Program-made: the position numbers and the translations under genes
In this document: one piece after another, positions 1 to 64,000 of the stretch
Layout: the number at the start of each line of letters is the position of its first letter
Numbering within the stretch: the stretch's first letter is position 1
Source: Oscillospiraceae bacterium
Lineage (GTDB): Bacteria > Bacillota > Clostridia > Oscillospirales > Ruminococcaceae
DNA length: 64,000 nt
Direction: 5' to 3'
Assembly (NCBI GenBank): GCA_004557855.1
Contig: SFFJ01000007.1
Coordinates: forward strand, 1,933-65,932
The notes under the pieces: model-generated
Told to the model about the DNA's origin: nothing
The model's database searches: none
The model's input: only the letters and a program-made list of their open reading frames with translations

Positions 1-20
1 CATTTGAAAGGGGCCTTTTG

Positions 21-611
21 ATGAAAAAGCTACTTCAGCAGTACGGAAAAATCATTCTCTTCATCGTGGTGATTATTCTGCTTGTTTTCGGATTTAAGGA
101 AGCAAGAAGGACCTTTTTGGTCAGTGCCGGTAACCCGGAAAACAGCTGTCGTGGATACCGCACCATCAAACAGGTGGAGAAAAAGTGCGGGTTGGAAGGG
201 CTCCTGAATCTCGATGGTGTCCAGGATTGGTATGATACTTATTATTTCCTTACTTATCCAAAAGGTGACCCCAAGAACCCGACTGCGCTGGAAGGTATTT
301 ACTGCATGGAGAAGAACGACAACGGTTTCGTTCGTTATTGGATCTATTTTCCGCAGCAAGGAGATACGCTGGAAAGTTATATGGAACGAAACAACATAAA
401 GCCGACACCGGAACGGGAGGAAATTAAAATTACAGCCGTATCCGGTGAGACTATTACGGCCTATCGTTTTATAAAGCCGGATCAAGAGCCAACGGGAAGT
501 ATCTACCTGTTTTTTGAGCATGACGGACTTTATTACAGTATGCGCGTAAGAGATTCGATCGATGAAGTAAAGGAATACTGCGGCCTTTTATTATCATCCG
601 CAAATAAATAG
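21..611 (+). CDS. hypothetical membrane-anchored protein (N-terminal TM helix), low-GC accessory gene
   Basis: ORF 18..611 in track. RBS-like AAAGGGG precedes the ATG at 21. Hydrophobic N-terminus IILFIVVIILLVF. Local GC is far below the rest of the window. No recognisable family. Confidence 0.45.
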   Translation: MKKLLQQYGKIILFIVVIILLVFGFKEARRTFLVSAGNPENSCRGYRTIKQVEKKCGLEGLLNLDGVQDWYDTYYFLTYPKGDPKNPTALEGIYCMEKNDNGFVRYWIYFPQQGDTLESYMERNNIKPTPEREEIKITAVSGETITAYRFIKPDQEPTGSIYLFFEHDGLYYSMRVRDSIDEVKEYCGLLLSSANK

Positions 612-693
612 TAAGTAAGGCGCCTAAAGTGACCTCGGGCTTTATCGCAGGCCCAAGGGTTTTCATGCTACGATCAGCACAAGAATGCACCCT

Positions 694-725
694 CCGATCA
701 ATCGACCGGAGGGTGCATTTGCGCC
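694..725 (+). terminator. intrinsic terminator hairpin after the 21..611 ORF
   Basis: tgcaccctccg-atcaatcga-ccggagggtgca is a perfect 11-bp stem, followed by TTT. Confidence 0.45.
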
Positions 726-847
726 TATTACAGCTCCATTTCATCCTTTCACTTTTTAACGAGTGTTGGTTGGCCGATTTGGTTTGATTGTTTAACAACT
801 GCATTGGGCTCATCCCCTTCACTTTATATAACCACTACATTTTTTAC

Positions 848-862
848 TGTTCAAGTTGAACA
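848..862. promoter_or_regulatory. 15-bp perfect palindrome TGTTCAAgTTGAACA (copy 1 of 4)
   Basis: Read directly: 7+1+7 inverted repeat. The same motif recurs at 936..950, 1807..1821 and, degenerate, at 1894..1908. Confidence 0.5.
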
Positions 863-935
863 AGAAAATTATGCCATCAAAATAACCATCTATTTAGACG
901 GCGTTTCCCCCGGTAAAGGGCTAACATTTTTTTAC

Positions 936-950
936 TGTTCAACTTGAACA
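936..950. promoter_or_regulatory. 15-bp palindrome TGTTCAAcTTGAACA (copy 2)
   Basis: Perfect inverted repeat 88 bp downstream of copy 1 and ~35 bp upstream of the -35 of the toxIN promoter. Confidence 0.5.
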
Positions 951-983
951 ACAGATGAAGTTTGTGAATTTTCTGCGACAGTA

Positions 984-1012
984 TTGACATAATCCCCGTT
1001 TGTGAGTACAAT
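984..1012 (+). promoter_or_regulatory. consensus sigma70/sigmaA promoter driving the repeat array and toxin gene
   Basis: TTGACA at 984-989, 17-nt spacer, TACAAT at 1007-1012. Confidence 0.6.
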
Positions 1013-1036
1013 AATAGTACAGGGCAGAGATGCCTC

Positions 1037-1145
1037 AAAAAGCGGTGTACCCTACCATGAGTGGGAGCTAAAAAAGCGGTGTACCCTACCACGAGTGGGA
1101 GCTAAAAAAGCGGTGTACCCTACCATGAGTGGGAGCTAAAAAAGC
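1037..1145 (+). ncRNA. tandem 34-nt direct repeats (3.3 copies), putative type III antitoxin RNA (ToxI-like)
   Basis: Unit AAAAAAGCGGTGTACCCTACCATGAGTGGGAGCT at 1037-1069, 1070-1103 (T-to-C variant) and 1104-1137, with a partial fourth copy at 1138-1145. No spacers, so not CRISPR. The array sits between a promoter and a terminator immediately upstream of a ToxN-family ORF. Confidence 0.6.
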
Positions 1146-1147
1146 AA

Positions 1148-1180
1148 AGGGACGGGCTTTTTCAAGCCCGCCCCTTTTTA
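1148..1180 (+). terminator. intrinsic terminator between the repeat array and the toxin gene
   Basis: agggacgggc-tttttcaa-gcccgcccc hairpin followed by TTTTTA. Its position between repeats and toxin ORF matches ToxIN loci. Confidence 0.5.
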
Positions 1181-1202
1181 TATCATTTAAGGAGACGCAA
1201 AA

Positions 1203-1799
1203 ATGAGTTTTTCTTTTTATTGTGTGGAGCCAAGTTATTGTGACTATTTGCGTGAATACGACCCGAAAGTCCCATATACAATGGACAAGAAGAGTACAAG
1301 GCCGTTTATTGGAATAGTATTGAACATCAATGGGTTTGATTATTTCGCTCCACTAACCTCGCCGAAGCCAAAGCACTTAAAAATGAAAAACCAAATTGAT
1401 TTTCTCAAAATAAACAATGGTATTTGGGGAGCTATCAATTTTAATAATATGATTCCTGTTCCACAGTGCTGCCTATCGAGAATATCTATGGAGATTCTAC
1501 CGACAGATACACAGGATGAGATCGCATATAAAAATCTCTTAATGAACCAACTATCTTGGTGCAACATGAAACAACATACAGATGCTATTTTAGAAAAAGC
1601 GTTAAGACTCTATACTGTCATTACCACAGGCAGAGCGCGCAAGGAACTTGTCGAAAGATGCTGCGACTTTCATAAAGCCGAACTTCAATATTGGAAATTC
1701 GGTATTGCATATGGTGAACCTATCTCTGAAGCACATCAGGAGGTTATTGAAATTGTCCACAGAGCTACCCCGGACCCCACCGAAGGGCGCCGCCGGTGA
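1203..1799 (+). CDS. toxN: ToxN/AbiQ-family type III toxin (endoribonuclease)
   Basis: 198 aa. RBS AAGGAGA lies 7 nt upstream. The N-terminal region ...YLREYDPKVP...RPFIGIVLNINGFDYFAPLTSPKPKH...MIPV matches, from memory, the conserved ToxN motifs (FIGIVLEIQGHKYLAPLTSPKKWH in Pectobacterium ToxN). The locus architecture is promoter, repeats, terminator, toxin. Confidence 0.8.
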   Translation: MSFSFYCVEPSYCDYLREYDPKVPYTMDKKSTRPFIGIVLNINGFDYFAPLTSPKPKHLKMKNQIDFLKINNGIWGAINFNNMIPVPQCCLSRISMEILPTDTQDEIAYKNLLMNQLSWCNMKQHTDAILEKALRLYTVITTGRARKELVERCCDFHKAELQYWKFGIAYGEPISEAHQEVIEIVHRATPDPTEGRRR

Positions 1800-1806
1800 C
1801 ACCCGG

Positions 1807-1821
1807 TGTTCAAGTTGAACA
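1807..1821. promoter_or_regulatory. 15-bp palindrome TGTTCAAgTTGAACA (copy 3)
   Basis: Perfect inverted repeat 8 bp after the toxN stop codon. Confidence 0.5.
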
Positions 1822-1847
1822 AGAAAAGACTGGTATAAATAATAAGC

Positions 1848-1891
1848 GCCTTCCGGTAGTGGCATCGCATCCGGAAGGCTTCTCTCTTTCC
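1848..1891 (+). terminator. intrinsic terminator downstream of the toxin gene
   Basis: gccttccgg-(14-nt loop)-ccggaaggc is a perfect 9-bp stem, followed by the T-rich run ttctctctttcc. Confidence 0.55.
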
Positions 1892-1893
1892 AT

Positions 1894-1908
1894 TATTCAA
1901 CTTAAACA
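1894..1908. promoter_or_regulatory. degenerate palindrome TaTTCAAcTTaAACA (copy 4)
   Basis: Two mismatches to the consensus. It has the same spacing relative to copy 3 as copy 2 has to copy 1. Confidence 0.4.
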
Positions 1909-1919
1909 AGAAAATACCA

Positions 1920-1948
1920 TTGACAACCAATAAATTGTGAGCTACAAT
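1920..1948 (+). promoter_or_regulatory. second consensus promoter (TTGACA-17-TACAAT), orphan duplicate of the toxIN promoter module
   Basis: TTGACA at 1920-1925, 17-nt spacer, TACAAT at 1943-1948. The -10 context tgtgagctacaataatag closely matches the first promoter's tgtgagtacaataatag. No credible ORF or repeat array follows. Confidence 0.45.
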
Positions 1949-2554
1949 AATAGCATAAAAGAAAATACACCCTGCGGGGTGGGGAAAGCCTGCCAGCCTT
2001 CCGCCACCCATCTTTGTGATCGAGATAGGATCACGCAGACTTTATACACGAGAGTGCCGTATCTTCGTGCCTATCATAGCACGATGGAATACCAAAAGTC
2101 AAGCGTATCGTTTCCACAGAGAACGGGGGCTTGGCTTTTCTTTTTGCTCCATGTGTCAGAACCTTGAAAAAACCATGACCGCGGGCCATGTACCGGATAG
2201 CCCGCTGCAACCGGAACCCATTTGCACATGATGGCTCCGGAAGCCCGTTAGTAGAGCACAGAACGCTGACGGTGGTATTTTGGCATAGTCGAAGCAGAAA
2301 AAGATACCTTTGTTGCCACAAGGAGTTTGCCATGACCCTATCAGCAATAGGAGAGCAGGCCGGCAGCAGAAACGGGGATGAAAGACAGATCAGGGAAAAG
2401 GCGTGTGTTGCGCCGGCGTCCGGATCCTCTGGCCAAACTATTCTGCACCCTGCGACACTAAAAAATATTTTTTTACCGCTTTTACGACTTCTTTAGTTAT
2501 GCACCATTAGCGGGAGATCACAAATTTCTTTGCGATTTCCCGCTATGGTACATA

Positions 2555-2644
2555 TGGCGGAGATGGAGGGATTTGAACCCTCGCGGCACTTTCGCACCCT
2601 ACTCCCTTAGCAGGGGAGCCCCTTCACCACTTGGGTACATCTCC
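2555..2644 (-). tRNA. tRNA-Ser (anticodon GCT)
   Basis: The reverse complement reads GGAGATGTACCC...CTCCC-CTGCTAA-GGGAG...GGTTCAAATCCCTCCATCTCCGCCA. It has a long variable arm, an encoded CCA and anticodon GCT. Confidence 0.85.
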
Positions 2645-2672
2645 AAGGGCTACGAATTCTGTCGGAGGTGTT

Positions 2673-2759
2673 TGGCGGAGAGGATGGGATTCGAACCCAT
2701 GGCTCTGACGAGTCACCGGTTTTCAAGACCGGCTCCTTAAACCGCTCGGACACCTCTCC
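2673..2759 (-). tRNA. tRNA-Ser (anticodon TGA)
   Basis: The reverse complement reads GGAGAGGTGTCCGAGCGG...CCGGT-CTTGAAA-ACCGG...GGTTCGAATCCCATCCTCTCCGCCA. Anticodon TGA, long variable arm, CCA encoded. Confidence 0.85.
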
Positions 2760-2823
2760 ACGGCTTATATCGTACTCCAGTATATTACCACATCGCAGGG
2801 CGGTTCGTCAAGCCAATTTGGGA

Positions 2824-3887
2824 TTATTTTTTCACCGCCGCCGGCACCGTGCCGGGGTAGTAGTGGGATAAAATTTCCCGCCAGCCGCTGCCGTGCTGCG
2901 CCATATACTGTGCCCCGTATTGCGAAAGCCCCACCCCGTGCCCGTAGCCCAGCACCTCGAAGGTGAACAGCCCGCTTTTATAATCCACCGTAAAGGCTGC
3001 GCTGCGCAGCCCCAGCAGATGGCGCAGCTGCTGCCCCGTCAGTACCCGGTCGCCCGCCTGTACGGCGGTCACATAGCCCGCTTCACTGCGGGTGATGATT
3101 TTAAGCCATTCCTCCGGTTTCGGTCCCACCAGCACCGAAGCCCCGGTCAGCTTTTTCCGCAGGTCGGCGGCAGTTAGTGTGACGGTGCTGCGATAGCCCG
3201 GTGCGTTTTGATCCCAGCTGCTGTCCACCGGGGTCAAATAGGGCAGCGAGCCCTCCCACACATTCCCGGCGTCCTCGGTGGTTTTCCCGGCCGCAATGGC
3301 AAAATACGCCGCCACAATGGGCTGCCCCTCGTAGGTGAGGATGCTCTGCATGGCGGTCTCGGCGGCGGCAGTCACCTTTTTGCGGTACAGCTCATAATGG
3401 TCTCCCCACATGGCCTTCATGGCGGCATCGGTCACATAGCCCAGCCGTTTCTGCGGGTCGGCCGCAAAATCCGCCCCCTTCAGCTCGGCAGGCGGGTCGG
3501 CCCGGTGCAGCGCCGCCAGATAGTGGGCGTTGGTGTAGGCGGCAACCCCCTGCGCAATGAGGGCATCCGACTCGTAGCCGGCGGGCATTTCCGCCGCGAT
3601 GGCCCCCGCCACATAATCCGCCGCAGCCACCTCCGCCACTTCGCCGGTCGTTTCATCAAGGATGCGAAAGGCCGAAAGCACCGGGAAGGCATCACTTTTT
3701 TCGGGGTCTGGGGCGGGCTCCTCCCGTTTGCTGCCCGGCAGGACGGTCACCTGCTGCTGCGGGTCGGCTTTCTCCTCCCCGGCATACCCGATCCCCATCG
3801 GGGTGCCGCTCCACGCCAGCACCAGCAGCGGCACCGCCAGCATGGCCGCCGCCGCGCCCCCCAAAAGCCCCCAGTCCGCTTTCATCT
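2824..3887 (-). CDS. spoIID: SpoIID/LytB-family protein (stage II sporulation protein D-like lytic transglycosylase)
   Basis: The C-terminal motif GYGHGVGLSQYGAQYMAQHGSGWREILSHYYPGT is typical of SpoIID. There is an N-terminal TM helix. The track ORF extends to 4185 through a GC-repeat region. A start at MKADWG (~3887) is more plausible. Confidence 0.7.
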
Positions 3888-4120
3888 TCCGTCCCCCTCT
3901 CTGCAGCAGCACAGTCCGGCGCTGCGCCGCGCCCCGCCCGCGTGGGCCCCTGCGGGGCCCACGCTGCCCGCCCCCTGCGGGGGCGGGTCGGGCGGCCCGC
4001 AGGGCCGCCCGTGCGGGGCGCGCCTTGTACCCTGTACTTGTCCCTACACCCCGACTATATGCAGTAGGGCAGCAAAAAATACGGCGGGGTGATCGCTCAC
4101 TCCGCCGCAGGGGAAGGTTC

Positions 4121-4954
4121 TTATTCGGTTTTGGCGGTAAACTCAAGCTGCAAAATCGCCGAAAGCATCGCCGCCTCGTCCTCATTCAGCACCGTGGCGC
4201 ACGCCCCGCCGTAATCCACCACCCGGCGCTCCTCCGGGAAGAAGCCGTACAGCGTCTTATCCAGCATAAAATAGTGGGCGCAGCTTGCGGGCAGCTCGCA
4301 GCCCTCCCAGCGCTCGCCGCTATCGTAAAACATGGCGATCGCCTGGTCATAGTCTCCCCCGAAAAGCTGCGAGGAAACCGCAGCCATCGCGTCAAAATCC
4401 GTCAGGTCGGGGGTGGGCAGCTCTCCCGGCGAAGCAAGGATCTCGCTCTCCAAAGCCTCGAAGTCGCCGTCGGGCCGGTTCTCTGTTTTCTTGTTGTCGC
4501 CACCGGCCGTGGTAGGGTTCGGCGGGGGAGCCATCATCAGGCCGTCTGTCCCCGGGCCGCCGGTCTCCGGCACCTCACCGGCGGAGCCGTTCCACATGTC
4601 GCGGTTCTCCGCACCATTCGGCGCCATCGCCATGTCATAGCCCGGCTCGGCCGGCGCAGGCTCATTGAAGGACTTTTTCTGCAGCGTGCCGTTTTGCAGC
4701 AGGAACGCCACGCCCACCGCCAGCACCAGCACCGCCGCAGCGCTGCCCCAGCGTCTCCATTGCAGCCATATCACACCGCCCTTTTTCTCCGGGGCGGGAG
4801 CCGCCGGTTCGGCAGCCCTTTGCTCCTCGGCGTCCATTCGCTCAAACAGCGCCGCCGCCGAAAGGGAGGAGGGCAGGGCAGGACTGCCGGCACGCATCAG
4901 CTCGTCGGCCAGCCATTCCCGGTCGGTATTCAGTTTCTTTTCACGGTTCGTCAT
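4121..4954 (-). CDS. putative anti-sigma factor (single-pass membrane protein)
   Basis: 277 aa with one TM segment (AAAVLVLAVGVAFLL). It is translationally coupled (ATGA overlap) to the upstream sigma-factor gene. Confidence 0.45.
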   Translation of the reverse strand: MTNREKKLNTDREWLADELMRAGSPALPSSLSAAALFERMDAEEQRAAEPAAPAPEKKGGVIWLQWRRWGSAAAVLVLAVGVAFLLQNGTLQKKSFNEPAPAEPGYDMAMAPNGAENRDMWNGSAGEVPETGGPGTDGLMMAPPPNPTTAGGDNKKTENRPDGDFEALESEILASPGELPTPDLTDFDAMAAVSSQLFGGDYDQAIAMFYDSGERWEGCELPASCAHYFMLDKTLYGFFPEERRVVDYGGACATVLNEDEAAMLSAILQLEFTAKTE

Positions 4955-5493
4955 GATAAGCCCTCCTTTCCGTTAGGTTCCTGTAAAAATTTCCGCAGCT
5001 TGTGCAGCGAACGGGACAGTTTGCTGCTCACCGTGCCCTGCGGCAGCCCCAGCATCCCGGCGATCTCCCGCATGGTGTAGCCCTCCAGTACCGAAAGCAG
5101 AACGATCTGCCGTTCCTCCGCCGCAAGGCTTGCCAGCGCCTCACGCAGCTCCGCCCGGCGGGTCGCATTTTCGGGGATGGCCTCCTCCGCCGTTTCGTAG
5201 TAGCTGTCCAGGTCTATCTCGTTTTTGCGGGCCACGATCCTGCCGATCTGCCGCTTGCACCTGGCCGAGAGGATACGGAACATCCAACTGCGGAACGCCT
5301 CCGGCTCCCGCAGGTTTTTAATGCCCTTCCACGCCTCGGCAAAGGTATCCGCCACGGCGTCCTCGGCGTCCGCCTGATTGCCGAGGGTATAAAGCGCCAT
5401 GCGGTACAGGTCTGCGGCGATATGCTCGTACAGCTCGCCGAAAGCGGCCCTGCTGCCCTGCTGCGCTTCGGTTACCAGCTGGGTGATGGTCAT
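4951..5493 (-). CDS. RNA polymerase sigma-70 family factor (ECF-like)
   Basis: Sigma region 2-like DAEDAVADTFAEAWKGIKNL and a region 4 HTH (TMREIAGMLGLPQGTVSSKLSRSLHKLRKFL). RBS AAGGAAGG precedes the ATG at 5493. Confidence 0.7.
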   Translation of the reverse strand: MTITQLVTEAQQGSRAAFGELYEHIAADLYRMALYTLGNQADAEDAVADTFAEAWKGIKNLREPEAFRSWMFRILSARCKRQIGRIVARKNEIDLDSYYETAEEAIPENATRRAELREALASLAAEERQIVLLSVLEGYTMREIAGMLGLPQGTVSSKLSRSLHKLRKFLQEPNGKEGLS

Positions 5494-5906
5494 AACGGCA
5501 CCTTCCTTTTGCGGTGTTCCCACCCAGCTTTCACCATAATAGTGTCGCCTGCGGCGGGTTTTGTTGCATCGCTCATCAAAATTTTTGCAGGGCCCCGGTT
5601 ACGGCGCCCCGCCGGCCGGCCCTCCGGGCCGGCCGCCCGCCCCTGCGGGGCGGGTACGGCGCCCCCCGCAGGGGGGCGCCGGGCGGGGCGCCGCCCCTAC
5701 CGGGCAGGCCCCGCAAGGTCCTCTGCCGTTATTTTATCACAGCTCCCGCCAAATGAAAACCCCACCCCCGCCGAAGATAGTGCAAGATGCCTATTTCCTT
5801 TTCCCCCCCGGCATGCTATAATTCATAGTAAGTTACTATATCTTCGCCCCTGCCGCATCCGGCGAAGGTACAAACCCCTATCCCATAACCGAAACGGAGG
5901 GACATT

Positions 5907-7898
5907 ATGCAGGAGCGACTGAACCAATACCGTCCTATCCTTGCGGTGCTCATCGCGGCGGGTGCCCTTTTGGCAGCCGTCACCTCCCGCTACGATCTGA
6001 CCGCCTTCTATATCTGCATCGGCGCATGGGTGCTGCTGGCCATCGGCTGCATCGTCTGGATGTCCGTCATCACCCGGCAGAACCGCCGCCGCTTCTCCGA
6101 GCTGCAAAACTCGCTGGAGCACATCATGAGCGATGCCGTCCTCAATCTCCCCATGGCCTCCCTGATCGTCCGGGAAACCGGCGAGATCGTGTGGAGCAAC
6201 CCGCCCGCCAAGCAGGCCGTTTTCCCCGGGCAGGAGCTGTTCGGCCGCAACATGGCGGAGCTGGTGCCGGAAATGGACTGGCGGGCCGAAAGCAGCGCCG
6301 AGGGCCGGGATATCGTCATCAACGGGCGGCACTACACCGTCTTTCTGATGCACTCCGCCTCCACCAAGGAGCCGCTTACCATCATCTCTCTGGTGGATGA
6401 TAACGACCTCAAGCACTACACGCAGGAATACTTCGACTCCCGCCCCTATGTGCTCACCATGCTCATCGATAACTACTCCGAGCTGTTTACCGACGCCAAG
6501 GAAAACGAGCGCAGCAGCACCATGGGTCAAATCGAGCATATCATCGAGAGCTTTGCCGAGGAAAACCACGGCCTTGTAAAAAAGCTGGAGCGTGACCGCT
6601 ACCTTGCGGTGGTGGAGGAGCGCTACATGAAAAAGGTCATCGAAAACCGGTTCCCCATCCTGGATGCCATCCGTGCGGTGGAAACCGGCGACCGCAATAA
6701 CGCCACCATGTCCATCGGCGTTTCCCCTACGGCGGGCAACCTGCACGAAAGCGAAACCGTCTCCCGGCAGGCTTTGGATATGGCGCTGGGGCGCGGCGGT
6801 GACCAGGTGGCCCTGCGCCAGAAAAACGGGTATGAATTCTTCGGCGGTACCGGCCGCGGCGTGGAAAAACGCAATAAGGTGCGGGCGCGCATCATGGCCA
6901 ACGCCATCACCGAGGTGGCCGGCACCTGCGATAACATCCTCATCATGGGGCACCGCTTCGCCGACTTGGACTGCCTTGGCGCCGCCATCGGCATGTATGC
7001 CGGCCTTTCCACGCTGGGCAAGCCCTGCGCCATCGTGCTGGATACCGAAAAGAGTCTGGCGCAGCCGCTTTATACCCATATGCTCCAGCAGGAAAAGCGC
7101 TATGAAAACGCCTTTATCTCACCGGCGCAGGCGCTGGATGCGGTTACCCGCAATACCCTGCTGGTGGTGGTGGATACCCACGTCCCCTCCATCCTGGAAA
7201 GCCGGGAGGTCTACGCGGCCTGCCGCAATGTCGTCGTCATCGACCACCACCGCAAGATGGTGGAGCACATCGATAATGCCATCATCTTCTTCCACGAGCC
7301 CTTTGCCAGCTCCGCCAGTGAAATGGTCGCCGAGCTGGTGCAGTATTTCCGGGGCGGCAAGCTCCGCATCAGCGTGGCGGAGGCCGAGGCGCTGCTGGCC
7401 GGTATCATGCTGGATACCAAAAACTTCATCCTGCGCACCGGCGTCCGCACCTTCGAGGCCGCAGCCTTCCTGCGCCGTATGGGCGCCGATACCGTAGCGG
7501 TCCGCAAGCTGTTTGCCTCCAGTATGGAAAGCTATCAGGAGCGCAGCCGTCTGGTGGGCGCCGCAGAGGTCTACCGTTCCTGCGCCATCAGCTGCACCTC
7601 CGGCAATATCGATGATATCCGGGTGGTGGCGCCGCAGGCCGCCGATGACCTTCTCGGCATCAGCGGGGTGGACGCCTCCTTCGTCCTGTACGAGCAGGAC
7701 GGCACCGTCAATATCTCGGCCCGCAGCATGGGCGCCGTCAATGTCCAGCTCATTCTGGAGAGCATGGGCGGCGGCGGTCATCAAACCATGGCCGGCGCAC
7801 AAATCAAGGACATCTCACCGGAGGATTGCCGCCAGCAGCTGCTGGTCGCCATCGACCGGTATTATGAAGAATACCCCAAGGGAGGTAAAGAAGCATGA
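5907..7898 (+). CDS. gdpP: GdpP-family c-di-AMP phosphodiesterase (two TM helices, PAS, degenerate GGDEF, DHH-DHHA1)
   Basis: 663 aa with two N-terminal TM helices. DHH motif VVVIDHHRK and GGGH. It sits in the conserved position upstream of rplI-dnaB (B. subtilis yybT-rplI-dnaC synteny). Confidence 0.85.
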
Positions 7899-8341
7899 AA
7901 GTAGTACTGAAACAGGATGTAAAAGGCAGCGGTAAAAAGGGTGAGCTGGTAGAGGTAGCCGACGGCTACGCCCGCAATTTTCTTCTGAAACGGGGCCTTG
8001 CCATTCCCGCCGATGCCGGCGCCATGAACGAGCTGAAAAATCGCGAGGCCGCCAAGGCCTACCGTCTGGCCGAGGAGCAGAAGGCCGCCGAGGAGCAGAA
8101 GGTCGCCATTGACGGCAAAACCGTAAAGCTGACCGCCAAGGCCGGCGCCAACGGCAAGCTGTTCGGCGCCGTCACCGCCAAGGAGATCGCCGAGGGCATC
8201 GAAAAGCAGCTGGGCACCACCCTTGAAAAGCGTAAAATCGTCCTCAAGGAGGACATCAAGGCGTTCGGCTCCTACACCGTCGAGGTCAAGATCTATAACG
8301 GTGTTTCGGCCAGCCTGTATGTCATAGTCGGCGAGGAATAA
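7895..8341 (+). CDS. rplI: 50S ribosomal protein L9
   Basis: 148 aa. [36 protein letters not shown] is a typical L9 N-terminus. ATGA overlap with gdpP. Confidence 0.9.
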
Positions 8342-8526
8342 GCCGCCGGCCGTACGCATCTTCCCGTCATTTCTGCAGCAGCCGGGAACCGGGGCGCAGC
8401 CCCTTTCGGCTCCGCCGAAAGCCGCGAGCTTCGCTCGCGGGCCCGCCTGCGGCGGGCGGGCTGCGCCCCGCGTGCCCACCCGCCCCCTGCACCATCCCCA
8501 CCCCACACAAAAAGGAGTGACCTCCC

Positions 8527-9867
8527 ATGCCCGCCGATTACATGACCACCGAGAGCCGCCTGCCCTTCAGCCTGGAAGCGGAGCAGTCGGTACTGGGTGC
8601 TGCCCTGCTGGATTCCGGCTGCGTGCCGGATCTGGTGCGCTTGGTGCGCCCGGAGTACTTCTACCGTGAGCAGCACCGCCTCATCTTCGAGGTGATCTCG
8701 GCCAAATTCACCCTCGGCGAGCCCATCGATATCGTCACCGTGATGGAAGCCGCCGTGCGGGAGGAGATCTTCTCCACCCCGGAGGAGACCAAAACCTACC
8801 TGGCGCAGCTGGCGCAAATCGTCCCCTCGGTGCACAATCTGGAGGCATACACCAACATCCTGCGGGAAAAATACCACCTGCGCACCCTCATCACCACCTC
8901 GCGGGATATCATCGAGCAGGCCGAAGCCCCCACCGCCGAATCGGACGGCCTCCTGGACTACGCCGAGCAGAAGATCTACGATATCCGCAACGGCCACAAT
9001 AATGATAGCCTTGTGCCCGTTTCCCGGGTGGTGCTGGAAACCTTTGACCATCTGCAGCGCCTTTCCGGCGAAAACCGCGCCGATTACCTCGGCATCTCCA
9101 CCGGTTACAGCGACCTGGACCGCACCATCACCGGTCTCAATAAATCCGACCTCATTCTGGTGGCCGCCCGCCCCGGCATGGGTAAAACGGCCTTCGCCCT
9201 CAATATCGCCGCCAATGTGGCGCTGCGGGGCAAAAAGACCGTCGCCGTATTTTCCTTGGAAATGAGCCGGGAGCAGCTGATGAACCGCCTGTTCGCTGCG
9301 GAGGGCGGCATCGACAGCCGCAAGCTCCTCACCGGCGAGCTTTCCACCGAGGACTGGGGCAAGGTCGCCGATCTTTCTCCCATCTTCGGCGCTTCCTCCC
9401 TCTACATGGATGATACCGCCGGCATCACCGTGGCGGAAATGAAGGCAAAGCTGCGCCGTGTACGGGATCTCGGCCTTGTCGTCATCGACTATCTGCAGCT
9501 GATGAGCAGCAGCCGCCGCAGCGAAAACCGTGTGCAGGAGGTCTCCGAGATCACCCGCAGCCTGAAGATCATGGCGAAGGAGCTGAATGTTCCGGTCATC
9601 ACCCTTTCGCAGCTTTCCCGCGGCCCGGATAGCCGCAGCGACCACCGCCCCATGCTGTCCGACCTGCGTGAGTCCGGCTCCATCGAGCAGGACGCCGATA
9701 TTGTCCTGTTCCTGTATCGGGAGGCCTACTACGAAAAGGAACGGGAGGATCAGTCCGAGACCGAATGCATCGTGGCCAAAAACCGCCACGGCGAAACCGG
9801 CAAGATCGATCTGCGGTGGGATGGCCGCTATACCCGGTTCTTCAGCGTGGATCGCAGCCGCGAATGA
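8527..9867 (+). CDS. dnaB: replicative DNA helicase (DnaB family; DnaC in Firmicutes nomenclature)
   Basis: 446 aa. Walker A ARPGMGKTAFALNIAANVA and DnaB C-terminal motifs. RBS AAAGGAGTG. Confidence 0.9.
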   Translation: MPADYMTTESRLPFSLEAEQSVLGAALLDSGCVPDLVRLVRPEYFYREQHRLIFEVISAKFTLGEPIDIVTVMEAAVREEIFSTPEETKTYLAQLAQIVPSVHNLEAYTNILREKYHLRTLITTSRDIIEQAEAPTAESDGLLDYAEQKIYDIRNGHNNDSLVPVSRVVLETFDHLQRLSGENRADYLGISTGYSDLDRTITGLNKSDLILVAARPGMGKTAFALNIAANVALRGKKTVAVFSLEMSREQLMNRLFAAEGGIDSRKLLTGELSTEDWGKVADLSPIFGASSLYMDDTAGITVAEMKAKLRRVRDLGLVVIDYLQLMSSSRRSENRVQEVSEITRSLKIMAKELNVPVITLSQLSRGPDSRSDHRPMLSDLRESGSIEQDADIVLFLYREAYYEKEREDQSETECIVAKNRHGETGKIDLRWDGRYTRFFSVDRSRE

Positions 9868-11243
9868 GTACCGTACTGGAGCAAAAGGCGCTTTGCGCCC
9901 TGCGGCAATATTCCCTGTTTTCACAGGGCGACAGGATCGCTGTCGGGGTTTCCGGCGGCGCGGATTCTGTCGCTCTTTTGCGCTTTCTGGCGGCTCTGCG
10001 GCCGCAGTTCGGCTGGGATCTGGTCGTCTGCCATATCCACCACGGGCTGCGCGGCGCGGAGGCTGACCGGGATGAATGCTTTGTGCGGGCACTGGCGGAG
10101 CAGCTGGGGCTGCCCTGTGCCGTTTCCCGCATCGATGCCGCCGCCCTTGCGCTGCGGGATCATATCTCGGTGGAGGAGGCCGGCCGGACGGCCCGCTACG
10201 CCTTTTTTGCCCAAACGGCAGGGGAGGGGGGACGCATCGCCACCGCCCACACCCTTGATGACTCCATCGAAACGGTGCTGATGAACCTGGTGCGGGGCAC
10301 CGGACTGCGGGGCCTTTGCGGCATCCCCCGCATCCGCGGCAATATCGTCCGCCCCCTGCTGGACTGCACCCGTGCCGAGGTCGAGGACTACCTGGGCACC
10401 TTGGGGCAACCCTACTGCACCGACAGCACCAATCTCACCGACGACTACACCCGCAACCGCATCCGCCACGATATTTTGCCCCGCCTTTGTGCGCTGAACC
10501 CGAATTTCCCCGGCGCCATGGCCCGTATGCTCCCGCGGCTGGCCGCCCAGCAGGCTCTCACCGACTGCCTCGCCGCCCAATCGGCGCAGCAGCTCCACGC
10601 CGCCTGCGGCGGCCTGTCCCGGCAGGGCCTTTCGGCCCTGCCGGAGCCGGTCTGCGACCGGCTGCTGCTGCGCCTGCTGGAGCAGAACCGCCTGCCCGTT
10701 TCCGCCGCCGCCGTAGAGCGCATGACCGAGACCCTCCGCACCGGCGGCAAGCTGGACCTTGCCGCACGCAGCTGGTTCTTCGTTGCGCAGGGGGATCTCG
10801 CCGCAGTGATCTACGCCCCGCCGGGCGGCATCCCGCCGGTTCCCGTCCCCCTCCCGCAGGAGGAAACCCCCGTCATTCTGCCCTTTTCCCCGCAAAAAAG
10901 CCTGAAACTGACGCTTTGCAACAAAATAGTTGCGAATACGTCCGAAAAATTTAACATTTCCCTCTTAAAAGATGCCATAGATTGTGATAGAATAAAAGGG
11001 TATTCGTTCATGCGCACCCGTCGCCCCGGTGATACCTTCATCATCGGCAAAAAGCAGCTTTCCCTGGGGGAAGCGTGGGCCGCCGCCGGCATTCCGGCGC
11101 TGCTGCGTCCCGCCCTTATGGTGCTGGCCGATGAGCAGGGCGTCCTGTGGGCAGAGGGGATTGGCAGCAGTTCCCGTGCCGCCGTGACCGAAAACACCAA
11201 ACAATACGTGATAATTGAGTGCCAGGAGGAAAAAACACCATGA
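9864..11243 (+). CDS. tilS: tRNA(Ile)-lysidine synthetase
   Basis: PP-loop SGGADS (AVGVSGGADSVALL). ATGA overlap with dnaB. tilS-hpt-ftsH synteny. Confidence 0.85.
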   Translation: MSTVLEQKALCALRQYSLFSQGDRIAVGVSGGADSVALLRFLAALRPQFGWDLVVCHIHHGLRGAEADRDECFVRALAEQLGLPCAVSRIDAAALALRDHISVEEAGRTARYAFFAQTAGEGGRIATAHTLDDSIETVLMNLVRGTGLRGLCGIPRIRGNIVRPLLDCTRAEVEDYLGTLGQPYCTDSTNLTDDYTRNRIRHDILPRLCALNPNFPGAMARMLPRLAAQQALTDCLAAQSAQQLHAACGGLSRQGLSALPEPVCDRLLLRLLEQNRLPVSAAAVERMTETLRTGGKLDLAARSWFFVAQGDLAAVIYAPPGGIPPVPVPLPQEETPVILPFSPQKSLKLTLCNKIVANTSEKFNISLLKDAIDCDRIKGYSFMRTRRPGDTFIIGKKQLSLGEAWAAAGIPALLRPALMVLADEQGVLWAEGIGSSSRAAVTENTKQYVIIECQEEKTP

Positions 11244-11788
11244 GAATGGACAAGGACATCTGTAAGGTAATGTTTAATGAGGTCGAGCTGAACGGCGCCT
11301 GCAAGCGTCTGGGCGAGCAGATCACCAAGGATTACGAGGGCAAGGATCTTCTGATCGTCGGAATCCTTAACGGCGCCATCGTTTTCGTCACCGACCTCAT
11401 GCGGCAGATCGACCGTCAGATCAACATCGATTTCATGTCCGTTTCCAGCTATGGGTGCGGCACCACCTCCAGCGGCAATATCCACGTCGCCAAGGATCTC
11501 AATTCCGATATCGCCGGGCGCAATGTCCTCATCGTGGAGGACATCCTTGATACCGGCAACACCCTGCATCAGCTTACCGCGATGCTCAAGGAGCGCAACC
11601 CCGCCTCCCTCAAGGTGTGCGTGCTGCTGGATAAGCCCGCCCGCCGTGAGCAGGAGATCTACGCCGACTATGTCGGCTACACCATCCCCGATGCCTTTGT
11701 AGTGGGCTACGGCCTGGATTACGCCGAGGAATACCGCAACCTGCCCTACATCGGCGTGCTTTCCCCCAGCGTCTATTCCCACGAATAA
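11240..11788 (+). CDS. hpt: hypoxanthine-guanine phosphoribosyltransferase
   Basis: PRPP-binding motif VLIVEDILDTGNTL. RBS GGAGGA. ATGA overlap with tilS. Confidence 0.85.
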   Translation: MRMDKDICKVMFNEVELNGACKRLGEQITKDYEGKDLLIVGILNGAIVFVTDLMRQIDRQINIDFMSVSSYGCGTTSSGNIHVAKDLNSDIAGRNVLIVEDILDTGNTLHQLTAMLKERNPASLKVCVLLDKPARREQEIYADYVGYTIPDAFVVGYGLDYAEEYRNLPYIGVLSPSVYSHE

Positions 11789-11809
11789 TCAAACTAACGC
11801 AAGACAGGA

Positions 11810-13861
11810 GTGAAGTCATTGTCACCCAAAAAGAGAAACTGGATCGCCCCGCTGGTGCTCATTGCACTGTTCTTCTACATGGCGGTACGGCTGTTCAGCA
11901 TGAACAGCGCCCAGCCCAAGGTGGAATACCGCACCATCGTCGATTATTTCCGCAACCGGCAGGTCACGGAATACGAGCTGGATTTCGGCACCGGCGAGCT
12001 GACCATGAAGCTCAATGATGAAAAGAAGTCCACCGTCACCTATACTGTCCCCAATTTGAGCCTGTTCCTGCAGGATACCCACGAGCTGGTGGAGCAGTAT
12101 AATGCCGAGCATCCCGATGCCCCCATCAAGCAGTACTACGATGCCGCCGAGCCCATCCCGTGGTGGGTGGATATGCTGCCGCTGCTGTTTACCGTGCTGT
12201 TGATGGGCGCGTTCTGGTATTTCCTCATGAAGCGCTCCGGCGGGGGCAGCAACCCCATGGCCTTCGCCAAGCTCAAGCCCAAGCAGCAGGACCCCCATAA
12301 CCGTGTTACCTTTGCGGATGTGGCGGGCGCCGATGAGGAAAAGGAGGAGCTGGAGGAGATCGTGCAGTTCCTCAAGGACCCCGGTAAATTCAATGCGCTG
12401 GGCGCCCGGATTCCCAAGGGTGTTCTGCTCATGGGCCCTCCCGGAACCGGTAAAACACTGCTGGCCAAGGCCGTTGCGGGGGAAGCGGGCGTACCCTTCT
12501 TCTCCATCTCCGGCTCCGACTTCGTCGAAATGTTTGTCGGTGTGGGCGCCTCCCGTGTCCGTGACCTGTTCGAGCAGGCCAAAAAGAGCGCACCCAGCAT
12601 CGTGTTCATCGATGAGATCGATGCCGTAGGTCGTCACCGCGGCTCCGGTCTGGGCGGCGGCCACGATGAGCGTGAGCAGACCCTTAACCAGCTGCTGGTG
12701 GAAATGGACGGCTTTGCTCCCAATCTCGGCGTTATCGTCATGGCGGCCACCAACCGCAAGGATATCCTTGACCCGGCGCTGCTGCGCCCCGGCCGCTTTG
12801 ATCGTCATATCACCGTCAATTATCCCGATGTCAAGGGCCGCGAGGCCATTCTGCGGGTGCATACCCGCAATAAGCCCATCGGTCCAGATGTCGATCTTGC
12901 CGTGATCGCCCGCTTTACCGGCGGCTTTACCGGCGCCGATCTCGAAAACCTCACCAATGAGGCAGCGCTGCTGGCAGCGCGCAAGAACCGCAAGGCCATC
13001 ACCATGGAGGACATTCAGGAAGCGACCCTCAAGGTCGCCGTCGGCCCCGAAAAGCGCAGCCATGTCATCACCGAAAAGGAACGTCGCCTTACCGCCTACC
13101 ACGAGTCCGGCCATGCCATCGTCACCTACTACTGCCCGGACCAGGATAAGGTCCATCAGGTTTCCATCGTTCCCCGCGGCTGGGCGGGTGGCTTCACCCT
13201 TGCCCTCCCGGAAAAGGACGTCAGCTACCAGACCAAGAAGTGGATGGAGGAGGAGATCGCCGTGCTGCTGGGCGGCCGTGTTGCCGAACAGCTGGTGCTG
13301 GAGGATATCTCCACCGGTGCCTCCAATGACATTGAACGTGCCACCAAGATTGCCCGTGCCATGGTCTGCCGCTTTGGCTTCAGCGAAAAGCTCGGCCCCA
13401 TGATCTACGGCTCCGACCAGGAGGAGGTATTCCTCGGCCGCGATCTGGGCCATGGCCGGGATTACTCCGAGGAAGTCGCCGCACAGATCGATGAGGAGGC
13501 GCGCCGCTTTATCGATGAGGGCTACAATTTTGCCGTCAACCTGCTGCAGGAGCACATGGATCAGCTCCATGCACTGGCCGAATTCCTTATGAAGTACGAG
13601 AAGATCGACGGCGACCTGTTCGCCGAGGTCATGAGCGGAGTGACCAGCTTCGGCGAGGCCGCCGAGCGTGCCGAAAAGGAGCTGCAAACCGCCCGCGAAA
13701 AGGCCGAGTACGCCCGGCTGCAGCAGGAGGCCCAAAAGAAGGCCGCCGAGGAGAAAAAGGCCCAGCAGGGCTTCTCGGTGGAGCCGTTGGACATCCGCAC
13801 CCCAGAGGACCTGCCCCCCGCTGACGACAGCAAGGACGACGACGGCCCCGCAGACCTGTAA
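11810..13861 (+). CDS. ftsH: ATP-dependent zinc metalloprotease FtsH
   Basis: Two N-terminal TM helices. AAA+ Walker [24 protein letters not shown] and the zinc-binding HESGHAIV motif. GTG start after RBS ACAGGAG. Confidence 0.9.
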
Positions 13862-14145
13862 TTTCATCACACCCGCCCCCGACAGAACCCAGTTTTCTGC
13901 CGGGGGCGCTGCTGTTTTACCCCCTGCAAGCCGCAAGCCCACCGCCCGCAGGGCCGGCGGCCTCCGGCCGCCGTCGGCGGGGCTCCGCCCCGCCGGCCCC
14001 GCCCCCTGCGGGGGGCGGGGCGCCCTGCGGGCGGCTCTCCCTCCCCGCAAGCCTGCGGCCCTGCGGCGGCCTCCGGCCGCCCTCTCCCCGCACCCGCCCC
14101 AAAGCGCCCGCCCCGCCCTCCAAAAAGAAAAAATGTTCGCACCGC

Positions 14146-14174
14146 TTGACCGCAACCCAAAATATTGGTACAAT
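14146..14174 (+). promoter_or_regulatory. consensus sigmaA promoter upstream of the topoisomerase B-subunit gene
   Basis: TTGACC at 14146-14151, 17-nt spacer, TACAAT at 14169-14174. Confidence 0.5.
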
Positions 14175-14209
14175 ATACTTGGTAAACTACGAGATATGGG
14201 GGAACTGCC

Positions 14210-16201
14210 ATGGCACCAAAAGCAAAAAAGGAATACGGCAACGAAAGTATTTCCACCCTGAAGGGCGCCGACCGCGTCAGAAAACGCCCCGGCGTCATCT
14301 TCGGCTCGGACGGTCTGGAGGGCTGCGAGCATTCGGTGTTCGAAATCCTCTCCAATGCCATCGATGAAGCCCGGCAGGGCTACGGCAAAAAAATCATCAC
14401 CACCCGCTACGCCGACGGCAGCGTGGAGGTGCAGGATTTCGGCCGCGGCTGCCCGGTGGACTATAACCCCAAGGAGCAGCGCTACAACTGGGAGCTGGTC
14501 TTTTGCGAGCTGTACGCCGGCGGCAAATATGACGGCACCGGCGACGGCAACTACGAATACGCATTGGGCTTAAACGGCCTCGGCTCCTGCGCCACCCAGT
14601 ATTCCTCGGAATATATGGATGTTGAGGTGCTGCGGGACGGCAAACGCTACACCCTCCATTTTGAAAAAGGGGAAAACATCGGCGGGCTGAAGGCCGAGCC
14701 CTACACCGGCCGGCAAACCGGCACCCGCATCCGCTGGAAGCCCGACCTTGAGGTGTTCACCGACATCGCCATCCCGCTGGACTACTACACCGATGTCCTC
14801 CGGCGGCAGGCGGTGGTCAATCCCGGCGTGGAATTCCTGCTGCGGGACCAGCAGGGCAAATCCTTCGCCGAGCAGACCTTCTTCTATGAAAACGGCATCC
14901 GGGATTACTGCGAGGAGCTGGCAGGGGAGAACACCCTCACCCCCGTGCAGTACTGGACGGCCGAACGCACCGGCCGGGACCGTGCCGATAAGGACGATTA
15001 CCGGGTCAAGCTGGGCGTGGCGTTCTGCTTCTCCAACCGGGTCAACCTCACCGAATACTACCACAACTCCAGCTTTTTGGAGCACGGCGGCTCCCCGGAG
15101 CGTGCCGTCAAGGTCGCCATGGTCAACCAAATCGATGCATGGCTCAAAAACAACAATAAGTATCTTAAAAACGAAAGCAAAATCAGCTTCCAGGATGTGC
15201 AGGACTGCCTGGTTCTGGTGTCCTCCAGCTTTTCCACCCAGACCTCCTACGAAAATCAGACCAAAAAATCCATCACCAACCAGTTTGTCTACGAGTGCAT
15301 GACCGACTTCCTCAAGCACCAGCTGGAGGTCTATTTCATCGAAAATCCCGACGACGCCGCCAAAATCGGGGAGCAGGTGCTCATCAATAAGCGCAGTCGG
15401 GAAAATGCCGAAAAGACCCGCCTCAATCTCAAGAAAAAGCTGGCGGGCAGCATCGACCTTGCCAACCGCGTGGAAAAATTTGTGGACTGCCGCAGCCGGG
15501 ATACCTCCCGCCGGGAAATCTACATCGTGGAGGGTGACTCGGCACTGGGCAGCTGCAAAATGGGGCGTGACAGTGAATATCAGGCCATTATGCCGGTGCG
15601 GGGCAAAATCCTCAACTGCCTCAAGGCTGACTATGTCCGCATCTTCAAAAGCGACATCATCACCGACGTTTTGAAGGTGCTGGGCTGCGGCGTGGAGGTC
15701 TCCGCCAAGACCAATAAGGAGCTCAATTCCTTCTCGTTGGAAAACCTGCGCTGGAACAAAATCATTATCTGCACCGATGCTGATGTGGATGGCTTCCAGA
15801 TCCGCACCCTGATCCTGACCATGCTGTACCGCCTGACCCCCACCCTCATCAATGAGGGCTATGTCTATATCGCGGAGTCCCCCCTTTACGAGATCACCGC
15901 CAAGAGCGATACCTATTTTGCGTATAGCGATGCCGAAAAGGTGAAGATCTGCCGTGACCTAGACGCCGCCAAGACCAAATACACCCTGCAGCGCAGCAAG
16001 GGCCTGGGTGAAAACGAAGCCGAAATGATGTGGCTGACCACCATGAACCCCGAAACCCGGCGGCTCATCCGTGTCACCCCCGATGACGTTACAGAGACCG
16101 CAAAAATGTTTGACCTGCTGTTGGGCGATAATTTGCAGGGCCGCAAGGACTACATCGCCGAAAACGGCAGCATGTACCTGGAGCTGGCGGATATATCGTG
16201 A
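14210..16201 (+). CDS. type IIA DNA topoisomerase subunit B (GyrB/ParE family; divergent)
   Basis: 663 aa. GHKL ATPase motif EILSNAIDEA. Toprim EGDSA and DADVDG. C-terminal KGLGE. Paired with the A-subunit gene downstream. Confidence 0.8.
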   Translation: MAPKAKKEYGNESISTLKGADRVRKRPGVIFGSDGLEGCEHSVFEILSNAIDEARQGYGKKIITTRYADGSVEVQDFGRGCPVDYNPKEQRYNWELVFCELYAGGKYDGTGDGNYEYALGLNGLGSCATQYSSEYMDVEVLRDGKRYTLHFEKGENIGGLKAEPYTGRQTGTRIRWKPDLEVFTDIAIPLDYYTDVLRRQAVVNPGVEFLLRDQQGKSFAEQTFFYENGIRDYCEELAGENTLTPVQYWTAERTGRDRADKDDYRVKLGVAFCFSNRVNLTEYYHNSSFLEHGGSPERAVKVAMVNQIDAWLKNNNKYLKNESKISFQDVQDCLVLVSSSFSTQTSYENQTKKSITNQFVYECMTDFLKHQLEVYFIENPDDAAKIGEQVLINKRSRENAEKTRLNLKKKLAGSIDLANRVEKFVDCRSRDTSRREIYIVEGDSALGSCKMGRDSEYQAIMPVRGKILNCLKADYVRIFKSDIITDVLKVLGCGVEVSAKTNKELNSFSLENLRWNKIIICTDADVDGFQIRTLILTMLYRLTPTLINEGYVYIAESPLYEITAKSDTYFAYSDAEKVKICRDLDAAKTKYTLQRSKGLGENEAEMMWLTTMNPETRRLIRVTPDDVTETAKMFDLLLGDNLQGRKDYIAENGSMYLELADIS

Positions 16202-16532
16202 TCCGCCGCCCCCTGCAGGATCTGGGATGGGCACCCGCAGGGCAGCCCACCTCTGGTGGGCTCGGCGGCCTCCGGCCGCCGGTTTCGGCTTCGCCGAAAC
16301 GCCCTGCGGGCGCCCCTTTTTCCGCAGGCCCGCCCTCTGCACCCCCACCACCCCCGCCCCCTGCATGATATGGGGCGGCGGCGCGCAAATCGGCGTCGGC
16401 TGCGTCAAGGTCCCTTGCCAGGCATCAGTCCGATTTCATCGGACAAGAGCCTGCCGGCGGCCCCTTTCCTTGCCCCCATCCGATTTTCCCACCACCGCCC
16501 CCGCAAGCCGCACATAATACAGTCCGTATAAA

Positions 16533-18797
16533 TTGACCGAAAAGGGAGGAAGCACCTTGCCACCCAAAAAGAAAAAAGAACCGCAAATTGATCGCCGTGC
16601 CGTAAAGGGCGGCCATATCGAAGGCGCCGGGCAGGTCGTTGAACAGCCCATAACCGCTACCCTGCGGGAAAACTATATGCCCTACGCCATGAGCGTCATC
16701 GTCTCCCGCGCCATCCCGGAGATCGATGGCTTTAAGCCCGCCCACCGCAAGCTGCTATACACAATGTATAAAGAGGGACTCCTATCCGGCAGCCGGGTCA
16801 AATCCGCCAATATCGTGGGCCGCACCATGCGGCTGAACCCCCACGGCGACGCCGCCATCTACGAAACAATGGTGCGTCTGGCGCGTGGCAACGAGTCGCT
16901 TTTGGTGCCCTACGTGGATAGCAAGGGTAACTTCGGCAAGGCCTATTCCCGTGATATGGCCTACGCCGCCCCCCGCTATACCGAGGCCAAGCTGGAAAAA
17001 ATCTGCACCCAGCTCTTCGCCGATATCGATAAGGATACCGTCGACTTCGTGGATAACTACGATAACTCCATGAAGGAGCCGACCCTGCTGCCCGTCACCT
17101 TCCCCACGGTGCTGGTGAATAACAATACCGGCATCGCCGTCGGTATGGCCAGCAATATCTGCTCCTTCAATCTCGCCGAGGTCTGCGAAACGGCGGCCGC
17201 CCTCATCCGGGACCCCGCCCACAATATCGCCGATACCCTCATCGCCCCCGATTTCCCCGGCGGCGGCATCCTGCTGTATGATAAGGCCGAGCTGGATAAG
17301 GTCTACTCCACCGGCCGGGGCAGCATCCGCGTCCGCAGCCGCTACAATTACGATAAAACCAACCATTGCATCGAGATCACCCAGATCCCGCCCACCGCCA
17401 CGGTGGAAGCCATTATGGATAAGATCGTCGATCTTATTAAACTCGGAAAGATCCGCGAAATCAGCGATATGCGGGATGAAACCGACCTCGGCGGCCTCAA
17501 GCTCACCATCGACTGCAAGCGCGGCACCGACCCCGATAAGCTGATGCAGAAGCTCTACCGCCTCACCCCGCTGGAGGACAGCTTCAGCTGCAATTTCAAT
17601 GTCCTCATTGCCGGGTCGCCCCGCGTCCTCGGCATCCGGGAACTGCTGGAGGAATGGACGGCGTTCCGCCGGGAATGTGTCCGCCGTGGCATCTACTATG
17701 ACCTCCAGCGCAAAAAGGACAAGCTGCACCTGCTGCAGGGCCTTAAAAAGATCCTGCTGGATATCGATAAGGCCGTTCGTATCGTCCGGGAGACCGAGGA
17801 GGAAGCCGAGGTCGTCCCCAATTTGATGATCGGGTTCGGCATCGATGAGATACAGGCCGAATTTGTCGCCGAGATCAAGCTGCGCCACCTCAACCGGGAA
17901 TACATCATCAAACGCACCGAGGAGATCCAAACCCTGATCTCGGAGATCGCCGAGATGGAGGACATCCTCAACAGCCCCCGCCGAGTGGATACCATCATCG
18001 TCAACCAGCTGCGGCAGATCGCCAAGGAATACGGCGCCCCCCGCAAGACCGAGGTACTGTACGAGGTGGAGCAGCCCGAGGAGGAACCGGAGGAGGAAGT
18101 GCCGGATTATCCCGTCCACGTATTCTTCACCCGTGAGGGCTACTTCAAAAAGATCACCCCCCAGTCCCTGCGAATGAGTGGGGAACAGAAGCTCAAGGAG
18201 GGCGACGCCATTATCCGGGAGCTGGAAACCACCAATGCCGCCGAATTGATGTTCTTCACCAACCTGGGGCAGGTGTATAAATCCCGCGTAGCGGAATTCG
18301 ACGATACCAAGGCCAGCGTCATGGGCGATTTTGTCGCCAGCAAGCTGGGGATGGATAACGGTGAGCTGCCGGTCTATATGGCGCTGTTCACCCGGTACGA
18401 GGGCTATATGCTGTTCGTCTTTGAAAACGGCAAGGCCGCCAAGGTGGATATGGCCAGCTACGAAACCAAGACCCGCCGCAAAAAGCTCACCGGGGCGTTC
18501 AGTACCAAATCCCCGCTGGTATATGCCGCCTACCTGCCGCAGGATACCGAGCTGCTGCTGCGCTCCTCGACCTCCCGTATGCTCATCTTCAATACCGCCA
18601 TGATCCTTTCCAAGGCCGCCCGGGATACGCAGGGCGTGCAGGTCATGACCCTTTCCAAGAAGGGCGCCCGTGTGGTGGAAGTGGTTCCCTATGTGCCGGG
18701 CATGGTCCCCAATGACCACCGTCTGCGCACCAAAAACCTGCCGGCCACCGGCGGCATCGTCCGTGACCTGGAGGTCGGCGAACAACTTCAGCTATAA
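16533..18797 (+). CDS. type IIA DNA topoisomerase subunit A (GyrA/ParC family)
   Basis: 754 aa. YAMSVIVSRAIPEIDGFKPAHRKLLYTMY and the active-site Tyr region AAPRYTE. No obvious GyrA box and a short C-terminal domain, suggesting ParC-like character. The start is uncertain: TTG at 16533 or TTG at 16557 after AGGGAGGA. Confidence 0.75.
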   Translation: MTEKGGSTLPPKKKKEPQIDRRAVKGGHIEGAGQVVEQPITATLRENYMPYAMSVIVSRAIPEIDGFKPAHRKLLYTMYKEGLLSGSRVKSANIVGRTMRLNPHGDAAIYETMVRLARGNESLLVPYVDSKGNFGKAYSRDMAYAAPRYTEAKLEKICTQLFADIDKDTVDFVDNYDNSMKEPTLLPVTFPTVLVNNNTGIAVGMASNICSFNLAEVCETAAALIRDPAHNIADTLIAPDFPGGGILLYDKAELDKVYSTGRGSIRVRSRYNYDKTNHCIEITQIPPTATVEAIMDKIVDLIKLGKIREISDMRDETDLGGLKLTIDCKRGTDPDKLMQKLYRLTPLEDSFSCNFNVLIAGSPRVLGIRELLEEWTAFRRECVRRGIYYDLQRKKDKLHLLQGLKKILLDIDKAVRIVRETEEEAEVVPNLMIGFGIDEIQAEFVAEIKLRHLNREYIIKRTEEIQTLISEIAEMEDILNSPRRVDTIIVNQLRQIAKEYGAPRKTEVLYEVEQPEEEPEEEVPDYPVHVFFTREGYFKKITPQSLRMSGEQKLKEGDAIIRELETTNAAELMFFTNLGQVYKSRVAEFDDTKASVMGDFVASKLGMDNGELPVYMALFTRYEGYMLFVFENGKAAKVDMASYETKTRRKKLTGAFSTKSPLVYAAYLPQDTELLLRSSTSRMLIFNTAMILSKAARDTQGVQVMTLSKKGARVVEVVPYVPGMVPNDHRLRTKNLPATGGIVRDLEVGEQLQL

Positions 18798-19335
18798 CCA
18801 TTCTCCTTTCTGCCGAGGCCGGGTGGGCCCCGCAGTCCGGCGCCTGCGGCGCCGGCGGCCGGGCTTCGCCCGGCCTCGGCCCGCCCTGCGGGCGGGCCCC
18901 TGCGGGGCCCCGACCCGCACCCCCGCACCCGCCCCGCCCTCGCCCAAGCATTCCCCCGCACCATCCGGTCCCACCATAAAGCCCCCGCACCCACGCCCCG
19001 CAGGGGGCCCGCTGCGCGGGCTCCGGCGGGCTGCGCCCGCCCGCCGCCTGCGGCGGCGCCCCTGCGGGGCTCCCCACAAAACCGCCCCCTGCACATTCTC
19101 CGCCCCCTGCATAAACCCCGCCCCGGCCGCCCATACTACCGCCGAGAGTTTCCCGGAGGGCGTTTGCACAGGCCGGGCAGTTCTCACGCCCGGTCGGGAT
19201 GAAACGCCATGCGCTTTTTCTCTTCCGGGTCTTTTTTTGCCCAAAAAGGGCTTGCATCTTCGGTCGGTTTGTGGTATCATTTTGTAGTCGAATGATGCCC
19301 TGTACCGGACAGGGCGCAATTATGGAGGTAAAAAG

Positions 19336-19569
19336 ATGACCACTCTCGCTATTATCGGTGCGATCGCCATGATCGTTGTCAGCATTCTTATTATCGTTGT
19401 GGTATCCCTGCAGGAGGGCAAGGGCGACGGCATCACCGCTCTGGCCGGCGTCAGCGCGTTCCTCACCGATAGCAACGACCGTTCCGCCAATGCCAAGCTC
19501 TCCAAGCTGACCAAGATTTTGGCTATCATTTTCGTTGTGATCACCCTGCTGGTTTACATCCTGCAGTAA
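19336..19569 (+). CDS. secG: preprotein translocase subunit SecG
   Basis: 77 aa with two TM segments. The N-terminus MTTLAIIGAIAMIVVSILIIVVV is typical of SecG. Confidence 0.75.
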   Translation: MTTLAIIGAIAMIVVSILIIVVVSLQEGKGDGITALAGVSAFLTDSNDRSANAKLSKLTKILAIIFVVITLLVYILQ

Positions 19570-19755
19570 CAGACGATCACTCCCCAAGAAGGGCGCTGTT
19601 TGCAGAGGCAAGCGGCGTCTTATTTTATGCGGATGCACCCCCGAAAACGGCCGGCCTGCCCGCTATTCGCAAAAAAACCAAGAAACATGGTAGATTTGTT
19701 CACATTTTCCCCGCTATAATGATGGTAGATTACAGCGAAAGGAGGGCGATGCCCC

Positions 19756-20580
19756 ATGAAACGCATATTCGGCGCCATACTGGTGATGGGCATAGCCCTG
19801 CTGACGCTTGCCGCCTGCGGCAGCTCCGCCCCGGAACCCGCCGGGGATGAAAGACTGTTTGCCGCCAACGGCCCCGCCCTTACCGTGGTGGAAAAGCAGC
19901 CCGACCAGTATACAGCCGACCCCGGCTGCAAAACCACCCCGCCGGAGCAGTCCCCCGACCTGCTGACCATGAATTCGCAGGAGGAGGCCGGCTATGCGCT
20001 GTTTTACCCCCTGCTGAATGAGACCCAGTTCCGGGAGCTGATGCAGCGGGACGGTGTGGACTTCATTCCCGACCGCGTGGTGCGTGATGAGGAGGGCGGG
20101 ATTGCCTATTTCAGCAGCTGTGCCGGGGATATCGTCTATCTGGCCCCCGACCTCACCTCGGTTCGGCTGCTCTCGAAGCAGGACCGTTCCGGCTGCGTCC
20201 GGGACGCCCGCTGGCTGGATGCCGACCGCCTGCTGTTCCTGCAGGGGGATGAATTCGGGCAGGCCGTCTACCTGTTCCGCCCGATGGAGGATGTCATTGA
20301 GCTGCTGTACCAGTCCCCCGCAGGCCGGGAAATCCTCGGGATCGAGGTGGATGAAAACGGCGAACCGGTGTGCATCCTTTCGGCCCTGCCGCAGTTAAGC
20401 AGCACCGCCCCCGCCGAAGACCCTGCCACCGGGGACGCCACCGAGGGCGAGACCGCCGAACCGGGCCCCGCCCTTGCCCCCGCCAAGAAAAACGACAGCA
20501 GCCTGTGGGATGAGGATGACGAGCTGCTCGAGGAACCCCCGACCGAAAAAATAGAACTGGATGCCCACAGCGGCTCTTGA
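19756..20580 (+). CDS. hypothetical lipoprotein
   Basis: Signal peptide with lipobox LTLAAC-GSS. Acidic low-complexity C-terminus. Confidence 0.55.
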   Translation: MKRIFGAILVMGIALLTLAACGSSAPEPAGDERLFAANGPALTVVEKQPDQYTADPGCKTTPPEQSPDLLTMNSQEEAGYALFYPLLNETQFRELMQRDGVDFIPDRVVRDEEGGIAYFSSCAGDIVYLAPDLTSVRLLSKQDRSGCVRDARWLDADRLLFLQGDEFGQAVYLFRPMEDVIELLYQSPAGREILGIEVDENGEPVCILSALPQLSSTAPAEDPATGDATEGETAEPGPALAPAKKNDSSLWDEDDELLEEPPTEKIELDAHSGS

Positions 20581-20918
20581 CCGCAGGGCTACCGGCTTGC
20601 CGATGCTTTCGGCAGGCCGGCTATTTGTATGTTATCCCTTGTGCAGGGGGCGGGATACGGCCCGCAGGGCGGCCCGCCCCTCCGGGGCGGGCCGGGCGGG
20701 GCTCCGCCCCGCCCTCGGCGGCTTCGCCGCCGGCCCTGCGGGCCCCTGCCCCCCGCCAGTCCTCCCCAACCCAACCCCGCACAACCCCCCCGGTCCGCCC
20801 GGCGGGCCACCGCCTGCGGCGGCGTAGGGGGCGGCCTGCGGCCGCCCCCAGCCCCGGCTGCGCCGGGGCCGCCCGCCGGGCGCCCCATCCAATCCCCACC
20901 CCGAAAGGAGACCACCCC

Positions 20919-22106
20919 ATGCCCATCTTTTCCCGTATCAGTATCGCCCTGCGCCGGCCGGTCGTCATGGCCGTCAAAAAGCCCACCCCCCTCACCTATA
21001 TCGGGTCGGGCCGCCTGCACACCGCCGCCGACCTCCTCTCCCAAACCGGCAGCCGCCGCGTGCTGGTGATGACCACCCCCGGCATGATGCGCCGCGGCCA
21101 GTTGGATGAAACCCTCACCGAGCTGCGGGAAAAGGGGATAGATCCCGTCGTCTTTGACCGCGTCAGCCCCGACCCCACCTTCGGGATCGTCGCGGAATCG
21201 GCCCGTTGTGCCGCCGGCTGCGATGCCATCCTGGCCGTAGGCGGCGGTTCGGTGCTGGATGCCGCCAAGGCCGCGGCCGCCGCCATCACCAACCACAAGC
21301 CCGCCGAAAAGCTGGTCGGCATCCTGAAGGTAAAAAAGCAGCCCCTGCTGCTCATCGCCGTGCCCACCACCGCCGGTACCGGCAGCGAGACCACCATCGC
21401 CGCCGTCATCAGCGAGACCAAGACCCACCGCAAGCGCCAGATCCTCGACCCGAAGATCGTCCCGTTTGCCGCCATCCTCGATCCCGACCTGACCCTCGGC
21501 CTGCCGCAGGGCAATACCGTCCACACCGCAATGGACGCCCTGACCCATGCGTTGGAGGCCTATGTCTCGGAATACGCCACCCCGGAAACCGACCGCTACG
21601 CCGAAATGGCCGCTAAAATGATCTGCGAGGCGCTGCCTGCGGTGCTGCAGGACCCCAAAAACGTGAAAAAGCGGGAGGAGCTGTTGGTGGCGTCCTTCCT
21701 TGCGGGCATGGCCTTTACCAGAACCTACGTCGGCTATGTCCATGCCTTCGCCCACAGCATCGGCGGGCGGTACGGCGTGGCGCACGGCCTGGCCAATGCC
21801 GTCCTGCTGCCCCATGTGATGGCGTACTACCTGCCGGTCTGCACCCCCCGTCTGGCTAAAATGTCCACAGTCTGCGGCATTAGCACCGACCCCGATGAAA
21901 CCGCCCGTGCGCAGGCGTTTGTCCGCCACATCACCGCCATGAATGAGCAAGGCGGCGTGCCCGCCCGGCTGGCGCAGTTCCCCCGCGGGGAGATCGACGC
22001 TGTCATCGGGGAGGCCTTTGCCGAGTGCCACGGCACCTACCCGGTGCCCCGCTACTACACCAAAGCCGCCGCCCGTGCGCTGCTGGAGACCGTCTGCGCC
22101 GAATAA
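20919..22106 (+). CDS. iron-containing alcohol dehydrogenase family protein
   Basis: GGGSVLDAAK and AVPTTAGTGSETT motifs. RBS AAAGGAGA before ATG 20919. The track ORF start at 20577 runs through GC-repeat sequence. Confidence 0.75.
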   Translation: MPIFSRISIALRRPVVMAVKKPTPLTYIGSGRLHTAADLLSQTGSRRVLVMTTPGMMRRGQLDETLTELREKGIDPVVFDRVSPDPTFGIVAESARCAAGCDAILAVGGGSVLDAAKAAAAAITNHKPAEKLVGILKVKKQPLLLIAVPTTAGTGSETTIAAVISETKTHRKRQILDPKIVPFAAILDPDLTLGLPQGNTVHTAMDALTHALEAYVSEYATPETDRYAEMAAKMICEALPAVLQDPKNVKKREELLVASFLAGMAFTRTYVGYVHAFAHSIGGRYGVAHGLANAVLLPHVMAYYLPVCTPRLAKMSTVCGISTDPDETARAQAFVRHITAMNEQGGVPARLAQFPRGEIDAVIGEAFAECHGTYPVPRYYTKAAARALLETVCAE

Positions 22107-22242
22107 ACCGCCATACCGGAAAAGCTCCAGCGGGGGCTTTTTCTTTTTCCCGCCGCCCCTCTTGACCTTTTCGGGATTTTACGGTACAATCATATAGAAA
22201 TATTTATATAAAATATTTTATTTTTTAGGAAAGGAAGCCCCC

Positions 22243-22677
22243 ATGGAACCGATACACCGCTTTATACAGCTGTACCGCCGGATGCGTCTGGTGATCTACC
22301 GCCGCCTGCTGCGCCGCACGGGGCAGCTCTCCGCCGCCGATACCTTTGCCGCCGATATCATCTACCTGCTGGAGCAGCCCACGCTGACCCAGTTCGCCGG
22401 GGAAATGGGCATTTCACAGCCCAGCGCCAGCTACCGGGTGAATGAGCTTGCGCAAAAGGGCGTGGTGGAAAAGGTCATCTCTCCGCGGGACCGCCGGGAA
22501 TGCCGGCTGCGGGTGGGGGCGGAATACCGCAAAAAAACGCTGGACGCCCCCGGCCGCGTTGAGGCGCTGATGGGGGAGCTGACCCGGCGATTTACCCGGC
22601 AGGAGCTGGAAACCACCGCCGCCGTGCTGGATGCCTTCCTCACGGCACTGGATCAAGAGGAGGAACCGACTGAATGA
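22243..22677 (+). CDS. MarR-family transcriptional regulator
   Basis: 144 aa winged helix: LTQFAGEMGISQPSASYRVNELAQKGVVEKV. Confidence 0.7.
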   Translation: MEPIHRFIQLYRRMRLVIYRRLLRRTGQLSAADTFAADIIYLLEQPTLTQFAGEMGISQPSASYRVNELAQKGVVEKVISPRDRRECRLRVGAEYRKKTLDAPGRVEALMGELTRRFTRQELETTAAVLDAFLTALDQEEEPTE

Positions 22678-23849
22678 TGGATCTGTTTGAAAAATGCTTT
22701 AAGCCGTCACTGGCAAGCGAACTGAAGGAAAACGGCCTATACCCCTACTTCCATGCGCTGGAGAGCCGTCAGGCCCCGGAGGTCATCATGGAGGGCAAGC
22801 GCCGCATTATGCTGGGCTCCAATAACTATCTGGGGCTCACCACCTGCCCCGAGGTCGTCGAAGCGGGCATCAGGGCCTTTGAGCAGTACGGCACCGGCTG
22901 CTCCGGCTCCCGCTTCCTCAATGGCACCCTGGAGATGCACCTGGAGCTGGAGGACGAATTAGCACGCTTTCTGCGCAAGGAGGCGGTGGTCTGCTTCTCC
23001 ACCGGCTTCCAGTCCAATCTGGGCATCATCAGCGCCATTGTGGGGCGCGGGGATTATGTCATCTGCGATAAGGAAAACCACGCCAGCATCTACGATGGCT
23101 GCAAATTAAGCTACGGCAAAATGCTGCGCTTCGACCACGCCGATATGGCGGACCTGGAGCGCCAGCTGCAAAAGGTGCCGGAAACGGCGGGCTGCCTCAT
23201 CGTCACCGACGGTGTATTCAGCATGGGCGGCGATATCGCCAAGCTCCCGGAGATCGTGCGGCTTGCCAAGCAGTACGGCGCGCGGGTCATGGTGGATGAC
23301 GCCCACGGGCTGGGCGTACTGGGCGAGGGCGGCCGCGGTACCGCCAGCCACTTCGGCCTGGAGGACGAGGTGGATATCTACATGGGCACCTTCAGCAAAT
23401 CCCTGGCCAGCCTGGGCGGCTACATGGCCTCCTGCAATGAGGTAGCGGAGTATGTGCGGCACAATTCCCGGCCGTTCATCTTCTCGGCCTCCATCACCCC
23501 GGCCTCCTGCGCTACGGCGTTGGCGGCGCTGCGCTATCTCGAAAAGCACCCGGAGCTGGTGGACCGCCTGCGTTCTCTTTCGGCCTATGCCAGAGACGGC
23601 CTGCGCCGTGAAAGGGTGAAGATCATCGAATCCACCACGCCCATCATCCCGCTTTACACCTATACCGTGGAAAACACCCTGACCGCCGCCAGAAAGCTGT
23701 ATGACGCCGGCGTCTATGTCAATCCGGTGCTGCCGCCCGCCACACCCCCTGCCGAGTGTCTGCTGCGGACGAGCTACATGGCCACCCTGACCGAGCCGCT
23801 GATCGATGAGGCGGTGGGAATCATCGGCAGCGTATTGGGGGAAAAGTGA
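22674..23849 (+). CDS. PLP-dependent alpha-oxoamine synthase family acyltransferase (AONS/KBL/SPT-like)
   Basis: 391 aa. GSNNYLGL, FSTGFQSN, the DDAHG...G and FSKSLASLGG (PLP-lysine region). Family assignment only. Subfamily not resolvable by eye. Confidence 0.7.
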   Translation: MMDLFEKCFKPSLASELKENGLYPYFHALESRQAPEVIMEGKRRIMLGSNNYLGLTTCPEVVEAGIRAFEQYGTGCSGSRFLNGTLEMHLELEDELARFLRKEAVVCFSTGFQSNLGIISAIVGRGDYVICDKENHASIYDGCKLSYGKMLRFDHADMADLERQLQKVPETAGCLIVTDGVFSMGGDIAKLPEIVRLAKQYGARVMVDDAHGLGVLGEGGRGTASHFGLEDEVDIYMGTFSKSLASLGGYMASCNEVAEYVRHNSRPFIFSASITPASCATALAALRYLEKHPELVDRLRSLSAYARDGLRRERVKIIESTTPIIPLYTYTVENTLTAARKLYDAGVYVNPVLPPATPPAECLLRTSYMATLTEPLIDEAVGIIGSVLGEK

Positions 23850-23850
23850 T

Positions 23851-24642
23851 ATGAGCAAGATAGTAATGATCACCGGGGGCAGCAGCGGCATCGGGCTTTG
23901 CACGGCCGCCGCCCTGCGGGAAAAGGGCTGCAAGGTCTACGAATTGAGCCGCCGGGACAGCGAGGTCCCCGGCATCACCCATTTGAAGTGCGATATCACC
24001 GATGAGGAGCAGGTAAAGGCTGCGGTGGCGCAGGTCATGGCCGAAAACGGCCGCATCGATATCCTCATCAATAATGCCGGGTTCGGCATCTCCGGGGCGG
24101 TGGAATTCACCGAGACCGAGGACGCCCGGCGCCTGTTCGATGTCAATTTTTTCGGCATGGTGCGGATGAACCGTGCGGTTCTGCCCATCATGCGGCAGCA
24201 GGGCGGCGGCCGTATCATCAATTTAAGCTCGGTGGCAGCGCCGGTGCCCATCCCGTTCCAGACCTACTATTCTGCCGGAAAGGCGGCGGTGAACAGCTAC
24301 ACCATGGCGCTTTCCAATGAGGTAAAGCCCTTTGGCATCACCGTGACGGCCGTCATGCCGGGGGATATCAAAACCGGCTTTACCGCAGCCAGGCAAAAAA
24401 GCATCGTCGGCGATGAGGTCTACGGGGGGCGCATCAGCCGCAGCGTAGCCGGCATGGAAAAGGACGAGCAGACCGGCATGGACCCCGCAAAGGCCGGTGA
24501 ATTCATCGCAAAGGTGGCGCTTTCGGCTGGTCACAAGCCGCTGCGCACCATCGGCTTCAATTACCGCTGTGCGGTGTTCCTCACCAAAATCCTCCCTGCC
24601 CGCTGGCTCAACGGCCTCATCGGGATGATCTACGCAAAATAA
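23851..24642 (+). CDS. short-chain dehydrogenase/reductase (SDR)
   Basis: MITGGSSGIGLCTA Rossmann motif, NNAG and YSAGK catalytic motifs. It starts 2 nt after the upstream gene's stop. Confidence 0.75.
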   Translation: MSKIVMITGGSSGIGLCTAAALREKGCKVYELSRRDSEVPGITHLKCDITDEEQVKAAVAQVMAENGRIDILINNAGFGISGAVEFTETEDARRLFDVNFFGMVRMNRAVLPIMRQQGGGRIINLSSVAAPVPIPFQTYYSAGKAAVNSYTMALSNEVKPFGITVTAVMPGDIKTGFTAARQKSIVGDEVYGGRISRSVAGMEKDEQTGMDPAKAGEFIAKVALSAGHKPLRTIGFNYRCAVFLTKILPARWLNGLIGMIYAK

Positions 24643-24756
24643 CCGCCGTAAAACACACCTCCGCCCGTGGAGGTGTGTTTTTATCCAAAAAAGCACCCCC
24701 GCATGGCGAACCACACAGGGGAGCTTTTGGAGAAAAATATGGATAAAAAGAGGAAA

Positions 24757-25551
24757 TCAGGAAAGCAGGATACGGTCGTTGGCAAATTCCTCGGCGGTGG
24801 AAAGGGTAAAGGCGTGCAGCAGGTCGTCTACCGTCAGGCGCTTTTTCTCCTCGCCGCTGATATCCAGAACGATCTTGCCGGCATTCATCATAATCAGCCG
24901 GTTGCCGTGGGCGATGGCGTCCTTCATATTGTGGGTGACCATCAGCGTGGTCAGCTTTCCCTCCTCAATAAAGCGGTCGGAAAGCTCCAGCACCTTGGCA
25001 GCGGTTTTGGGGTCCAGGGCGGCGGTGTGCTCATCCAGCAGCAGCACCTTCGGCTTTTTCATGACGGCCATCAGCAGGGTAAGCGCCTGCCGCTGCCCGC
25101 CGGAAAGCAGCCCGACCTTGGAGGAAAGCCGATCCTCCAGCCCCAGGTCCAGCTCCGAGAGAAGCCGGCGGAAGGTCTCACGGTCGGTGGGGGAGATGGC
25201 CCACTTGAGTCCCCGGCGTTCGCCGCGGCGGGCGGCCAGCGCCATATTTTCTTCGATCCACATATCGGCGGCGGTACCCATCATCGGGTCCTGAAAAACA
25301 CGGCCGAGAAACCGTGCCCGCTTTTCCTCCGAAAGATGGGTAATATCCTCCCCGTCGATGGAAATGCTGCCCTGATCCACCGGGAAGGTCCCGGCGATGG
25401 TATTCAGCAGGGTGGATTTGCCCGCCCCGTTGCCGCCGATGACGGTGACGAAATCGCCGTCATTCAGGGTGAGGGAAAGCCCGTCCAGCGCAATTTTCTG
25501 GTTGACGGTCCCGGGGTGAAAGACCTTGCGGATATTTTCCAGCTTCAGCAT
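24757..25551 (-). CDS. ABC transporter ATP-binding protein (COG1101-type, uncharacterized transport system)
   Basis: Walker A GGNGAGKST, signature LSGGQRQ, Walker B LLLDEHTAALD. RBS AAGGAGG before ATG 25551. Confidence 0.8.
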   Translation of the reverse strand: MLKLENIRKVFHPGTVNQKIALDGLSLTLNDGDFVTVIGGNGAGKSTLLNTIAGTFPVDQGSISIDGEDITHLSEEKRARFLGRVFQDPMMGTAADMWIEENMALAARRGERRGLKWAISPTDRETFRRLLSELDLGLEDRLSSKVGLLSGGQRQALTLLMAVMKKPKVLLLDEHTAALDPKTAAKVLELSDRFIEEGKLTTLMVTHNMKDAIAHGNRLIMMNAGKIVLDISGEEKKRLTVDDLLHAFTLSTAEEFANDRILLS

Positions 25552-26453
25552 ACGGCGGAACCTCCTTTGGCGTGATGATGGGCAGTCCACTTTTTACGCA
25601 GGTAGGGGAGAGCCAGGAATATCGTCACCACCACAGCCGAGAACAGCTTGAGGTCGGTGGTGGAAAGCCCCGCCCAGATGACGATGGCCAGAATGAAGTA
25701 GTAGGCCACGGCGCCCAGTGCGGTGGTCAGCAGCCGCAGGGCAAAGTTCTTGCGCTTGCCCAGCAGTGCCTTGCCGATGACGACCGCCGCCAACCCGATG
25801 ACGATGGCGCCGCGCCCCATGTTGATATCGGAATTGCCCTGATACTGCGCCAGCAGCCCGCCGGAAAGCCCGACCAGCCCGTTGGAGATCATCAGTCCCA
25901 GCACCTTCATGCGGTTGGTGGAAATGCCCTGCGCGCGTGCCATATGCTCATTGTTGCCGGTGGCCCGGATGGCGCAGCCCAACTGCGTACCGAAGAACCA
26001 GTACAGCAGCAGGACGATCGCCACTACGAAAATACCGCTGACGATGATGGCGGTGGGCACCTTGGCGCTGGTAAGCAGCAGCTTATACTGGGTGCGGCTG
26101 ACGGTCAGATTGCTCTTGCCGCCCATGATGTGCATATTGACGGAATAGAGCGCCAGCTGGGTAAGAATACCGGAGAGGATGGCCGGGATGCCCAGAACGG
26201 TATGCAGCAGCCCGGTGCACAGCCCGGCAATGGCACCCGCCAGCACCGCAAAAAGCAGGGCAAGCAGGGGGTTCATCCCGCCGATGATGCACACGGCGGC
26301 GACGGCGCCGCCGGTGCAAAGGCTGTTATCGACCGTAAGGTCGGCGTAGTCCAGTATCTTATAGGTGATGGCCACGCCGATGGCCATGATGCCCCAGATA
26401 AGCCCCTGTGCAAGGGCGCCGGGCAGCGAATTGAGCAATGCGATCGGGTTCAT
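25545..26453 (-). CDS. ABC transporter permease (COG4120-type)
   Basis: 302 aa polytopic membrane protein located between the substrate-binding protein and the ATPase genes. Confidence 0.7.
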   Translation of the reverse strand: MNPIALLNSLPGALAQGLIWGIMAIGVAITYKILDYADLTVDNSLCTGGAVAAVCIIGGMNPLLALLFAVLAGAIAGLCTGLLHTVLGIPAILSGILTQLALYSVNMHIMGGKSNLTVSRTQYKLLLTSAKVPTAIIVSGIFVVAIVLLLYWFFGTQLGCAIRATGNNEHMARAQGISTNRMKVLGLMISNGLVGLSGGLLAQYQGNSDINMGRGAIVIGLAAVVIGKALLGKRKNFALRLLTTALGAVAYYFILAIVIWAGLSTTDLKLFSAVVVTIFLALPYLRKKWTAHHHAKGGSAVC

Positions 26454-26484
26454 GGAGAGACCTCTTATTCGTTAGTATTTGGGA

Positions 26485-27453
26485 TTATTGCAGCGCTTCG
26501 GGGATGGTGATGCCGAGGTCGGCGGCCACCTGCTCATTGATGACGAGGGAGAGGTTGCTGACGTCAAAGAAGAAGATGGGGGTGGTGGCGGGGTCGGCGC
26601 CGTTGACGAGGATATTGAAGGCCTGCTCGCCGGCTGCACGACCCAGCTCGTAGTAGCTGATGGCATAGGTGGCAAGGAAGCCGCTGTCACACATCCCGCC
26701 CTCGCCGCAGATCACGGGCTTGCCGGCCGCGGTGGTGATGTTGCTCATGGTGGGGACATTGGAGGCGATGAGGTTATCGGTCGGCTCATAGAAGGCGTCC
26801 ACCTCATTGCAGGCGGCGGTCACCACGGTCTGGATCTCATTGGTATCGGCAACGGTGTAGATCTTGACGGAGAAGCCGGCGGCTTCAAAAGCGGTCTTGG
26901 CTTCCTCTGCCTGGATGGCAGAGTTTTCCTCGCCGGAATTGATCACGATGCCGACCGTCTTGACGGTGGGGCAGAGGGTCTTCATCAGGTCGACCTGTAC
27001 ATTGACGGGGTTCATATCGGAGGCGCCGGTCACATTGGCGCCGGGGGCCTCATTGCTGGCGACCAGCCCGCTGGAAACATAATCGGTAACGCTGGTGCCG
27101 ACGATCGGGATATCGGAGGTAGCCTCACGGGCGGCCTTTACGGCATTGGTGGCGTTCGCCATGATGAGGTCGACCTTGGCAGCAACAAACTGGTTGACGA
27201 TGGTGGTGCAGTTGGTCTGCTCACCCTGTGCATTCTGCACGCTGAACTGTACCCGGTCCCCCAGCTTTTCGGTGAGGAACTCTTGGAAGCCGCGGGTGGC
27301 TTCATCCAGGGCAGGGTGCTCTACCAGCTGGCATATGCCAATCTGGAATACCTTTTCATCGGGGTTGACGGGGGTGGGCTCATTGCCGCAGGCAGCAAAG
27401 CCGGCGACCATCAAACAGGCGGCAGCAGCCGCAAAAAACTTTTTGCATTTCAT
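26485..27453 (-). CDS. ABC transporter substrate-binding lipoprotein (ABC_sub_bind / COG2984-type)
   Basis: Lipoprotein signal MKCKKFFAAAAACLMVAGFAAC-GNEP. RBS AAGGAGA. The track N-terminal extension (MARPAAG...) lies in the T-box leader and is not coding. Confidence 0.75.
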   Translation of the reverse strand: MKCKKFFAAAAACLMVAGFAACGNEPTPVNPDEKVFQIGICQLVEHPALDEATRGFQEFLTEKLGDRVQFSVQNAQGEQTNCTTIVNQFVAAKVDLIMANATNAVKAAREATSDIPIVGTSVTDYVSSGLVASNEAPGANVTGASDMNPVNVQVDLMKTLCPTVKTVGIVINSGEENSAIQAEEAKTAFEAAGFSVKIYTVADTNEIQTVVTAACNEVDAFYEPTDNLIASNVPTMSNITTAAGKPVICGEGGMCDSGFLATYAISYYELGRAAGEQAFNILVNGADPATTPIFFFDVSNLSLVINEQVAADLGITIPEALQ

Positions 27454-27544
27454 GGTATTTCTCCTTATCTTGAATGGGTTGATTTTTTTATCTATCTGCA
27501 CCCCTGCGGCCGGCCGTGCCATAAGGGGAACATTCGGGAAAACA

Positions 27545-27800
27545 AAAAAGCCCTGTCTTTCCGGACTTCTCTCCGGAAAAAACAGGGGCGATAAAGGCTA
27601 TCGCGGTACCACTCTGCTTCGGGCCTCTCTTGCGGGAAGGCCCCTCATTGGGCAGCTGTCACTGTCCGCACGATGTAACGGTCGAACCCGGCGCAGCCTA
27701 CTCTCACGGGGGAGGTGTTCGGTGCGCGGCTACCGAAAGGTACTTCATCCGTCCTACTCATCATTGCCTTGCAGCATCCGGCAACTCTCTGCAGATTTTG
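27545..27800 (-). promoter_or_regulatory. T-box riboswitch leader with terminator/antiterminator, upstream of the ABC transporter operon
   Basis: The minus-strand RNA contains GCAGAGAGU (GA/K-turn motif), the conserved T-box sequence AGAGUGGUACCGCGAUAGCC (plus 27596-27615) and an intrinsic terminator CCCUGU-UUUUUCCGGAGAGAAGUCCGGAAAG-ACAGGGCUUUUUUG (plus ~27556-27600). A candidate promoter TTGACT-17-TAAAGT lies on the minus strand near 27845-27875. Confidence 0.7.
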
Positions 27801-28183
27801 GGGCGGGTTACTTTTTTCCGGTCATCGCCTGTCATTTATGATGGTTGTACTTTAGCACTTTTATGCGGCAAAGTCAACAGCTTTTTTAAAGTTTTTTTGC
27901 GTTTTGGCATAGTGGGGGGATTTTCGGCAGGCGGCAGGCCGGTTTTGGGTAGAACGCACAAATTCCGGTGCAAAATCCGGGCGCCGGCAGGGGGCCGGTT
28001 GCATTACGGCAGCAAAGCGGGTACAATAGTGACAGACCGCTGCAAGCCGCAGGTGAGGGGGCCCCGCCCCCTGCGCCCGCAGGGCGCAGTCCCCGCCTTC
28101 GGCGGGGCGGCCCGGCTCCGCCGGGCCGGGCGGGGCCCCGCATCCCGCCGCCTGCACGCAGCCAAACAGGAAGGAGAAAACCG

Positions 28184-29044
28184 ATGGGAAAGATCGTGAT
28201 CGTAGGCTCCGGGCCTGCCGGGTGCAGCGCCGCGCTGTACGCCGCCAGAGCCGGCATGGAAACAACGTTGATCAGCAAGGGGATCGGCGCCCTGCAAAAG
28301 GCGGAGCAGATCCAGAACTATTACGGCTTTGAGGAGGGCATCACCGGGGCGGAGCTGTACCGCCGCGGGGTAGCCGGCGCCCAAGCGGTCGGAACGCAGT
28401 TTGTCACGGCGGAGGTCGTGGGGCTGGACTACGCCGCCACGCTGGTGGTGCAAACCACCGCAGGGGACTACCCCGCCGATGCGGTGATCCTGGCGACCGG
28501 AACGGGGCGCATCGCCCCTAAAATAGCGGGCCTGGCCGAGCACGAGGGGCGCGGGGTCAGCTATTGCGCCACCTGCGATGCCTTTTTCTACCGTGGCAAA
28601 ACGGCGGCGGTGCTGGGCACCGGGGAATACGCCCTGCACGAGGTGCAGGCGCTGCTGCCGCTGGCGGGAAAGGTCATCCTGTGCACCAACGGCGAACCCC
28701 TGACGGCCGAGTTCCCCGCAGGGGTGACCGTCTGCACCGAAAAGCTGGAGGCCATCGAGGGCGAGGAAACGGTAACGGCGCTGCGGTTGGCCGGCGGTGG
28801 GCTGCTGCCTGCGGACGGTCTGTTTGTGGCGCTGGGTGTAGCCGGCAGTGCGGCGCTGGCCCGTAAGCTGGGCGCCCCGGTGGAAAACGGCCGCATCGTC
28901 GTGGATGAAAAAATGCAGACCGGAATACCGGGTCTGTTTGCGGCCGGTGACTGCACCGGCGGGATGCTGCAGGTTTGCAAGGCAGTGTACGAAGGCGCAC
29001 TGGCGGCCACCGAAGCGATAAAGCAGATTAGGGGGAAGAAATAA
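28184..29044 (+). CDS. thioredoxin-disulfide reductase family flavoprotein (TrxB-like, short form)
   Basis: FAD motif VIVGSGPAGCSAA, redox-active CATC and GDCTGG. 287 aa. RBS AAGGAGA. The track start at 27968 lies in GC-repeat sequence. Confidence 0.7.
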   Translation: MGKIVIVGSGPAGCSAALYAARAGMETTLISKGIGALQKAEQIQNYYGFEEGITGAELYRRGVAGAQAVGTQFVTAEVVGLDYAATLVVQTTAGDYPADAVILATGTGRIAPKIAGLAEHEGRGVSYCATCDAFFYRGKTAAVLGTGEYALHEVQALLPLAGKVILCTNGEPLTAEFPAGVTVCTEKLEAIEGEETVTALRLAGGGLLPADGLFVALGVAGSAALARKLGAPVENGRIVVDEKMQTGIPGLFAAGDCTGGMLQVCKAVYEGALAATEAIKQIRGKK

Positions 29045-29505
29045 TGCAACCCCAAGCATCCGCAAAGCAAAAAACGACGGGAGGGAACGGTATGTGGCTG
29101 GGTCTGGCGCTGCTTTCGGCCCTGTTCGCGGCGCTGACGTCCATCCTGGCAAAGGTGGGCATCGAAGGGGTAAACTCCAATCTGGCAACGGCCATCCGCA
29201 CCGGGGTGGTGCTGCTCATGGCGTGGGGAATGGTCTTTCTGACCAATGCGCAGGGCGGCATTCCCGCCATCAGTACCAAAAGCTGGATGTTTTTGATCCT
29301 CTCCGGACTGGCCACAGGGGCATCCTGGCTGTGCTACTATAAGGCGCTGCAGCTGGGGGAAGCCTGCAAGGTGGTACCGGTGGATAAATTGAGTGTGGTT
29401 TTCACGCTGGTGCTGGCGTTCGTGTTCCTGCATGAAAAATTCACACCGAAATTGTTGATCGGGTGTGTGCTCATCGGGGCGGGAACGCTGCTGATGGTGC
29501 TGTGA
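29044..29505 (+). CDS. EamA-like (DMT superfamily) small membrane transporter
   Basis: Four-TM protein with YKALQLGEACKVVPVDKLS, typical of EamA domains. The true start may be the ATG near 29092. Confidence 0.55.
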   Translation: MQPQASAKQKTTGGNGMWLGLALLSALFAALTSILAKVGIEGVNSNLATAIRTGVVLLMAWGMVFLTNAQGGIPAISTKSWMFLILSGLATGASWLCYYKALQLGEACKVVPVDKLSVVFTLVLAFVFLHEKFTPKLLIGCVLIGAGTLLMVL

Positions 29506-29865
29506 CCAAGTGAATACATCACACCCCCGCCTCGGCAGCAATACCGGGGCGGGGCTTTTGCTGCCCGGGCGGGGCGCTTTCCGCAAGCCCGTGCAGCAGT
29601 ACGGCCCGCAGGGCCGGCCGCCTGCGGCGGCCGTAGGGGGCGGCCGGAGGCCGCCCCCAAGCCCGTCCTGCGGACGGGCTGCCCTGCGGGCCCGCCCCCG
29701 CACAGCAGCCTGCATATCGCAGCCCCCGCTCCGACGTCCCCCACACCCCCATTTAGGAACCCCACATACCCCCGCCCCGGCCCGCACCCCCCGGATTTGT
29801 GCGGTATAGATAAAATAGACCGCCTTTTTTGGGAGGTTTTATCCCCCGAAGCCCTTGCAACCCAA

Positions 29866-29925
29866 CCCGATATAGTGTAATATATATTGTGTAGGTAGAG
29901 GAAATGAGCAACTATATATTGTGCA
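29866..29925. promoter_or_regulatory. two putative NrdR boxes upstream of nrdD
   Basis: The AT-rich palindrome-like sites ATATAGTGTAATATATATTGTGTA and CAACTATATATTGTGC resemble the NrdR operator (acaCwAtATaTwGtgt). Their centers are ~31-32 bp apart. Confidence 0.35.
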
Positions 29926-29961
29926 TGACGGCAAAATACAGGAAAGAGAGGAACAGAGCAT

Positions 29962-32136
29962 ATGAAAGTCATCAAGAGAAACGGCTCCGAGGTGGACTTT
30001 GATATTACCAAAATCATCGCCGCTATCACCAAAGCCAATGACGTGGTGGAGGAAAGCGAGCGCATGACCCCCATGCAGATCCGCCGCATCGCGGAATCGG
30101 TGGATCTTGCCTGCCAGAAGATGAACCGTTCCCCCTCCGTGGAGGAAATTCAGGACCTGGTGGAAAAGCAGATCATGGCCCACGGCGCCTTTGAAGTCGC
30201 CAAGCGCTACATCACCTACCGCTACACCCGCAGTCTGGTGCGCCGCAGCAATACCACCGATGAAAAGATCCTTTCCCTCATCGAGTGCTGCAACGAGGAA
30301 GCCAAGCAGGAAAATTCCAATAAAAACCCGGTGGTCAATTCCACCCAGCGGGACTACATGGCCGGCGAGGTCTCCCGCGATATCACCAACCGCATCCTGC
30401 TGCCCCCCGATATCGTCGAGGCGCATAACGAGGGCATCATCCATTTCCACGATAGCGACTACTTCGCCCAGCATATGCACAATTGCGATCTGGTCAATTT
30501 GGAGGATATGCTGCAAAACGGCACCGTCATCACCGGCACCCTCATCGAAAGACCTCATTCCTTCTCTACCGCCTGCAATATCGCCACCCAGATCATCGCG
30601 CAGGTAGCCAGCAACCAGTACGGCGGCCAGTCCATTTCGCTCACCCATCTGGCGCCCTTCGTGCAGGTCAGCCGGGAAAAGATCCGCCGCCAGCTCACGG
30701 AGGAGATGAAGGAGGCCAACGCCGTCATCACCGAGGAGCAGCTCTCCAATATGGTGGAAAAGCGCCTGCGGGATGAGATCCGCCGCGGCGTGCAGACCAT
30801 CCAGTATCAGGTAGTGACGCTTTTGACCACCAACGGTCAGGCGCCCTTCGTCACAGTATTCATGTACCTCAATGAGGCCAAGAACGAGCAGGAAAAGCAC
30901 GATCTTGCGCTCATCATCGAGGAGGTGCTGCTGCAGCGCTACGAGGGCGTCAAGAACGAAAGCGGCGTTTGGGTCACCCCGGCCTTCCCCAAGCTCATCT
31001 ACGTGCTGGAGGAGGACAACATCTACGAAAACAGCGAATACTACTACCTCACCCGCATGGCGGCCAAGTGCACCGCCAAGCGCATGGTGCCGGATTACAT
31101 CAGCGAAAAGAAGATGCTGGAGCTGAAGGTGGATAAAAACGGCGAGGGCCATTGCTATACCTGCATGGGCTGCCGCAGCTTTTTGACCCCCTACGTGGAT
31201 GAAAACGGCAAGCCGAAGTATTACGGCCGCTTTAATCAGGGCGTCGTCACCATCAATCTGGTGGATGTGGCGCTGTCCTCCGGCGGCAATCTCGAAAAAT
31301 TCTGGAAGATCTTCGATGAACGGCTGGAGCTGTGCCACCGCGCGCTGATGTGCCGCCACAACCGTCTCAAGGGCACCCTCTCCGATGCTGCCCCCATCCT
31401 GTGGCAGTACGGCGCCTGCGCCCGCCTCAAAAAGGGCGAAACCATCGATAAGCTGCTGTACGGCGGCTATTCCACCATCAGTCTGGGCTACGCCGGCCTG
31501 TATGAATGCGTCAAATACATGACCGGCAAGAGCCACACCGATCCCTCCGCCACCCCCTTCGCGCTGGAAGTCATGCAGTACATGAACGCTGCCTGCAGGA
31601 AGTGGAAGGAGGAGCATAATATCGACTTCAGCCTGTACGGCACCCCCCTGGAAAGCACCACCTATAAATTTGCCAAGTGCCTGCAAAAGCGCTTCGGCGT
31701 CATCGAGGGCGTGACCGATAAGAGCTACATCACCAATAGCTACCATGTCCACGTCACCGAGGAGATCAATGCCTTTGATAAGCTGCGGTTCGAGGCGCAG
31801 TTCCAGCATCTCTCTCCCGGCGGGGCCATCAGCTATGTGGAGGTCCCCAATATGCAGCAGAACCTGGAGGCGGTACTGCAGGTCATGCGCTTCATCTACG
31901 ATAACATCATCTATGCCGAGCTGAACACCAAGAGCGACTACTGCCAGGTGTGCGGCTGGGATGGCGAGATCGATATCGTGGAGGAGGACGGCAAGCTCAT
32001 CTGGCGCTGCCCCAAGTGCGGCAACACCGACCAGGATAAGATGAATGTCGCCCGCCGCACCTGCGGTTACATCGGCACGCAGTTCTGGAACCAGGGCCGC
32101 ACGCAGGAGATCAAGGAGCGTGTGCTGCACCTGTAA
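29962..32136 (+). CDS. nrdD: anaerobic ribonucleoside-triphosphate reductase
   Basis: 724 aa with an N-terminal ATP-cone, a Zn-ribbon CPKCG...C region and a C-terminal glycyl-radical motif RRTCGYIG. Confidence 0.9.
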   Translation: MKVIKRNGSEVDFDITKIIAAITKANDVVEESERMTPMQIRRIAESVDLACQKMNRSPSVEEIQDLVEKQIMAHGAFEVAKRYITYRYTRSLVRRSNTTDEKILSLIECCNEEAKQENSNKNPVVNSTQRDYMAGEVSRDITNRILLPPDIVEAHNEGIIHFHDSDYFAQHMHNCDLVNLEDMLQNGTVITGTLIERPHSFSTACNIATQIIAQVASNQYGGQSISLTHLAPFVQVSREKIRRQLTEEMKEANAVITEEQLSNMVEKRLRDEIRRGVQTIQYQVVTLLTTNGQAPFVTVFMYLNEAKNEQEKHDLALIIEEVLLQRYEGVKNESGVWVTPAFPKLIYVLEEDNIYENSEYYYLTRMAAKCTAKRMVPDYISEKKMLELKVDKNGEGHCYTCMGCRSFLTPYVDENGKPKYYGRFNQGVVTINLVDVALSSGGNLEKFWKIFDERLELCHRALMCRHNRLKGTLSDAAPILWQYGACARLKKGETIDKLLYGGYSTISLGYAGLYECVKYMTGKSHTDPSATPFALEVMQYMNAACRKWKEEHNIDFSLYGTPLESTTYKFAKCLQKRFGVIEGVTDKSYITNSYHVHVTEEINAFDKLRFEAQFQHLSPGGAISYVEVPNMQQNLEAVLQVMRFIYDNIIYAELNTKSDYCQVCGWDGEIDIVEEDGKLIWRCPKCGNTDQDKMNVARRTCGYIGTQFWNQGRTQEIKERVLHL

Positions 32137-32235
32137 ACCATCATTCGCCCTAAAAAAAGAGGGACGCTCTGCGGGGCGTCCCTTTGCGGCAGCGGAAAAG
32201 CTGCCGGGTATTCTGCGGGCGGGATAGGAGAGAGC

Positions 32236-32757
32236 ATGAATTACGCAAGCATCAAAAACTGTGATATCGCCAACGGCGAGGGGGTGCGGGTCACACTGTT
32301 TGTTTCCGGCTGCACCAACCACTGCGAAAACTGCTTCCAGCCCGAAACATGGGATTTTAACTACGGGCAGCCCTTCACCCCGGCGGTGGAGGATAAGCTC
32401 ATCGAAATGCTGCGGCCGGGCTTCATCAATGGGCTGACGCTGCTGGGCGGCGAGCCGATGGAACCGCAGAATCAGCGTGCGCTGCTGCCCTTTTTGCGGC
32501 GGGTGCGCAGGGAACTGCCCCAAAAAACCATATGGGCGTTCAGCGGCTTCACCTGGGAGGAGCTGAACACCCCCGGCAGCCACCCCTGCTGCGAGGTCAC
32601 ACCGGAGCTGCTGACCCTGTTGGATGTGCTGGTGGACGGCCGGTTCGTGCAGGCGCTCTATGATATCTCCCTGCGCTTCCGAGGGTCCTCCAACCAGCGC
32701 ATCATCGATGTCCCCCAAACCCTTGCAGCCGGGCACATCGTGCCGTGGCAGGGCTGA
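32236..32757 (+). CDS. nrdG: anaerobic ribonucleotide reductase activating protein (radical SAM)
   Basis: CxxxCxxC radical SAM motif in LFVSGCTNHCENCFQ. Immediately downstream of nrdD. Confidence 0.85.
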   Translation: MNYASIKNCDIANGEGVRVTLFVSGCTNHCENCFQPETWDFNYGQPFTPAVEDKLIEMLRPGFINGLTLLGGEPMEPQNQRALLPFLRRVRRELPQKTIWAFSGFTWEELNTPGSHPCCEVTPELLTLLDVLVDGRFVQALYDISLRFRGSSNQRIIDVPQTLAAGHIVPWQG

Positions 32758-32911
32758 CCGACCATGCGGGCGCCCCTCCGCTGCCTGTCGGGGCACCGCC
32801 CACCCTTACGGGCCGGCGGCACCCCTCCTCCGCTGCGGTGCGCCCGCCGAACAGCATAAAAAAAGCCGGGCAGGCTTTGTAACCTGCTCGGCTTTCGCTT
32901 TTCGGGGGATA

Positions 32912-33292
32912 TCAGGCCTTCCACAAACCATGCAGGTTGCAGTAGGCGTAAACGCTCTCCACCTCGTCGCCCTCGCACAGCGCAAAGCAAACCTCGGGCT
33001 TCTCGCCGGGGTGCAGCTCCTTGCGCTGGTTGCCCTGCCGGGTATGGATGGACACCCACTCAATGTGGTGCTCCGGCAGCATGGGGTGCTCCACCGAGCT
33101 GACGACCACATGAACGATGCCGTTTTCCACCGACCAAACCGGCAGGTGCTTTTCCACAGCGGCGTCGGTGGTGTTGGGGATGATCTCGCTCATCGGCTCG
33201 CCGCAGCAAACCACCGGCACACCTACGTCCTTCACCTTGGCAATAATATTTCCGCAGTGCTTGCAGATATAGAATTTCTGTTCCATTTTCAT
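32912..33292 (-). CDS. dfx: desulfoferrodoxin (superoxide reductase, 2Fe-SOR)
   Basis: 126 aa. An N-terminal desulforedoxin-like CxxC...CC region (ICKHCGN...VVCCGEPM) and a C-terminal SOR domain with H..H..C..H ligands. Confidence 0.8.
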   Translation of the reverse strand: MKMEQKFYICKHCGNIIAKVKDVGVPVVCCGEPMSEIIPNTTDAAVEKHLPVWSVENGIVHVVVSSVEHPMLPEHHIEWVSIHTRQGNQRKELHPGEKPEVCFALCEGDEVESVYAYCNLHGLWKA

Positions 33293-33396
33293 TCTCCTTT
33301 TCCATTCGTGTTTTTCCTAAAATAACGCAGGGGGATGATCGCAAACGGGGCAGACGGCGGGCGCCTTCTTGCCGATGACCGACCCCCATTTTCGCA

Positions 33397-33930
33397 TCAG
33401 TAATTCTCCTTGCGCACCTCAAAATAGCTTTGGGGATGATCACATACGGGGCAGACGGCGGGCGCCTTCTTGCCGATGACCAAATGCCCGCAGTTGCGGC
33501 ACTCCCACATGGTCTCCTCGCTCTTTTCAAAAACGCGCTGCATCTCGACATTATTCAGCAGGGCGCGGTACCGTTCCTCGTGGGACTTCTCAATGGCGGC
33601 AACGGCGCGGAATTTGCGGGCCAGCTCGGCAAAGCCCTCCTCCTCGGCCTCCTTGGCAAAGGTCGCATACATATCGGTCCACTCGTAATTCTCACCCTCG
33701 GCGGCGTGCAGCAGGTTTTGGGCGGTATCGCCCAGCTCACCCAGCGCCTTAAACCACATCTTGGCGTGTTCCTTCTCGTTATCGGCGGTCTTGGTAAAAA
33801 TTTCAGCGATCTGCTCGTAGCCTTCCTTCTTGGCTACACTGGCAAAGTAGGTGTATTTATTGCGGGCTTGAGATTCACCGGCAAAGGCGGTCAGCAGGTT
33901 CTTTTCGGTCTTGGTGCCTTTCAGTTCCAT
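33397..33930 (-). CDS. rbr: rubrerythrin
   Basis: Ferritin-like diiron EHAKMW/E..H motifs plus a C-terminal rubredoxin-like CRNCGH...CPVCDHP. Confidence 0.85.
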
Positions 33931-34136
33931 GGTTCATGCTCCTTTCACGCAGTCAAGTTTTAATTTGTACCCTCATTATAACAGTAAAAATTCCTGAAAT
34001 CAAGCATAAAAACAGAATTCCTCCCGAAAAATATCACCCCTGCGGGGAAATACCACAAATTCACCGCCCCCGATTGGCGGAAGGGAGAAAATGTGCTATA
34101 ATAAAACAGTCTACTAAAATACAGCGAGGAAACTTT

Positions 34137-34610
34137 ATGAAAAATATACTTTTAGTATGCAACGGTAATATCTGCCGCAGCCCCATGGCGGAATTTGTCC
34201 TTCGGGAGCTGGCAAGGCGGCGCGGGCTGGGGGACGCCGTGGCCTGCCAAAGCGCCGGGACGACGGTTTTTGCGCCGAACAGCCCGGTGCATAACGGCAC
34301 CGTGCGCCAGCTGAAGCGGGAAAACATCCCCTATTTTCAGCGCGGCTCCCGCAATATCCGCCCGGAGGACTATGCGCAGTTTGACTACCTGTTGGGGATG
34401 ACCCGCAGCCATGTCCTGACGATGCAGGAAGAATTCGGCGGCGACCCGGCAGGGAAGGTGCGGCGGCTGCTGGACTTTTCCCGCCACCCCCGTGATGTGG
34501 ATGACCCGTGGTACACCGGGGATTTCGTCACCGCCTACCGGGATATCGAGGAGGGCTGCAATGCCCTGCTGGATGAGCTGTTCCCCGGCAGCCGGGAGAA
34601 AACCCGCTGA
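34137..34610 (+). CDS. low-molecular-weight protein-tyrosine phosphatase / arsenate-reductase family
   Basis: P-loop CNGNICRSPMAE at the N-terminus. An extended -10 TGcTATAAT lies upstream. Confidence 0.75.
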   Translation: MKNILLVCNGNICRSPMAEFVLRELARRRGLGDAVACQSAGTTVFAPNSPVHNGTVRQLKRENIPYFQRGSRNIRPEDYAQFDYLLGMTRSHVLTMQEEFGGDPAGKVRRLLDFSRHPRDVDDPWYTGDFVTAYRDIEEGCNALLDELFPGSREKTR

Positions 34611-34833
34611 AAAAAGCACCCCGCAGGGGTGCTTTTTCGGCAGGCCGCGCAGTGGCCCGGGCCCCGCGGCGGAGCCGCCGCCGGGCTTCGCCCGGCGACC
34701 CCGAGCCTTCGGCTCGGGTCCCCCGTCCCTGCGGGACGGGGGGCGGCTCCGCCGCATACCGGGCCCCTGCGGGGCCCGAAAAGGGGCGCCCGGCCGGGCG
34801 CCCCTTCATCGCTTATCCCGGTTGCCGCCCTTA

Positions 34834-35343
34834 TCACTCGGCAGCAGCGTGCTGTGCCGCCAGTCGGCAGTACAGCTCGGCATTTTCCCGGCTGTGCGTT
34901 ACCTGCACCGGGTGCAGCTGCGAAATCGCCTTGGCCGGCGTGCCGACGATCAGCGACCCGTCCGGAAAATGCGCCCCGCCCGCAACCACAGCCCCCGCCC
35001 CGACAATACTATCCTTGCCGATGACACAGCCGTTCAGCAGCACCGCCCCCATGCCGATGACGGTGTTATCCCCGACGGTGGCACCATGCACCACTGCGTT
35101 ATGCCCGATGGACACCCACTCCCCGATCGTAATGGGATACCCGGCGTCCCCGTGCAGTGTGCAGTTATCCTGCACGTTGCTGTTCTTCCCAATGGTGATG
35201 GTATCCAGGTCCCCCCGCAGGACGGCCCCATACCACACGCTGACGCCCTCCGCCAGTGTCACGCTGCCTAAAACGGCGGCATCGGGTGCAATAAATGCGG
35301 CTTTCTCGGTATCGGGGATGCGCTCCCCCAGTTGCTTGATCAT
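34834..35343 (-). CDS. gamma-class carbonic anhydrase / hexapeptide-repeat family protein (YrdA/PaaY-like)
   Basis: Left-handed beta-helix hexapeptide repeats with the histidines of the gamma-CA family (HGD...H). RBS GGAGGT before ATG 35343. The track N-terminal extension is GC-repeat sequence. Confidence 0.7.
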   Translation of the reverse strand: MIKQLGERIPDTEKAAFIAPDAAVLGSVTLAEGVSVWYGAVLRGDLDTITIGKNSNVQDNCTLHGDAGYPITIGEWVSIGHNAVVHGATVGDNTVIGMGAVLLNGCVIGKDSIVGAGAVVAGGAHFPDGSLIVGTPAKAISQLHPVQVTHSRENAELYCRLAAQHAAAE

Positions 35344-35662
35344 CGTCTGTACCTCCGGGTTGGGTGTGTGCGCCGCCCGAACCGCCCGCAGGGCGTTCCG
35401 GCTCCGCCGGAACTCGGCGGCTCCGCCGCCGGGCCCGCCTTCGGCGGGCCGCCCTGCGGGCGGCTGTGCGGCGTAGGGATAGCCTGCGGCCTTTTTGCTG
35501 TCGCTATTGTAGCACGTTGCGGGGCGCCAGTCAAACCCGGACAAAAAATAATTTCGGGCAGACAAATCCGCAAAAAGGGATAGCCAACCGCCCCGAAATC
35601 TGCTATACTATATGGGAAAATTGCAAACCGAGAATTTGCAGAAGAATAAGGAGTGTATTACC

Positions 35663-36067
35663 ATGGCAATTGAAAGAACCTATATCATGCTTAAGCCCGA
35701 CTGCATCAAGCGCGGCCTGATGGGCGAGGTCATCTCCCGCATCGAGCGCAAGAACTACAAAATCGTCGATGCCAAAATGATGACCCTCGATGAGCCGATC
35801 CTGCGCGAGCACTATGCCCACATCGCCGATAAGCCCTTCTTCCCGGAGATCGTCACCTACATGACGAGCGGCCCCGTTCTCGCCATGATCGTAGAGGGCG
35901 ACAACGCCGTAAAGGGCATGCGCATCATCATGGGCGCCACCAAGTTCGAAGAGGCCGCTGCCGGCACCATCCGCGGCGACTACGCCTGCTGCACCAGCGA
36001 AAACCTCATCCACGGCTCCGACTCGGTCGAAAACGCCGAGATCGAGATCAAGCGCTTCTTCGGTTAA
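35663..36067 (+). CDS. ndk: nucleoside diphosphate kinase
   Basis: ERTYIMLKPD and the active-site region NLIHGSD. RBS AAGGAG. Confidence 0.9.
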   Translation: MAIERTYIMLKPDCIKRGLMGEVISRIERKNYKIVDAKMMTLDEPILREHYAHIADKPFFPEIVTYMTSGPVLAMIVEGDNAVKGMRIIMGATKFEEAAAGTIRGDYACCTSENLIHGSDSVENAEIEIKRFFG

Positions 36068-36172
36068 AATAAAATCGCAGGCCGCCGGTATCCGCACAGG
36101 GTACCGGCCCTTTTTTACGGCCCAATGCAAAAGCCCCCACCCGCAAAAGGGTGAGGGCTTTCATGTCAGGTC

Positions 36173-37279
36173 TTATTTTTTCTCGGCTTTCAGGGCCTCG
36201 ATCATCATGGGAACGACCTTAAAGAGATCACCGCAGATGCCGTAATCGGCAGCCTCAAAGATGGGGGCGGTCTCGTTCTTGTTCACGGCGATGATGCACT
36301 CGGAGTCCTGCATACCGGCCAGGTGCTGGATCGCACCGGAAATGCCCAGAGCCACATAGATCTTGGGGCGAACGGTCTTACCGGTCTGCCCGACCTGATG
36401 ATCGGCGGAGAGCCAGCCGGCGTCCACAGCGGCACGGCTGCCGCCTACTACGCCGCCGCCCAGGGCCTCGGCCAGCTCCTCGGCCAGCTTAATGCCGGTG
36501 GGAACATCCTTACCGATGCCGCGGCCGACCGAAACGATGACCTCGGCGCCGGTCAGATCGACCAGATCCTTGGCCGCCTTGACGATCTCCAGAACCTCGG
36601 TCTGCAGGTCGGAGGCCGCCAGCTCTACGGGGTACTTCTCCACTACGACCTTATCGGCCTTGGCCTGGTCGAAGGGGGCGCGCTGCATAACGCCGGGACG
36701 CACGGTAGACATCTGGGGACGGAAGCGGGGGCAGATGATGGTCGCCATCAGGTGACCGCCGAACGCGGGACGGGTCATCTTCAGGTGGGTGCCCTCATCA
36801 AACTTCATGTTGTCCACATCCATGGTGGAGGTGGTCTTCAGGAAGGCCTTGTACTTCTCCACATCCACATCCAGGTGGGTGCAGTCGGCGGTCAGGCCGG
36901 TGTGCAGGGTCGCCGCACAGCGGGGGCCCAGGTCACGGCCGATATTGGTCGCGCCGATGAGCATGATCTCGGGCTTCTTTTCCATTACCACATCGCAGAT
37001 GACCTTTGTATAGGCATCGGTGGTGTAGTCCTTCAGCAGGGGGTGCTCACATACGATGATCCGGTCGGCGCCGTAGCCGCCCAGCTCCTTGGCCAGCCCC
37101 TCCACCTTATCGCCCAGCAGCAGGCCGCACAGCTCCACGCCCAGGTCGTCGGCCAGCTTACGGCCTTCGCTTATCAGCTCAAAATCGGTGGGCATCAGCT
37201 TGCCCTCACGCTGCTCACAGAATACCCAAACGCCCTTGAAGGCGCTGGGATCGGTATTCACAAAAGTAGACATAGTCAT
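36173..37279 (-). CDS. etfA: electron transfer flavoprotein subunit alpha
   Basis: FAD-binding C-terminal domain [29 protein letters not shown]. Last gene of the butyrate operon. Confidence 0.9.
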   Translation of the reverse strand: [368 protein letters not shown]

Positions 37280-37291
37280 TTCTCCCTTCTA

Positions 37292-38092
37292 TCAGATGAT
37301 GTGCTTCTCTGCCAGCAGAGAAACCAGCTTTTCGCAGGTCGCCTTGTCGGCACCCTCCAGCATCATGCCGGCGCCCTTCTGGGGGGGAGAGAAAGACTTG
37401 TAAACATTGGTGGGAGAGCCCTTGAGGCCGATGGTGTCCAGCTCGATCAGCGGGTCGTCCTTCAGCGTCTCAAAGTTATAAACCTCCAGCGGCTTATTGT
37501 AGCACTCGAAGATACCGCCGACGCTCATATAGCGGGGGGTGTTCAGCTCCTTGATGCAGGTGAGCAGGCAGGGGGTGTGGGTCTTGATGGTCATATAGCC
37601 ATCCTCCAGCATACGCCGGCAGATGACATGCTCCCCATCGACCTTGATCTCGGAAACATAGGTGATCTGGGGCATTCCCAGCTTTTCGGCGATCTGGGGG
37701 CCTACCTGGGCGGTATCGCCATCGATGGCCTGACGGCCGCAGAATACGATGTCACCCTTCTCCACGCCGATCTTCTTAATGGCAGCGGCAAGGATCTGGC
37801 TGGTGGCAAAGGTATCGGAGCCGCCGAATTCACGGGCGGAAACCAGAACGGCACGGTCGGCGCCGCGGGCCAGCAGCTCACGCAGCATCCCCTCGGCAGG
37901 AGGGGGGCCCATGGAAACGACCACGACCTCGCAGCCGGTCTCGTCCTTCAGGGTCAGGGCAGCCTCGATGGCGTTGAGGTCATCGGGGTTGGTGATGGTA
38001 TCCATGGAGGCACGGTCCATGGTACCGTCTTCTTTTACAGCAACCTTACCGGAGGTATCCGGTACCTGCTTTACACATACGATGCATTTCAT
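37292..38092 (-). CDS. etfB: electron transfer flavoprotein subunit beta
   Basis: 266 aa with a typical EtfB N-terminus MKCIVCVKQVPDT. Confidence 0.9.
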   Translation of the reverse strand: MKCIVCVKQVPDTSGKVAVKEDGTMDRASMDTITNPDDLNAIEAALTLKDETGCEVVVVSMGPPPAEGMLRELLARGADRAVLVSAREFGGSDTFATSQILAAAIKKIGVEKGDIVFCGRQAIDGDTAQVGPQIAEKLGMPQITYVSEIKVDGEHVICRRMLEDGYMTIKTHTPCLLTCIKELNTPRYMSVGGIFECYNKPLEVYNFETLKDDPLIELDTIGLKGSPTNVYKSFSPPQKGAGMMLEGADKATCEKLVSLLAEKHII

Positions 38093-38110
38093 AATGGCTT
38101 ACTCCTCCTA

Positions 38111-39274
38111 TCAGTTTACCTTTAGATTGGCAGCGATGACCATGCGCTGAACCTCGGAGGTACCCTCGTAGATTTCAGTGATCTTGGCATCACGCATCAT
38201 GCGCTCCACGGGGTAGTCACGGGTGTAGCCGTAACCGCCGAAGAGCTGAACGGCACGGCGGGTCACATCGCTGGCGGCCTCGGCGGCAAAAAGCTTTGCC
38301 ATGGCGGCGTCAACGCTGTACGGCTCGTGGGCGTTCTTCTTACAGGCAGCGGAGTAAACCAGATATTTCGCAGCTTCCATGCGGGTATGCATATCGGCAA
38401 TCTGGAACTGGGTGTTCTGGAACTGGGAAATGCGGCGGCCGAACTGAACACGCTCGTGGGTGTACTTGATGACTTCCTCCACAGCGCCCTCACCAAGGCC
38501 CAGCGCCTGGGCGGCAATACCGATACGACCGCCGTCGAGGGTCGCCATAGCGATATTAAAGCCCTTGCCCTTCTTGCCCAGCAGGCGGTCGGCAGGGATG
38601 CGGCAGTCCTCCATGATCAGTTCACAGGTGGAGGAACCACGAATACCCATCTTCTTCTCGTGCTTACCGACGGAGAAGCCGGGGTCGGTGCGCTCCACGA
38701 TAAACGCGGAGATCTCCTTGCGGGTCTTTTTGGGGTTCTTCTTATCGGGGATGATGCCGGTAACGGCGATGATGATGAAGACATGGGCATAGCCGGCATT
38801 GGTGATGAAGATCTTGGAGCCGTTGAGCACCCAGTGGTCACCGTCCAGCACGGCAAAGGTCTGCTGACCCTGTGCGTCGGTGCCGGCGCCCGGCTCGGTC
38901 AGGCCAAAGGCGCCGACCCATTCGCCGCTGCACAGCTTGGGCAGGTAATATTTCTTCTGCTCCTCGGTGCCGTTCTCATAAATGGGGGCGCAGCACAGGG
39001 AGGTATGGGCGGAAAGGATAACGCCGGTGGTGCCGCAGACCTTGGAAAGCTCCTCAACAGCCATGACGTAGGAGAGAACGTCGCCGCCGGCGCCGCCGTA
39101 CTCCTTGGGGAAATAGATGCCCATCATCCCCAGCTTTGCCATCTTCTTTACGGTTTCCTCGGGGAAGCGCTCCTCCTCGTCCACCTCGGCGGCCAGGGGC
39201 TTTACTTCATTTTCAGCAAACTCACGGTACATCTTCTGCACCATGGCCTGCTCACGAGAGAGTGTGAAATCCAT
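38111..39274 (-). CDS. bcd: butyryl-CoA dehydrogenase (acyl-CoA dehydrogenase)
   Basis: 387 aa ACAD fold with a C-terminal catalytic Glu region (YEGTSEVQRMVIA). Confidence 0.9.
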   Translation of the reverse strand: MDFTLSREQAMVQKMYREFAENEVKPLAAEVDEEERFPEETVKKMAKLGMMGIYFPKEYGGAGGDVLSYVMAVEELSKVCGTTGVILSAHTSLCCAPIYENGTEEQKKYYLPKLCSGEWVGAFGLTEPGAGTDAQGQQTFAVLDGDHWVLNGSKIFITNAGYAHVFIIIAVTGIIPDKKNPKKTRKEISAFIVERTDPGFSVGKHEKKMGIRGSSTCELIMEDCRIPADRLLGKKGKGFNIAMATLDGGRIGIAAQALGLGEGAVEEVIKYTHERVQFGRRISQFQNTQFQIADMHTRMEAAKYLVYSAACKKNAHEPYSVDAAMAKLFAAEAASDVTRRAVQLFGGYGYTRDYPVERMMRDAKITEIYEGTSEVQRMVIAANLKVN

Positions 39275-39292
39275 GATGATCCTCCTTATTGC

Positions 39293-40147
39293 TTACTTTC
39301 TGTAATCATAAAAACCTACGCCGGTCTTTCTGCCCAGCTTGCCGCCGCGCACCATCTTGCGCAGCAGGGGATGGGGACGGTACTTGTCTTCGCCGGTTTC
39401 AGCCTGCAGAACTTCCATAATGGCAAGACAAACGTCCAGACCGATCAGGTCGCCCAAAGCGAGAGGACCCATGGGGTGGTTGGCGCCCAGCATCATGGCA
39501 TTATCAATGCCCTCAACGGAGGCAACGCCCTCGGCATAGATGCCGACAGCTTCATTGATCATGGGGATCAGGATACGGTTGACGACGAAGCCGGCGGCCT
39601 CCTCAACCTGTACGGGGGTCTTGCCGATATCCTCGGCGATCTTCTTGATGGTCTCCACCATCTCGGCGGGGGTGTTCAGGCCGGCAATGACCTCAACCAG
39701 CTTCATAACGGGGGCGGGGTTGAAGAAATGCATGCCGATGATGGGACGGTCGAGCTTCGCACCCAGCTCGGTGATGGAAAGGGAAGAGGTGTTGGTGGCA
39801 AACATGCACTCGGGCTTGCAAATCCCGGAAAGCTCCGCAAAGGTCTGCTTTTTGATCTCCATATTCTCGATGGCCGCCTCGATGACGAGGTCGCAGTCCT
39901 TGCAGATCTCCTTGGTGCCGGTGGTGATCTTGGCGAGGATGGCGTCGGCAGCAGCCTGCTCCATCTTACCCTTGGCAACACGGCCGTTCAGGCCCTTGGC
40001 AATCTTATTCTTGCCGTTTGCGGCAAACTCCTCATTGATATCGCACAGGAAAACCTCGTAACCGTTGGACTGTGCAAAAGCCTGGGCAATGCCGGAACCC
40101 ATAGTGCCGGCGCCGATAATACCAATTTTCATTTGAGATACCTCCAT
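39293..40147 (-). CDS. hbd: 3-hydroxybutyryl-CoA dehydrogenase
   Basis: NAD Rossmann motif [15 protein letters not shown]. 284 aa. Confidence 0.9.
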
Positions 40148-40165
40148 ATGTAATAATTTTTTGGT

Positions 40166-40942
40166 TTATTTATTCAGGAATGCTTCCACCTTGCGTTTTT
40201 CCAGGAAGGCAGCCATGCCCTCCCGCTGGTCGTGGGACTCAAAGCAGTCGCCGAACAGCTTCTCCTCGATGGCGATGGCCTGATCCATATCCACCTGCAT
40301 CCCCTCATTGATGGCGCGCTTGCAGTTGCGCACGGCAATGGGGGCGTTGCGGGCGATGGTAGTGGCCAGCTTCTTGGCGGCGGCCATCAGCTCATCGGCG
40401 GGGTAGACGTTATTCACCAGACCGATGCGATAGGCTTCCTCCGCCTTGATGTTGCGGGCGCCGTAGATCATTTCCTTGGCCTTGCCGGTACCGACGATCC
40501 GAGCCAGACGCTGGGTGCCGCCGAAGCCGGGGGTGATGCCGAGGCCGGCCTCGGGCTGACCGAATACGGCATTCTCGCTGCAGATGCGGATATCACAGCT
40601 CATGCTGATCTCGCAGCCGCCGCCCAGCGCAAAGCCGTTGACTGCTGCGATAACGGGGATGGGGAAGGTCTCAATCTTGCGGAAAACGTCGTTGCCCTTT
40701 TTCCCGAAGGCTTCGCCCTCGGCCTTGGTCAGGCTGCTCATTTCCCCGATATCCGCACCGGCCACGAAGCTCTTTTCCCCGGCGCCGGTCAGGATCAGGC
40801 AGCGGATGCTTTCCAGATCCACGCCGTCCAGGGTTTTGTCCAGCTCATCCAGCACGGTGCTGTTCAGGGCGTTCAGGGCCTTGGGGCGGTTGATGGTAAT
40901 AATACCGATCTGGCCTTCCGCTTCATAGGTAATATATTCCAT
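40166..40942 (-). CDS. crt: crotonase (short-chain enoyl-CoA hydratase)
   Basis: 258 aa ECH fold with AAVNGFALGGGCEISMSCD. Confidence 0.9.
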   Translation of the reverse strand: MEYITYEAEGQIGIITINRPKALNALNSTVLDELDKTLDGVDLESIRCLILTGAGEKSFVAGADIGEMSSLTKAEGEAFGKKGNDVFRKIETFPIPVIAAVNGFALGGGCEISMSCDIRICSENAVFGQPEAGLGITPGFGGTQRLARIVGTGKAKEMIYGARNIKAEEAYRIGLVNNVYPADELMAAAKKLATTIARNAPIAVRNCKRAINEGMQVDMDQAIAIEEKLFGDCFESHDQREGMAAFLEKRKVEAFLNK

Positions 40943-41021
40943 GAATGCACTCTCCTTCTCTTAATTTTGGCACAGCACCGGAGAGCCGCAGCTCCCCGGT
41001 GCATTGGTTTACGGGTGAAGA

Positions 41022-42200
41022 TCAGTCACGCTCTACTACGGTAGCGCAGCCCATGCCGCCGCCGATGCACAGGGTGGCAAGACCCTTCTTGGCGTCCCGG
41101 CGCTGCATCTCGTGCAGCAGGGTAACCAGAATACGGCAGCCGGAGGCGCCTACGGGGTGACCCAGCGCAATGGCGCCGCCGTTGACGTTCAGCTTCTCCA
41201 TATCAAAGCCGAGGTCATGGCCGACTGCGAGGGACTGTGCGGCAAAGGCTTCGTTGGCTTCGATGAGGTCCATATCGGCGACCTTCATATTCAGCTTGCC
41301 CATCAGCTTGTTTACGGCAGCAACGGGGCCCACGCCCATGATGGAGGGATCTACGCCGCCCAGTGCGCCGCCTACCCAGGTAGCCATCGGCTTGATGCCC
41401 AGCTCCTTGGCCTTTTCTTCGCTCATTACCACGATGGCAGCAGCGCCGTCGTTGATGCCGGAAGCGTTACCGGCGGTCACAATGCCGTCCTTCTTAAAGG
41501 CGGGCTTCAGACGGGCCAGGGTCTCCACGGTGGTGCCGGGGCGGGGGCCTTCGTCGGTGTCTACGATCACGGAGCCCTTCTTGCCCTTCACCTCTACGGG
41601 AACGATCTCATCCTTGAACTTACCCTCGGCCATGGCCTTTTCGCACTTCTGCTGGCTGCAGGCAGCGAACTCATCCAGCATTTCGCGGGTCAGGTTCCAC
41701 TGCTCGGCTACGTTCTCGGCGGTAATGCCCATGTGATAGTTATTGAAAACATCCCACAGGGCGTCGTTTACCATGGTATCCACCAGGGTGGCGTTGCCCA
41801 TGCGATAGCCGTAACGGCCCTTCATCATGGCATAGGGGGCCAGGGACATGCTTTCCATACCGCCGGCCACAACGATATCGGCGTCGCCGGCCTCGATCAT
41901 CTGGGCAGCCATGTTGACGCAGTTCAAGCCGGAGCCGCAAACGACGTTGACGGTGACGGCGGGGGTGGTCACGGGCAGCCCGGCCTTGATGGAGGCCTGA
42001 CGGGCGACGTTCTGGCCCAGACCGGCCTGAATGACGCAGCCCATGTAAACATGGTCGACCTGCTCGGCCTTGACGCCGGCACGGTTCAGCGCTTCCTTAA
42101 TGACGATGGAGCCGAGCTCGGCGGCGGGAACGGTGCTCAAGGCGCCGCCCATGGTGCCGATGGCAGTACGGCAGGCGCCGGCTAAAACAATTTTCTTCAT
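41022..42200 (-). CDS. thl: acetyl-CoA C-acetyltransferase (thiolase)
   Basis: 392 aa. Active-site regions [16 protein letters not shown] and CIGGGMG. First gene of the thl-crt-hbd-bcd-etfBA operon. Confidence 0.9.
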
Positions 42201-42285
42201 AGTGTTTGCCTCCTTGAATAAAGTAAAATAGGATAAAAGACGGATTTATTTCACAGCCGCGGGGCGGCCGGGTGAAAACGAGGGG

Positions 42286-42768
42286 TCAGCGGCCCAGCTT
42301 TTCCTTCAGGCGGGCGGCCACATAGGGGTTCACGAACTTGGAAATATCGGTATTATCGTAGTGCGCTACCTCTTTTACTATGGTGCTGCTCAAATAGGCA
42401 TAGCGCAGGCTGGTGGTAAAGAACATCGTATCGATGGTGGGGTCGAGGATACGGTTGGTCTGTGCCATCTGCATTTCATGCTCAAAGTCGGTGATGGCGC
42501 GCAGTCCGCGGATGATGATCTGGGCGTCATTGGCCCGTGCAAAATCAACGGTGCGCCCATCGAAGGTCTTTACGGTGACATTTTCCAGCTCCTGCACACT
42601 TTTCTGCAGCATTTCCACACGTTCCTCCACGGTGAACAGCGGGTTCTTTTCGCGGTTAATCAGCACGCCGATGATCAGCTCATCGACCACGCGGGAGGCC
42701 CGGCGGATAATGTCCATGTGCCCCAGTGTAACGGGGTCAAAACTTCCCGGATAAACAGCCCTTGTCAT
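42286..42768 (-). CDS. coaD: phosphopantetheine adenylyltransferase
   Basis: [16 protein letters not shown] (HxGH nucleotidyltransferase motif). 160 aa. Confidence 0.9.
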
Positions 42769-43291
42769 ATGGTTTCCTTTCGCCGATGAAACGGCTTTCT
42801 TTTAGTATTTATCCACCCTAAAGTATTTTCAGTATAACCGTTGAAAAGGGCGATGTCAAACACTTGCTAAAAATTTAACAATTAGAAATATGGAAAAACA
42901 AGGGAGAAAAGCGGCGGTTTTCGGGCGGCGAAAAAGGGCGGATTGGAATATAACAACAAAACGAGCCTAAAAATATGAATAAATACATTATCGATTTGTT
43001 ATATAGCACCAATCCTCACACCGGGCCGCCAAAAACCCGGTAAAAAACAGGTGGCAAAATCCACAAAAAGTAAGATTAAACTTTGGAAGGGGTCCCCCGA
43101 AAAACCCCGCCGGTTTATAGTTTTTCCATAATAGAAACGCTATAAATCGCCGAAATTCAATAGGATATTAGGCATATCGAAAGCAAATCGTTGTATTCTC
43201 TCCATAAAGCCCCCGCAGGGTTTGAATGTCCCCGCAGCTTGTGCTACAATAACAAGGAACCAAAGAACCAAAGGACGGGGGCGGGCAAAAA

Positions 43292-43771
43292 ATGATCCTT
43301 TCCACGCTGTGCTACATCGAAAAGGACGGCTGCTGGCTGATGCTGCACCGGGTCAAAAAGAAAAACGACCTCAATCACGATAAATGGATCGGGGTCGGCG
43401 GCAAATTCGAGGAGGGCGAAAGCCCCGAGGACTGCCTGCTGCGGGAGGTCGGGGAGGAAACGGGTCTTACCCTCACCGACTACCGGTTCCGGGGGCTGGT
43501 CACCTTTGTCTCGGATGAAGCCCCCACCGAATATATGCACCTGTTCACCGCCACGGGCTTCACCGGCGCCCTGCGGGATTGCGATGAGGGCACACTGGAA
43601 TGGGTGCCCATCCCGCAGGTGGAAACGCTGCCGCTGTGGCAGGGGGATAAGCTGTTTTTGCGGCTGCTGCAAACCGAAAAGGACTTTTTCTCCCTCAAGC
43701 TGCGGTATGCGGGGGATCAATTGGTGCAGGCGGTGCGGGACGGCCGTCCCCTGCCGCCGGAGGAGGATTGA
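43292..43771 (+). CDS. NUDIX hydrolase (MutT-like)
   Basis: Nudix box GGKFEEGESPEDCLLREVGEETGL. A promoter TTGAAT-17-TACAAT lies upstream. Confidence 0.8.
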   Translation: MILSTLCYIEKDGCWLMLHRVKKKNDLNHDKWIGVGGKFEEGESPEDCLLREVGEETGLTLTDYRFRGLVTFVSDEAPTEYMHLFTATGFTGALRDCDEGTLEWVPIPQVETLPLWQGDKLFLRLLQTEKDFFSLKLRYAGDQLVQAVRDGRPLPPEED

Positions 43772-43772
43772 C

Positions 43773-44216
43773 ATGAAGCTGCTGGTAAGCGCCTGTTTGC
43801 TGGGCTTCCCCTGCCGCTATGACGGCCGGGCCAAGCCGCATGAGGGGGTGTTATCCCTGCTGGAAACCCACACCCTCATCCCGTTCTGCCCGGAGATCTA
43901 CGGGGGACTGGCAACCCCACGTCCGGCGGCGGAACGGCAGGGCGACCGTGTCATGACCGAAGCGGGTCTTGACGTAACGGAACAGTACCGCCGCGGTGCC
44001 GGGGAAGCGCTGCGCCTGTGCCGCCTATACGGCTGTAATGCCGCCCTGCTCAAGGAGCGCAGCCCCAGCTGCGGCCACAGGGTGATCCACAACGGCCGCT
44101 TTGACGGCGGCCTGCTTCCGGGGGACGGCGTAACAGCCGAGCTGCTGCTGCATAACGGCATCACCGTCTACGGCGAAAGCGCATGGCACTCCCTCCTGCA
44201 GGAAAAGAATAACTGA
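43773..44216 (+). CDS. DUF523-family protein
   Basis: VSACLLGFPCRYDG...IPFCPEIYGGLATPRP is typical of DUF523. ATG 43773 follows RBS GGAGGA. It starts immediately after the NUDIX gene stop. Confidence 0.65.
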   Translation: MKLLVSACLLGFPCRYDGRAKPHEGVLSLLETHTLIPFCPEIYGGLATPRPAAERQGDRVMTEAGLDVTEQYRRGAGEALRLCRLYGCNAALLKERSPSCGHRVIHNGRFDGGLLPGDGVTAELLLHNGITVYGESAWHSLLQEKNN

Positions 44217-44442
44217 ATAAAACCGGGTCTGTACCATGCACAGACCCGGCTTTTTTGCATCTTTCCAGTCTCCCAAAAGGGCAGGGCACCGGCGGGCCGG
44301 CCCCCGGCCTCCGGCCGGGGATGCCGCGCGCCCCCTGCGGGGGCGCGCGGCTGGGCGCCTGCGGCGCCCGCCGGCCCGCCGGCGCTGCACCACCCGCAGC
44401 CCCATCTCCTCAATAAAAACAGAGTAGGGCAGGGGAGGGGGG

Positions 44443-45288
44443 TCACCACTCCAGCAGCTGCCGCAAAGCGTGAGCCACACCGTCCTCCTCGTTGGTCAGC
44501 GTCACCCGGTCGGCAGCCTGCTGCACGGCAGCATCGGCGTTGCCCATCGCCACCCCTATCCCGGCAGCCTCCAGCATCCCGATGTCATTATCGGCATCCC
44601 CAAAGGCCACCGCCTGCGCCATAGGGACCTGCAGCGTCCGGCACAGCGCCGCCAGCGCCGCCCCTTTGCTGCCCTCCCGGTCGGTCAGCTCCAGATTGCA
44701 GGGCATGGTGCTGACGGCCCGTACCCGGTCGCCGTAACGCTCGGCCAGCCACGCCTTGACCTCCGCTTTCTGCTCCGGCGTCAGGCAGGGCAGATTGATC
44801 TTCTCCAAATGGCTCCCGGGGCGTTTTGCCCGTTCCGCCAGGCTCTCCACAATGCTCTCCCCGTCCGAAAACAGCGCTTTCAGGTGAAAAACCGGCAGAT
44901 GGAACACATCCCGCATTTCCCAGTGGGCGCGGGAGATATACATTTTCTGGTCGGCATAAAGCTGAATGGCAAACCCGCCCATCCCGGTCAAATGCGCCAA
45001 AATCTCCAGCGTAACATCGACCGGCAGCGGCGCCGCCCGCAAAACATTCCCCTCCCGGTCGGTGGTCAAGCTGCCGTTGCAGGTGATGAAATACCGCAAA
45101 AAGGGCAGCTCCAGTACCTGCGGCGCTATCGCAGCGATGCTCCGTCCCGTCGCCACCACCACCTCGATGCCCTCGTCAGCGGCACGGGTCAGCGCCTCCC
45201 GGTTCTTCGGGGAAAGGGTAATATGATCCTGCCGCAGCAGGGTGCCGTCCAGGTCCACGGCGATCAGCTTGATTTTCCGGTTTGCCAT
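44443..45288 (-). CDS. Cof-type HAD-IIB phosphatase
   Basis: N-terminus MANRKIKLIAVDLDGTLL (DxD HAD motif) and C-terminal GDADNDIGM. The track ORF extension to 45810 runs through repeat DNA. Confidence 0.8.
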   Translation of the reverse strand: MANRKIKLIAVDLDGTLLRQDHITLSPKNREALTRAADEGIEVVVATGRSIAAIAPQVLELPFLRYFITCNGSLTTDREGNVLRAAPLPVDVTLEILAHLTGMGGFAIQLYADQKMYISRAHWEMRDVFHLPVFHLKALFSDGESIVESLAERAKRPGSHLEKINLPCLTPEQKAEVKAWLAERYGDRVRAVSTMPCNLELTDREGSKGAALAALCRTLQVPMAQAVAFGDADNDIGMLEAAGIGVAMGNADAAVQQAADRVTLTNEEDGVAHALRQLLEW

Positions 45289-45385
45289 AGCGGCTCCTTT
45301 CCGGGTTGTATTTGCGGGGATAAATAACGTGTATCGGTGCCCCGCCGCACCGGCCGTCCTCTCGGTTTTGCATCGGCGCCGCACC

Positions 45386-45495
45386 CCCCCTGCAAACCGC
45401 AGGCATCGGGCGCAGCCCAACCGCCCTCCGGGCGGTTTCAGCGGCCTGCGGCCGCTTCGGCGGCGCTGCCGCGCCGCCCGGGCTGCGCCCGCAGC
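45386..45495. repeat. GC-rich ~105-bp dispersed repeat (CCCCTGCAAACCGCAG... family), copy A
   Basis: cccctgcaaaccgcaggcatcgggcgcagcccaaccgccctccgggcggtttcagcggcctgcggccgcttcggcggcgctgccgcgccgcccgggctgcgcccgcagc. It contains nested hairpins (aaccgccc-tcc-gggcggtt, gcggcc-tgc-ggccgc). Confidence 0.7.
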
Positions 45496-45659
45496 GCCCC
45501 TTGCAGCTCCCTGCAAAAAACGCACCGCATCCCGCCGCCCATACGGCCCGCCGAGCGCCCCGGCTTCGCCGGGGCCTGCCCGCTGCGCGTGCAGCACCCG
45601 CCCTCCGGGCGGGCGGCCCTGCGGGCCCCTTGCAGGAACCCGCCAAACCACCGGCAGCC

Positions 45660-45805
45660 CCCCTGCAAACCGCAGGCATCGGGCGCAGCCCAACCGCCCT
45701 CCGGGCGGTTTCAGCGGCCTGCGGCCGCTTCGGCGGCGCTTCCGCGCCGCCCGGCTTGCGGCCGCTTCGGCGGCGCTGCCGCGCCGCCCAGGCTGCGCCC
45801 GCAGC
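45660..45805. repeat. same repeat family, copy B (with an internal 32-bp duplication), 274 bp after copy A
   Basis: Near-identical to copy A over ~100 bp. The extra unit is gcggccgcttcggcggcgctgccgcgccgccc. Confidence 0.7.
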
Positions 45806-45830
45806 ACCAAACCTCACCGCTCCGCCCGCC

Positions 45831-46817
45831 TTACTTCCGCCTTTTCGGCTTGCGGTACCGCTCGGTGATCTCCTCCACCGTGGTGGGCTTCACCGTCAGC
45901 AGCTCCTCCACAAACGGTGCCAGTACCGGCGCCCAGTCGATGCCCTTCCCCTCCAGCAGCCCGGCCATATCACCGGGCAGCGGCGCGGTAAGGCACAGCT
46001 GTTCCCCGGTGATGGGATGGGTAAAAGCTACCCCCGCGCAGTGCAGCGCCTGCCGGGAAAATTCCTCCATCGGCCCGCCGTACAGCTCATCGCCCAGCAG
46101 CGGCCAGCCCTTCTCCGCCATGTGTACCCGTATCTGGTGGGTACGCCCGGTGTGCAGGATGAACCCCACCAAAGCACAGCTGCAATCCGGGGCGGCGGCC
46201 AGGACCCGGTATTCGGTCACAGCCCGTTCCCCCTCCGGGGAAACAATGCGTTTCATCTCCAGCGGAACCTCCCGCTCCAGCGGCAGGTCTATCAGCCCCT
46301 CGGCGGGCTGCGGGATGCCCTTCACCACCGCCACATACCGCTTGGTCACAGCCTTCCACAGCTTGCCTGCGGCGATTTGGTGGCGAGCCACTACCACAGC
46401 GCCGGTGGTGTCCTTGTCGATGCGGTTCACCGCCCGGAAGGTGCCGGCGGCCCCCTCCTTTTCGCACAGGGTGGCATAAACGCTTGCCAGCGTCCCGAAA
46501 ATGTGTCCCCCCGATTGATGCACCGGCATCCCGGCAGGCTTGTTAAATACAGCAACATCCCGGTCCCAGTACAGCCGCGGCACATCGATTTCACAGGGCG
46601 GCAGCTTTCTTACCTGCTCCGGCAGGTTGATCTCCAGAAGATCTCCCTCCCGCAGCAGGTCAACGGTGCGGGCGTGCTGCCCGTTTCGCAGTATGCCCTC
46701 CGGCAGATGCTTGAGGGAGATAACGACCTTGCGGCTGATGCCCTGCTTGAACCGCAGAAAATGCTGGATCTCGTCCCCCGCGTCCTCGGCAGTAATGGTA
46801 TAGCGAAAGGTGGTCAT
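45831..46817 (-). CDS. RluA-family 23S rRNA pseudouridine synthase
   Basis: Catalytic motif NRIDKDTTGAVVVA (HRLDxxTSG variant) and a C-terminal basic tail. Confidence 0.8.
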   Translation of the reverse strand: MTTFRYTITAEDAGDEIQHFLRFKQGISRKVVISLKHLPEGILRNGQHARTVDLLREGDLLEINLPEQVRKLPPCEIDVPRLYWDRDVAVFNKPAGMPVHQSGGHIFGTLASVYATLCEKEGAAGTFRAVNRIDKDTTGAVVVARHQIAAGKLWKAVTKRYVAVVKGIPQPAEGLIDLPLEREVPLEMKRIVSPEGERAVTEYRVLAAAPDCSCALVGFILHTGRTHQIRVHMAEKGWPLLGDELYGGPMEEFSRQALHCAGVAFTHPITGEQLCLTAPLPGDMAGLLEGKGIDWAPVLAPFVEELLTVKPTTVEEITERYRKPKRRK

Positions 46818-46936
46818 GGCTTCTCCTCCTCAATCATTTTGTGCACCCGCAGGCATCGGCCGCCCCGTGCCGCCTCCGGTGGCTTGCCGGGAGCCCCCTG
46901 CGGGGGCTCCCGCCCGGCGCTCCGCGCCGCCGGGGC

Positions 46937-47460
46937 GGCCCTCACTCTCGGCAGCCCCGCCATATCCGGCAGCCCCGCCCCTTGCAACGGCCCGCAGGGC
47001 GCTCCGGCTCTGCCGGAGCCTGCGCGCTCCGCGCGCAGCGCCCGCCCGCAGGGCGTCCCGGCCCTGCGGGCCTCTCTGCTCCTCGCAGTAACCCCGTACA
47101 GCACCCCCGCCCCGCCGCAAACTTGCAGCCCTCTCACAAAGCCCTGCAAACCGCAGCCACCGGGCGCCGCCCAACCGCCCTCGGGCGGTTTAAGCGGCCG
47201 CAGGCCGCTTCGGCGGCCCTCACTCTCGGCAGCCCCGCCATATCCGGCAGCCCCGCCCCTTGCAACGGCCCGCAGGGCGCTCTGGCTCTGCCGGAGCCTG
47301 CGCGCTCCGCGCGCAGCGCCCGCCCTCCGGGCGGGCGGCCCTGCGGGCCTCTCTGCTCCTCGCAGCAACCCCGCACAGCACCCCCGCCCCGCCGCAAACT
47401 TGCAGCTCTCTTACAAAGCCCTGCAAACCGCAGCCACCGGGCGCCGCCGGGGCTGCGCCC
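46937..47460. repeat. ~278-bp tandem duplication (2 copies) of GC-rich intergenic sequence, each ending in a copy of the CCCTGCAAACCGCAG element
   Basis: ggccctcactctcggcagccccgccatatccggcagccccgccccttgcaacggcccgcagggcgct... recurs at 46937 and 47215. The second unit carries a small internal deletion. Confidence 0.7.
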
Positions 47461-47601
47461 CTTTCAAAAGCGCCCGACCGGGCATCCTGCCCCGCCGCCT
47501 CTCCCGGGCAGCCCGCCTCGCCTGTTCCACAATACCGAATTGTACCACAAACCCGCCGCAAAGGAAAGACCCCGGCCGCCGCCGGGGTCAAAAACCCGTT
47601 T

Positions 47602-48510
47602 TCACGCCACGCCGAGGTACTCCTCCAGCGTCAGCCCGTTCTGCATAATGTAGGTCGCGATCTCCACCCCCACATACCGGAAGTGCCACGGCTCAAATAT
47701 GATGCCGGTCACATCCTGCTTGTCCTTGGGGTACCGCAGGATAAACCCGTACTCGGCGCAGTGCGCCTTCATCCAGGCCGCCTCGGCGTCGTACTCAAAG
47801 GACTCCTCGATCTGACTGTGATGGTTGTAGTAGTCCCCGGAAAGGATATCCACCGCCAGTCCGGTGTTGTGCTCACTCGTTCCGGGAGGCGCCACGCGGG
47901 TGGCCGCCACCTGCTCCGCCTTTTCCCGGCTGTACCCGTTATACTTCATCTGCGCCTGCACCTCGTTTTCCAGCAGTACGGCGCTGCGCGCAAAGGTGCG
48001 GTAGCCGCTGATGACCTGCAGGGTGTAGCCGTCCGCCTTGGCCGCCGCCAAAAAGTCCTTCAGCGGCTGCGCGATGCGTGCGTCTACCGGCCACCCCACC
48101 GTCTCACGCTCCATCTCCATCTCCTCGGCCAGCGGGTACTTGGCGCTTACCAGGATGGTGCGCCAGTCGTCGCTGCCGGGGTTGGTCAGTCCGGTGTTGC
48201 CCGGCTCGGGGCTCGGATCGGGCTTGGGCTTCGGCTTCGGTTCGGTCACCGGGTCAGGATCGGTCACCGGGTCAGGATCGGTCACCGGGTCAGGATCAGT
48301 TGCGGGGTCCGGCTCCGGCAAACCGCCGGGCTGCTCGGTCTGCTGCCCTGCGTTGGGGTCAGGGGTGGGGTCGGGCTTCCCGGCTCCCCGCCGGATGAGC
48401 GCCGTCACGCCCCACACGATCAGCCCCACCACCAGCAGGATCAGGATCACACCCCGCACCCGCTTAAAGGTGCGGCGGCGCTGCGCTTCGGAATGTTTAT
48501 TCTGGCTCAT
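47602..48510 (-). CDS. D-alanyl-D-alanine carboxypeptidase (VanY / peptidase M15B family) with a repetitive DPDPVT linker
   Basis: N-terminal TM anchor. The linker repeat is encoded by an 18-bp x3 tandem DNA repeat at ~48236-48300. The catalytic region contains SEHNTGLAVD, placed in the M15 family. Confidence 0.75.
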   Translation of the reverse strand: MSQNKHSEAQRRRTFKRVRGVILILLVVGLIVWGVTALIRRGAGKPDPTPDPNAGQQTEQPGGLPEPDPATDPDPVTDPDPVTDPDPVTEPKPKPKPDPSPEPGNTGLTNPGSDDWRTILVSAKYPLAEEMEMERETVGWPVDARIAQPLKDFLAAAKADGYTLQVISGYRTFARSAVLLENEVQAQMKYNGYSREKAEQVAATRVAPPGTSEHNTGLAVDILSGDYYNHHSQIEESFEYDAEAAWMKAHCAEYGFILRYPKDKQDVTGIIFEPWHFRYVGVEIATYIMQNGLTLEEYLGVA

Positions 48511-48706
48511 GGTTTTTCCTCCGTTGGATATTTGGTCTCTGCAAGGTGCCGGTACGGCCGCAGGCCATGATGCTCCGCATCATCGCCGCCCCCCGCAGGG
48601 GGGCGACGGCCCGGGCTTCGCCCGGGCGGCCTGCGGCCGCCCGCCCACCAGCAGCTTTTTGTTTCCTATTATATAGTGCCGTCCCGATGCCGATTTGCTG
48701 CACCGG

Positions 48707-49651
48707 TCAGCCCTTTTGCATCAGCAGGGCGCACCAGCCCTCCTGCTCCCGGTCCCCGGCCACCGTCAGCCCCTCGGCCTCCAGCGCCGCAATGACCTCC
48801 TCCCGGCGGGGCAGGATGATACCGGAAGCCACCAGATGCCCGCCCGGCTTGAGATGCCGGGCGATCGCCGGCGCCAGCGCAATAATTACATCCGCCACAA
48901 TGTTCGCCAGTACAATGTCAAACCCGCCGCGGGTCAGCTCCTCCCCCAGCGGTTGATGCACCAGGTCGGCGGTCACAGCGGTAAACCGGTCGGCTCCAAA
49001 GCCGTTCTCTGCGGCGTTCTCGGCGGCAGTGCGTACCGCCACCCTGTCAATGTCCACCCCAACGGCCTCCTCGGCGCCCAGCATCAGCGCCGCAATGGAA
49101 AGGATGCCGCTGCCGGTACCCATATCCAGTACCCGCGCGCCCTCCACCGGCAAATGCTCCAGCAGCTCGCAGCACAGGCGGGTGGTGTGGTGGGTGCCGC
49201 TGCCGAATGCCATCCCGGGGTCCAGCGTCATCACAAGCTCCTGCGGGGCAGGGGCGTATTGCTCCCAGCTGGGGCAAACCACCAGCCGTTCCCCCAGGTG
49301 CGTGGGGTGATAAAACCGCTTCCACGCATTGGCCCAGTCCTCCTCGGCCAGCGTTTGGTCGGTCTCCATGCGGTAGGGGATGCCCTCGGCCTCCAGCCGG
49401 CGGGTCAAAAAGTCTGCGGCCTCTGCCGGGTTCTCATCGGGGGGCAGGTACAGGTGCAAAATCGCCTCGGTGCGGCTGCGGGCCAGCAGCTCCTCGTCGA
49501 TCAGGTCAATGTGCGCGATCTGCGGCACCAGCTCCAGCATATCGCTGTAATCCTCAATATAAATGCCGTAGGGGACGGCCATCTGCGCAATGGCCTCGGC
49601 GGTCTCGGCGTCCTTGGTGCTTACGGTGATCTTCAGGTCAGTCCAGTTCAT
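48707..49651 (-). CDS. prmA: ribosomal protein L11 methyltransferase
   Basis: SAM-binding motif LDMGTGSGILSIAAL. 314 aa. Confidence 0.85.
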   Translation of the reverse strand: MNWTDLKITVSTKDAETAEAIAQMAVPYGIYIEDYSDMLELVPQIAHIDLIDEELLARSRTEAILHLYLPPDENPAEAADFLTRRLEAEGIPYRMETDQTLAEEDWANAWKRFYHPTHLGERLVVCPSWEQYAPAPQELVMTLDPGMAFGSGTHHTTRLCCELLEHLPVEGARVLDMGTGSGILSIAALMLGAEEAVGVDIDRVAVRTAAENAAENGFGADRFTAVTADLVHQPLGEELTRGGFDIVLANIVADVIIALAPAIARHLKPGGHLVASGIILPRREEVIAALEAEGLTVAGDREQEGWCALLMQKG

Positions 49652-49791
49652 GGCGGTTCCTTTCTTATCGGTTTTCTGCCTCTATTATAGCGGCAGCCGC
49701 AAAAAAACTCAACTGTTTCCGCCCTCTTTTTGCATAGCGGCGGCATAGCGGCCCATACTGCCTGCATAAAGATGGCAAAGGAGGCAACATC

Positions 49792-50016
49792 ATGACAGAA
49801 ACCAACCGTGCCGGGGGACAGCAGGAAACGCTGTGGGAGGAACTCAATCGGGTCAATAATGAGCTCCGCCGCGCGGAGGAGCTTTTTAATGCGGTGACGG
49901 AGGATGCGCTGATCGATGCCTGTACCTATCGCATCCAAACGCTGACGGCCTACCGCGCCTATCTCTTGCGGGTGGCGCGTCAGCAGGGGCAGCAGCCCGC
50001 ACCCGTCACCCTGTAA
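49792..50016 (+). CDS. small YaaL-like protein (DUF2508-like)
   Basis: 74 aa helical protein immediately upstream of a BofA-like gene, mirroring B. subtilis yaaL-bofA. Confidence 0.45.
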   Translation: MTETNRAGGQQETLWEELNRVNNELRRAEELFNAVTEDALIDACTYRIQTLTAYRAYLLRVARQQGQQPAPVTL

Positions 50017-50033
50017 AATACAAGGAGGACATC

Positions 50034-50261
50034 ATGGAGGTCTGGCTTATTCTGGGGGCGGCAGCCCTGCTTACGCTGCTGGTACGGTGGCGGCACGCCC
50101 TGCGGGGCTGGCTGCTTTCCGCCGCCGGGGGATTGGCAGTGCTGCTCTCGGTGGGTGCGGCGGGCGCCCTGCTCCCCGTCAACCTGTTCACCGTAGCAAC
50201 CTGCACCCTTTTGGGCCTGCCGGGCGCCGTCAGTCTGCTGGTGTGCAACCTGCTGTGGTAG
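50034..50261 (+). CDS. bofA: BofA-family sigma-K processing regulatory protein
   Basis: 75 aa with two TM segments. LPVNLFTVATCTLLGLPGAVSLLV resembles the BofA C-terminal region (VPINLVTTAISGILGIPGIAALVV, recalled from memory). Confidence 0.55.
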   Translation: MEVWLILGAAALLTLLVRWRHALRGWLLSAAGGLAVLLSVGAAGALLPVNLFTVATCTLLGLPGAVSLLVCNLLW

Positions 50262-50481
50262 CCCCTGCAAACCGCAAAATACGGCCGCAGTCCCGCCCGG
50301 GCTTCGCCCGGGCTCGCCGCCCCCTGCGGGGGCGGCGCCGATGCTCCGCATCGGGGGCCTGCGGCCGTCCCGCACCCCCGCACCCCCGCAGACCGCCCCG
50401 CACCCTTCGCATCCCTGCCGCCCCAAAAGAAAAATGCCACCCGCTTTCCCACGGACGACACTTTTCTTTCGGGGCGCCGGC

Positions 50482-50937
50482 TTACAGCACCCTTCCGCCG
50501 ATTAAGTAATCCTCCACCACCTCAAGCAGTTGGCAGGGGTCCAGCTCACCCTGCTGCATCATCGCAGCTAACGCCTTGGCCTGCACGGCGCTGTCGGTCA
50601 CATCGGATACAGCCTGTAGCTGCAGCCATCCGTCGCCGGAAAGAAGCTGCTCGCACAGGATCCCGTAGGAGCAGTAGCGCCCTAATACAGGGTCAGTATG
50701 CCATTCTTCGCAGGCACGGTAACGGATGACCGGATTCTCGGTTTCAGTTACTCTTTCCTGGTTGCACAAGGGTAGGGTTCCTCCTCTTTTAGACTTCAGG
50801 CCGGCCCCTGTACTCTCCACACAGGTAAATCGGCCCATGTAGATTTTACCACATCTTCCACTATGTGGCATAACAAATAATCCCCCGTTCTCCTCATCAT
50901 CCTGCCAATTTCCTGTCGAATTAGGTCGAAATCTCAT
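50482..50937 (-). CDS. hypothetical Cys-rich protein
   Basis: Proposed start MRFRPN at 50937 after RBS AAAGAGGGA. The 5' half is lower-GC. No family recognised. Confidence 0.35.
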   Translation of the reverse strand: MRFRPNSTGNWQDDEENGGLFVMPHSGRCGKIYMGRFTCVESTGAGLKSKRGGTLPLCNQERVTETENPVIRYRACEEWHTDPVLGRYCSYGILCEQLLSGDGWLQLQAVSDVTDSAVQAKALAAMMQQGELDPCQLLEVVEDYLIGGRVL

Positions 50938-51096
50938 AAGATCCCTCTTTCCCGCGTTAATATTCCGTCCAGATTCGCTGCTTTTCACAAAACTGCCCCC
51001 GTTCTTTTGGCACACGATTTCAAAAAAATTCGCTCTTATCGTTTCAATCCCCATTCCCGCCGCCCCGCTTCGCCAATATTTCCCTATCCCGGCCGC

Positions 51097-51178
51097 AGCA
51101 AACCGCAGCCGTAGGGCGCAGCCCAAACCGCCCTGCGGGCGGTTTTCAGCGGCGCTGCCGCGCCGCCGGGGCTGCCCC
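51097..51178. repeat. same GC-rich repeat family, copy D (shorter)
   Basis: gcaaaccgcagccgtagggcgcagcccaaaccgccctgcgggcggttttcagcggcgctgccgcgccgccggggctgcccc. Confidence 0.65.
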
Positions 51179-51258
51179 CTGCGTCCCCCAAAAAGCCGCA
51201 AAAAAACACCGGCCCGGCCCCATACGGGCGCCCGGCCGGCATCCTCGGCAGCGTCAGG

Positions 51259-51377
51259 TTAGTCGCAGCGATTTTCAGCCTCCGGCTTTTCGCTGCGGTT
51301 CTCGCCCTGCTTCTGCTGGCTGTTCCGACTCTCGTTCCGATTGTCGTTTTTGGCATTGTTCTGGGAATTTTTGCTCA
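51259..51377 (-). CDS. possible 39-aa hydrophilic small protein (MSKNSQNNAKNDNRNESRNSQQKQGENRSEKPEAENRCD)
   Basis: Below the track's size cutoff. A GTG start follows a strong RBS AAAGGAGGTG on the minus strand. Composition resembles minor small acid-soluble spore proteins. Purely sequence-based. Confidence 0.3.
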
Positions 51378-51650
51378 CGGTTTTCACCTCCTTTTCAGGG
51401 AATAGTATGCGCATGCCGCAGCCCCCTTATACCAAAGAATAGGGAAGACCTGCCGCCCGGCAAAATCCCGCCCGCCCCATTTCATTCCGGTAAATAGGGA
51501 AGACCCCCGCAATCCCCGCTGTCTTGCGAAATTCCCCACCCGCAAAGCCCCGTTTTCGATCTCCTCCCCGCCGGCTTCGACTGTAAAAAACCCCGCAAAA
51601 CATCTCGAAAAATTCTCCGCAAAAAATCCCTAAAAATTTTCGGTTTGTGC

Positions 51651-51702
51651 TTGACAATTCCCAAATGCGTGCTATAATGAAATTACAAAAATGATAATCA
51701 TT
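51651..51702 (+). promoter_or_regulatory. promoter of the reverse-rubrerythrin gene with an overlapping Fur/PerR-type box
   Basis: TTGACA at 51651-51656, TATAAT at 51673-51678. Immediately downstream is AATGATAATCATT (51690-51702), a perfect 6-1-6 palindrome matching the core of the Fur-box consensus GATAATGATAATCATTATC. Confidence 0.45.
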
Positions 51703-51723
51703 ACTGAAAAGGAGATTTTCACT

Positions 51724-52269
51724 ATGGCTAAATATGTTTGCACTGTCTGCGGTTATGTCCATGAGGGCGACTCTGCCCCCGAATTCTGCCCCGTCTGCAA
51801 GGCGCCCGCCTCCAAGTTCAAAAAGGTAGAGGGCGAAATGGCTTGGGCCGCCGAGCATGTAGTCGGTGTTGCGCAGGGCTGCGACCCCGAGATCCTGCAG
51901 GGCCTGCGTGATAACTTCAACGGCGAGTGCTGCGAGGTCGGTATGTATCTGGCCATGGCCCGCGTTGCCCACCGTGAGGGCTATCCCGAGATCGGCCTGT
52001 ACTGGGAGAAGGCCGCATGGGAGGAGGCCGAGCACGCCGCCAAGTTTGCGGAGCTGCTGGGCGAGGTCGTCACCGACTCCACCAAGAAGAACCTGGAGAT
52101 GCGTGTAGAAGCCGAAAACGGCGCTACCATGGGCAAGACCGAGTTGGCCAAGAAGGCCAAGGCGCTCAACCTCGATGCCATCCACGATACCGTGCATGAA
52201 ATGGCCCGCGACGAAGCCCGCCACGGCAAAGCCTTTGCCGGCCTGCTGTCCCGCTATTTCGGCAAATAA
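51724..52269 (+). CDS. reverse rubrerythrin (N-terminal rubredoxin-like domain plus diiron ferritin-like domain)
   Basis: CTVCGY...CPVCK at the N-terminus followed by E..H diiron motifs ([24 protein letters not shown]). RBS AAAAGGAGA. Confidence 0.8.
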
Positions 52270-52377
52270 TCAAACCGCAAATTTAGAGAGAATGTAGAAA
52301 GTCCCCGGCGTAAAACCGGGGGCTTTTTGCATCCCCCATTCCCGCATTTTTCGGGGAGCTGTTTTCCCGCTGACCCG

Positions 52378-52486
52378 GCCCCCTGCAAACCGCAGCCATA
52401 GGGCGCAGCCCAAACCGCCCTGCGGGCGGTTTTCAGCGGCCTGCGGCCGCCGCGGCGGCGCTGCCGCGCCGCCGGGGCTGCGCCCC
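52378..52486. repeat. same GC-rich repeat family, copy E
   Basis: cccctgcaaaccgcagccatagggcgcagcccaaaccgccctgcgggcggttttcagcggcctgcggccgccgcggcggcgctgccgcgccgccggggctgcgcccc. Confidence 0.7.
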
Positions 52487-52556
52487 AAACCCATCCCTCC
52501 CCGCATCCCTCTATCCACCTGCAAAACACACCCTCCCCATCGCCTTCCTATCCCGG

Positions 52557-52686
52557 CCCCCTGCAAACCGCAGCCATAGGGCGCAGCCCAAACCGCCCTG
52601 CGGGCGGTTTTCAGCGGCCTGCGGCCGCTGCGGCGGCGCTGCCGCGCCGCCGGGGCTGCGCCCCAAGCTCGCCGGGGCTGCGCCCC
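52557..52686. repeat. same GC-rich repeat family, copy F
   Basis: Near-identical to copy E, with a short terminal duplication of gccggggctgcgcccc. Confidence 0.7.
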
Positions 52687-52766
52687 CTCCAAGGCCCGCC
52701 CCCCAAACGCCGCCCCCGCCCTTTGTCATCCCATCGAAAAACCAACGGGATAACGGGAATATGCTT

Positions 52767-52781
52767 TGTGGACTTATCACA
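52767..52781. promoter_or_regulatory. Crp/Fnr-type binding site TGTGG-N6-TCACA upstream of arcC
   Basis: tgtggacttatcaca lies ~155 bp upstream of the carbamate kinase start. It is of the same class as ArcR/Crp sites (TGTGA-N6-TCACA). Confidence 0.4.
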
Positions 52782-52936
52782 ATACAAAAAATTGTTTTCA
52801 AAAAAATTCTGCTAAACTCTTTACAAAATACCCCCCATTTGCTATGATAATTCTGTATTCAACCCCCGAAATTTCGCTTTTTTGGGGATTTACACCGGAA
52901 AGACCATAGAAAAAACATACAAAAGGAGAAACCGCT

Positions 52937-53863
52937 ATGTCCAGAATTGTTATCGCCCTCGGCGGCAACGCCCTCGGCAACACCCCCTATGAGCAGCTCG
53001 AGCTCGTGACCGAGACCGCAAAGCCCATCGTTGACCTCATCGAGGCCGGCAACGAAGTCATCATCGCCCACGGCAACGGCCCCCAGGTCGGCATGATCAA
53101 CCTCGCCATGAGCGCAGCCGCCGAAGCCGGCGCCGTTAAGAGCGATATGCCCTTCCCCGAGTGCGGCGCTATGTCCCAGGGTTATATCGGCTACCACCTG
53201 CAGAACGCCATCGGCAACGAGCTGGCCAAGCGCGGCATCAATAAGCCGGTAGCCACCATCGTTACCCAGGTCCTCGTCGATGAGAACGACGGCGCTTTCC
53301 AGAAGCCCACCAAGCCCATCGGCGCCTTCTACACCAAGGAGCAGGCCGATGAGATCGCCGCCACCAAGGGCTTTACCATGGTAGAGGATGCCGGCCGCGG
53401 CTATCGCCGTGTCGTTCCGTCCCCCAAGCCCGTTGACGTTGTCGAGAAGGACGTTGTAGAGGCCGTTGTCGATTCCGGCGCCGTAGTCATCACCGTAGGC
53501 GGCGGCGGTATCCCCGTTATCAAAAAGGACGGCAAGCTGGTAGGCGTTCCCGCCGTTATCGATAAGGACTTCGCCTCCTCCAAGATTGCCGAGCTGCTGC
53601 ACGCCGATGCCCTGTTCATCCTCACCGCCGTTGATCGTGTTGCCATCAATTGGGGCAAGCCCGACCAGAAGAGCCTCGAGGAGATGAGCATCGCCGAGGC
53701 CGAGAAGTACATCGGTGAAAACCAGTTCGCTCCCGGCTCCATGCTGCCCAAGGTTCAGGCTGCCATCGCCTTTGCCCAGTCCGGCGGCCGTGCCATCATC
53801 GCCGACCTGCACAATGCAGCGCTGGCCCTGGAAGGCAAATCCGGCACCGCCATCCACAAATAA
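52937..53863 (+). CDS. arcC: carbamate kinase
   Basis: MSRIVIALGGNALG and HGNGPQVG motifs. 308 aa. Confidence 0.85.
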   Translation: MSRIVIALGGNALGNTPYEQLELVTETAKPIVDLIEAGNEVIIAHGNGPQVGMINLAMSAAAEAGAVKSDMPFPECGAMSQGYIGYHLQNAIGNELAKRGINKPVATIVTQVLVDENDGAFQKPTKPIGAFYTKEQADEIAATKGFTMVEDAGRGYRRVVPSPKPVDVVEKDVVEAVVDSGAVVITVGGGGIPVIKKDGKLVGVPAVIDKDFASSKIAELLHADALFILTAVDRVAINWGKPDQKSLEEMSIAEAEKYIGENQFAPGSMLPKVQAAIAFAQSGGRAIIADLHNAALALEGKSGTAIHK

Positions 53864-54261
53864 TCCCCACCCGCCCTTCCGGCGCCCGCCCGCATCCCGC
53901 GGCCGGGCGCCTTTTGCATCCCCCGGCACCCTTTCACCCCCCGCCGGTTGCCTGCCGCTTCCACTCCGCCGCCCTGCACACACCTGCTACCGGCACCGCC
54001 ATCCACAAATAATCCCCACCCGCCCTTCCGGCGCCCGCCCGCATCCGCGGCCGGGCGCCTTTTGCATCCCCCGGCACCCTTTTCCCCCCGCCGGTTGCCT
54101 GCCGCCTGCTTTTGTGGTAGAATATCTGCAAACCGCACCGTCGGGGGCGCGCGGCCGGGCTCCGCCCGGCCTGCGGGGGCGGCCTGCGGCCGCCCCCGTC
54201 CCCCGTGCCTGCGGCACGGGGGCGCGCCCCCGCCCTACCCCCTGCATAAAGGAGACTTCCC

Positions 54262-54801
54262 ATGCACCTTTTCCTCACCGGCCCCATCCGCATCGGCAAA
54301 ACCACCGTCGTGGATAAAACCATCGACCTGTTGGGCGTTACCCCCGGCGGCTTTCGTTCCTACTTCGGCCCGGATCGCCCCCTGCCCGAGCACTTCCTCT
54401 ATATGAGCAGCGCCGACGCCCCCCGCAGCTGCACCCCGCAGCACGCCATCGTGGCATTCCGGGCGCAGCCGAACGGTGACCCGCAGTGCACCGTCCTGCC
54501 CCGCTTCGAGGAGCTGGGGCTCGCCTGCCTGCAAACCGCCCCCGCCCGCCCCCTCATCGTGCTGGATGAATGCGGCCGGCTGGAGCAAAAGCTCCCCCGC
54601 TTCCGGGCAAGGGTGCTGGAACTGCTGGATGGCGATACCCCCATCCTCGGTGTCATCCGGCAGGATGCCTCCGGCTGGCTGGAGGATATCCGCCGCCACC
54701 CCGGGGTGCGGCTCGTTACCGTCACCCTGCAAAACCGGGATACCCTGCCGCAGCAGCTTGCGGAATATTACCGCCCCATCATCAACCCTACCAAGGAGTA
54801 A
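54262..54801 (+). CDS. P-loop NTPase (THEP1/NTPase_1-like)
   Basis: The Walker A motif GPIRIGKTT sits at the extreme N-terminus. ~180 aa. Confidence 0.55.
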   Translation: MHLFLTGPIRIGKTTVVDKTIDLLGVTPGGFRSYFGPDRPLPEHFLYMSSADAPRSCTPQHAIVAFRAQPNGDPQCTVLPRFEELGLACLQTAPARPLIVLDECGRLEQKLPRFRARVLELLDGDTPILGVIRQDASGWLEDIRRHPGVRLVTVTLQNRDTLPQQLAEYYRPIINPTKE

Positions 54802-54808
54802 CCGTAAA

Positions 54809-55390
54809 ATGAAACCCCGGAATACCCCCCTCAAAAACCTGCTTCTCGCCGCAATGTTTTTAGCCATCGGCCTGGTGCTGCCCTTCTTCACCGGCCAAAT
54901 CAAGGAAATCGGCAATATGCTGCTGCCCATGCACCTGCCGGTCTTTCTCTGCACCCTCATCTGCGGCTGGCAGTACGGCACCGCCGTCGGCTTCATCATG
55001 CCCATCCTGCGGTTCGCCCTGTTTTTCATGCCCCGTATGCCCGGCGCCCTTGCCATGGCCTTTGAAATGGCGACCTACGCCTTTGCGGCGGGCTTCCTTT
55101 ACAGCCGGGCGCACTGGCAGTGCACCCGTATGCTGTACCGCTGCCTGATCGCCGCAATGCTGGCCGGGCGTGTGGTTTGGGCGGCCGCCATGACCATCCT
55201 GTTGGGACTTTCCGGCAGCGCCTTCACCTGGAAAATGTTCCTCTCCGGTGCCTTCCTCAATGCCATCCCCGGCATCATCCTGCAGCTGGTTCTCATCCCC
55301 GCCATTATGGTGGCGCTGGACCGCGCCAAATTGGTGCCGTTCCGCAAGGCGGAGGAGCAGACATCTGCCAGACAGGAAAAAACGGTATGA
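54809..55390 (+). CDS. ECF-transporter S component-like membrane protein
   Basis: ~190 aa with 5-6 TM helices. Substrate unknown. Confidence 0.5.
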   Translation: MKPRNTPLKNLLLAAMFLAIGLVLPFFTGQIKEIGNMLLPMHLPVFLCTLICGWQYGTAVGFIMPILRFALFFMPRMPGALAMAFEMATYAFAAGFLYSRAHWQCTRMLYRCLIAAMLAGRVVWAAAMTILLGLSGSAFTWKMFLSGAFLNAIPGIILQLVLIPAIMVALDRAKLVPFRKAEEQTSARQEKTV

Positions 55391-56466
55391 TGTACGATGT
55401 CGCCGTCATCGGCGGAGGACCCGCCGCCGCGACCTTTGCCCGCCGGTATCTTTCCAAATGCCCGGCGGCTTCGCTGCTGTTGCTTAACGGGCAGAGAGAA
55501 CTGAATAAAAAACCCTGCGGCGGGCTGCTGGCGCCCGATTCCCAAAAGGCGCTGGCGCATTTCGATCTCACGCTTCCCAAGGAGGTGCTGGTCGATCCGC
55601 AGATCTTCACAGTGCAGACCATTGATCTGGTCAGCCGGCAGGTGCGCTATTACCAGCGCTACTACCTCAATATGGACCGCTATGCCTTTGACCGCTGGCT
55701 GTTATCGCTTATCCCGCCGCAGGCGGAGATTCTCTCCGGTCGCTGTACGGCAGTCACCCGCACGGGGGAGGGCTTTCTCCTCACCGCTGCGGTCGATGGG
55801 GAGGAGCGGCAGTTTGCTGCGCGCCGTATCGTCGGTGCGGAGGGTGCCGTCTCTCTGGTGCGCCGCACCTTTTATCGGGAGCCAAAGACCCGCTACACCG
55901 CCATTCAGCAGTGGTTCGCGGCAGGGGAGGAACGAGCGCCGTTCTATTCCTGCATCTTCGATCCCGCTACCAGCGAAAGCTGTTCGTGGATCATTCGCAA
56001 AGACGATGCCCTCATCTTCGGCGGCTGCTTTACTGCCGAGGGCAGCAGGGAAGCCTTTGAACGCCAAAAGCGGCGTCTGGAGCAGTATCTCGGTCGTCCG
56101 CTGGGACAGCCCGTAAAGACCGAAGCCTGCCTTGCGGTGCGTCCGCGCGGCTTTGCGGATTTTATTACAGGGCGTGACGGCGCGTATCTCATCGGGGAGG
56201 CGGCGGGCTTCATCAGCGCCAGCTCCTTCGAGGGGATCAGCAGCGCGATCCGCAGCGGCAGCGCTCTGGCGGAAGCGATGGCTGAAGCCGCCGATGATAA
56301 TACGCTTACCTGTCTCTATCGACGGAAAACGGCGTCGCTGCGGCTCAAGCTATGGCTCAAGACCCTCAAGCGCTGGTTCATGTACACCCCATGGGTGCGC
56401 CGCATCATCATGGGGCTGGGGCTTGCTGCGATCTCGGTCGAGCAGGAAAGGCGGATAACGCAATAG
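55387..56466 (+). CDS. FAD-dependent oxidoreductase (geranylgeranyl-reductase/halogenase-like fold)
   Basis: The N-terminal dinucleotide motif DVAVIGGGPAAATFA. The start codon overlaps the stop of the preceding membrane-protein gene. Confidence 0.6.
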   Translation: MMYDVAVIGGGPAAATFARRYLSKCPAASLLLLNGQRELNKKPCGGLLAPDSQKALAHFDLTLPKEVLVDPQIFTVQTIDLVSRQVRYYQRYYLNMDRYAFDRWLLSLIPPQAEILSGRCTAVTRTGEGFLLTAAVDGEERQFAARRIVGAEGAVSLVRRTFYREPKTRYTAIQQWFAAGEERAPFYSCIFDPATSESCSWIIRKDDALIFGGCFTAEGSREAFERQKRRLEQYLGRPLGQPVKTEACLAVRPRGFADFITGRDGAYLIGEAAGFISASSFEGISSAIRSGSALAEAMAEAADDNTLTCLYRRKTASLRLKLWLKTLKRWFMYTPWVRRIIMGLGLAAISVEQERRITQ

Positions 56467-56532
56467 ATATAGCAAAACCCCTCCGCATCTCGGCGGAGGG
56501 GCGCATTTTCGCAGAATATAGGGGTTTTCGGC

Positions 56533-57249
56533 TTATTCCTCGGGCTTTTTCTCGTCCTCGGCGGCCGGCTCGGGAACGGAGTTGGCGGCCGGCTCGGGAA
56601 CGGAGTCGGGGGCCGGTTCCTCGGGGATATCGTCGGTGCTCACCGCATCCACCACCACATCGGCGGTGGCGCCCGCAGCGGAGGCCACCGCATTCACGGC
56701 GGCAGCGGCCACCTTCTTCAGCGCCCGCAGATGCTGCCAGACCACAAAGGCGTTAAACAGGTTGATCACGCCATCCGCCAGCATACAAATGCCGATAAAG
56801 GTGATCAGCACCTGCGCCGACTGGAACGGGTTCAGCAGAATGACAACGCCCAAAGCGATCATCAGCACCGCCAGCAGCAGCAAAATGCCCCACTTTTCGT
56901 AGCCGTCCTTTTTGATATCGATGGAAGCCTGCAGCTTCACAACGCCGTCAAAAATGAGGTAAAGTCCCAGAATAAAGGGCAAAATGGAGGCGAACAGCTC
57001 CGGCTTTACAAAAAAGCAGATGCCCAGCGCCAGCGCCACAATGCCCACCATCAGCGAAAGGGTGGAATAGCGTTCATCCCGGTGGGAAATAAAGCGGTAA
57101 ACCTGCCACAGACCATAGGCCGCAGTCACACCGCCCAGTACATAGCAAAAGACGTTGATGGAGGTGGCGGGCCAAATGATGAGCGCAACGCCCAGCGCCA
57201 CATAACAGATGGCAGAAAGGATAAAATTCAGTACAAATTTTTTCGTCAC
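56533..57249 (-). CDS. HdeD/DUF308-family membrane protein
   Basis: Six TM helices. The acidic, proline-rich C-terminal tail is encoded by a 23-bp x2 tandem repeat (56568-56620). Confidence 0.6.
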   Translation of the reverse strand: MTKKFVLNFILSAICYVALGVALIIWPATSINVFCYVLGGVTAAYGLWQVYRFISHRDERYSTLSLMVGIVALALGICFFVKPELFASILPFILGLYLIFDGVVKLQASIDIKKDGYEKWGILLLLAVLMIALGVVILLNPFQSAQVLITFIGICMLADGVINLFNAFVVWQHLRALKKVAAAAVNAVASAAGATADVVVDAVSTDDIPEEPAPDSVPEPAANSVPEPAAEDEKKPEE

Positions 57250-57696
57250 GGTAGTAACCTCCCTTAAAATGTTGGGGTACGGTTGGGGGAGAACGGTTCC
57301 GGCCGTTCTCTGCTAATTTCATTATAGCACACCCGTCGTGAGGTGAAAAGCCCCTTTTTACGGACTTTGTCCCGTCCCGCCCCCGTAAAACGCCGGAAAC
57401 CCCGCCCTTCCCGCCTGTTTTTCCGTGCAGGCCGCAGGCTTTCCCCCCGCAGCGGATACGGGCCGCAGGCCGCCCCGGCTTCGCCGGGGCCGGCGGGCTC
57501 CGCCCGCCGAAGCCGTCCTGCGGACGGCTTGGCCTGCGGCCCTCCGCCCCCCGCACAGGCCCCCCGAAAGCCGCAAACCCAGCCCCCGCAGCCCCGCACA
57601 AACTCCCCCCAAAGCCGCAAGCCCGTGATTTTACCGCAAAACCAAACCGCCCGTTCTTCCCCTAAATCAAGAAAAAAAAGAAAGAAAAACCGTGAT

Positions 57697-58371
57697 TTAC
57701 GGCCATTCCTCCGTCGGTACCAGCAGGGTGATCACCGCAGCCCTTTTCCGGTCGAAATCCAAAAGCCCCTCCCGCCGCAGGCCGCCCAGCACCCGCGAAA
57801 GGGCGCTGCGGTCCGCCCCCAAATAGTAGGCCAGCCCCTCCCGGTCAAACGGCAGCCGCACGGTAGAACTGCCCTGCGCCCGGCTTTCCATCTGTAAATA
57901 GTACTGCAAACGTTCCCGCAGGGTGGGCTGCGAAAGGCAGATCAGCCGCCGCTGCAGCGAAAAATACGCCCCGGAAAGCTGCTTGGAAAGATTGCCCAAA
58001 AGCCGCGAAAATGCAGGCCCCGTGCCGTTAAACAGCTGCTTCGTCGGGATCCACAGGATGCGGCAGGGGGCGCAGGCCATCACCGTTACAGGGCTTTCCC
58101 GGTCGCCGTCCAGCGCCAAAAGCTGCCCGAAAAGCTCCCCGCGGGTCAGGCGGCTTTGCAGCAGCTGGCGGCCCTGCGGCAGCGGCAAAATGGCGTATAA
58201 AACGCCCTCCAGTACCAGCCCCATGCGCACGGTGGAGCACCCGGCAGCCAACACGATCTGCCCGGGCTGATAGGCTTGCTCGACGGCCTGCAGGCGGGCA
58301 AGCTCCCCGGCGATCTCGGCTTCCGTCAGACCCTCGAAGAGGGGGCAGAGGGGATATTTTTTCTCCGGCAT
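57697..58371 (-). CDS. Crp/Fnr-family transcriptional regulator
   Basis: N-terminal cNMP-binding-like domain and a C-terminal HTH (RERLQYYL...GADRSALSRVLGGLRREGLL). RBS GGGAGA before ATG 58371. Confidence 0.75.
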   Translation of the reverse strand: MPEKKYPLCPLFEGLTEAEIAGELARLQAVEQAYQPGQIVLAAGCSTVRMGLVLEGVLYAILPLPQGRQLLQSRLTRGELFGQLLALDGDRESPVTVMACAPCRILWIPTKQLFNGTGPAFSRLLGNLSKQLSGAYFSLQRRLICLSQPTLRERLQYYLQMESRAQGSSTVRLPFDREGLAYYLGADRSALSRVLGGLRREGLLDFDRKRAAVITLLVPTEEWP

Positions 58372-58500
58372 GATGTGGTTTTCTCCCTTCATTTTGTTGC
58401 GGATGCAACATACTTTTCCCCTTGAATATACTATAATATGACCGAAAGTGCAAGTAAACCCGCAAATATGCGATAAAACCCATAAGCAAAGGAGAACACA

Positions 58501-59055
58501 ATGTCTAAAACCATAAGCAATTCTAATGGCAGCACCGGCCTGAAAACGCTCTGCCGCACCGCCATCTTCCTGGCGCTGCTCATCGCGGTGCAGTTCGTCA
58601 CCCGTTCCATGGGGCAGTATGTCACCGGCTCCCTCGTCAACCTCGTGCTCATCGCCGCCGCCCTGATGTGCGGTCTGTGGGGCGGGCTGGCGGTTGCGGT
58701 GCTGTCCCCGTTCTGCGCCTTCCTCATCGGCATCGGCCCCGCTTTTCCGCAAATCGTCCCGGCGGTGGCGCTGGGAAATGCCGTATTGGTGGTGCTTTGG
58801 TCGCTGCTCGCCGGCAAAAAGGACGCTGCCGTGGGGCGGTATCTGTGCGCCCTTGCGGTGGCGGCTGTCGCCAAATTTTTGACCCTTTACCTTGTCATCG
58901 TCAAGTGGCTGGTGCCGATGGTGCTGACCCTGAACGAGAAGCAGACCGCGGTGCTTTCGGCCAGTTTTTCCTTCCCGCAGCTGATAACGGCGGCGGTGGG
59001 CGGTGTGCTGGCGGTGCTGCTGGTGCCGCCGCTGCGCCGCGCCCTGAAGGTGTGA
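58501..59055 (+). CDS. ECF-transporter S component-like membrane protein (second copy)
   Basis: 184 aa with six TM helices. A promoter with -10 TATAAT lies upstream. Confidence 0.5.
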   Translation: MSKTISNSNGSTGLKTLCRTAIFLALLIAVQFVTRSMGQYVTGSLVNLVLIAAALMCGLWGGLAVAVLSPFCAFLIGIGPAFPQIVPAVALGNAVLVVLWSLLAGKKDAAVGRYLCALAVAAVAKFLTLYLVIVKWLVPMVLTLNEKQTAVLSASFSFPQLITAAVGGVLAVLLVPPLRRALKV

Positions 59056-59381
59056 TTTTCGCCTGATTTCTCCGATATTTTCGACATTCTTCCCCATGGG
59101 GCCCGCCTGCCGGCGGGCCCTTTTGGGTGCGGGGCCGGCACCCGGTACAGGCCGGGACCCGAACGGGGGAGGGGCGGCCCGCAGGGCGTTTCGGCGCAGC
59201 CGAAACCGGCGGCCGGAGGCCGCCGAGGCGCCGGAGGCGCCTGCCCTGCGGGCCGGATGCCCGGGGCTTGCAGGGGGTGCGGGCAGGGCGGCCCCGCCCC
59301 GGAAATTTTCCCGCCGGAGCGCTTTTCTTTTGGCGGGAAGTGCGCTATACTAAAAGCAGAAGCCAAAAGGAGGTTTTTCTT

Positions 59382-60323
59382 GTGGAATATCGTGTAGGGA
59401 TCGACCTGGGCGGCACCAATGTGGCGGTCGGCGTGGTCAATGAAAACAAGGAGATCGTGGCGAGAGCCAATGTGCCCACCCGCCCCGACCGGATGCTGGA
59501 TGATGTGATCTATGACATCGCCTGCTGCGTGAAGGAGGCCGTGAAAAAGGCCGGAATTACGCTGCAGGAATGCGTTTTGGTGGGGATCGGTTCGCCGGGG
59601 TACTGCCGTGCGGCGGACGGAATGGTGGTCTATGCCGGCAATTTGGGCTGGAAAAACGTGCCGATTTGCGATGAGCTGCGGCAGGAGCTGGGGGTATCGG
59701 TGCGCCTTTCCAACGACGCCAACTGTGCGGCGCTGGGCGAGGTGGTGGCCGGTGCCGCCAAGGGCGCCAAAAGTGCCGTACTGCTTACGCTGGGGACCGG
59801 AGTGGGCGGCGGCGTGGTGCTGAACGGCAAGGTGTACGAGGGAGATATCGGGCCGGGCACCGAAATGGGACACACCACCCTGATTTTGGGCGGAGAGCCC
59901 TGCACCTGCGGCCAGCGGGGCTGCCTGGAGGCCTATGCCAGTGCGACGGGGCTGCTGCGGCAGCGTCACCGCGCGGAGCAGGCGCACCCCGAAACGACGA
60001 TGAAGCGCTTTCATCCCGCCGATGGCAGCGCACCGTTCATTTGCGCGGCGGAGGGGGATGAAACGGCCAAGGCGGTGGTGGAGCAGTACATCACCTACGT
60101 GGGGGCCGGCATTGTCAACTTTGTGAATATTTTTGCCCCGGAGGTCGTGCTGATCGGCGGCGGCGTGAGTAATGCGGGGGATGCTTTGATCCGGCCGCTG
60201 AACGACTACGTGCAGGCCAACCGCTTCGGCGGGCGGCGGTCGCCTACCTGCCCGGTGCGCCGGGCGGCGCTGGGCGGCGATGCCGGGATCATCGGGGCGG
60301 CCTATCTCGATTGGGAGGGCTGA
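59382..60323 (+). CDS. glcK: ROK-family glucokinase
   Basis: VGIDLGGTNVAVGVV ATPase motif and the ROK zinc motif CTCGQRGCLEAYAS. GTG start after AAAGGAGG. Confidence 0.8.
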   Translation: MEYRVGIDLGGTNVAVGVVNENKEIVARANVPTRPDRMLDDVIYDIACCVKEAVKKAGITLQECVLVGIGSPGYCRAADGMVVYAGNLGWKNVPICDELRQELGVSVRLSNDANCAALGEVVAGAAKGAKSAVLLTLGTGVGGGVVLNGKVYEGDIGPGTEMGHTTLILGGEPCTCGQRGCLEAYASATGLLRQRHRAEQAHPETTMKRFHPADGSAPFICAAEGDETAKAVVEQYITYVGAGIVNFVNIFAPEVVLIGGGVSNAGDALIRPLNDYVQANRFGGRRSPTCPVRRAALGGDAGIIGAAYLDWEG

Positions 60324-60831
60324 ACGGTGCCTGTGACGGCGGCTTCGCCGGGGTGATTTCGGCGGGGCGGCGCTTTCGCTGATCTGCGGAGGGTAATGGG
60401 GGAGTGGCTCTGTTGCCGATCCGCGGAGTGTGGCGTTGCCCTTTTTGCAGGTTTTCAAAACGGGAGGGGGCGCAGCCCCCGCCGCCCGCGGCGGCGGGGA
60501 GCCCGTGCCGCAGGCACGGGCGAGGCGGCGAAGCCGCCGAGCTGCGCCCTCGGTTTTGCACCTTTATCAAAGCATGGGAGTGTGGGGCGGGCGCACTGCA
60601 GCGGGGAGGGCTGCCCGCAGGGTCAGCACGACCGGAGCGGAGGCGCGCCCGCGCATTTTGCGGGGAAACGGGCGGGTGCAGGACATGGCCGGGGGGATGG
60701 TACAGTCTGCAAGAAATGTGAATAAGAGGTAAAATAACGGAAAATCGATTGATTTTTTTAGTGGGATGTTATAAAATAGTGGTAATGGACGGGGAACCGA
60801 CCGAAATACAACAACATCAGGAGGAACAATA

Positions 60832-61527
60832 ATGGGTATTTTGCAGAGATTTACTGACATCATGAGTGCGAACATCAACAGCCTGCTTACCGGCGCCGAG
60901 GAGAAGAATGCCGGAAAGCTGCTGGAAAAGTATCTGAATGACGCCCGCGCCAACCTGGAAGAGCTGAAGTCTGAAACCTCCGCCATTATTGCGGATGAAA
61001 TGGCCGCAGCCCGCCGCGTCAACGCCAACAGCGAGGAAATTGCGAAGTATGACCGTTATGCCGAGCAGGCTGTACTGGCCGGCAATGACGAAGACGCCAG
61101 AAAGTTCCTGGATGCCAAGAGCCAGCTGACCGCCAAGAAGGCCGACCTGGAGAACGCCTACCAGCTGGCCAAAGATAACAGCGATAAGATGCGCCAGATG
61201 ACCCGCAAGCTGATGGATGACATCGCCTCTGCCGAGGGCAAGATGGTAGAGCTGCGTGCGAAGCTTTCCGTGGCCGAGCACAAGGAGAAGATGGATGACC
61301 TGATGCACAAGGTTTCCGGCCGCACCGATATGACCGGCTTCGAGAATATGATGGAAGCCGTTCAGAAGCGCATTGACTCGGTGGATGCCAAGGTTGCCCT
61401 GAACGAGGAGCTGGCCGATAAGATGGACATTAAGAAGCTGGAAGAAAAATATAGCGAAAAGGCTGCCGAGGTTTCCGCCACCGTCGAGGCCGACCTCGCT
61501 GCACTGAAGGCTCGTCTGGGCAAGTAA
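60832..61527 (+). CDS. pspA: PspA/IM30-family protein (phage shock protein A)
   Basis: N-terminus MGILQRFTDIMSANINSLL with a coiled-coil, typical of PspA/LiaH/Vipp1. Confidence 0.85.
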   Translation: MGILQRFTDIMSANINSLLTGAEEKNAGKLLEKYLNDARANLEELKSETSAIIADEMAAARRVNANSEEIAKYDRYAEQAVLAGNDEDARKFLDAKSQLTAKKADLENAYQLAKDNSDKMRQMTRKLMDDIASAEGKMVELRAKLSVAEHKEKMDDLMHKVSGRTDMTGFENMMEAVQKRIDSVDAKVALNEELADKMDIKKLEEKYSEKAAEVSATVEADLAALKARLGK

Positions 61528-61530
61528 GTT

Positions 61531-62781
61531 ATGGCCGCAACGGAACAAACCAATGTCGCGCTGCGGTGTCCCACCTGCGGCGGAAATATTGTTTTTGATC
61601 CGGAGGCACAGCAGTTTCGTTGTGCCTCTTGTGGCAGTGTGCAGGAAGTGACCCCCGGCAAGGATTTCGTGGAGGAATATGACTTTGGCGAATACCGTGC
61701 CCGTGAGGGCAGCCGGATGCTGGAAAACGGCGAGACTGCCCTGCACTGCGACGCCTGCGGCGCCGAATTCTTCCTCCCGGCGGAGGGAACTGCCGCCGTC
61801 TGCCCCATGTGCGGATCCCCGCAGATCAAACCGGAGGCAGCGCATAACGGCATACCCGTGGAGGGAGTGGTGCCCTTTGCCATTGACCGCTACGAGGCGC
61901 AGCAGCGCTTCGGGAAATGGATCCGCAAGCGGTGGTTTGCCCCCAATAACCTGAAAAAGAGCTTTGCCGAGGGCGAGCTGGTGGGCATGTACGTACCCTT
62001 CTGGACCTACGATGCCGACGTCGTCAGCCAGTATTGCGGACGGGGCGGGCGTTCCCAGACCCGGAAGGGGCCGAACGGCAAAAATGAGACTTATACCGAA
62101 TGGTATCCCGTTTCCGGCATGGTGCAGGGACACTATGATGATATTCAGGTGTGCGCCAGCAAAACAGCCAGCGGGAACCTCATCCAGCAGGTGCTGCCCT
62201 ACGATACCGTAGGCAACACCCAGCCCTATCACCCGCAGTACCTGGCGGGCTACCAGGCCGAATGTTATACCATCGATGGGGAAGAGGGCTTCAAGGTCGC
62301 CCAAACCTACATCGACCGGGACCAGCGCAGTCTGGCGGAAAGCGATATCCGCGGGAAGGGCTATTCGCAGGCACAGGTCACGGGCATGAATACCAGCTAC
62401 CAGCTGGTGCGCTATAAGCACGTACTGCTGCCGCTGTGGAAGGCCAAGTACGGCTACGGCGGCCAGACCTACCACTATATGATCAACGGCGAAAACGGCA
62501 AGGTTTCCGCACAGTACCCCAAGAGCAAGGCCAAGATCATCCTGGTCATTCTGCTGGTGCTGGCGCTGATCATCGGCGGGGTGATGCTGCTGGGCGACGA
62601 CAGCTCCGGCGGCAGCGGCGGCTACGAATACAGCTATAACGGCGGCTCCGATTATGACTACGACTACGATTACGGCGGCAGCAGCTACGATTACGATTAT
62701 GATTACGGCGGCAGCAGCTATGATAGCGGGAGTATCGACTACGGCAGCTATGACTATGGCTACGATTGGGGCGGCGATTAG
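61531..62781 (+). CDS. PspA-associated membrane protein with N-terminal zinc ribbons and a C-terminal Tyr/Asp/Gly-rich repeat tail (YdjG/YdjH-like)
   Basis: Two CxxC...CxxC pairs (CPTCGG...CASCGS and CDACGA...CPMCGS), one TM helix (IILVILLVLALIIGGVMLL), then GGSxYDYDYDYGGSSYDYDYDYGGSSYD. Confidence 0.55.
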   Translation: MAATEQTNVALRCPTCGGNIVFDPEAQQFRCASCGSVQEVTPGKDFVEEYDFGEYRAREGSRMLENGETALHCDACGAEFFLPAEGTAAVCPMCGSPQIKPEAAHNGIPVEGVVPFAIDRYEAQQRFGKWIRKRWFAPNNLKKSFAEGELVGMYVPFWTYDADVVSQYCGRGGRSQTRKGPNGKNETYTEWYPVSGMVQGHYDDIQVCASKTASGNLIQQVLPYDTVGNTQPYHPQYLAGYQAECYTIDGEEGFKVAQTYIDRDQRSLAESDIRGKGYSQAQVTGMNTSYQLVRYKHVLLPLWKAKYGYGGQTYHYMINGENGKVSAQYPKSKAKIILVILLVLALIIGGVMLLGDDSSGGSGGYEYSYNGGSDYDYDYDYGGSSYDYDYDYGGSSYDSGSIDYGSYDYGYDWGGD

Positions 62782-62809
62782 CGGCCGTGCCAAGGGAAAG
62801 GAGTATAAC

Positions 62810-63778
62810 ATGGGACTTTTTAATCAGAGAAAGGATACGGTGGAGTGGATAGAATACCGCCCCGACCTACTCTTTTACAAATGGAAGGACCGGGAGATCA
62901 AAAAGGGAAGCCACCTGATCATCCGGGCCGGGCAGAAGGCCATCTTCTATTCCGGCGGCCGCATCCACGGCATCTTTGAAAATGAGGGCAACTATGATAT
63001 CGATACCCAGATCATTCCGTTCCTCACCAATATCAGCGCGGCGCTGCACCTGCGCAGCGATACCGGCGAGCGTGCCGAGGTCTATTTCGTCAACAGCAAG
63101 GACCTGACCCTGAACTGGGGCACCACCCAGCGCATTATGATCCCCACCCCCGAGGTGCCCAGCGGCATCCCCGTAGGGATGAACGGCAATATGGTCATCT
63201 ATTTCAGAGACTATCTGGCGTTCATCAGCAAGGTGGCCGGCGTGCGGGACAGCTATTCCATCAATGACGTTTCGGAGCGGATCCGGGGCGAGATGAGCGG
63301 GATCGTGGCAGAGGCCATCCTGAACGGCGAGCGCGCGGTGGGGCTGAACGTCCTGGTGGGGCTGCAGGCCAACAACCGTGCCCTGGGCAAGAAGATGGCC
63401 GAGGAGCTGGATAAGGAGCTGTTCGACATCGGCCTGGGCGTGCGGGACGTCAATATCATCAGCGTTTCCTATCCGCCGGAGGTACAGAAGATGGCCGAAA
63501 AGGTGGCGGCGCAGTCCTTCATCACCGATACCGGCAAGTATGTGACGGTGGCCGCTGCGGACGGCATGGAAAAGGGCGACAGTGTGGCCGGTCTCGGCGC
63601 ACAGGTGGCCATCGGGGCGCAGATCGCCCAGCAATTGAGCGGGCAGACCCAGGCTGCGCAGGCACCTGCGGCTCCGGCTGCACCGGCTGCGGATGGGCTG
63701 GAGGATCGCTTCTGCACCAAGTGCCGCAAGATGGTACGGGGGAATTTCTGCCCCTTCTGCGGGACGCCGACCGTATAA
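62810..63778 (+). CDS. SPFH/band-7 domain protein with a C-terminal zinc ribbon (YdjI-like)
   Basis: 322 aa. The SPFH-like core has a C-terminal CTKCRK...CPFCG. RBS AAGGAG. Confidence 0.6.
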   Translation: MGLFNQRKDTVEWIEYRPDLLFYKWKDREIKKGSHLIIRAGQKAIFYSGGRIHGIFENEGNYDIDTQIIPFLTNISAALHLRSDTGERAEVYFVNSKDLTLNWGTTQRIMIPTPEVPSGIPVGMNGNMVIYFRDYLAFISKVAGVRDSYSINDVSERIRGEMSGIVAEAILNGERAVGLNVLVGLQANNRALGKKMAEELDKELFDIGLGVRDVNIISVSYPPEVQKMAEKVAAQSFITDTGKYVTVAAADGMEKGDSVAGLGAQVAIGAQIAQQLSGQTQAAQAPAAPAAPAADGLEDRFCTKCRKMVRGNFCPFCGTPTV

Positions 63779-63906
63779 AAGCAAAACCACGGGGGAGCCG
63801 AAAGGCTCCCTTTTTGCTGCAACATTTTTCACCGAAACCGCGCAAAATATCTTGACAAGCGGCGGATGAGTGGTTATAATGATAAAGCTGATTATTTCAG
63901 CACTAT

Positions 63907-63981
63907 GGCCCGTTGGTCAAGCGGCTAAGACACCGGCCTCTCACGCCGGTAACGCGGGTTCGATTCCCGCACGGGTCACCA
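63907..63981 (+). tRNA. tRNA-Glu (anticodon CTC)
   Basis: GGCCCGTTGGTCAAGCGG...CCGGC-CTCTCAC-GCCGG...GGGTTCGATTCCCGCACGGGTCACCA. Cloverleaf readable. CCA encoded. Confidence 0.8.
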
Positions 63982-64000
63982 TAGTCGGTGTTGATTGCGA

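What the first reader, a model, noticed from the sequence alone, without database searches (positions are those of the whole stretch)
848..1948. Four copies of a 15-bp palindrome (TGTTCAA-N-TTGAACA) bracket the toxIN cassette, together with a duplicated promoter module
Perfect 7-1-7 inverted repeats occur at 848-862, 936-950 and 1807-1821, and a degenerate copy at 1894-1908. They form two pairs spaced ~87 bp apart, one pair upstream of the toxIN promoter and one pair directly after the toxN stop codon. Each pair is followed ~25 bp later by a near-identical consensus promoter (984-1012 and 1920-1948; -10 context tgtgag(t/c)tacaataatag). This looks like operator sites for a dimeric regulator or the terminal repeats of a small mobile cassette that can duplicate or recombine.
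Basis: seen in the sequence. Interest (0 to 1): 0.55.

Follow-up and report, generated by a model that had tools for sequence, protein, structure and literature searches.

The report
ParB-type sites punctuating a toxin-cassette array
The four palindromes are real; they are most likely docking sites for a ParB/KorB-like protein encoded by an integrated conjugative element in a gut Clostridia bacterium, and they mark the joints of a swappable array of toxin and phage-defence cassettes, of which toxIN is the only unit in this genome.

Summary
In detail: TGTTCAANTTGAACA is perfect at 848, 936 and 1807 and degenerate at 1894 (0.05 expected by chance). Both promoters are TTGACA-17-TACAAT, but they lie 33 and 11 nt after the pairs, not about 25.

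Window 1-2554 is the right end of a conjugative element inserted at the 3' end of tRNA-Ser(GCT). The palindrome belongs to the element, not to toxIN. Further copies lie upstream of the NikA/relaxase operon. It is perfectly conserved (7-9 copies per locus) in a diverged relative whose flanking sequence is unrelated. It is absent from 18 distant toxIN loci.

Elements with a ParB homologue only 44-46% identical, and a different recognition helix, carry TGTCCAAsTTGGACA instead, including copies that bracket their parAB operon. The best reading is therefore a parS/KorB-operator-like site, probably silencing cassette promoters. This is inferred, not shown.

The cassette idea is also right. toxIN is a 959-bp unit missing exactly between palindromes 1 and 3 in one genome. 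Other arrays hold 0-3 units carrying CptIN, VapD, Fic, PBECR4 or PD-lambda-5-like cargo, all joined by the same linker.

Unexpectedly, the last protein of nearly every unit ends in one shared C-terminal tail.

The parts
1..2554 (.). Right-hand end of an integrated conjugative element (low GC); its junction with the chromosome is at 2554/2555
   Evidence: GC is 0.36-0.51 here against 0.6-0.7 beyond. Element-free chromosomes L110-L112 and L117 align with the window only from 2555 onward. Upstream loci show T4SS genes, ParA/ParB, TopA, ArdC, NikA-like and relaxase.
21..611 (+). 196-aa gene of unknown function on the left ('class A') flank of the array
   Evidence: Homology between loci breaks exactly at 847/848.
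848..862 (.). Palindrome 1 (first site of the linker): TGTTCAAGTTGAACA followed by AGAAAA; left boundary of the toxIN unit
885..902 (.). Small hairpin between the two palindromes of the linker; it varies with compensating changes in other units (CCGTCT/AGACGG against CCATC/GATGG)
   Evidence: (terminator-like, minus strand) and the sequences printed.
936..950 (.). Palindrome 2 (second site of the linker), 88 bp after palindrome 1 and 33 nt upstream of the -35 element
984..1012 (+). Unit promoter P1, TTGACA-17-TACAAT, shared by most array units
1037..1138 (+). toxI antitoxin RNA repeats, 3 x 34 nt (copy number is 3, 2 or 1 in other strains)
1146..1177 (+). Hairpin terminator between toxI and toxN
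   Evidence: (inverted repeat I8).
1203..1799 (+). toxN (198 aa). Its last ~25 codons (about 1722-1796) encode the C-terminal tail shared by the last ORF of nearly every array unit.
1795..1806 (+). Conserved unit end GGTGACACCCGG, which contains the shared TGA stop codon 7 nt before the next palindrome
1807..1821 (.). Palindrome 3: first site of the terminal module and right boundary of the toxIN unit. The central base is G here and A/T in L013-L015.
1849..1878 (+). Strong hairpin CCTTCCGG...CCGGAAGG followed by a T-rich tail; likely terminator for the array
   Evidence: Read directly from the sequence; conserved in L011.
1894..1908 (.). Palindrome 4: degenerate (one change in each half-site) and identical in all window-type loci; 11 nt upstream of the P2 -35 element
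1920..1948 (+). Promoter P2, TTGACA-17-TACAAT, pointing outward toward the element end; no ORF follows it
   Evidence: (no family for the downstream ORFs).
1958..2102 (-). Predicted minus-strand small RNA of about 105 nt (about 1958-2066) with its promoter (2102-2073) and terminator (1981-1968); it converges on P2
   Evidence: One search gives a consensus fold of -44.7 kcal/mol with 4 compensatory pairs.
2555..2644 (-). tRNA-Ser(GCT), the integration target; the element abuts its 3' end

Best explanation
The 15-bp palindrome TGTTCAAsTTGAACA is the binding site of a sequence-specific dimeric protein encoded by the conjugative element. That protein is most likely the element's ParB-family CTPase (317 aa, next to a ParA-like ATPase), so the site is a parS / KorB-operator-like site. 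Two sites sit in every linker of a tandem array of toxin and defence units at the element's right end: stop codon, site, small terminator hairpin, site about 88 bp later, promoter. Further sites precede the NikA-like/relaxase operon.

Inferred mechanism: ParB dimers load at these sites and, by occupying or sliding onto the adjacent promoters, keep the toxin cassettes and the mobilisation operon repressed and tied to the element's state. The same sites may act as a centromere for the excised element.

Because the 21-25-bp core, and in most units a roughly 290-bp linker, is repeated between units, recombination between repeats adds, deletes and reshuffles units. That explains why toxIN is present or absent exactly between palindromes.

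What is shown: site distribution, conservation, co-variation, unit structure and the indels. What is inferred: which protein binds, repression, the partition role and the recombination mechanism.
For: (1) The palindrome belongs to the element, not to toxIN. Perfect copies lie upstream of nikA/relaxase and near other genes. There are none in 18 distant toxIN loci.

(2) A diverged relative of the element (ArdC 70-72% identical) keeps the exact 15-mer at 7-9 copies per locus although every flank differs, and keeps the ~89-bp pair after the ToxN stop codon. No copies occur in its ~12 kb of T4SS genes.

(3) The central base varies (G, C, A/T) while the half-sites are invariant.

(4) Co-variation. 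Elements with the ParB recognition region NMSESQVQRL have 58 TGTTCAA.TTGAACA sites and no TGTCCAA.TTGGACA sites. Elements with a ParB 44-46% identical and GIS(P/A)TQVQRY have 0 and 9 respectively (shuffle expectation 0.0), plus 2 more in L104. Some of these sit 120-136 nt upstream of parA and 3 nt after the last gene of the par operon.

(5) The protein passes the Pfam ParB_N threshold. Its nearest solved relatives by sequence are Noc and Spo0J. Its model matches ParB-parS, Noc and KorB structures, including DNA-binding-domain/operator complexes. ParB is 76% identical between the two ICE types, with a nearly invariant N-terminal and HTH half.

(6) Promoter geometry. The site overlaps a -35 element (TTGAAC-17-TATAAT) in the Fic unit and at L095:17159, and lies 11-12 nt or 33 nt upstream of TTGACA elsewhere. 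This compares with KorB operators at 4-10 bp or 45 to over 1000 bp upstream of their targets (PMC11790492).

(7) Unit gain and loss. L011 lacks toxIN exactly between the repeats. Arrays hold 0-3 units of at least 15 lengths. L116 has the window's own left flank but three units.
Against: No binding experiment exists. The co-variation is also co-variation with the whole element lineage, so any other conserved DNA-binding protein could be the binder: the NikA-like RHH protein (64% identical between ICE types) or the 325-aa protein with a weak HTH_36 match. In the ICEs no site lies near parAB itself. The nearest are about 4.5 kb downstream, unlike most par systems. The 88-bp spacing is not a whole number of helical turns. 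The protein scores below NCBIfam's ParB cut-offs, and Pfam does not recognise its DNA-binding domain. The structural model has only moderate confidence (pLDDT 73). Repression is inferred from position only. No sigma-70 promoter is predicted next to the nikA-proximal sites.
Confidence: 0.62

Rival explanations
1. The palindromes are relaxosome or oriT-type sites bound by the NikA-like/MobC ribbon-helix-helix protein, possibly with the relaxase. The copies in the array would be secondary sites that couple cassette expression to transfer, or allow relaxase-mediated recombination between oriT-like repeats.
For: Two or three perfect copies cluster within 250 nt upstream of nikA in every element type, among other inverted repeats typical of an oriT region. 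NikA-like is conserved in both ICE types. Relaxase-catalysed recombination between repeated oriT copies is established for R388, R1162 and R64 (my own knowledge, not checked here).
Against: In the plasmid-like relatives the variant palindrome brackets the parAB operon and lies next to TA genes, with no nikA in view. The array sites lack the extended arms seen at the nikA-distal site. No nick-site motif was identified. NikA is less conserved (64%) than the ParB N-terminal and HTH half, although the site is unchanged.
Confidence: 0.15
2. The palindrome is the core site of a dedicated site-specific recombinase that inserts and excises circular cassettes, as in an integron or a dif-module system. 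Any regulatory role would be secondary.
For: There is a precise indel bounded by a 21-25-bp direct repeat. Homology breaks fall exactly at the palindrome edge. Different cargo lies between identical repeats. Hybrid palindromes mix first-site and second-site flanks (L109:2513 and the class-A first site).
Against: No recombinase gene lies next to the array in any of 57 loci. The core is a perfect palindrome with a free centre and so has no polarity, yet every unit in every array has the same orientation. The same site occurs where no module boundary exists: in the ArdC-nikA region breakpoints are not at palindromes, and in other elements the variant flanks parAB. Units share about 290 bp of linker, which is enough for ordinary homologous recombination. 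The order of integron-like core motifs is reversed, and the units carry their own promoters.
Confidence: 0.1
3. The palindromes act as RNA or single-stranded-DNA hairpins (processing, stabilising or terminator elements, or structures in the transferred strand) rather than as duplex protein-binding sites.
For: Several copies have complementary but non-identical extensions (CTGT/ACAG, CAGG/CCTG, GCAGG/CCTGC). One of these forms a terminator-like hairpin with a T-run. Sites often lie just after stop codons.
Against: The array sites have no extended stem; on its own the 15-mer gives only 5 base pairs with a 5-nt loop. The loop and half-site sequence is strictly conserved where a structure would tolerate change. 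The symmetric T-to-C / A-to-G switch tracks the protein lineage. The central base is unconstrained, including with respect to pairing between the two sites of a linker.
Confidence: 0.05

Closest known systems
KorB and its OB operators on IncP plasmid RK2 (kil-kor regulon)
   Same: A ParB-family CTPase encoded beside a ParA-like ATPase on a conjugative element. A short palindromic operator with a variable central base is repeated at many promoters, either close to the -35 element or tens to hundreds of bp upstream. It controls transfer genes and host-toxic genes as well as partition (PMC11790492; the kil-kor details are my own knowledge). The ICE protein's model matches the KorB structures 8qa8, 8qa9 and 1r71.
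   Different: Here the host is Gram-positive, the element is integrated, and the site sequence is different (15 bp, 7-1-7). Two sites are built into each repeated linker of a cassette array. No KorA-like partner has been identified. Sequence similarity to KorB is at fold level only (15-18% identity).
Chromosomal ParB/Spo0J-parS and Noc-NBS
   Same: These are the nearest solved relatives by sequence and fold. They recognise palindromes of similar length; the outer TGTT...AACA is shared with the canonical parS TGTTNCACGTGAAACA (my own knowledge). Like Noc, the protein would have many dispersed sites.
   Different: The site is 15 bp rather than 16 and has a different centre. Sites lie in promoter and linker regions of a mobile element, not around an origin. 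The protein scores below NCBIfam's ParB and Noc cut-offs.
Omega protein of pSM19035 (Firmicutes)
   Same: A centromere-binding protein that also represses the promoter of a toxin-antitoxin operon (omega-epsilon-zeta) and coordinates copy number, partition and post-segregational killing (PMC4627068, abstract seen).
   Different: Omega is a ribbon-helix-helix protein that binds arrays of 7-bp heptads. It is not a ParB-fold CTPase binding a 15-bp palindrome.
Integron cassette arrays (attC) and Acinetobacter pdif modules
   Same: Tandem, same-orientation gene units, often toxin-antitoxin or defence genes, are separated by a recurring imperfect inverted-repeat element, and units are precisely present or absent between strains.
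   Different: No integron integrase or Xer-type site is present. Every unit has its own promoter. The repeat is a symmetric 7-1-7 site that also occurs outside the array. A shared 3' coding tail is part of the repeat.
ToxIN (Pectobacterium / Bacillus thuringiensis) type III toxin-antitoxin loci
   Same: The unit itself has the canonical layout: promoter, tandem antitoxin RNA repeats (34 nt, as I recall for the B. thuringiensis system), terminator, ToxN.
   Different: Eighteen other toxIN loci lack flanking palindromes. This ToxN carries a ~25-30-aa C-terminal extension shared with unrelated toxins, and the same toxI repeats also precede non-ToxN cargo.

Membership tests
ParB/KorB-family protein with cognate palindromic site (parS / OB-like) | The element encodes a ParB-fold protein with the N-terminal CTP-binding domain (GERR box) | tested here: met
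   Pfam ParB_N scores 40.1 bits against a cut-off of 26.3. LIGGERR is invariant in the alignment. PDB sequence hits are Noc and Spo0J.
ParB/KorB-family protein with cognate palindromic site (parS / OB-like) | A ParB-type helix-turn-helix DNA-binding domain follows the N-terminal domain | tested here: met
   The AlphaFold model (pLDDT 73; 87-94 over residues 170-240) matches full ParB, Noc and KorB chains over 220-240 columns. It also matches DNA-binding-domain-only complexes 1r71, 6y93 and 6s6h at TM 0.57-0.69. No Pfam or NCBIfam model recognises this domain.
ParB/KorB-family protein with cognate palindromic site (parS / OB-like) | A partner ParA-type ATPase is encoded next to it | tested here: met
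   A 253-aa AAA_31/CbiA/MipZ-like protein lies immediately upstream (2.6e-41).
ParB/KorB-family protein with cognate palindromic site (parS / OB-like) | The site is a short palindrome whose sequence tracks the protein's recognition helix | tested here: met
   Counts are 58:0 against 0:9 for the two palindrome variants in the two protein groups, plus L104 and L105-L107. The test is confounded by shared ancestry of whole elements.
ParB/KorB-family protein with cognate palindromic site (parS / OB-like) | The protein physically binds the site, hydrolyses CTP and spreads or slides | not testable with these tools
   This needs EMSA, ChIP-seq and CTPase assays.
ParB/KorB-family protein with cognate palindromic site (parS / OB-like) | Sites lie beside the par operon | tested here: inconclusive
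   Met in the plasmid-like relatives (L101, L102, L104). Not met in the ICEs, where the nearest site is about 4.5 kb downstream of parB.
Integron | An IntI-type tyrosine recombinase lies adjacent to the array | tested here: not met
   No recombinase is called next to the array in the loci. The only integrase seen (L010) is about 9 kb away.
Integron | attC sites with R''(RYYYAAC)...R'(GTTRRRY) in that order, and promoterless cassettes | tested here: not met
   GTTGAAC and GTTCAAC do occur inside the palindromes, but in the reverse order along the pair (read from the sequence). Every unit has its own TTGACA-17-TACAAT or TATAAT promoter.
Type III toxin-antitoxin ToxIN | A ToxN-family endoribonuclease preceded by tandem antitoxin RNA repeats and a terminator | tested here: met
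Integrative conjugative element | T4SS, coupling protein and relaxase genes; site-specific insertion with a precise empty site | tested here: met
   VirB4/TraG-like, PrgI-like, T4CP and relaxase genes are present. Empty sites L110-L112 and L117 place the junction at the tRNA-Ser 3' end. The integrase and the left end were not seen for the window's variant.

The most novel reading that the evidence does not exclude
The element's right end is a previously undescribed kind of cassette platform. It holds interchangeable toxin and anti-phage units (ToxIN, CptIN, VapD, Fic, PBECR4, PD-lambda-5-like). Each unit is wired to the element's ParB-type silencer through two built-in sites. Each unit's toxin is also fused in frame to a common ~25-30-aa C-terminal tail (helix AQIIAEAKQEAADRL plus a basic end GRRR). 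On this reading the tail is a shared address tag, for example a recognition signal for the conjugative type IV secretion system, so that the toxins are exported with the DNA into recipients. Alternatively it could be a handle for one common neutralising or regulatory partner. There is a precedent for export of a TA toxin by a conjugation machine: VbhT (PMC5675462).
Probability: 0.2. Interest if true: 0.85.

Novelty: new variant of a known kind. Interest (0 to 1): 0.66.

Why it matters
ParB-family proteins acting as global silencers are well worked out for only one plasmid family (RK2 KorB). A Gram-positive, gut-commensal integrative element that builds two ParB-type sites into each joint of a modular toxin and defence array would extend that logic. 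It would also show how mobile elements keep several lethal genes quiet and swap them as units. The array offers a natural, testable system with defined sites, a candidate protein, a variant site/protein pair for specificity swaps, and natural 0-3-unit alleles. The shared C-terminal tail on eight unrelated toxins is unexplained, and it could reveal a common targeting or control mechanism for toxins carried by conjugative elements. For annotation, it means this toxIN locus should not be read as a free-standing TA system.

Tried and rejected
- **Palindrome as a general toxIN feature: rejected.** Eighteen viral toxIN loci have neither this palindrome nor any other recurrent flanking palindrome.
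- **Palindromes as module breakpoints everywhere: rejected.** In the ArdC-nikA variable region the homology breaks do not coincide with palindromes.
- **P2 and the 600 nt after it being chromosomal:** suggested by the 79% identity block, rejected by the element-free chromosomes.
- **Rfam:** only the two tRNAs passed threshold in 600-2900. There is no known RNA family for the palindrome pairs or the P2 region.
- **Plasmid and phage collections:** only short toxN-coding matches.
- **Reference-genome scan with the relaxase:** a single, truncated locus, which happened to be the toxIN-less allele.
- **Viral-contig scans with extended palindromes:** 0 hits and 1 unrelated hit.
- **Literature:** neither palindrome variant appears in the searchable library.
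- **Palindrome as a sigma-70 or ECF -35 element in its own right:** considered. It fits only two contexts (TTGAAC-17-TATAAT) and cannot explain the perfect dyad symmetry.
- **A long hairpin formed by the two sites of one linker (26-nt arms, 85% complementary):** considered. The central bases are not constrained to pair.
- **Pfam on the tail peptides:** only sub-threshold hits.
- **First codon-by-codon tail comparison with the diverged ToxN:** it was out of register by one codon. The 5 synonymous: 2 nonsynonymous figure comes from re-registering the sequences printed in that call by eye.
- **About 18 of the 40 metagenome hits** are single matches in AT-rich environmental contigs with unrelated flanks, and I treated them as chance.
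Full report
**1. The observation**

A pattern search finds TGTTCAANTTGAACA perfectly at 848, 936 and 1807, and with two mismatches at 1894. The chance expectation is 0.05 per window, and none of 100 shuffles reaches five matches. The repeat finder places the four copies in one family with start-to-start spacings of 88, 871 and 87 bp. Both promoters are TTGACA-17-TACAAT, at 984-1012 and 1920-1948. They share a 19-nt block around the -10 element.

The cassette is a genuine type III toxin-antitoxin locus:
- ORF 1203-1799 is ToxN/AbiQ.
- Three 34-nt repeats precede it.
- A hairpin terminator lies at 1146-1177.

**2. Genomic setting**

Positions 1 to about 2550 have low GC and end at two tRNA-Ser genes. 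Contigs encoding exactly this ToxN place it at the right end of a mobile element with a NikA-like protein, relaxase, ArdC, peptidases and adhesins, always next to SpoIID/GdpP/DnaB. Walking left shows PrgI-like, a VirB4/TraG-like ATPase, a coupling protein, SSB, a ParA-like ATPase, a ParB_N protein and a topoisomerase.

Element-free chromosomes (L110-L112, L117) align with the window only from 2555, the 3' end of tRNA-Ser(GCT). So window 1-2554 is the end of an integrated conjugative element, and promoter 2 and the 600 nt after it belong to the element. One related contig is from an Oscillospiraceae MAG. The other related contigs come from metagenome assemblies, at least some of them labelled human gut.

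**3. The palindrome belongs to the element, not to toxIN**

- Perfect copies also lie about 250 and about 38 nt upstream of the nikA start, and near other genes.
- Eighteen distant toxIN loci have neither this nor any other recurrent flanking palindrome.
- A diverged relative of the element (ArdC 70-72% identical, inserted at the same site) has the identical 15-mer 7-9 times per 21.7-kb locus, with entirely different flanks. All copies lie between ArdC and the right end, and none in about 12 kb of conjugation genes.
- That relative keeps the same layout of stop codon, site, terminator hairpin, site about 89 bp on, promoter.
- The central base varies between strains while the half-sites stay intact.

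This is the signature of a duplex site read by a symmetric dimer.

**4. Which protein?**

Recognisable DNA-binding candidates shared by both element types are the ParB_N protein, the NikA-like/MobC ribbon-helix-helix protein, and a 325-aa protein with a weak HTH_36 match.

The ParB candidate has these properties:
- It passes the Pfam threshold and has an invariant GGERR box.
- Its nearest solved relatives by sequence are Noc and Spo0J.
- Its model matches ParB-parS, Noc, CTP-bound ParB and KorB, and separately the DNA-binding-domain/operator complexes of KorB, Noc and ParB.
- Between the two ICE types it is 76% identical overall, with a nearly unchanged N-terminal and HTH half. NikA-like is 64% identical.

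The strongest argument is co-variation.

| Element group | ParB recognition region | TGTTCAA.TTGAACA sites | TGTCCAA.TTGGACA sites |
|---|---|---|---|
| Both ICE types | NMSESQVQRL | 58 | 0 |
| Plasmid-like elements (ParB 44-46% identical) | GIS(P/A)TQVQRY | 0 | 9, plus 2 in L104 |

The variant keeps the same 7-1-7 design with a symmetric one-base change in each half-site. Some copies lie 120-136 nt upstream of parA, some 3 nt after the last gene of the par operon, and some beside RelB/HicB/Fic genes. The shuffle expectation for the variant in L101 is 0.0. A 72%-identical ParB with the ICE-type helix again goes with the TGTTCAA form.

The test is confounded by common descent of whole elements. 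The position of the variant sites around parAB is what points to ParB rather than NikA.

**5. What the sites probably do**

The second site of each linker lies close to a promoter:
- It overlaps the -35 element (TTGAAC-17-TATAAT) in the Fic unit and at L095:17159.
- It lies 11-12 nt upstream of TTGACA in the terminal module and in the diverged linkers.
- It lies 33 nt upstream in the standard linker.

The first site lies about 88 bp further up, just after the previous stop codon, with a terminator hairpin in between.

This geometry matches what is described for KorB of RK2. KorB is a ParB-family CTPase clamp whose palindromic operators lie 4-10 bp or 45 to over 1000 bp upstream of target promoters, and it silences plasmid genes while also belonging to the partition family (PMC11790492). 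A Firmicutes parallel is omega of pSM19035, a centromere-binding protein that also controls a toxin-antitoxin operon (PMC4627068).

I therefore infer silencing of the cassette promoters and of the mobilisation operon, with a possible centromere role after excision. None of this has been shown.

**6. The cassette reading is also right, and goes further than proposed**

Homology among loci breaks exactly at the left edge of palindrome 1, with at least two unrelated left flanks. In L011 one of those flanks is joined to a single copy of CCGGTGTTCAAGTTGAACAAGAAAA, followed directly by the sequence that normally follows toxN. So the toxIN unit (959 bp, 848 to 1806) is an indel bounded by a 21-25-bp direct repeat.

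A metagenome scan for that repeat returned contigs with 2-4 copies at many spacings. These are tandem units, all in the same orientation. Each unit has the first palindrome plus AGAAAATTATGCCATC, a small hairpin with compensating changes, the second palindrome, promoter P1, cargo, and a conserved 3' end. The array always closes with the diverged module seen at window 1807-1948.

Cargo identified:
- ToxIN.
- Three CptIN-family type III toxins (1e-41 to 3e-54).
- A VapD-family protein with a 101-aa partner.
- A PBECR4 nuclease (1e-44).
- Two Fic/Doc proteins.
- A PD-lambda-5_A-like protein with a D12 methylase.

Among 57 loci with the terminal module, the complete arrays hold 0 (1 locus), 1 (42), 2 (1) or 3 (3) units. 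Sampling is biased toward toxIN. L116 has the window's own left-flank gene but three units.

Two kinds of hybrid palindrome show crossovers inside the 15-mer. One has first-site and second-site flanks combined (L109:2513). The other is the class-A first site.

I found no recombinase next to the array. The symmetric core gives no polarity, although all units share one orientation. Units share about 290 bp of linker. I therefore favour ordinary or short-homology recombination over a dedicated site-specific system.

**7. Promoter 2**

No credible ORF follows it. It points toward the element end, 600 nt away. It converges on a predicted minus-strand small RNA of about 105 nt, with its own promoter (2102-2073) and terminator (1981-1968). 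This RNA is conserved in the diverged element and supported by four compensatory pairs.

P2 and what follows are conserved between element types (79%), but the 19-nt identity with P1 is specific to the window type. Its role is open. It might produce an antisense partner of the small RNA, or read across the joint after excision.

**8. An unexpected extra**

In nearly every unit the last ORF ends at the same TGA, 7 nt before the next palindrome. Eight unrelated toxins share a C-terminal tail...AQIIAEAKQEAADRLRSITPDPTEGRRR. ToxN in the window carries a diverged form, SEAHQEVIEIVHRATPDPTEGRRR.

The diverged element's ToxN keeps the helical half (QIIAEAEQEAAEL). Over the 12 shared codons there are 5 synonymous and 2 conservative changes (my re-registration of the sequences). 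So the tail is translated and under selection. Other long ToxN homologues have similar extensions. No curated family recognises it.

Possible roles are a secretion or transfer signal (precedent: VbhT, PMC5675462) or a handle for a common partner. This is speculation.

**9. Verdict**

The palindromes are best explained as parS/KorB-operator-like sites of the element's ParB-family protein. They are built into the repeated linkers of a modular toxin and defence array, of which toxIN is the only unit in this genome. The kind of system is known, but this arrangement appears not to have been described.

Noticed in passing
window 1722-1799; also L085, L086, L116, L108, L109 and L095 18270-18384: The last ORF of nearly every array unit (ToxN, three CptIN-family toxins, VapD, two Fic proteins, PBECR4) ends in one shared ~25-30-aa C-terminal tail (...AEAKQEAADRLRSITPDPTEGRRR*) and uses the same TGA inside a conserved GGTGAYRCCCGG. 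The helical half is kept in the diverged element with mostly synonymous changes.
   Followed up: partly
window 1037-1138; L004, L014, L016-L020, L043, L046; L051, L063, L070, L080: The number of toxI antitoxin repeats varies between strains: 3 in 26 loci, 2 in 6, 1 in 11. The same toxI repeats and promoter also precede units whose cargo is not ToxN (101-aa protein plus VapD, or PBECR4).
   Followed up: partly
window 1958-2102 (minus strand): A predicted structured small RNA of about 105 nt with its own promoter and terminator, converging on promoter 2. It is conserved in the diverged element, with four compensatory base pairs. There is no Rfam match.
   Followed up: partly
window 2554/2555: The element's right junction is exactly at the 3' end of tRNA-Ser(GCT). 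Element-free chromosomes have a Na+/alanine symporter gene on the other side.
   Followed up: yes
L085 6402-10274; also L065, L077, L086, L108: A 3873-bp unit encodes a PD-lambda-5_A-like protein (513 aa), a D12 adenine methylase and a Fic/Doc protein. It has only the first palindrome of the linker and no standard promoter. L116 has a shorter 1179-bp version with only the Fic/Doc part.
   Followed up: partly
L001 2613-2645 and 2731-2750: Upstream of nikA there are two further inverted repeats. GGGGTGATGTTCAAGGAACATTACCCC has the same TGTTC/GAACA half-sites at a shorter spacing. GAATTTGTGATCACAAATTC is a separate perfect palindrome. These are possibly oriT or operator elements.
   Followed up: no
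L095 12994-13018: One palindrome copy is embedded in a longer stem followed by a T-run (GCAGG-TGTTCAAGTTGAACA-CCTGC TTTTTT), so it may double as an intrinsic terminator.
   Followed up: no
L010 about 640-720: A tRNA-like fragment (acceptor-stem and T-arm-like sequence CCCCGGCA...GGTTCAATTCC...TGCCGGGG) lies next to a tyrosine integrase gene at the left of a short element variant. It is possibly an old attachment site.
   Followed up: no
L061 4982-5487, L068 and L084 (505-506-bp units): These units have a full linker, a CptI-like leader and the 3' tail sequence but no ORF. They are apparently toxin-less remnants that keep the antitoxin RNA region.
   Followed up: no
window 11892-11906: A two-mismatch copy (TGTTCAGCATGAACA) lies in the chromosome and is conserved in related strains. 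It is probably a chance match inside a gene.
   Followed up: no

Follow-up and report, generated by a model that had tools for sequence, protein, structure and literature searches.

An intact ToxIN module of the Bacillus thuringiensis type among the interchangeable toxin cassettes at the end of an integrated element in gut Clostridia

[quoted passage not shown] Blower et al. (2012) gave four criteria for such loci, including a canonical order of promoter, upstream tandem repeats, palindromic terminator and toxin gene, the terminator setting the RNA:toxin ratio (PMC3401426). In ToxIN_Pa the antitoxin RNA comprises 5.5 copies of a 36-nt unit with cleavage at AA/AU, and the active site of the toxin consists of Y29, K33, T52, S53 and K55 (PMC5086642). 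The AbiQ/antiQ system of Lactococcus lactis (pSRQ900; toxin structure 4GLK) has about 2.8 copies of a unit of about 35 nt, cleaved at A/AAA, while ToxIN_Bt of the Bacillus plasmid pAW63 (4ATO) is cleaved at A/AAAA (PMC5086642). ToxI pseudoknots contain a non-canonical U:U pair (PMC8860590). ToxIN_Bt is the closest characterised relative of the locus described here: both have the order promoter, ToxI array, terminator and toxN, and both repeat a 34-nt unit about three times (in ToxIN_Bt, 2.9 copies as published and 3.1 by Tandem Repeats Finder). Phage-defence activity has, to our knowledge, not been shown for this Bt branch.

Here, we describe a ToxIN locus from an uncultured Oscillospirales gut bacterium, found in a 64-kb window (the whole stretch of DNA analysed). 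The features of the module itself are as follows.

984–1012, + strand: promoter P1, TTGACA-17-TACAAT, predicted solely from its match to 11 of 12 consensus positions
1019–1036, + strand: 5' leader, conserved and containing a small hairpin (GGGCAgagaUGCCU), common to all cassette types of the slot described below
1037–1145, + strand: antitoxin RNA array toxI, with A5-6 tracts on either side of each of its three full 34-nt units
within 1037–1145, + strand: H-type pseudoknot fitted to each 34-nt unit, S1 GGU/ACC and S2 CCCU/UGGG including a U.U pair
1146–1183, + strand: intrinsic terminator between toxI and toxN, stem 1146–1177 plus U-run
1189–1194, + strand: ribosome-binding site AAGGAG, 8 nt 5' of the ATG
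1203–1799, + strand: toxN, 198 aa, ToxN/AbiQ-family endoribonuclease by homology, core at residues 4–164
1848–1891, + strand: hairpin GCCUUCCGG...CCGGAAGGC plus U-rich run, stem 1848–1879, candidate toxIN terminator

The module at 984–1891 is confirmed as a genuine and intact ToxIN module of the B. thuringiensis kind, ordinary in itself. The preliminary description had taken it for a complete type III system of the ToxIN/AbiQ type, and all four locus features of Blower et al. are present. The promoter hexamers that it had reported lie at 984–1012, and the 34-nt repeats do follow each other without spacers, although their number is 3.2 rather than 3.3: over 1037–1145 Tandem Repeats Finder gives a period of 34, 3.2 copies, 97% matches and no indels. 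A-tracts at 1037–1041, 1070–1075, 1104–1109 and 1138–1143 bound exactly three full units, and the core of the unit occurs three times in the 64-kb window against a chance expectation of 0.09. The terminator placed after the repeats corresponds to the hairpin at 1146–1177 (−20 kcal/mol, z = −4.5) with its U-run, and the supposed low-GC islet to a GC content of 36–45% across the module compared with more than 60% from about 2850 onward. The hairpin at 1848–1879, from its stem and U-rich run, is probably the terminator of the toxIN transcript, and with it the interval of the preliminary description ends.

The 198-aa protein contains the FIGIVL, YFAPLTSPKPKH and MIPV segments previously cited as hallmarks of ToxN. 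In the profile search that had been proposed as a check, Pfam PF13958 (ToxN_toxin) matches residues 4–164 with E = 5e-49 and 167 bits (cut-off 25), and no other Pfam family appears at E ≤ 1. AbiQ is the PADLOC match (6.6e-35) as well as the JGI annotation of this exact protein. Among solved structures, the best sequence relative is ToxN_Bt (4ATO, 2.6e-23), followed by 7D8O (4.9e-19), 2XD0 (2.5e-17) and AbiQ (4GLK, 2.8e-8), the last a weaker match in which the N-terminal half alone aligns. In an AlphaFold (AF2) model (pLDDT 84.7, pTM 0.79) the predicted fold is that of ToxN, a beta core ringed by helices; for this predicted model the top four Foldseek matches are again 4ATO, 7D8O, 2XD0 and 4GLK, that is, ToxN_Bt, ToxN_Ec, ToxN_Pa and AbiQ, all with probability 1.00 and TM scores of 0.76–0.82 (normalised to target length). 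The toxin has the Pfam family, the predicted fold and the T52/S53/K55 motif in common with ToxIN_Pa and ToxIN_Ec; every member of the clade has S53 and K55, and T52 is kept in at least 90%. The remaining two published active-site residues (of five) are not retained unchanged: opposite K33 of ToxN_Pa stands R33, as in ToxN_Bt, and the alignment has a gap at Y29. Despite its place as top match by sequence and by fold, ToxN_Bt is just about 30% identical to this toxin over the aligned structure.

The RNA argues for the same branch. The Bt-like geometry of 34 nt in about three copies, suggested from the letters of the DNA, holds, and the unit is identical at 24 of 34 positions (71%) to the ToxI_Bt consensus from pAW63; the two RNA sequences are homologous. 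The A-tracts had been proposed as processing sites; A5-6 stands at all four unit boundaries and fits the A/AAAA site of ToxN_Bt, and the array is also close to antiQ in unit length and copy number. The pseudoknot model was drawn from covariation and secondary literature sources. Across homologous arrays its pairs are formed in 82.6% of cells, compared with 40–60% when the partners are slid; compensatory double changes (GC to AU and CG to UA, in either direction) occur at three of the seven pairs, none of 500 shuffles reached the covariation score, and insertion variants of the repeat retain the pairing. Such pairing-preserving variation points to a structural constraint on the RNA; high sequence conservation keeps the support for the pseudoknot at a moderate level. 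At the fourth position of S2 most units have U.U, in agreement with the non-canonical pair of known ToxI pseudoknots (PMC8860590), which ToxIN_Pa and ToxIN_Ec likewise possess together with the same terminator logic between toxI and toxN; compared with the ToxI_Bt pseudoknot, one nucleotide is shifted from the S2 strand to loop 3. The pseudoknot reading is based on these column-wise counts and not on register-free enumeration, which discriminates weakly (at least seven pairs in 46 of 50 units and in 48% of shuffles). Nested minimum-free-energy folding does not set a single unit apart from its shuffles (z = 0.31), which is expected for a pseudoknot and lends it no support, and folding of the whole leader gave nothing besides the terminator. 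Rfam searches at E ≤ 1 (600–2900) and at gathering thresholds (whole window) returned no family for the array or for the region 3' of the second promoter described below; the sole matches were tRNAs and one distant T-box.

We consider 984–1891, with fairly high confidence, a complete and probably active type III TA system of the ToxIN family, ToxIN_Bt branch, and infer its toxicity, RNA cleavage, complex formation and phage resistance by homology. By analogy, P1 would transcribe the short leader and the three ToxI repeats, and the terminator at 1146–1183 would halt most transcripts; read-through would yield the toxN mRNA, leaving the RNA in excess over the toxin. ToxN, acting as a sequence-specific endoribonuclease, would cleave the precursor within the inter-repeat A-tracts, and each released 34-nt unit would fold into an H-type pseudoknot bound by two ToxN monomers head-to-tail, giving a closed, inactive ToxN:ToxI complex, expected to be 3:3 as in solved ToxIN complexes. 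Once transcription of the locus stopped, either because a phage had taken over the cell or because the element had been lost, the supply of the labile RNA would cease, and free ToxN could cut A-rich cellular and phage RNAs, leading to growth arrest. The biological role may be to abort infection, to stabilise the carrier element, or to do both.

The module adds one more well-supported system of the ToxIN_Bt type; what is new lies in its surroundings, namely the slot that it occupies and the tail of its toxin. The carrier is an integrated relaxase-bearing element (conjugative or mobilisable), with relaxase, NikA/MobC-like, ArdC-like and sigma-70-like genes to the left of the module, which sits at the tRNA-Ser end. 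A conjugative-type carrier is shared with ToxIN_Bt; there it is a Bacillus plasmid, here an element integrated into the chromosome of an Oscillospirales anaerobe of high GC content. The flanking features are as follows.

848–862, no strand: left boundary unit, distal palindrome TGTTCAAGTTGAACA
936–950, no strand: left boundary unit, second palindrome (TGTTCAACTTGAACA), at a distance of 88 nt from the distal one and 34 nt 5' of the P1 -35 hexamer
1722–1799, + strand: 3' coding 'handle', encoding the C-terminal tail ISEAHQEVIEIVHRATPDPTEGRRR up to the stop
1807–1821, no strand: right boundary unit, distal palindrome, 8 nt past the toxN stop
1894–1908, no strand: right boundary unit, proximal palindrome, degenerate (TATTCAACTTAAACA)
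1920–1948, + strand: predicted promoter P2, TTGACA-17-TACAAT, almost a copy of P1 and the same in every slot variant
1955–2150, + strand: structured non-coding region 3' of P2 that ends like a terminator, matches nothing in Rfam and lacks a credible open reading frame
2555–2644, − strand: tRNA-Ser(GCT), its 3' end facing the element, constant beside every slot variant

The 3' end of the tRNA-Ser(GCT) is probably the integration site; the fetched flanks showed no attL copy of it, and no integrase-family gene is listed in the 6–10-kb flanks. Open reading frames in 1937–2496 gave no family matches, and this region was therefore treated as non-coding.

The module is one of many interchangeable toxin cassettes that occupy a fixed slot at the end of this mobile element in gut Clostridia. 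Homology to the other slot variants L082–L087 starts exactly at the 848–862 palindrome; P1 is common to all cassette types, and alternative cargo sits beside the same tRNA-Ser. The slot accommodates at least eight unrelated cargo types. Besides ToxN these are, in other metagenomes, PBECR4, two Fic proteins, a Cas2/VapD-like protein and three further type III-like toxins, each of which comes with RNA repeats of its own. A unit with a PD-Lambda-5_A-like protein and a methyltransferase represents defence-type cargo. Each boundary unit has the order palindrome, terminator, palindrome, promoter, then leader. The palindromes are more likely operators than recombination sites of the att, attC or dif-like kind, because the 15-bp sequences recur at several other promoter-proximal or oriT-proximal positions of the element; the 21-mer of the boundary has no match in viral contigs. 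Homologous exchange between the repeated boundary units would most simply explain the allelic diversity, a mechanism that we infer.

Like this slot, defence and TA hotspots of mobile elements and integron arrays combine a fixed position and different modules in different strains with tandem cassettes and repeated boundaries. The slot differs from them in that every cassette has its own strong promoter and leader (both predicted), in its paired 15-bp palindromes and in a right boundary that reaches about 85 nt into coding sequence. An integron gene cassette would be promoterless and associated with attC and intI/attI; here the cassette has its own promoter and palindromic boundaries, and neither an integron integrase nor attC-like sites were seen in the fetched flanks. 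The slot architecture matters more than the module. Very different toxins have been swapped into this compact natural expression cassette, in which a putative operator, a terminator, a promoter and a leader lie ahead of the cargo and a shared tail closes it; it could provide a handle for the discovery of new toxins and new RNA antitoxins.

This context bears on what the module is for. It may be a working type III TA system selected purely for addiction, that is, for stabilisation of the integrated element through post-segregational killing when it is excised or lost, and not for phage defence, a reading that we consider possible but less likely than not. Its place at the end of a relaxase-bearing element agrees with it, as do the classical addiction-type toxins (Fic, Cas2/VapD-like and PBECR4) found in the same slot. 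Alleles in which toxN has been replaced still hold one to three ToxI units, as would be expected if loss of ToxI were lethal while ToxN persisted. ToxIN_Bt, the closest characterised system, is reported to promote plasmid retention (PMC4615649). Against selection for addiction alone stand the definition of the family by abortive infection and the defence-type cargo in the slot; moreover, the two roles are compatible, and sequence data cannot separate them.

A GC-rich C-terminal extension absent from classical ToxN had been described; about 30 residues do lie past the Pfam core, which ends at residue 164, and the last part is GC-rich, but ToxN_Bt also has a charged tail past its core, and many members of the ToxN clade have C-terminal tails of 0–60 aa. 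The 171-aa ToxN_Pa has no such tail. The difference from ToxN_Bt is that the tail here is encoded by a repeated cassette boundary common to unrelated toxins. Positions 1767–1799 are near-identical in DNA to the 3' ends of unrelated slot cargo genes, and every cassette ends in a gene joined, in frame, to one and the same tail of about 25 aa (an amphipathic helix and ...DPTEGRRR). The right boundary runs into the coding sequence, and unrelated proteins thus share one C-terminal tail. The extension described earlier is thus this boundary-encoded tail and not a feature of ToxN. A word-index search for the tail gave 20 matches, all short remnants, and an exhaustive search of representatives gave 13, seven of them genuine and none of these long. 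Full-length proteins with the tail are probably masked by the clustering at 50% identity, in which a protein without it can stand for the cluster, so the census shows only that the tail is not a widespread domain.

A bolder proposal, which we think improbable, is that toxIN is an allele of an undescribed modular toxin-cassette slot in conjugative elements of gut Clostridia and that the shared tail, besides serving as a recombination handle, acts at the protein level. One candidate role is that of a short, positively charged C-terminal signal delivering toxins through the conjugation machinery into recipients, an 'addiction at entry'; another is a common regulatory or degradation handle. VbhT is a demonstrated case of toxin delivery through the conjugation machinery, and the same was anticipated for other TA toxins by Harms et al. 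(2017) (PMC5675462). If the tail did act in this way, the orphan ToxI units would represent an anti-addiction immunity that lets one cassette displace another, and the slot would be a candidate example of toxins being delivered by conjugation among Gram-positive bacteria. The retained orphan units also make the slot a possible test bed for the displacement of addictive modules.

Conservation of the complete module speaks for an active system and makes it very unlikely that a decaying, non-functional relic is being carried with the islet. Decay does occur around this locus: a truncated or deleted allele (P0002) shows that the module is not universally retained, the cluster of the 198-aa protein includes members of only 44–103 aa, and remnant ORFs of other toxins (39–67 aa) persist in the slot. 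However, the exact protein is found in 301 collection blocks, with an intact ORF and 100% protein identity across hundreds of assemblies, and toxN and toxI DNA are 99.3–99.7% and 98–100% identical, respectively, across hosts whose flanking genes have diverged by 16–26%. The TS.K motif, the three repeats, the promoter, the terminator and the ribosome-binding site are all preserved. The segment 848–2759 as a whole is 96–100% identical between contigs whose adjacent chromosomal genes share just 74–84%, and the carrier crosses between hosts at that distance; the module is widespread in human and animal gut metagenomes.

That the locus belongs to another type III family (CptIN/TenpIN), or that its repeats are a CRISPR-like array or part of the overlapping 45-aa ORF (1002–1139) and not an antitoxin, is scarcely credible: type III families do share this gene order, but ToxN_toxin is the sole Pfam match, CptN (4RMO) is a much weaker structural match (TM 0.52, E 0.018), and the repeats are contiguous, homologous to ToxI_Bt and variable in ways that preserve base pairs. 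A CptIN/TenpIN locus would have a CptN/TenpN toxin and about two copies of a repeat of about 40–50 nt; the 34 nt and 3.2 copies found here fit ToxIN, and the CptIN-like layout (about 47–49 nt, about two copies) appears in other alleles of the slot.

The ToxIN module described here is a further member of the Bt branch of the known family. In the loci of about 60 of 80 relatives, arrays with units of 34–39 nt, mostly in about 3.2 copies and with a conserved core, precede the start codon by some 50–150 nt. The roughly 50 distinct natural ToxI variants are a resource on RNA–protein specificity. Identical ToxI units are paired with toxins that are merely 54–65% identical, which raises the question of cross-neutralisation among these systems.

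The window locus carries all four features by which type III loci have been recognized, a ToxN homologue, a terminator, tandem repeats and a promoter (Blower et al., 2012, PMC3401426), in the order promoter, repeats, terminator and ToxN homologue. We therefore place it among the type III toxin–antitoxin (TA) systems, in the Bacillus thuringiensis (Bt) branch of the ToxIN family. Its parts are as follows.

984-1012 (+), promoter P1, sigma-70-type TTGACA-17-TACAAT, 11/12 consensus match
1037-1145 (+), toxI tandem array (Tandem Repeats Finder: period 34, 3.2 copies, 97% matches, no indels)
1037-1041, 1070-1075, 1104-1109 and 1138-1143, four A-tracts marking off exactly three full toxI units
1146-1177, toxI–toxN terminator directly after the array, hairpin and U5 (-20 kcal/mol, z = -4.5)
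1189-1194, ribosome-binding site (RBS) AAGGAG, 8 nt ahead of the toxN ATG
1203-1799 (+), toxN ORF, 198 aa
1848-1879, second hairpin with U-rich tail, closing the toxIN unit

This layout, its 34-nt period and its position in a low-GC islet had been reported in the preliminary description, and every part is present in the sequence: the repeats form one array, three copies of the unit core were counted across all 64 kb versus 0.09 expected, and GC is 36-45% in the module versus >60% from about 2850 on.

The earlier placement of the 198-aa ORF in the ToxN/AbiQ family was borne out by profile searches against Pfam ToxN_toxin (E = 5e-49, 167 bits, cut-off 25, residues 4-164) and PADLOC AbiQ (6.6e-35). 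Among proteins of solved structure, it comes closest in sequence to B. thuringiensis ToxN (4ATO, 2.6e-23), and then to ToxN_Ec (7D8O), ToxN_Pa (2XD0) and AbiQ (4GLK). With 22 homologs as input, AlphaFold gave a model with a confident core (pLDDT 84.7, pTM 0.79), and a Foldseek search of the PDB with the predicted fold placed the same four proteins best, with CptN and MazF far lower. The active site of ToxN_Pa is reported to comprise Y29, K33, T52, S53 and K55 (PMC5086642); T52, S53 and K55 are kept in the window ToxN and throughout its clade, the K33 position is arginine, likewise in ToxN_Bt, and Y29 falls in an alignment gap. Homologs number >1,100; in the assembly collection, 301 blocks contain the identical sequence, which JGI names 'protein AbiQ'. 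The module is thus a correct type III TA finding and a new member of an already known family; since ToxIN modules are common in Firmicutes and one source already names the protein AbiQ, it is of modest interest alone.

The antitoxin also belongs with that of B. thuringiensis. The resemblance to its ToxIN repeats had been noted from geometry, which matches; furthermore, the window unit AAAAGCGGUGUACCCUACCAUGAGUGGGAGCUAA is identical at 24/34 positions, ungapped, to the consensus of the pAW63 ToxI_Bt reference array, AAAAUUGGUGUAACCUUACCGUAGUAGGUGCUAA, and is thus homologous in sequence as well. When the loci of 80 relatives (species-representative genomes) were fetched and Tandem Repeats Finder was run on the upstream regions, about 60 contained a 34-39-nt tandem array, mostly of ~3.2 copies, 45-150 nt upstream of the start codon, with the common core AAAAAGCGGUG..CC..ACC...GGGA. 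An alignment of 50 distinct ToxI units supports the folding of the repeat as an H-type pseudoknot, with stem S1 formed by G7-C19, G8-C18 and U9-A17 and stem S2 by C13-G28, C14-G27, C15-G26 and U16.U25. Pairing holds in 82.6% of cells, compared with 40-60% after a shift of the partners by 1-3 columns; in three pairs both sides change (GC to AU or CG to UA, in either direction), and none of 500 shuffles reached the observed covariation score. Units with an extra nucleotide retain or lengthen the helices (GAGU/ACUC in relative L062, CUUC/GAAG in L045). U.U predominates at the fourth position of S2, like the conserved non-canonical U:U pair of ToxI pseudoknots (PMC8860590). The A5-6 runs bounding the units, already suggested as processing sites, fit the A/AAAA cleavage site of ToxN_Bt (PMC5086642).

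By analogy with known ToxIN systems, the internal terminator would allow toxI RNA to be transcribed in excess, ToxN would process the precursor at the A-tracts, and each 34-nt pseudoknot would link a pair of ToxN monomers within a closed complex that is inactive, from which the toxin would be freed once transcription stops. Conservation is far stronger in ToxI RNA than in the toxin: the consensus units of relatives L002, L004 and L009 are identical to the window unit, while their toxins are 54-65% identical, so that cross-neutralisation between systems may be possible. Close ToxN relatives (52-54% identity) are also held by methanogenic archaea, on the Methanolapillus millepedarum chromosome (L029) and in a Methanosarcinales MAG (L033); the L029 ToxI-like array is 36 nt x 6.3, and its S2 helix shows compensatory changes.

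On either side of the toxIN module lies a ~110-bp direct repeat made up of the palindrome TGTTCAAGTTGAACA, a ~70-nt hairpin-bearing spacer and a second palindrome. The same promoter comes after both copies (P1 at 984, P2 at 1920). A metagenome scan with a 21-mer common to both repeats gave 30 loci, in about 16 of which palindrome units bracket a slot adjoining the same tRNA-Ser, with varying spacing and cargo. One promoter and 5' leader are common to all slot variants.

Cargo found in the slot
ToxIN
191-aa borderline ToxN-like protein
210-aa protein and 226-aa protein
PBECR4 nuclease (1e-44)
two Fic proteins
weak Cas2/VapD-like protein and 104-aa partner
3.9-kb unit with PD-Lambda-5_A-like protein, D12 methyltransferase and Fic

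Upstream of the genes for the 191-, 210- and 226-aa proteins stand a terminator and tandem repeats particular to each gene (46-49 nt x ~2; L097 3446-3546, L115 10763-10868 and L106 ~140-235), which makes them other type III-like modules; with weak or no family matches, each protein and its repeats are a candidate for a new toxin/RNA pair of type III TA. Alleles with the Cas2/VapD-like or PBECR4 gene lack toxN and keep the promoter, leader, toxIN terminator and one (L095, L100, L108), two (L090, L105, L110) or three (L098, L101, L102) ToxI units upstream of unrelated genes, and thus derive from toxIN with the toxN body replaced. Such retention would be expected where an addictive toxin needs neutralising during its displacement; alternatively, the orphan ToxI is a plain evolutionary relic.

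The final gene of each slot cassette ends in a common tail, ...AEAKQEAADRLRSIT(P/Q)DPTEGRRR and stop, encoded by a ~85-nt handle that is conserved in DNA, always in frame, and places the stop 8 nt before the palindrome. The window ToxN ends in ...SEAHQEVIEIVHRATPDPTEGRRR; the last 33 nt of its gene are near-identical to the handle, and the middle is diverged and AT-richer, with no indels. The C-terminal extension, as read from these alignments, is a tail encoded by the cassette boundary. Its presence had been described correctly; having a tail does not by itself set it apart from classical ToxN, since ToxN_Bt has its own charged C-terminal tail and 0-60-aa tails are common across the clade, where the nearest relatives are mostly 165-180 aa. 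The tail is predicted to form a low-confidence helix (176-188) and a disordered Arg-rich end, and this form of it is rare among 1.8 billion representative proteins. In unrelated Clostridial elements, comparable boundary repeats begin within the toxN 3' end (L004, 390 nt; L005, 52 nt), so the upstream gene and ToxN have a C-terminal peptide in common there. Direct repeats also flank toxIN in two unrelated Clostridial elements (L021, 53 nt; L009, 68 nt, multiple copies). The tail is either a recombination handle only or a functional peptide; a short positively charged conjugative-transfer signal has been discussed for TA toxins (Harms et al., 2017, PMC5675462). Neither the slot nor the in-frame tail was foreseen in the preliminary description. 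To our knowledge, neither an exchangeable cassette slot of this kind nor an in-frame tail common to unrelated toxins has been described before.

The 15-bp palindrome TGTTCAA(G/C)TTGAACA lies at 848-862, 936-950, 1807-1821 and 1894-1908, and at L110 2356 and 2566 and L113 2756. Copies at the cassette boundaries are paired 87-88 nt apart. Two others, with a spacing of ~210 nt, enclose the inverted-repeat-rich (oriT-like) region upstream of the nikA–relaxase operon, and one copy precedes the RBS of another gene. The palindrome is therefore more probably an operator for an element-encoded regulator than a recombination site.

P2, a near-identical copy of P1, drives expression of ~195 nt (promoter and region together 1920-2150, +) with a terminator-like hairpin at the end, in which no Rfam match or credible ORF was found. 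This region has a strong fold (z = -3.1 for +, -4.7 for -), is overlapped by convergent promoter-like and terminator-like sites (2102-2073 and 1981-1968, -), and is unchanged in every slot variant. One 1-kb contig carries a deletion allele joining ~1566 to ~2016, which takes out the toxin C-terminus, right boundary unit and P2; its 192-aa product (P0002) stops matching ToxN after about residue 121, with P2-region sequence fused on.

In contigs with just 74-84% identity in the adjoining SpoIID, ECF-sigma and GdpP genes, segment 848-2759 keeps 96-100% identity; it thus passes from one diverged host to another. On its left are MobA/VirD2-type relaxase, NikA/MobC-like, ArdC-like anti-restriction and sigma-70-like proteins and secreted peptidases, and variable cargo directly adjoins the first palindrome. 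Immediately left of it (834/848), L082-L087 have a 2.5-kb insertion (L082 3166-5645) encoding a 328-aa protein and a Peptidase_M23 protein; L081 and L088 have a Peptidase_C39_2 protein and a 368-aa protein instead. Across these loci, this place is a second variable spot adjoining the slot. A low-GC 197-aa ORF at 18-611 (+), whose product has a hydrophobic N-terminal segment and whose sole Pfam match is below threshold (Lreu_0056_like, E 0.014), is probably further element cargo. The type II topoisomerase B subunit of the host shares 82% identity with proteins of Angelakisella sp., which puts the host within the Oscillospirales. A T-box leader (27581-27834, -; 94.2 bits, gathering threshold 93) and another tRNA gene (63907-63978, +) are ordinary chromosomal features.

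Follow-up and report, generated by a model that had tools for sequence, protein, structure and literature searches.

A T-box leader with a putative tyrosine specifier precedes a three-gene ABC importer operon in an Oscillospiraceae bacterium

Which amino acid controls the expression of an ABC importer operon found in an Oscillospiraceae bacterium, and through which element of its leader? The operon is located in the window, i.e., the whole stretch of 64,000 nucleotides that was analysed here, and codes for a substrate-binding protein, a permease and an ATPase (Table 1). An earlier reading made from the letters alone (hereafter, the sequence-only reading) had described it as a three-gene ABC operon of the COG2984 type behind a T-box riboswitch, and the PF04392, BPD_transp_2 and ABC ATPase matches directly downstream of the leader bear out this gene content. 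On the minus strand the three genes adjoin or overlap one another. The start codon of the ATPase gene (ATG 25551), a choice supported by orthologues of 264 amino acids, overlaps the stop codon of the permease gene and is served by the ribosome-binding site AAGGAGG (25567..25561). Upstream lies a Pyr_redox_2 oxidoreductase gene in divergent orientation on the plus strand, and on the downstream side the genes of a short-chain dehydrogenase and an aminotransferase run towards the operon; the leader and the three genes thus constitute one unit. The same gene order is found in the operons of the relatives.

The covariance-model scan that the sequence-only reading had proposed as a check of its T-box matches the minus-strand leader to the Rfam T-box family RF00230 with 94.2 bits (E 2.4e-19), spanning the full model (positions 1-219). 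The gathering score of this family is 93, which leaves the window leader a margin of just 1.2 bits. This leader is the sole cis-regulatory RNA detected within the 64-kb window. Orthologous leaders obtain 89.9-111.5 bits with RF00230, and of 11 related leaders that were scanned, 9 score 97.7-120.8 bits, those of L001 (89.9) and L097 (89.1) falling below 93. Moreover, homologous T-boxes precede 10 close orthologues of the operon and occur in four more distant lineages, which rules out a chance match. Control of the ABC operon by a T-box can be regarded as confirmed, with hardly any room left for doubt. Such control implies that the operon serves amino-acid import, a claim of the sequence-only reading that is supported by the RF00230 match, the operon content, the orthologous leaders and the covariation described below. 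A predicted sigma-70-type promoter is the lone promoter-like site in the region 27400..28000, where shuffled sequences contain 0.3 on average, and transcription would start near position 27842 of the minus strand.

Table 1. Features of the T-box leader and of the operon that it precedes, in window coordinates.
Feature	Position	Strand	Basis or remarks
Predicted sigma-70-type promoter	27849..27877	-	TTGACT 27877..27872, 17 nt spacer, TG-extended TAAAGT 27854..27849
T-box leader (RF00230)	27581..27834	-	Full-length covariance-model match
Stem I	27728..27829	-	Covariation; alignment-derived model R1 gives 113 bits here
K-turn GAUGA	27826..27822	-	Part of stem I
Helix CCGGAA/UUUCGG closing the specifier loop	27821..27816 with 27738..27733	-	Covariation
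Specifier loop, 5' side, AAAAGUA	27815..27809	-	Opposite GAAGUACC
AG bulge CAGAGAGU	27791..27784	-	Part of stem I
Distal loop GGAUGCUGCAAGG	27779..27767	-	Part of stem I
Specifier loop, 3' side, GAAGUACC	27739..27746	-	S-turn GAA, extra G, putative specifier, C
Putative specifier triplet UAC (tyrosine)	27740..27742	-	Predicted partner: GUA anticodon of tRNA-Tyr
Stem II with its own S-turn (GAA...AGUA)	27691..27727	-	Rfam alignment
Stem IIA/B element CGGGUUCGACCGUUA	27676..27690	-	Rfam model alignment
Stem III	27621..27644	-	Rfam alignment and folding
Antiterminator	27582..27617	-	Helix GCAGAG/CCCUGU with one A.C mismatch; upper hairpin GCGAU..AUCGC
Conserved T-box sequence AGAGUGGUACCGCG	27615..27602	-	
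Intrinsic terminator	27539..27588	-	15-bp hairpin 27588..27551 (CCCCUGU...ACAGGG), then CUUUUUUGUUUU
GC-rich hairpin between terminator and ribosome-binding site	27501..27528	-	Kept in relatives
Ribosome-binding site AAGGAG of the binding-protein gene	27466..27461	-	
Substrate-binding protein, 322 aa, probable lipoprotein	26485..27453	-	PF04392, 233.6 bits; N-terminus MKCKKFFAAAAACLMVAGFAAC
ABC permease, 302 aa	25545..26453	-	PF02653 BPD_transp_2, 100.8 bits
ABC ATPase, 264 aa	24757..25551	-	PF00005, 102.9 bits

Because the minimum-free-energy fold of stem I alone was uninformative (z = -0.27, with the S-turn region mis-paired), the structure of this stem was established with a covariance model and by covariation, the latter tested on 10 sequences from five lineages of orthologous operons. 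In this alignment 91.3% of the stem I cells are paired and 20 of the 26 pairs show changes on both sides, values that none of 500 shuffles equalled, and pairing drops to 29-50% when the partners are slid by 1-3 columns. For the helix closing the specifier loop, pairing amounts to 95% and compensation is seen at four pairs; the A-U pair at its inner end is kept by 9 of the 10 aligned T-boxes and by 14 of 15 overall. When run on 98 sources, a covariance model derived from the stem I alignment returned exactly 15 stem I elements, each preceding an orthologous operon. The K-turn, the specifier loop with its AGUA/GAA S-turn, the AG bulge and the distal loop were all located in stem I. The segment GCAGAGAGU (27792..27784), in which a GA-motif had been seen, turns out to be the AG bulge (AGAGA box), and the K-turn is formed by the GAUGA sequence located upstream. 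Beyond stem I, the stem IIA/B element is invariant in the relatives save for the initial C, replaced by U in L002-L004 and by A in L007, and the stem III hairpin is preserved despite sequence changes.

The 3' part of the leader contains the conserved T-box sequence that the sequence-only reading had recognised, and can adopt two competing structures. In the antiterminator, a 7-nt T-box bulge (UGGUACC) presents UGGU (27611..27608), the predicted partner of the ACCA end of the tRNA. The strand 27588..27582 is common to both structures, as the 3' strand of the antiterminator and the 5' strand of the terminator, in agreement with the competition that had been suggested before. By energy evaluation the canonical antiterminator structure has -4.9 kcal/mol, as compared with -23.1 kcal/mol obtained by folding for the terminator hairpin, which together with the U tract makes termination the default state. 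The hairpin described in the sequence-only reading holds, whereas the seven consecutive U that it placed behind the hairpin are in fact six U, one G and four U (CUUUUUUGUUUU). This long terminator of the window was missed by a simple terminator scan because of the loop and stem limits of the scan itself, and is revealed by folding. Equivalent terminators are present in L007, L002, L096, L098, L097 and L086, and follow the T-box in all other lineages examined. The GC-rich hairpin located behind the terminator is at most a tentative part of the switch.

The amino acid to which a T-box responds is set by its specifier, and in the window leader the sequence GUACC that follows the S-turn GAA holds three common specifiers in overlapping frames, namely GUA, UAC and ACC. 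The 11 members of the window clade do not differ in the segment GAAGUACC, and a genome scan with a single protein retrieved close relatives only, all with this same segment, which did not separate the frames. More distant orthologues were therefore sought in a search seeded with the nearest 50%-identity representative, in which the binding proteins are 56-74% identical to the window protein, and the frames were compared in an alignment of 15 homologous T-boxes that represent five lineages of orthologous operons. The 3' side of the specifier loop reads GAA-A-UAC-G in L096 (70% identity to the window protein), GAA-G-UUC-U in L098 (Alloiococcus sp. CFN-8; 63-68%), GAA-UUC-A in L097 (65%) and GAA-UAC-A in L086 (47%). 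L086 and L097 possess the canonical 7-nt loop, composed of S-turn, codon, purine and helix, and from their sequences would unambiguously be read as Tyr and Phe T-boxes, respectively. In three independent alignments (Rfam model, MAFFT and our own model) the UAC of the window shares its columns with the codons of these two leaders. The codon columns (alignment positions 94-96) are U[A/U]C in 15 of 15 T-boxes, with UAC in the window clade, L096 and L086, and UUC in L097 and L098; hence U94 and C96 are invariant and the middle column is A or U, and the flanking positions vary (G/A before the codon, C/U/G/A after it).

The same triplet is favoured by the rules of the T-box database TBDB, in which the preferred ‘+0’ frame comprises nucleotides 2-4 when the specifier bulge is counted backwards from its end. 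UAC at 27742..27740 occupies this frame because the closing A-U pair described above is present in nearly all the T-boxes aligned. According to TBDB, UAC accounts for 0.99 of the Tyr specifiers and UUC for 0.99 of the Phe specifiers, and the other frames would need AUA (0.01), AUU (0.01), GUU (0.08), ACG (0.01), UCA (0.06) and UCU (0.16). It is solely in the +0 frame that typical specifiers occur throughout, that the outer positions are invariant and that the third-position C preferred by stem II-containing T-boxes is kept. Coherence of the encoded amino acid across lineages was considered as a further test of the frame and dropped as weak, since the structure of the genetic code makes the Val/Ile and Thr/Ser frames look coherent as well; triplet typicality and position invariance were therefore used to separate the frames. 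Finally, tRNA-Tyr carries A73, and UGGU fits this discriminator base, as the tyrosine reading expects. UAC is thus very probably the specifier, judging from these sequence comparisons, and the GUA triplet that had earlier been flagged as possible overlaps it by two bases. The window loop is nevertheless non-canonical. It contains an extra G between the S-turn GAA and UAC, a position at which L096 and L098 also have an additional base, and the single unpaired nucleotide that follows UAC before the closing helix is a C, not the purine that is usually conserved after the codon of T-boxes.

The nature of the transported substrate was approached through the binding protein. Its three relatives of solved structure, 3LFT (SP1069), 6HNI (CD0873) and 3LKV (V. 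cholerae VC_1101), all bind aromatic amino acids, namely tryptophan, tyrosine and phenylalanine, respectively (PMC6816091). In CD0873, Glu263 forms a hydrogen bond with the tyrosine hydroxyl and is replaced by Ala in the Trp and Phe binders, and Tyr279, which is Gln in the Trp binder, excludes tryptophan (PMC6816091). Pairwise and multiple alignments show that E251 and Y267 of the window protein correspond to Glu263 and Tyr279, and this Glu/Tyr pair of the pocket is found in 84 of 87 relatives. With the TrpX equivalog NF041285 of NCBIfam the window protein obtains 274.2 bits, under the cut-off of 390, and it has Tyr at the position of Gln284 of SP1069; it does not qualify as TrpX. From its pocket residues the binding protein is predicted to be of the tyrosine type, which agrees with the UAC specifier and argues against valine, threonine and histidine. 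Covariation between specifier and pocket was also considered, in that Ala would be expected instead of Glu251 in the orthologues with a Phe T-box. Since the orthologues with UUC leaders keep both E251 and Y267, the pocket is no guide to Tyr versus Phe in this clade, and the transporter may accept both tyrosine and phenylalanine.

Several other specificities have to be weighed against tyrosine. Shifting the frame by one nucleotide towards the S-turn would produce a valine T-box with the specifier GUA (27743..27741) and, as its target, a branched-chain amino acid importer. GUA, with a share of 0.61 the most frequent Val specifier of TBDB, directly follows the S-turn GAA, just as the codons of L086 and L097 do; L098 would read GUU, also Val, the UGGU of the bulge fits the A73 of this reading as well, and the name of the Pfam family of the permease refers to branched-chain amino acid transport. 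However, in this frame L096, L086 and L097 would have AUA, AUA and AUU, each accounting for about 0.01 of the Ile specifiers, its first position varies (G/A) whereas U94 and C96 do not, and the preference for a third-position C is violated. As, in addition, the binding protein belongs to PF04392 and has an aromatic pocket of the tyrosine type, not being of the LivJ type, valine control is very unlikely. A shift in the opposite direction gives ACC (27741..27739), the commonest Thr specifier (0.60), which adjoins the closing helix and whose frame encodes Thr or Ser in five of five lineages. The cmscan alignment even leaves the U after ACC unpaired, in which case the TBDB rule would make ACC the ‘+0’ triplet, but the A-U pair that closes the loop in 9 of the 10 aligned (14 of 15) T-boxes assigns this frame to UAC. 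The threonine frame moreover has C, U, G, A and A as third position across the lineages, including ACG, UCA and UCU with the low shares given above, would set the codon directly against the helix in the canonical loops of L086 and L097, with nothing unpaired in between, and is at odds with the aromatic type of the pocket, all of which renders control by threonine highly improbable.

Histidine had been put forward by the sequence-only reading, which took CAC (27717..27715), in a GAA-CAC-C context (27720..27714) assigned to the 3' side of stem I, as the possible specifier of a hisXYZ-type histidine importer. This proposal has a precedent in the T-box(His)-controlled hisXYZ ABC operons described in Firmicutes (PMC9413887), and CAC is the usual His specifier (0.95). 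In the Rfam alignment, however, the segment forms the 5' half of stem II, within the S-turn of this stem and outside the specifier loop, and among seven orthologous leaders three (L001, L005 and L006) have CAU instead of CAC and one (L007) lacks the stretch altogether, so that CAC cannot be the specifier. Both the covariance model and covariation locate stem I such that the specifier loop lies elsewhere and contains UAC, and a different triplet in this loop is the outcome that the sequence-only reading had itself named as speaking against histidine. In its pocket, the binding protein shares the tyrosine-type residues of CD0873. In addition, UGGU calls for a discriminator A73, a position occupied by C in bacterial tRNA-His, although TBDB skips this criterion for His. 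Histidine specificity can consequently be set aside almost entirely. Another alternative is a multi-tRNA T-box, in which the overlapping GUA, UAC and ACC would allow two or three tRNAs (Val, Tyr and Thr) to induce the operon. All three are common specifiers, the loop is one nucleotide longer than the canonical one and does not have the conserved purine after the codon, and TBDB indicates that longer specifier bulges may permit alternative frames, one case of which, a two-codon T-box, has been studied experimentally. The overlaps are not kept elsewhere, however, L096 having AUA/UAC/ACG and L098 GUU/UUC/UCU, and with a binding protein of the aromatic type there would be no rationale for control by Val or Thr; we deem such multiple induction quite improbable. 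A wider version, and an unlikely one too, is that the GAA-G-UAC-C loop takes more than one tRNA or uses a codon geometry that is not adjacent to the S-turn, the clade being then a natural example of UAC/UUC specificity switching with a shared importer.

In the tyrosine reading, to which we assign a probability of about 0.85, the leader would be a class I (transcriptional) tRNA-Tyr T-box that drives a three-gene importer for tyrosine and possibly also phenylalanine. The steps that depend on charged and uncharged tRNA follow the established T-box mechanism. Once transcription has begun, the folded stem I would present the UAC of the specifier loop to the GUA anticodon of tRNA-Tyr. If this tRNA is uncharged, as expected under tyrosine limitation, its free ACCA end would pair with the UGGU of the T-box bulge, and this pairing would stabilise the weak antiterminator and allow readthrough into the genes of the binding protein, the permease and the ATPase. 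With charged tRNA-Tyr, the stronger terminator and its U tract would form instead and transcription would stop.

T-box control is patchy within this importer family. A metagenome scan with the family alignment yielded 80 loci, in which a T-box occurs solely in close relatives and in L086; none was found in L094 and L095, which are 74% identical to the window protein, nor in nearly all relatives at 43-54% identity. A full-text literature search for a T-box combined with a tyrosine ABC transporter found no paper. T-box control is already established for TrpXYZ and has been described for hisXYZ importers, a tyrosine binder of the PF04392 family has been characterised structurally, and no new mechanism is revealed by the window leader. 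Its oddities are modest, i.e., the extra base, the pyrimidine after the codon and the one-base Tyr/Phe switch between orthologous leaders. The ABC operon of this Oscillospiraceae bacterium is best annotated as a probable tyrosine (aromatic) importer induced by uncharged tRNA-Tyr rather than as a histidine system.

Among known systems, the leader of B. subtilis tyrS, the founding T-box, resembles the window leader in its UAC specifier, AGUA/GAA S-turn loop, K-turn, AG bulge and distal loop, and also in stems II, IIA/B and III, the UGGN bulge and the competition between terminator and antiterminator. They differ in that the tyrS T-box controls a tRNA synthetase and the window T-box a transporter, and, compared with canonical Tyr T-boxes, the codon of the window loop is set off from GAA by one more nucleotide and followed by a C. 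The same regulatory design is found in the TrpXYZ importer of Streptococcus suis and S. pneumoniae (SP1069), whose binding protein belongs to the same PF04392 family (3LFT is the best PDB match, E 3e-59) and for which a transcriptional Trp T-box ahead of the importer operon has been experimentally shown in S. suis (PMC9382623). The TrpXYZ T-box has a UGG specifier and a UGGC bulge, in contrast to UAC and UGGU in the window, and the Gln284 and Ala268 of the Trp binder are Tyr and Glu in the window protein. The hisXYZ operons under T-box(His) or HisR likewise provide a Firmicute ABC amino-acid importer behind a T-box (PMC9413887), from which the window system differs by a loop without a His specifier and by its Tyr-type pocket. 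CD0873 of C. difficile (PDB 6HNI-6HNK) is homologous to the window binding protein (E 2e-54) and identical in both residues to which tyrosine specificity is attributed, and both proteins are probable lipoproteins of three-component ABC systems. In the C. difficile operon the permease gene comes first, followed by the gene of the ATPase and then that of the binding protein, a second one of which is sometimes present, whereas in the window the binding protein leads; the 760 nt that precede the C. difficile permease gene, the first of that operon, yielded no T-box. The window operon ties the type of binding protein known from the structurally characterised tyrosine binder CD0873 to T-box control in another clostridial lineage. 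A further comparison is offered by the Phe T-boxes of L097 and L098. They have a homologous leader and an orthologous operon, with binding proteins 63-68% identical to that of the window and with the same gene order and pocket residues, and their specifiers differ from that of the window in the middle base, with U (UUC, Phe) in place of A (UAC, Tyr). Together with these UUC orthologues, the window leader forms a compact natural series on the change of T-box specifiers, which also bears on the tolerance of the specifier loop to an extra spacer base and to a pyrimidine after the codon.

T-box control of this operon extends to more distant lineages in which the specifier has changed. The orthologous operons L097 and L098, whose binding proteins share 63-68% identity with that of the window, are preceded by homologous T-boxes in which the specifier columns read UUC (Phe) and not UAC as in the window, a one-base switch. 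Despite this UUC specifier, the pocket residues corresponding to E251 and Y267 of the window's binding protein are the same in both.

In other orthologous operons the T-box is absent (L094, L095 and L099-L103), and the gene order is the same as in the window. Since two of these T-box-less orthologues encode binding proteins 74% identical to the window's, whereas a T-box is present in L096, the binding protein of which is 70% identical, T-box control is patchy in the clade. The operon of L094 is preceded by a 630-nt gap that adjoins an nrdD gene, and nrdD is found near the operon in the window as well. In L100, genes for a tmRNA and a tRNA (448-797 and 1235-1307) immediately precede the binding-protein gene; the tRNA has the anticodon loop AUGGCAU and is apparently tRNA-Ala GGC.

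Downstream of its T-box terminator and ahead of the ribosome-binding site, the window operon has a GC-rich hairpin, which is full-length in L001, L006, L007 and L009 and shorter in L002-L004, all close relatives; L096 carries GCGGCACAGCCG, which resembles it.

Features of the window and of orthologous loci
Feature	Position	Strand
Pair of neighbouring tRNA-Ser genes (anticodons GCU, UGA)	2555-2759	minus
GC-rich hairpin CCCCUUAUGGCACGGCCGGCCGCAGGGG	27501-27528	minus
Divergent neighbour genes upstream of the operon	27968-32136	plus
Pyr_redox_2 oxidoreductase	within 27968-32136	plus
EamA-family transporter	29044-29505	plus
Anaerobic ribonucleotide reductase NrdD	29962-32136	plus
tRNA-Glu gene, anticodon CUC	63907-63981	plus
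Homologous T-box of orthologous operon	L097:1193-1443	
Homologous T-box of orthologous operon	L098:1185-1427	

Several long minus-strand ORFs in the region of the divergent neighbours (e.g., 29839-32796, 985 aa) have no Pfam match and are probably high-G+C artefacts opposite real genes. No tRNA-Tyr, tRNA-Val, tRNA-Thr or tRNA-His gene occurs within the 64-kb window.

Many representatives from the sequence search (P0122-P0133 and others) are 600-1500 aa long and contain 2-5 tandem stretches resembling the window's binding protein; judged by sequence, these are multi-domain PF04392 proteins.

At the Clostridioides difficile locus encoding the tyrosine-binding lipoprotein CD0873 (L089-L092), no match to the Rfam T-box model RF00230 occurs in the 760 nt that precede the permease gene. 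The gene order at this locus is permease, ATPase and binding protein, and in some of these C. difficile strains an additional, second binding-protein gene is present.

Follow-up and report, generated by a model that had tools for sequence, protein, structure and literature searches.

A lineage-specific superfamily of intergenic DNA repeats defined by a predicted four-way junction in a human-gut Angelakisella bacterium

Introduction

Within a 64-kb stretch of bacterial DNA (the window, taken here at its full length), a GC-rich repeat of about 105 bp recurs several times within 8 kb, which raises the question of what kind of element has accumulated there. The initial annotation described a REP/BIME- or MITE-like family of extragenic palindromes that might serve as terminators or as targets of a RAYT/IS200-like transposase. 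As set out below, these repeats belong, as a single subfamily, to a very abundant repeat of a human-gut Angelakisella bacterium, the unit of which is a GC-rich module of ~84 nt whose outer stem leads into a four-way junction (4WJ) with exactly three perfect hairpins. In our best reading, the behavior of the repeat is that of a selfish or structural DNA element, not of an RNA gene, and it is REP/MITE-like but with perfect palindromes that selection, template switching or both maintain. More specifically, we favor, with a probability of roughly 0.55, a superfamily of non-coding DNA repeats that is specific to this lineage and defined by structure, and for which copying and DNA-level folding are proposed. 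No description of such a repeat was found in the literature.

Copies between 44 and 54.5 kb

The repeats themselves are genuine, with matches far above chance. The head sequence CTGCAAACCGCAG occurs exactly at 45390, 45663, 47144, 47421, 52383 and 52561 and with one mismatch at 50265, 51096 and 54126, always on the + strand; when up to two mismatches are allowed, 21 matches are found against 2.7 expected, and the 39-mer GGGCGCAGCCCAAACCGCCCTGCGGGCGGTTTTCAGCGG recurs unchanged at 51114, 52401 and 52579 (0 expected). The copies are intergenic as first claimed, each lying between Pfam-supported genes (HAD, RluD-like, VanY, PrmA, DUF2508, BofA, DUF6514, rubrerythrin and carbamate kinase). A copy of this subfamily consists of a 13-nt head hairpin, CTGC-AAACC-GCAG, followed by a 4WJ module of ~85 nt in which an outer stem of 11–13 bp (GGGCGCAGCCC/GGGCTGCGCCC) closes the junction with three perfect hairpins. 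The nested hairpins reported earlier are present, but the outer stem enclosing them, GGGCGCAGCC(C)/(G)GGCTGCGCCC, had been overlooked.

All features of this region are given on the + strand. Copy A (45381–45500) carries its head at 45390–45402 and its 4WJ at 45407–45491; strain L009 lacks the 4WJ core, the deletion being bounded by direct repeats of CGCAG(C). A degenerate module with imperfect stems (45545–45627; 41.6 bits and E 7e-5 with the covariance model CM R1) lies in the interval between copies A and B. Copy B (45654–45808), 96% identical to copy A (compared from 45381 and 45654), has a head and a 4WJ (45680–45802) within which 37 bp are duplicated in tandem; the direct repeat (CG)CCAAACC flanks the copy, which is present in the window, L001, L003, L004, L005 and L010 and absent from L002 and L006–L009. 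The elements at 47142 and 47420, annotated as separate full and truncated copies, are two halves of one element, copy C (47142–47222 and 47420–47448), split by a 278-bp tandem duplication (46926–47481, with units 46926–47203 and 47204–47481) that is found only in the window strain and L001 and that also contains GGCCCGCAGGGC-type modules at 46989–47072 and 47267–47349. The VanY–PrmA spacer holds a module at 48555–48639 (outer stem CGGCCGCAGGCC; loops TCC, GCA and TTC). The supposedly truncated copy at 50262–50368 is in fact a head, CTGCAAACCGCAA, followed by a complete module (50281–50368) with unrelated stems, only the head being held in common; its ortholog in the related species L012 shows compensatory stem changes and changed loops. 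Copy D (51087–51180), listed as near-identical at 51097, has arisen by deletion and retains two inner hairpins; at its site, two full copies are present in most other strains. Copies E (52378–52486; head and 4WJ 52401–52485) and F (52557–52664; head and 4WJ 52579–52663) are 99% identical (compared from 52374 and 52552), and indels separate A-type from E-type copies. Copy E yields DNA-fold z-scores of −5.9 (+) and −6.7 (−), and copy F, which shares a leader of ~40 nt with copy D, is polymorphic for presence among strains. At 54126–54232, the head-like CTGCAAACCGCAC precedes a module with different stems (54142–54232).

A common four-way junction

The earlier description recognized one sequence subfamily but missed the 4WJ architecture common to the ~30 diverse modules of the window, which make up ~4% of its DNA and lie, with a single exception, between genes; as a REP/BIME/MITE-like extragenic palindromic family of very high density it is borne out. 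On the + strand, further modules lie at 3928–4022, 29603–29692, 34666–34755 and 35382–35463, in the divergent promoter–promoter spacer between an ECF sigma gene and gdpP (5602–5693), and in the rplI–dnaB (8390–8470), ftsH–parE (13942–14034, preceded by head CTGCAAGCCGCAA) and parE–parC (16234–16310) spacers. Two modules (18825–18910 and 18995–19070) share the parC–secG spacer (18825–19070), and two slightly imperfect ones (20659–20744 and 20796–20882, spanning 20659–20882) lie 5′ of an Fe-ADH gene. Others occupy the divergent spacer adjoining a T-box leader (28058–28139, preceded by CTGCAAGCCGCAG), the convergent spacer between the 2-thiouracil desulfurase and HAD genes (44289–44382) and the DUF308–CRP spacer between minus-strand genes (57460–57542). 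The modules of an ECF-S/ROK spacer (59175–59255) and of a convergent spacer (60468–60549) are on the − strand, with G-N-A and G-N-A-type loops, respectively, on the + strand. CM R1 includes the modules at 8390, 16234 and 35382, and the DNA folds include those at 8390 and 57460.

Among 85 distinct three-hairpin modules, length is 83.6 ± 4.8 nt, the linkers between helices are mostly 0 nt, C-G closes 253 of 255 loops, and 213 of 255 loops are of the TNC/GNA kind. The inner hairpins are perfect, 7–10 bp long, and capped by C(TNC)G triloops, equivalent to C(GNA)G on the opposite strand; d(GNA) triloops closed by a C:G pair have unusual stability (PMC3201870, PMC13037366). The modules of some subfamilies are extended by a C-rich tail and by a short polar leader, the head hairpin CTGCAARCCGCAG. 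Stem sequences are unrelated among most modules of the window, although three recurring outer stems, GCGCAGCCC, CCGCAGGCC and CCGCAGGGC, cover 60 of the 85, and hairpin "words" keep fixed positions within modules. The arms of the outer stem are perfect inverted repeats of 9–16 bp, as expected of MITE termini; they are part of the fold rather than demonstrated transposase-binding ends.

In DNA folds of either strand, the 4WJ is the minimum-energy structure, with z-scores from −5.9 to −9.5. An alignment fitted to the model and containing both strands has 98.0% of its cells paired, compared with 68% after shuffling and ~41% after sliding; double changes, indicative of covariation, occur at 30 of 36 pairs, and among 3957 cells 27 are G·U and 80 are other non-pairs. 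Perfect palindromes fold as RNA too, and this was counted against the DNA-level reading.

Occurrence in this and other genomes

The architecture is specific to this lineage. A strict finder that allows two to five inner hairpins returned 20 window modules with three, one with two and none with four or five, and no module in 46 unrelated high-GC loci; 4WJ modules were absent from high-GC control DNA of unrelated origin (~760 kb). CM R1 reports 25 window sites at E≤0.1, and in 917 kb of other loci it matches only Angelakisella relatives. In related Angelakisella species, 0–1 modules are found per locus, and few or no modules occur in the close relatives A. massiliensis, L013, L015 and L017. Copies restricted to this locus, the outcome that the initial annotation named as its refutation, were not what the search showed: the outer stem and first hairpin of the subfamily described above occur in ~60 gut-metagenome contigs with unrelated flanks, among them three or more other sites apparently of the same genome (same-sample contigs of matching coverage, 5.2–5.8x). 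A scan for head plus outer stem across contigs of 185,579 species representatives gave 0 matches and is uninformative on dispersal; the best PrmA match among GTDB representatives does not exceed 91%, so the species seems to lack a close representative genome, or the repeats are unassembled in it. A phage origin was rejected: in IMG/VR, the most frequent outer stem was present at the spacing of a module in only two contigs, which resemble ordinary module-bearing DNA.

Relation to genes, transcripts and strand skew

Module orientation ignores gene direction. T-N-C loops lie on the + strand in 9/9 spacers between two plus-strand genes and likewise in spacers between two minus-strand genes from 1 to 58 kb, and the opposite orientation is seen at 59–61 kb. 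Between 44 and 54.5 kb, no T-tract follows a module, and none of 11 terminator-like sites coincides with one, canonical terminators being located elsewhere; together with the independence from gene strand, this argues against the suggested terminator role. At the gathering threshold, Rfam reports only a T-box and tRNAs in the whole window, and at E≤1 only two chance miRNA matches at 44–54.5 kb. Structured RNAs tolerate G·U and are structured on the transcribed strand only, whereas here G·U is scarce and both strands fold equally.

The idea that the GNA strand is the lagging-strand template was not retained: orientation correlates weakly with GC skew over ±4 kb (rho −0.31, p 0.016, confounded by C-rich flanks and gene-strand GC3 skew, which mainly tracks the coding strand), and the essential plus-strand genes rplI, dnaB and ftsH sit in a negative-skew region. 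We therefore make no claim as to which strand is exposed.

Change between strains and species

Divergence between strains is 1.6% in stems, 4.4% in flanks and 9.9% in loops. Loops invert between strains, as in the H3 loop of the 13942 module in strain L141, and copies are gained and lost, a polymorphism of the kind that the initial annotation had proposed to look for. In L014 and L020, the ortholog of the 59175 module is inverted relative to its flanks and is 91% identical, compared with 71–81% for the flanks. Spacers measuring 29–156 bp in related species reach 540–780 bp in the window. Comparisons of filled and empty sites reveal direct repeats (CCAAACC at copy B, CGCAG, and CCGCAAA in L014 versus L015) of no consistent length or position, to which slippage fits equally well. 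Template switching at quasipalindromes is known to perfect inverted repeats (PMC7202029).

One module-like 4WJ lies in frame inside the tilS coding sequence (10584–10673, +). The segment aligns without length gain to G. kaustophilus TilS and to homologues of 41–78% identity, a first search having returned only sequences of 99–100% identity. An in-frame insertion like those of Rickettsia palindromic elements (RPE) was thus rejected, as was an ancient fold, since homologues of 45–48% identity do not form it. The segment is native coding sequence that adopts the 4WJ only in this lineage and retains it across species. A complete 4WJ in a conserved gene without length gain is hard to square with insertion and, as judged from sequence comparison, points to in-situ palindromization or selection for structure.

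Comparison with known elements

REP sequences are imperfect stem-loops of 20–40 nt with GTAG or CGTC at one end (PMC3733652). REP, BIME and REPIN elements, mobilized by RAYT in Proteobacteria, resemble the modules in being extragenic, GC-rich, palindromic, of high copy number, clustered in spacers and polymorphic among strains; REPs are also thought to act as single-stranded DNA and occasionally lie inside genes (PMC3733652, PMC2817692, PMC3116915). In contrast to the single imperfect hairpin of conserved sequence that defines a REP, a module is an 84-nt junction of four perfect helices of diverse sequence, and its host is a Clostridia/Oscillospiraceae bacterium rather than a member of the Proteobacteria. 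The REP tag is no general feature, exact GTAG being confined to D-type copies and CGTC to about two modules, while TA[CG] directly precedes the outer stem in only 13/49 modules and is on the opposite side in 2/49. RAYT genes encode IS200/IS605-like Y1 HUH transposases and typically have REPs on their flanks. A tblastn search with approximate IS200 and IS608 TnpA queries, covering only about 0.7 Mb of relevant genomes, found no such gene either in the window or in the ~650 kb of contigs that bear modules, its only matches being L018 (A. massiliensis, no modules) and L056 (unrelated). The proposed link to a RAYT/IS200-like transposase thus gains no Y1 gene from this small part of the genome.

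In the archetypal Streptomyces telomere foldback, Palindrome I with part of IV encloses GCA-loop hairpins with sheared G:A pairs (PMC4513846). An outer duplex around small hairpins is likewise common to the modules, the Streptomyces telomere, the parvovirus "rabbit-ear" and the AAV ITR. The inner palindromes of parvoviruses invert (flip/flop), which parallels the inverted 59175 ortholog. However, telomeres and ITRs are terminal, number one per replicon end, contain two inner hairpins (three-way) and depend on dedicated proteins, whereas the modules have three inner hairpins, are internal to the chromosome and reach tens of copies per 64 kb. A MITE is recognized by terminal inverted repeats of conserved sequence, by the target-site duplication that flanks it and by a related autonomous parent IS with the same ends. 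The modules are MITE-like (Correia, RUP, BOX, ERIC, bcr1) in being small, non-autonomous and located in spacers, with inverted termini, presence/absence polymorphism and, at times, an in-frame position in genes (PMC3184786, PMC10969869), the last also known of RPEs (PMC3733652). Their stem sequences are diverse, however, their flanking direct repeats would fit slippage as well as target-site duplication, and the tilS case involved no insertion. Integron attC sites are recognized by structure, fold from one DNA strand and combine diverse sequence with conserved architecture, a combination shared by the modules; however, an attC site folds into one imperfect hairpin with extrahelical bases and belongs to cassette arrays adjoining intI, whereas module helices are perfect and their neighbors are housekeeping genes, so that they do not classify as attC. 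GC-rich hairpins 3′ of genes are shared with intrinsic and hairpin-cluster terminators (PMC8355165); the modules differ from these in having no U/T tract, in their independence of orientation and in their presence in divergent spacers and coding sequence.

Interpretation

Under the favored reading of a structure-defined DNA superfamily, units of ~125–145 nt would be copied into intergenic DNA near and far, ordinary tandem duplication would also multiply modules, and slippage between short direct repeats would remove them. The species that matters would be single-stranded or extruded DNA, not RNA, and perfect stem complementarity may be kept up because folding is selected for, because intrastrand template switching (quasipalindrome correction) restores it, or both; template switching would in addition account for flipped loops and the inversion of whole modules. 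A bolder extension, possible but distinctly less probable, is that the modules constitute an undescribed, 4WJ-fold-defined class of bacterial repeat in which a dedicated junction- or loop-specific enzyme (e.g., an HUH nuclease or recombinase) recognizes the single-stranded or extruded form, copies, inverts and maintains the modules, and imposed the fold on tilS.

A role within mRNAs, as terminators, attenuators or 3′-end protectors, is improbable. E. coli REP/BIME sequences and hairpin clusters act in mRNAs in such ways, nearly all modules are intergenic and mostly lie between co-directional genes, and the folds are extremely stable; against this stand the near absence of G·U pairs, the lack of any Rfam family match, the like orientation for genes of both strands, the location in divergent spacers and tilS, and the separate canonical terminators of genes at 44–54.5 kb. 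Hairpin clusters have been reported to terminate transcription (PMC8355165), but the loop motif is on one strand C(GNA)G, a DNA-specific stable triloop (PMC3201870), which counts against an RNA-level role. Just as improbable is a domestication by the host, with nucleoid, junction-specific or topoisomerase proteins binding the modules as protein-binding or topological sites in chromosome organization or replication. BIMEs bind gyrase and IHF, the architecture, loop motif and three recurring outer stems are strictly conserved, an orthologous module is conserved beyond its flanking genes, and the tilS module is kept across species. Streptomyces Tap, moreover, binds hairpins with GCA loops within a foldback of comparable form (PMC4513846). 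However, the scarcity or absence of modules in A. massiliensis, L013, L015 and L017 implies that they are dispensable for the genus, copy number differs between strains, and no candidate protein was identified.

Still less probable is a pure mutational by-product, in which high, lineage-specific template switching palindromizes tolerated GC-rich DNA with neither copying nor function. Perfect stems, flipping loops and a native tilS segment that forms a 4WJ in this lineage only would fit, but the fixed three hairpins, fixed size, recurring outer stems, positioned hairpin "words", near-identical copies with common leaders at separate loci, and spacer growth from ~30–150 bp to 540–780 bp would be left unexplained. 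A merely local duplication or an assembly artefact is very improbable: seven to eight subfamily copies do lie within 8 kb, and tandem duplications of 37 and 278 bp occur, but the subfamily also occurs elsewhere, where the flanks are unrelated, and the locus recurs with the same modules in >15 independent assemblies made with different assemblers.

If confirmed, the superfamily would add a new architecture to the few bacterial interspersed repeats, one in which the fold, with its GNA triloops, is kept while sequence drifts. It would also offer, in a common human-gut anaerobe, a natural system for hairpin and cruciform DNA in vivo, template-switch mutagenesis, palindrome maintenance and structure-specific mobilization. 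The modules inflate spacers five- to twenty-fold, cause strain-level indels and probably break short-read assemblies of the genomes that bear them. They also generate the long spurious GC-rich open reading frames noted earlier over the repeats, by which a codon-score gene caller and some public-contig calls were misled.

Architecture of the repeat modules

The repeats described in the initial annotation (copies A–F) are real and correctly placed: their head, CTGCAAACCGCAG, recurs exactly at 45390, 45663, 47144, 47421, 52383 and 52561 and with one mismatch at 50265, 51096 and 54126, always on the + strand, with 21 occurrences at up to two mismatches against 2.7 expected, and a core 39-mer is identical across 51114, 52401 and 52579. 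All copies are intergenic, as had been stated, since the genes flanking them are confirmed by Pfam: HAD hydrolase (44443-45288), RluD-like (45831-46817), VanY (47602-48510), PrmA (48707-49651) and DUF6514 on the minus strand, and DUF2508, BofA, rubrerythrin and carbamate kinase on the plus strand. The full copy at 47142 and the truncated variant at 47420, listed separately, are actually two halves of a single element that a 278-bp tandem duplication has separated; strain comparison finds this duplication only in the window strain and strain L001. The supposedly near-identical copy at 51097 is instead a deletion derivative at a site that has two full copies in most strains, and the 50262 element (module G), taken for a truncated variant, is complete and has unrelated stems. 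Copy B carries an internal 37-bp duplication.

The three hairpins listed for each copy are present, but the outer stem enclosing them had been missed. Folding pairs GGGCGCAGCC(C) with (G)GGCTGCGCCC around the three hairpins, with linkers of 0–3 nt, closing a four-way junction. With DNA parameters, this junction is the minimum-energy and the centroid structure on both strands and takes 53–81% of the ensemble (z −5.9 to −9.5). Other GC-rich spacers of the window adopt this architecture too, with stems of unrelated sequence. A strict finder demanding perfect stems (outer at least 7 bp, inner at least 5 bp) and linkers of at most 3 nt, with two to five inner hairpins permitted, returned 21 modules in the window, 20 with three inner hairpins, one with two and none with four or five. 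The same finder gave 0–1 module per locus in related species and none in 46 unrelated high-GC loci (L021–L066). A covariance model (CM) trained on 16 diverse modules matched 25 window sites at E≤0.1; with five modules seen only by the strict finder, the total is about 30, roughly 4% of window DNA. Across 917 kb of other loci, CM matches were confined to Angelakisella relatives.

Module properties were derived from 85 distinct three-hairpin modules. Their length is 83.6 ± 4.8 nt, with an outer stem of 11–13 bp, inner stems most often of 8 bp and linkers mostly of 0 nt. The loop-closing pair is C-G in 253 of 255 hairpins, and the loop reads TGC/TCC/TTC or GCA/GGA/GAA in 213 of the 255. In 61 of the 85 modules the outer stem has a GCA-centred mini-palindrome as its 5′ arm; the three dominant arm sequences are GCGCAGCCC, CCGCAGGCC and CCGCAGGGC. 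Hairpin "words" are reused across modules, each holding its place in the middle or flanking position; the modules therefore constitute one diverged superfamily rather than random hairpins. The family first described is one subfamily of this general class.

Organism and dispersal

PrmA-based synteny identifies the organism as an Angelakisella species (Oscillospiraceae), with PrmA identities of 85–91% to the nearest GTDB representatives and 68% to A. massiliensis; many human-gut metagenome contigs carry an identical PrmA. The subfamily head plus outer stem had no match among the species representatives scanned. A metagenome scan for the outer-left arm plus hairpin 1 yielded 67 contigs, about 60 of which share no alignment with the window beyond the element itself and form several flank clusters. 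Confinement of the copies to this locus, which the initial annotation had set against a dispersed family, is thus not what is seen. Coverages in sample UEQL01 are 5.8 for the window-syntenic contig and 5.8, 5.2 and 5.7 for three contigs of other clusters, which argues that they derive from a single genome in which the subfamily is dispersed. Among subfamily members, hairpins 2 and 3 vary by paired changes, e.g., CTGCGGCC/GGCCGCAG versus CTGCGGAC/GTCCGCAG.

One set of contigs (cluster 1; L068, L080, L112 and others) represents a gut-metagenome locus that is very common (53 contigs) and carries a close relative of this subfamily at a lower module density of 1.2 per 10 kb and probably belongs to a different, more prevalent species. 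Its flank combinations vary from contig to contig, which suggests more than one site or chimeric assembly at the repeat. Among Angelakisella genomes, the window species and those carrying clusters 4, 6 and 7 are rich in modules; A. massiliensis, L013, L015 and L017 have few.

DNA or RNA elements

In a model-fitted alignment of 112 distinct CM matches that mixes both strands, 98.0% of cells hold standard pairs, as against 68% when shuffled and about 41% with slid partners; both-sided changes occur at 30 of 36 pairs, and G·U fills 27 of 3957 cells versus 80 other non-pairs. Folding is equally good on either strand, and the loop motif of the complementary strand is 5′-C(GNA)G-3′, an unusually stable DNA triloop whose stability needs the C:G closing pair (PMC3201870, PMC13037366). 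T-N-C loops lie on the + strand in 9/9 spacers between plus-strand genes at 1–58 kb and likewise in spacers between minus-strand genes (45407, 48555, 51118, 57460); divergent spacers also hold modules (5602, 28058), and two modules at 59–61 kb are reversed, though the one at 59175 is flanked by + genes. Module orientation is independent of transcription. The terminator role initially proposed is not supported: at 44–54.5 kb the modules carry no T-tract and canonical terminators are located elsewhere; no Rfam family matches them. On balance, a DNA-level rather than an RNA-level action is favored, and a secondary RNA effect may exist alongside it.

The + strand GC skew changes sign at about 59 kb, where negative values give way to strongly positive ones, and the loop orientation of the modules flips at the same point. 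The genes at 58–59 kb are CRP, ECF-S and ROK, with no replication-origin genes among them, and the switch may mark a rearrangement breakpoint or be coincidental.

Strain dynamics and mode of spread

Among strains with identical PrmA, spacers vary by whole or partial modules, from 299 to 542 bp between RluD and HAD and from 473 to 784 bp between VanY and RluD; spacers in related species measure 29–156 bp versus 540–780 bp at the corresponding sites in the window species. Orthologous modules diverge at 1.6% of sites in inner stems, 4.4% in flanks and 9.9% in loops. Loops also invert: one hairpin reads TCC, GGA or GCA depending on the strain, and L141 shows TGCG versus GCAG. The ECF-S/ROK module aligns with those of two relatives (L014, L020) in the orientation opposite to its own flanks, at 91% identity versus 71–81% for the flanks, which is a flip/flop-like inversion of an element better conserved than its neighbors. 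The ortholog of module G in L012 has compensatory stem changes. Quasipalindrome template switching yields arms that match perfectly, changes in pairs and inverted loops (PMC7202029) and, given that these same traits mark the modules, may operate on them.

Spread might proceed by copy-and-paste of units of ~125–145 nt. Such copying would fit the ~40-nt leader (TTCCTATCCCGGCC...) common to copies D and F, which have rubrerythrin between them, the stretch of about 125 nt that copies A and B have in common at a distance of 273 bp, the upstream head (CTGCAARCCGCAG or TGCAGCAGCCGGGAAY) and the downstream C-rich tail with TTGCAG or CTGCA found on many modules, and the direct repeats CCAAACC and CCGCAAA that bracket two filled sites. 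Microhomology-mediated duplication and slippage would leave similar traces, so copy-and-paste is unproven. Neither the window nor about 650 kb of module-bearing contigs yielded a Y1 transposase, and the GTAG tag that forms part of the REP definition (PMC3733652) is not a general module feature.

A further CM match, 10584-10673, lies in frame within tilS (9864-11243, + strand, PF01171). An insertion is ruled out here, since the segment shows no length gain on alignment with G. kaustophilus TilS and 41–78% identical homologues; it contains the widely conserved motif RQGLLALP.P..DRLLLRLLE. L142, from another species with a 77% identical TilS, has the same junction at 813–908, where hairpin 1 is longer, at 12 bp, and one loop is flipped. 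The fold is missing from homologues at 45–48% identity. The variable stretch contains codon pairs that are each other's reverse complement (QGAA-A-GGTL). A native coding segment has thus acquired the module fold in this lineage. This argues that a force peculiar to the lineage acts on structure, be it selection or templated palindromisation; the tilS module is not explained by transposition alone.

Relation to known systems

The modules are closest in behavior to REP/BIME/REPIN and MITE repeats and in structure to the Streptomyces telomere foldback, a Tap-bound structure in which two GCA-loop hairpins are enclosed by a duplex of Palindrome I and part of IV and which has been compared to parvovirus rabbit ears (PMC4513846). 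They lack defining features of REP/RAYT elements, intrinsic terminators and attC sites and match no Rfam family; they may be MITEs. The initial observation is confirmed and extended, and its interpretation is partly supported. No account of such modules was found in the literature searched, the coverage of which is incomplete, and novelty is therefore not proven. Our main reading, with a probability of about 0.55, is that of a REP/MITE-like, structure-defined superfamily of four-way junction DNA repeats expanded in this Angelakisella lineage.

Other features of the window

The long Pro/Ala/Gly/Arg-rich ORFs at 45501-47648 (+), 9921-10895 (−) and 57697-59097 (−) are spurious, as initially noted; such ORFs arise window-wide because of hairpin islands, which misled a codon-score gene caller. 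On the public contigs of strains L001–L010, some gene calls without Pfam match overlap real genes, probably for the same reason. At 1034-1145, a 34-bp unit (CTAAAAAAGCGGTGTACCCTACCATGAGTGGGAG) is repeated in tandem about 3.3 times within a gene-poor stretch of 45% GC (522-2823) with two adjoining minus-strand tRNA genes (2558-2644, 2676-2759); an integrated element could have its edge here. A T-box leader (27581-27834, minus strand; Rfam RF00230, 94.2 bits) precedes the minus-strand gene 26485-27522, and module 28058 lies just past it. Downstream of carbamate kinase, a direct repeat with a 149-bp period (53841-53940 and 53990-54089) carries in each copy a hairpin that looks like a canonical terminator, with TTTT after it. 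The VanY coding sequence contains, at ~48245-48300, three copies of an in-frame 18-bp tandem repeat (GGTCACCGGGTCAGGATC), and the protein has 296 or 302 aa depending on the strain.
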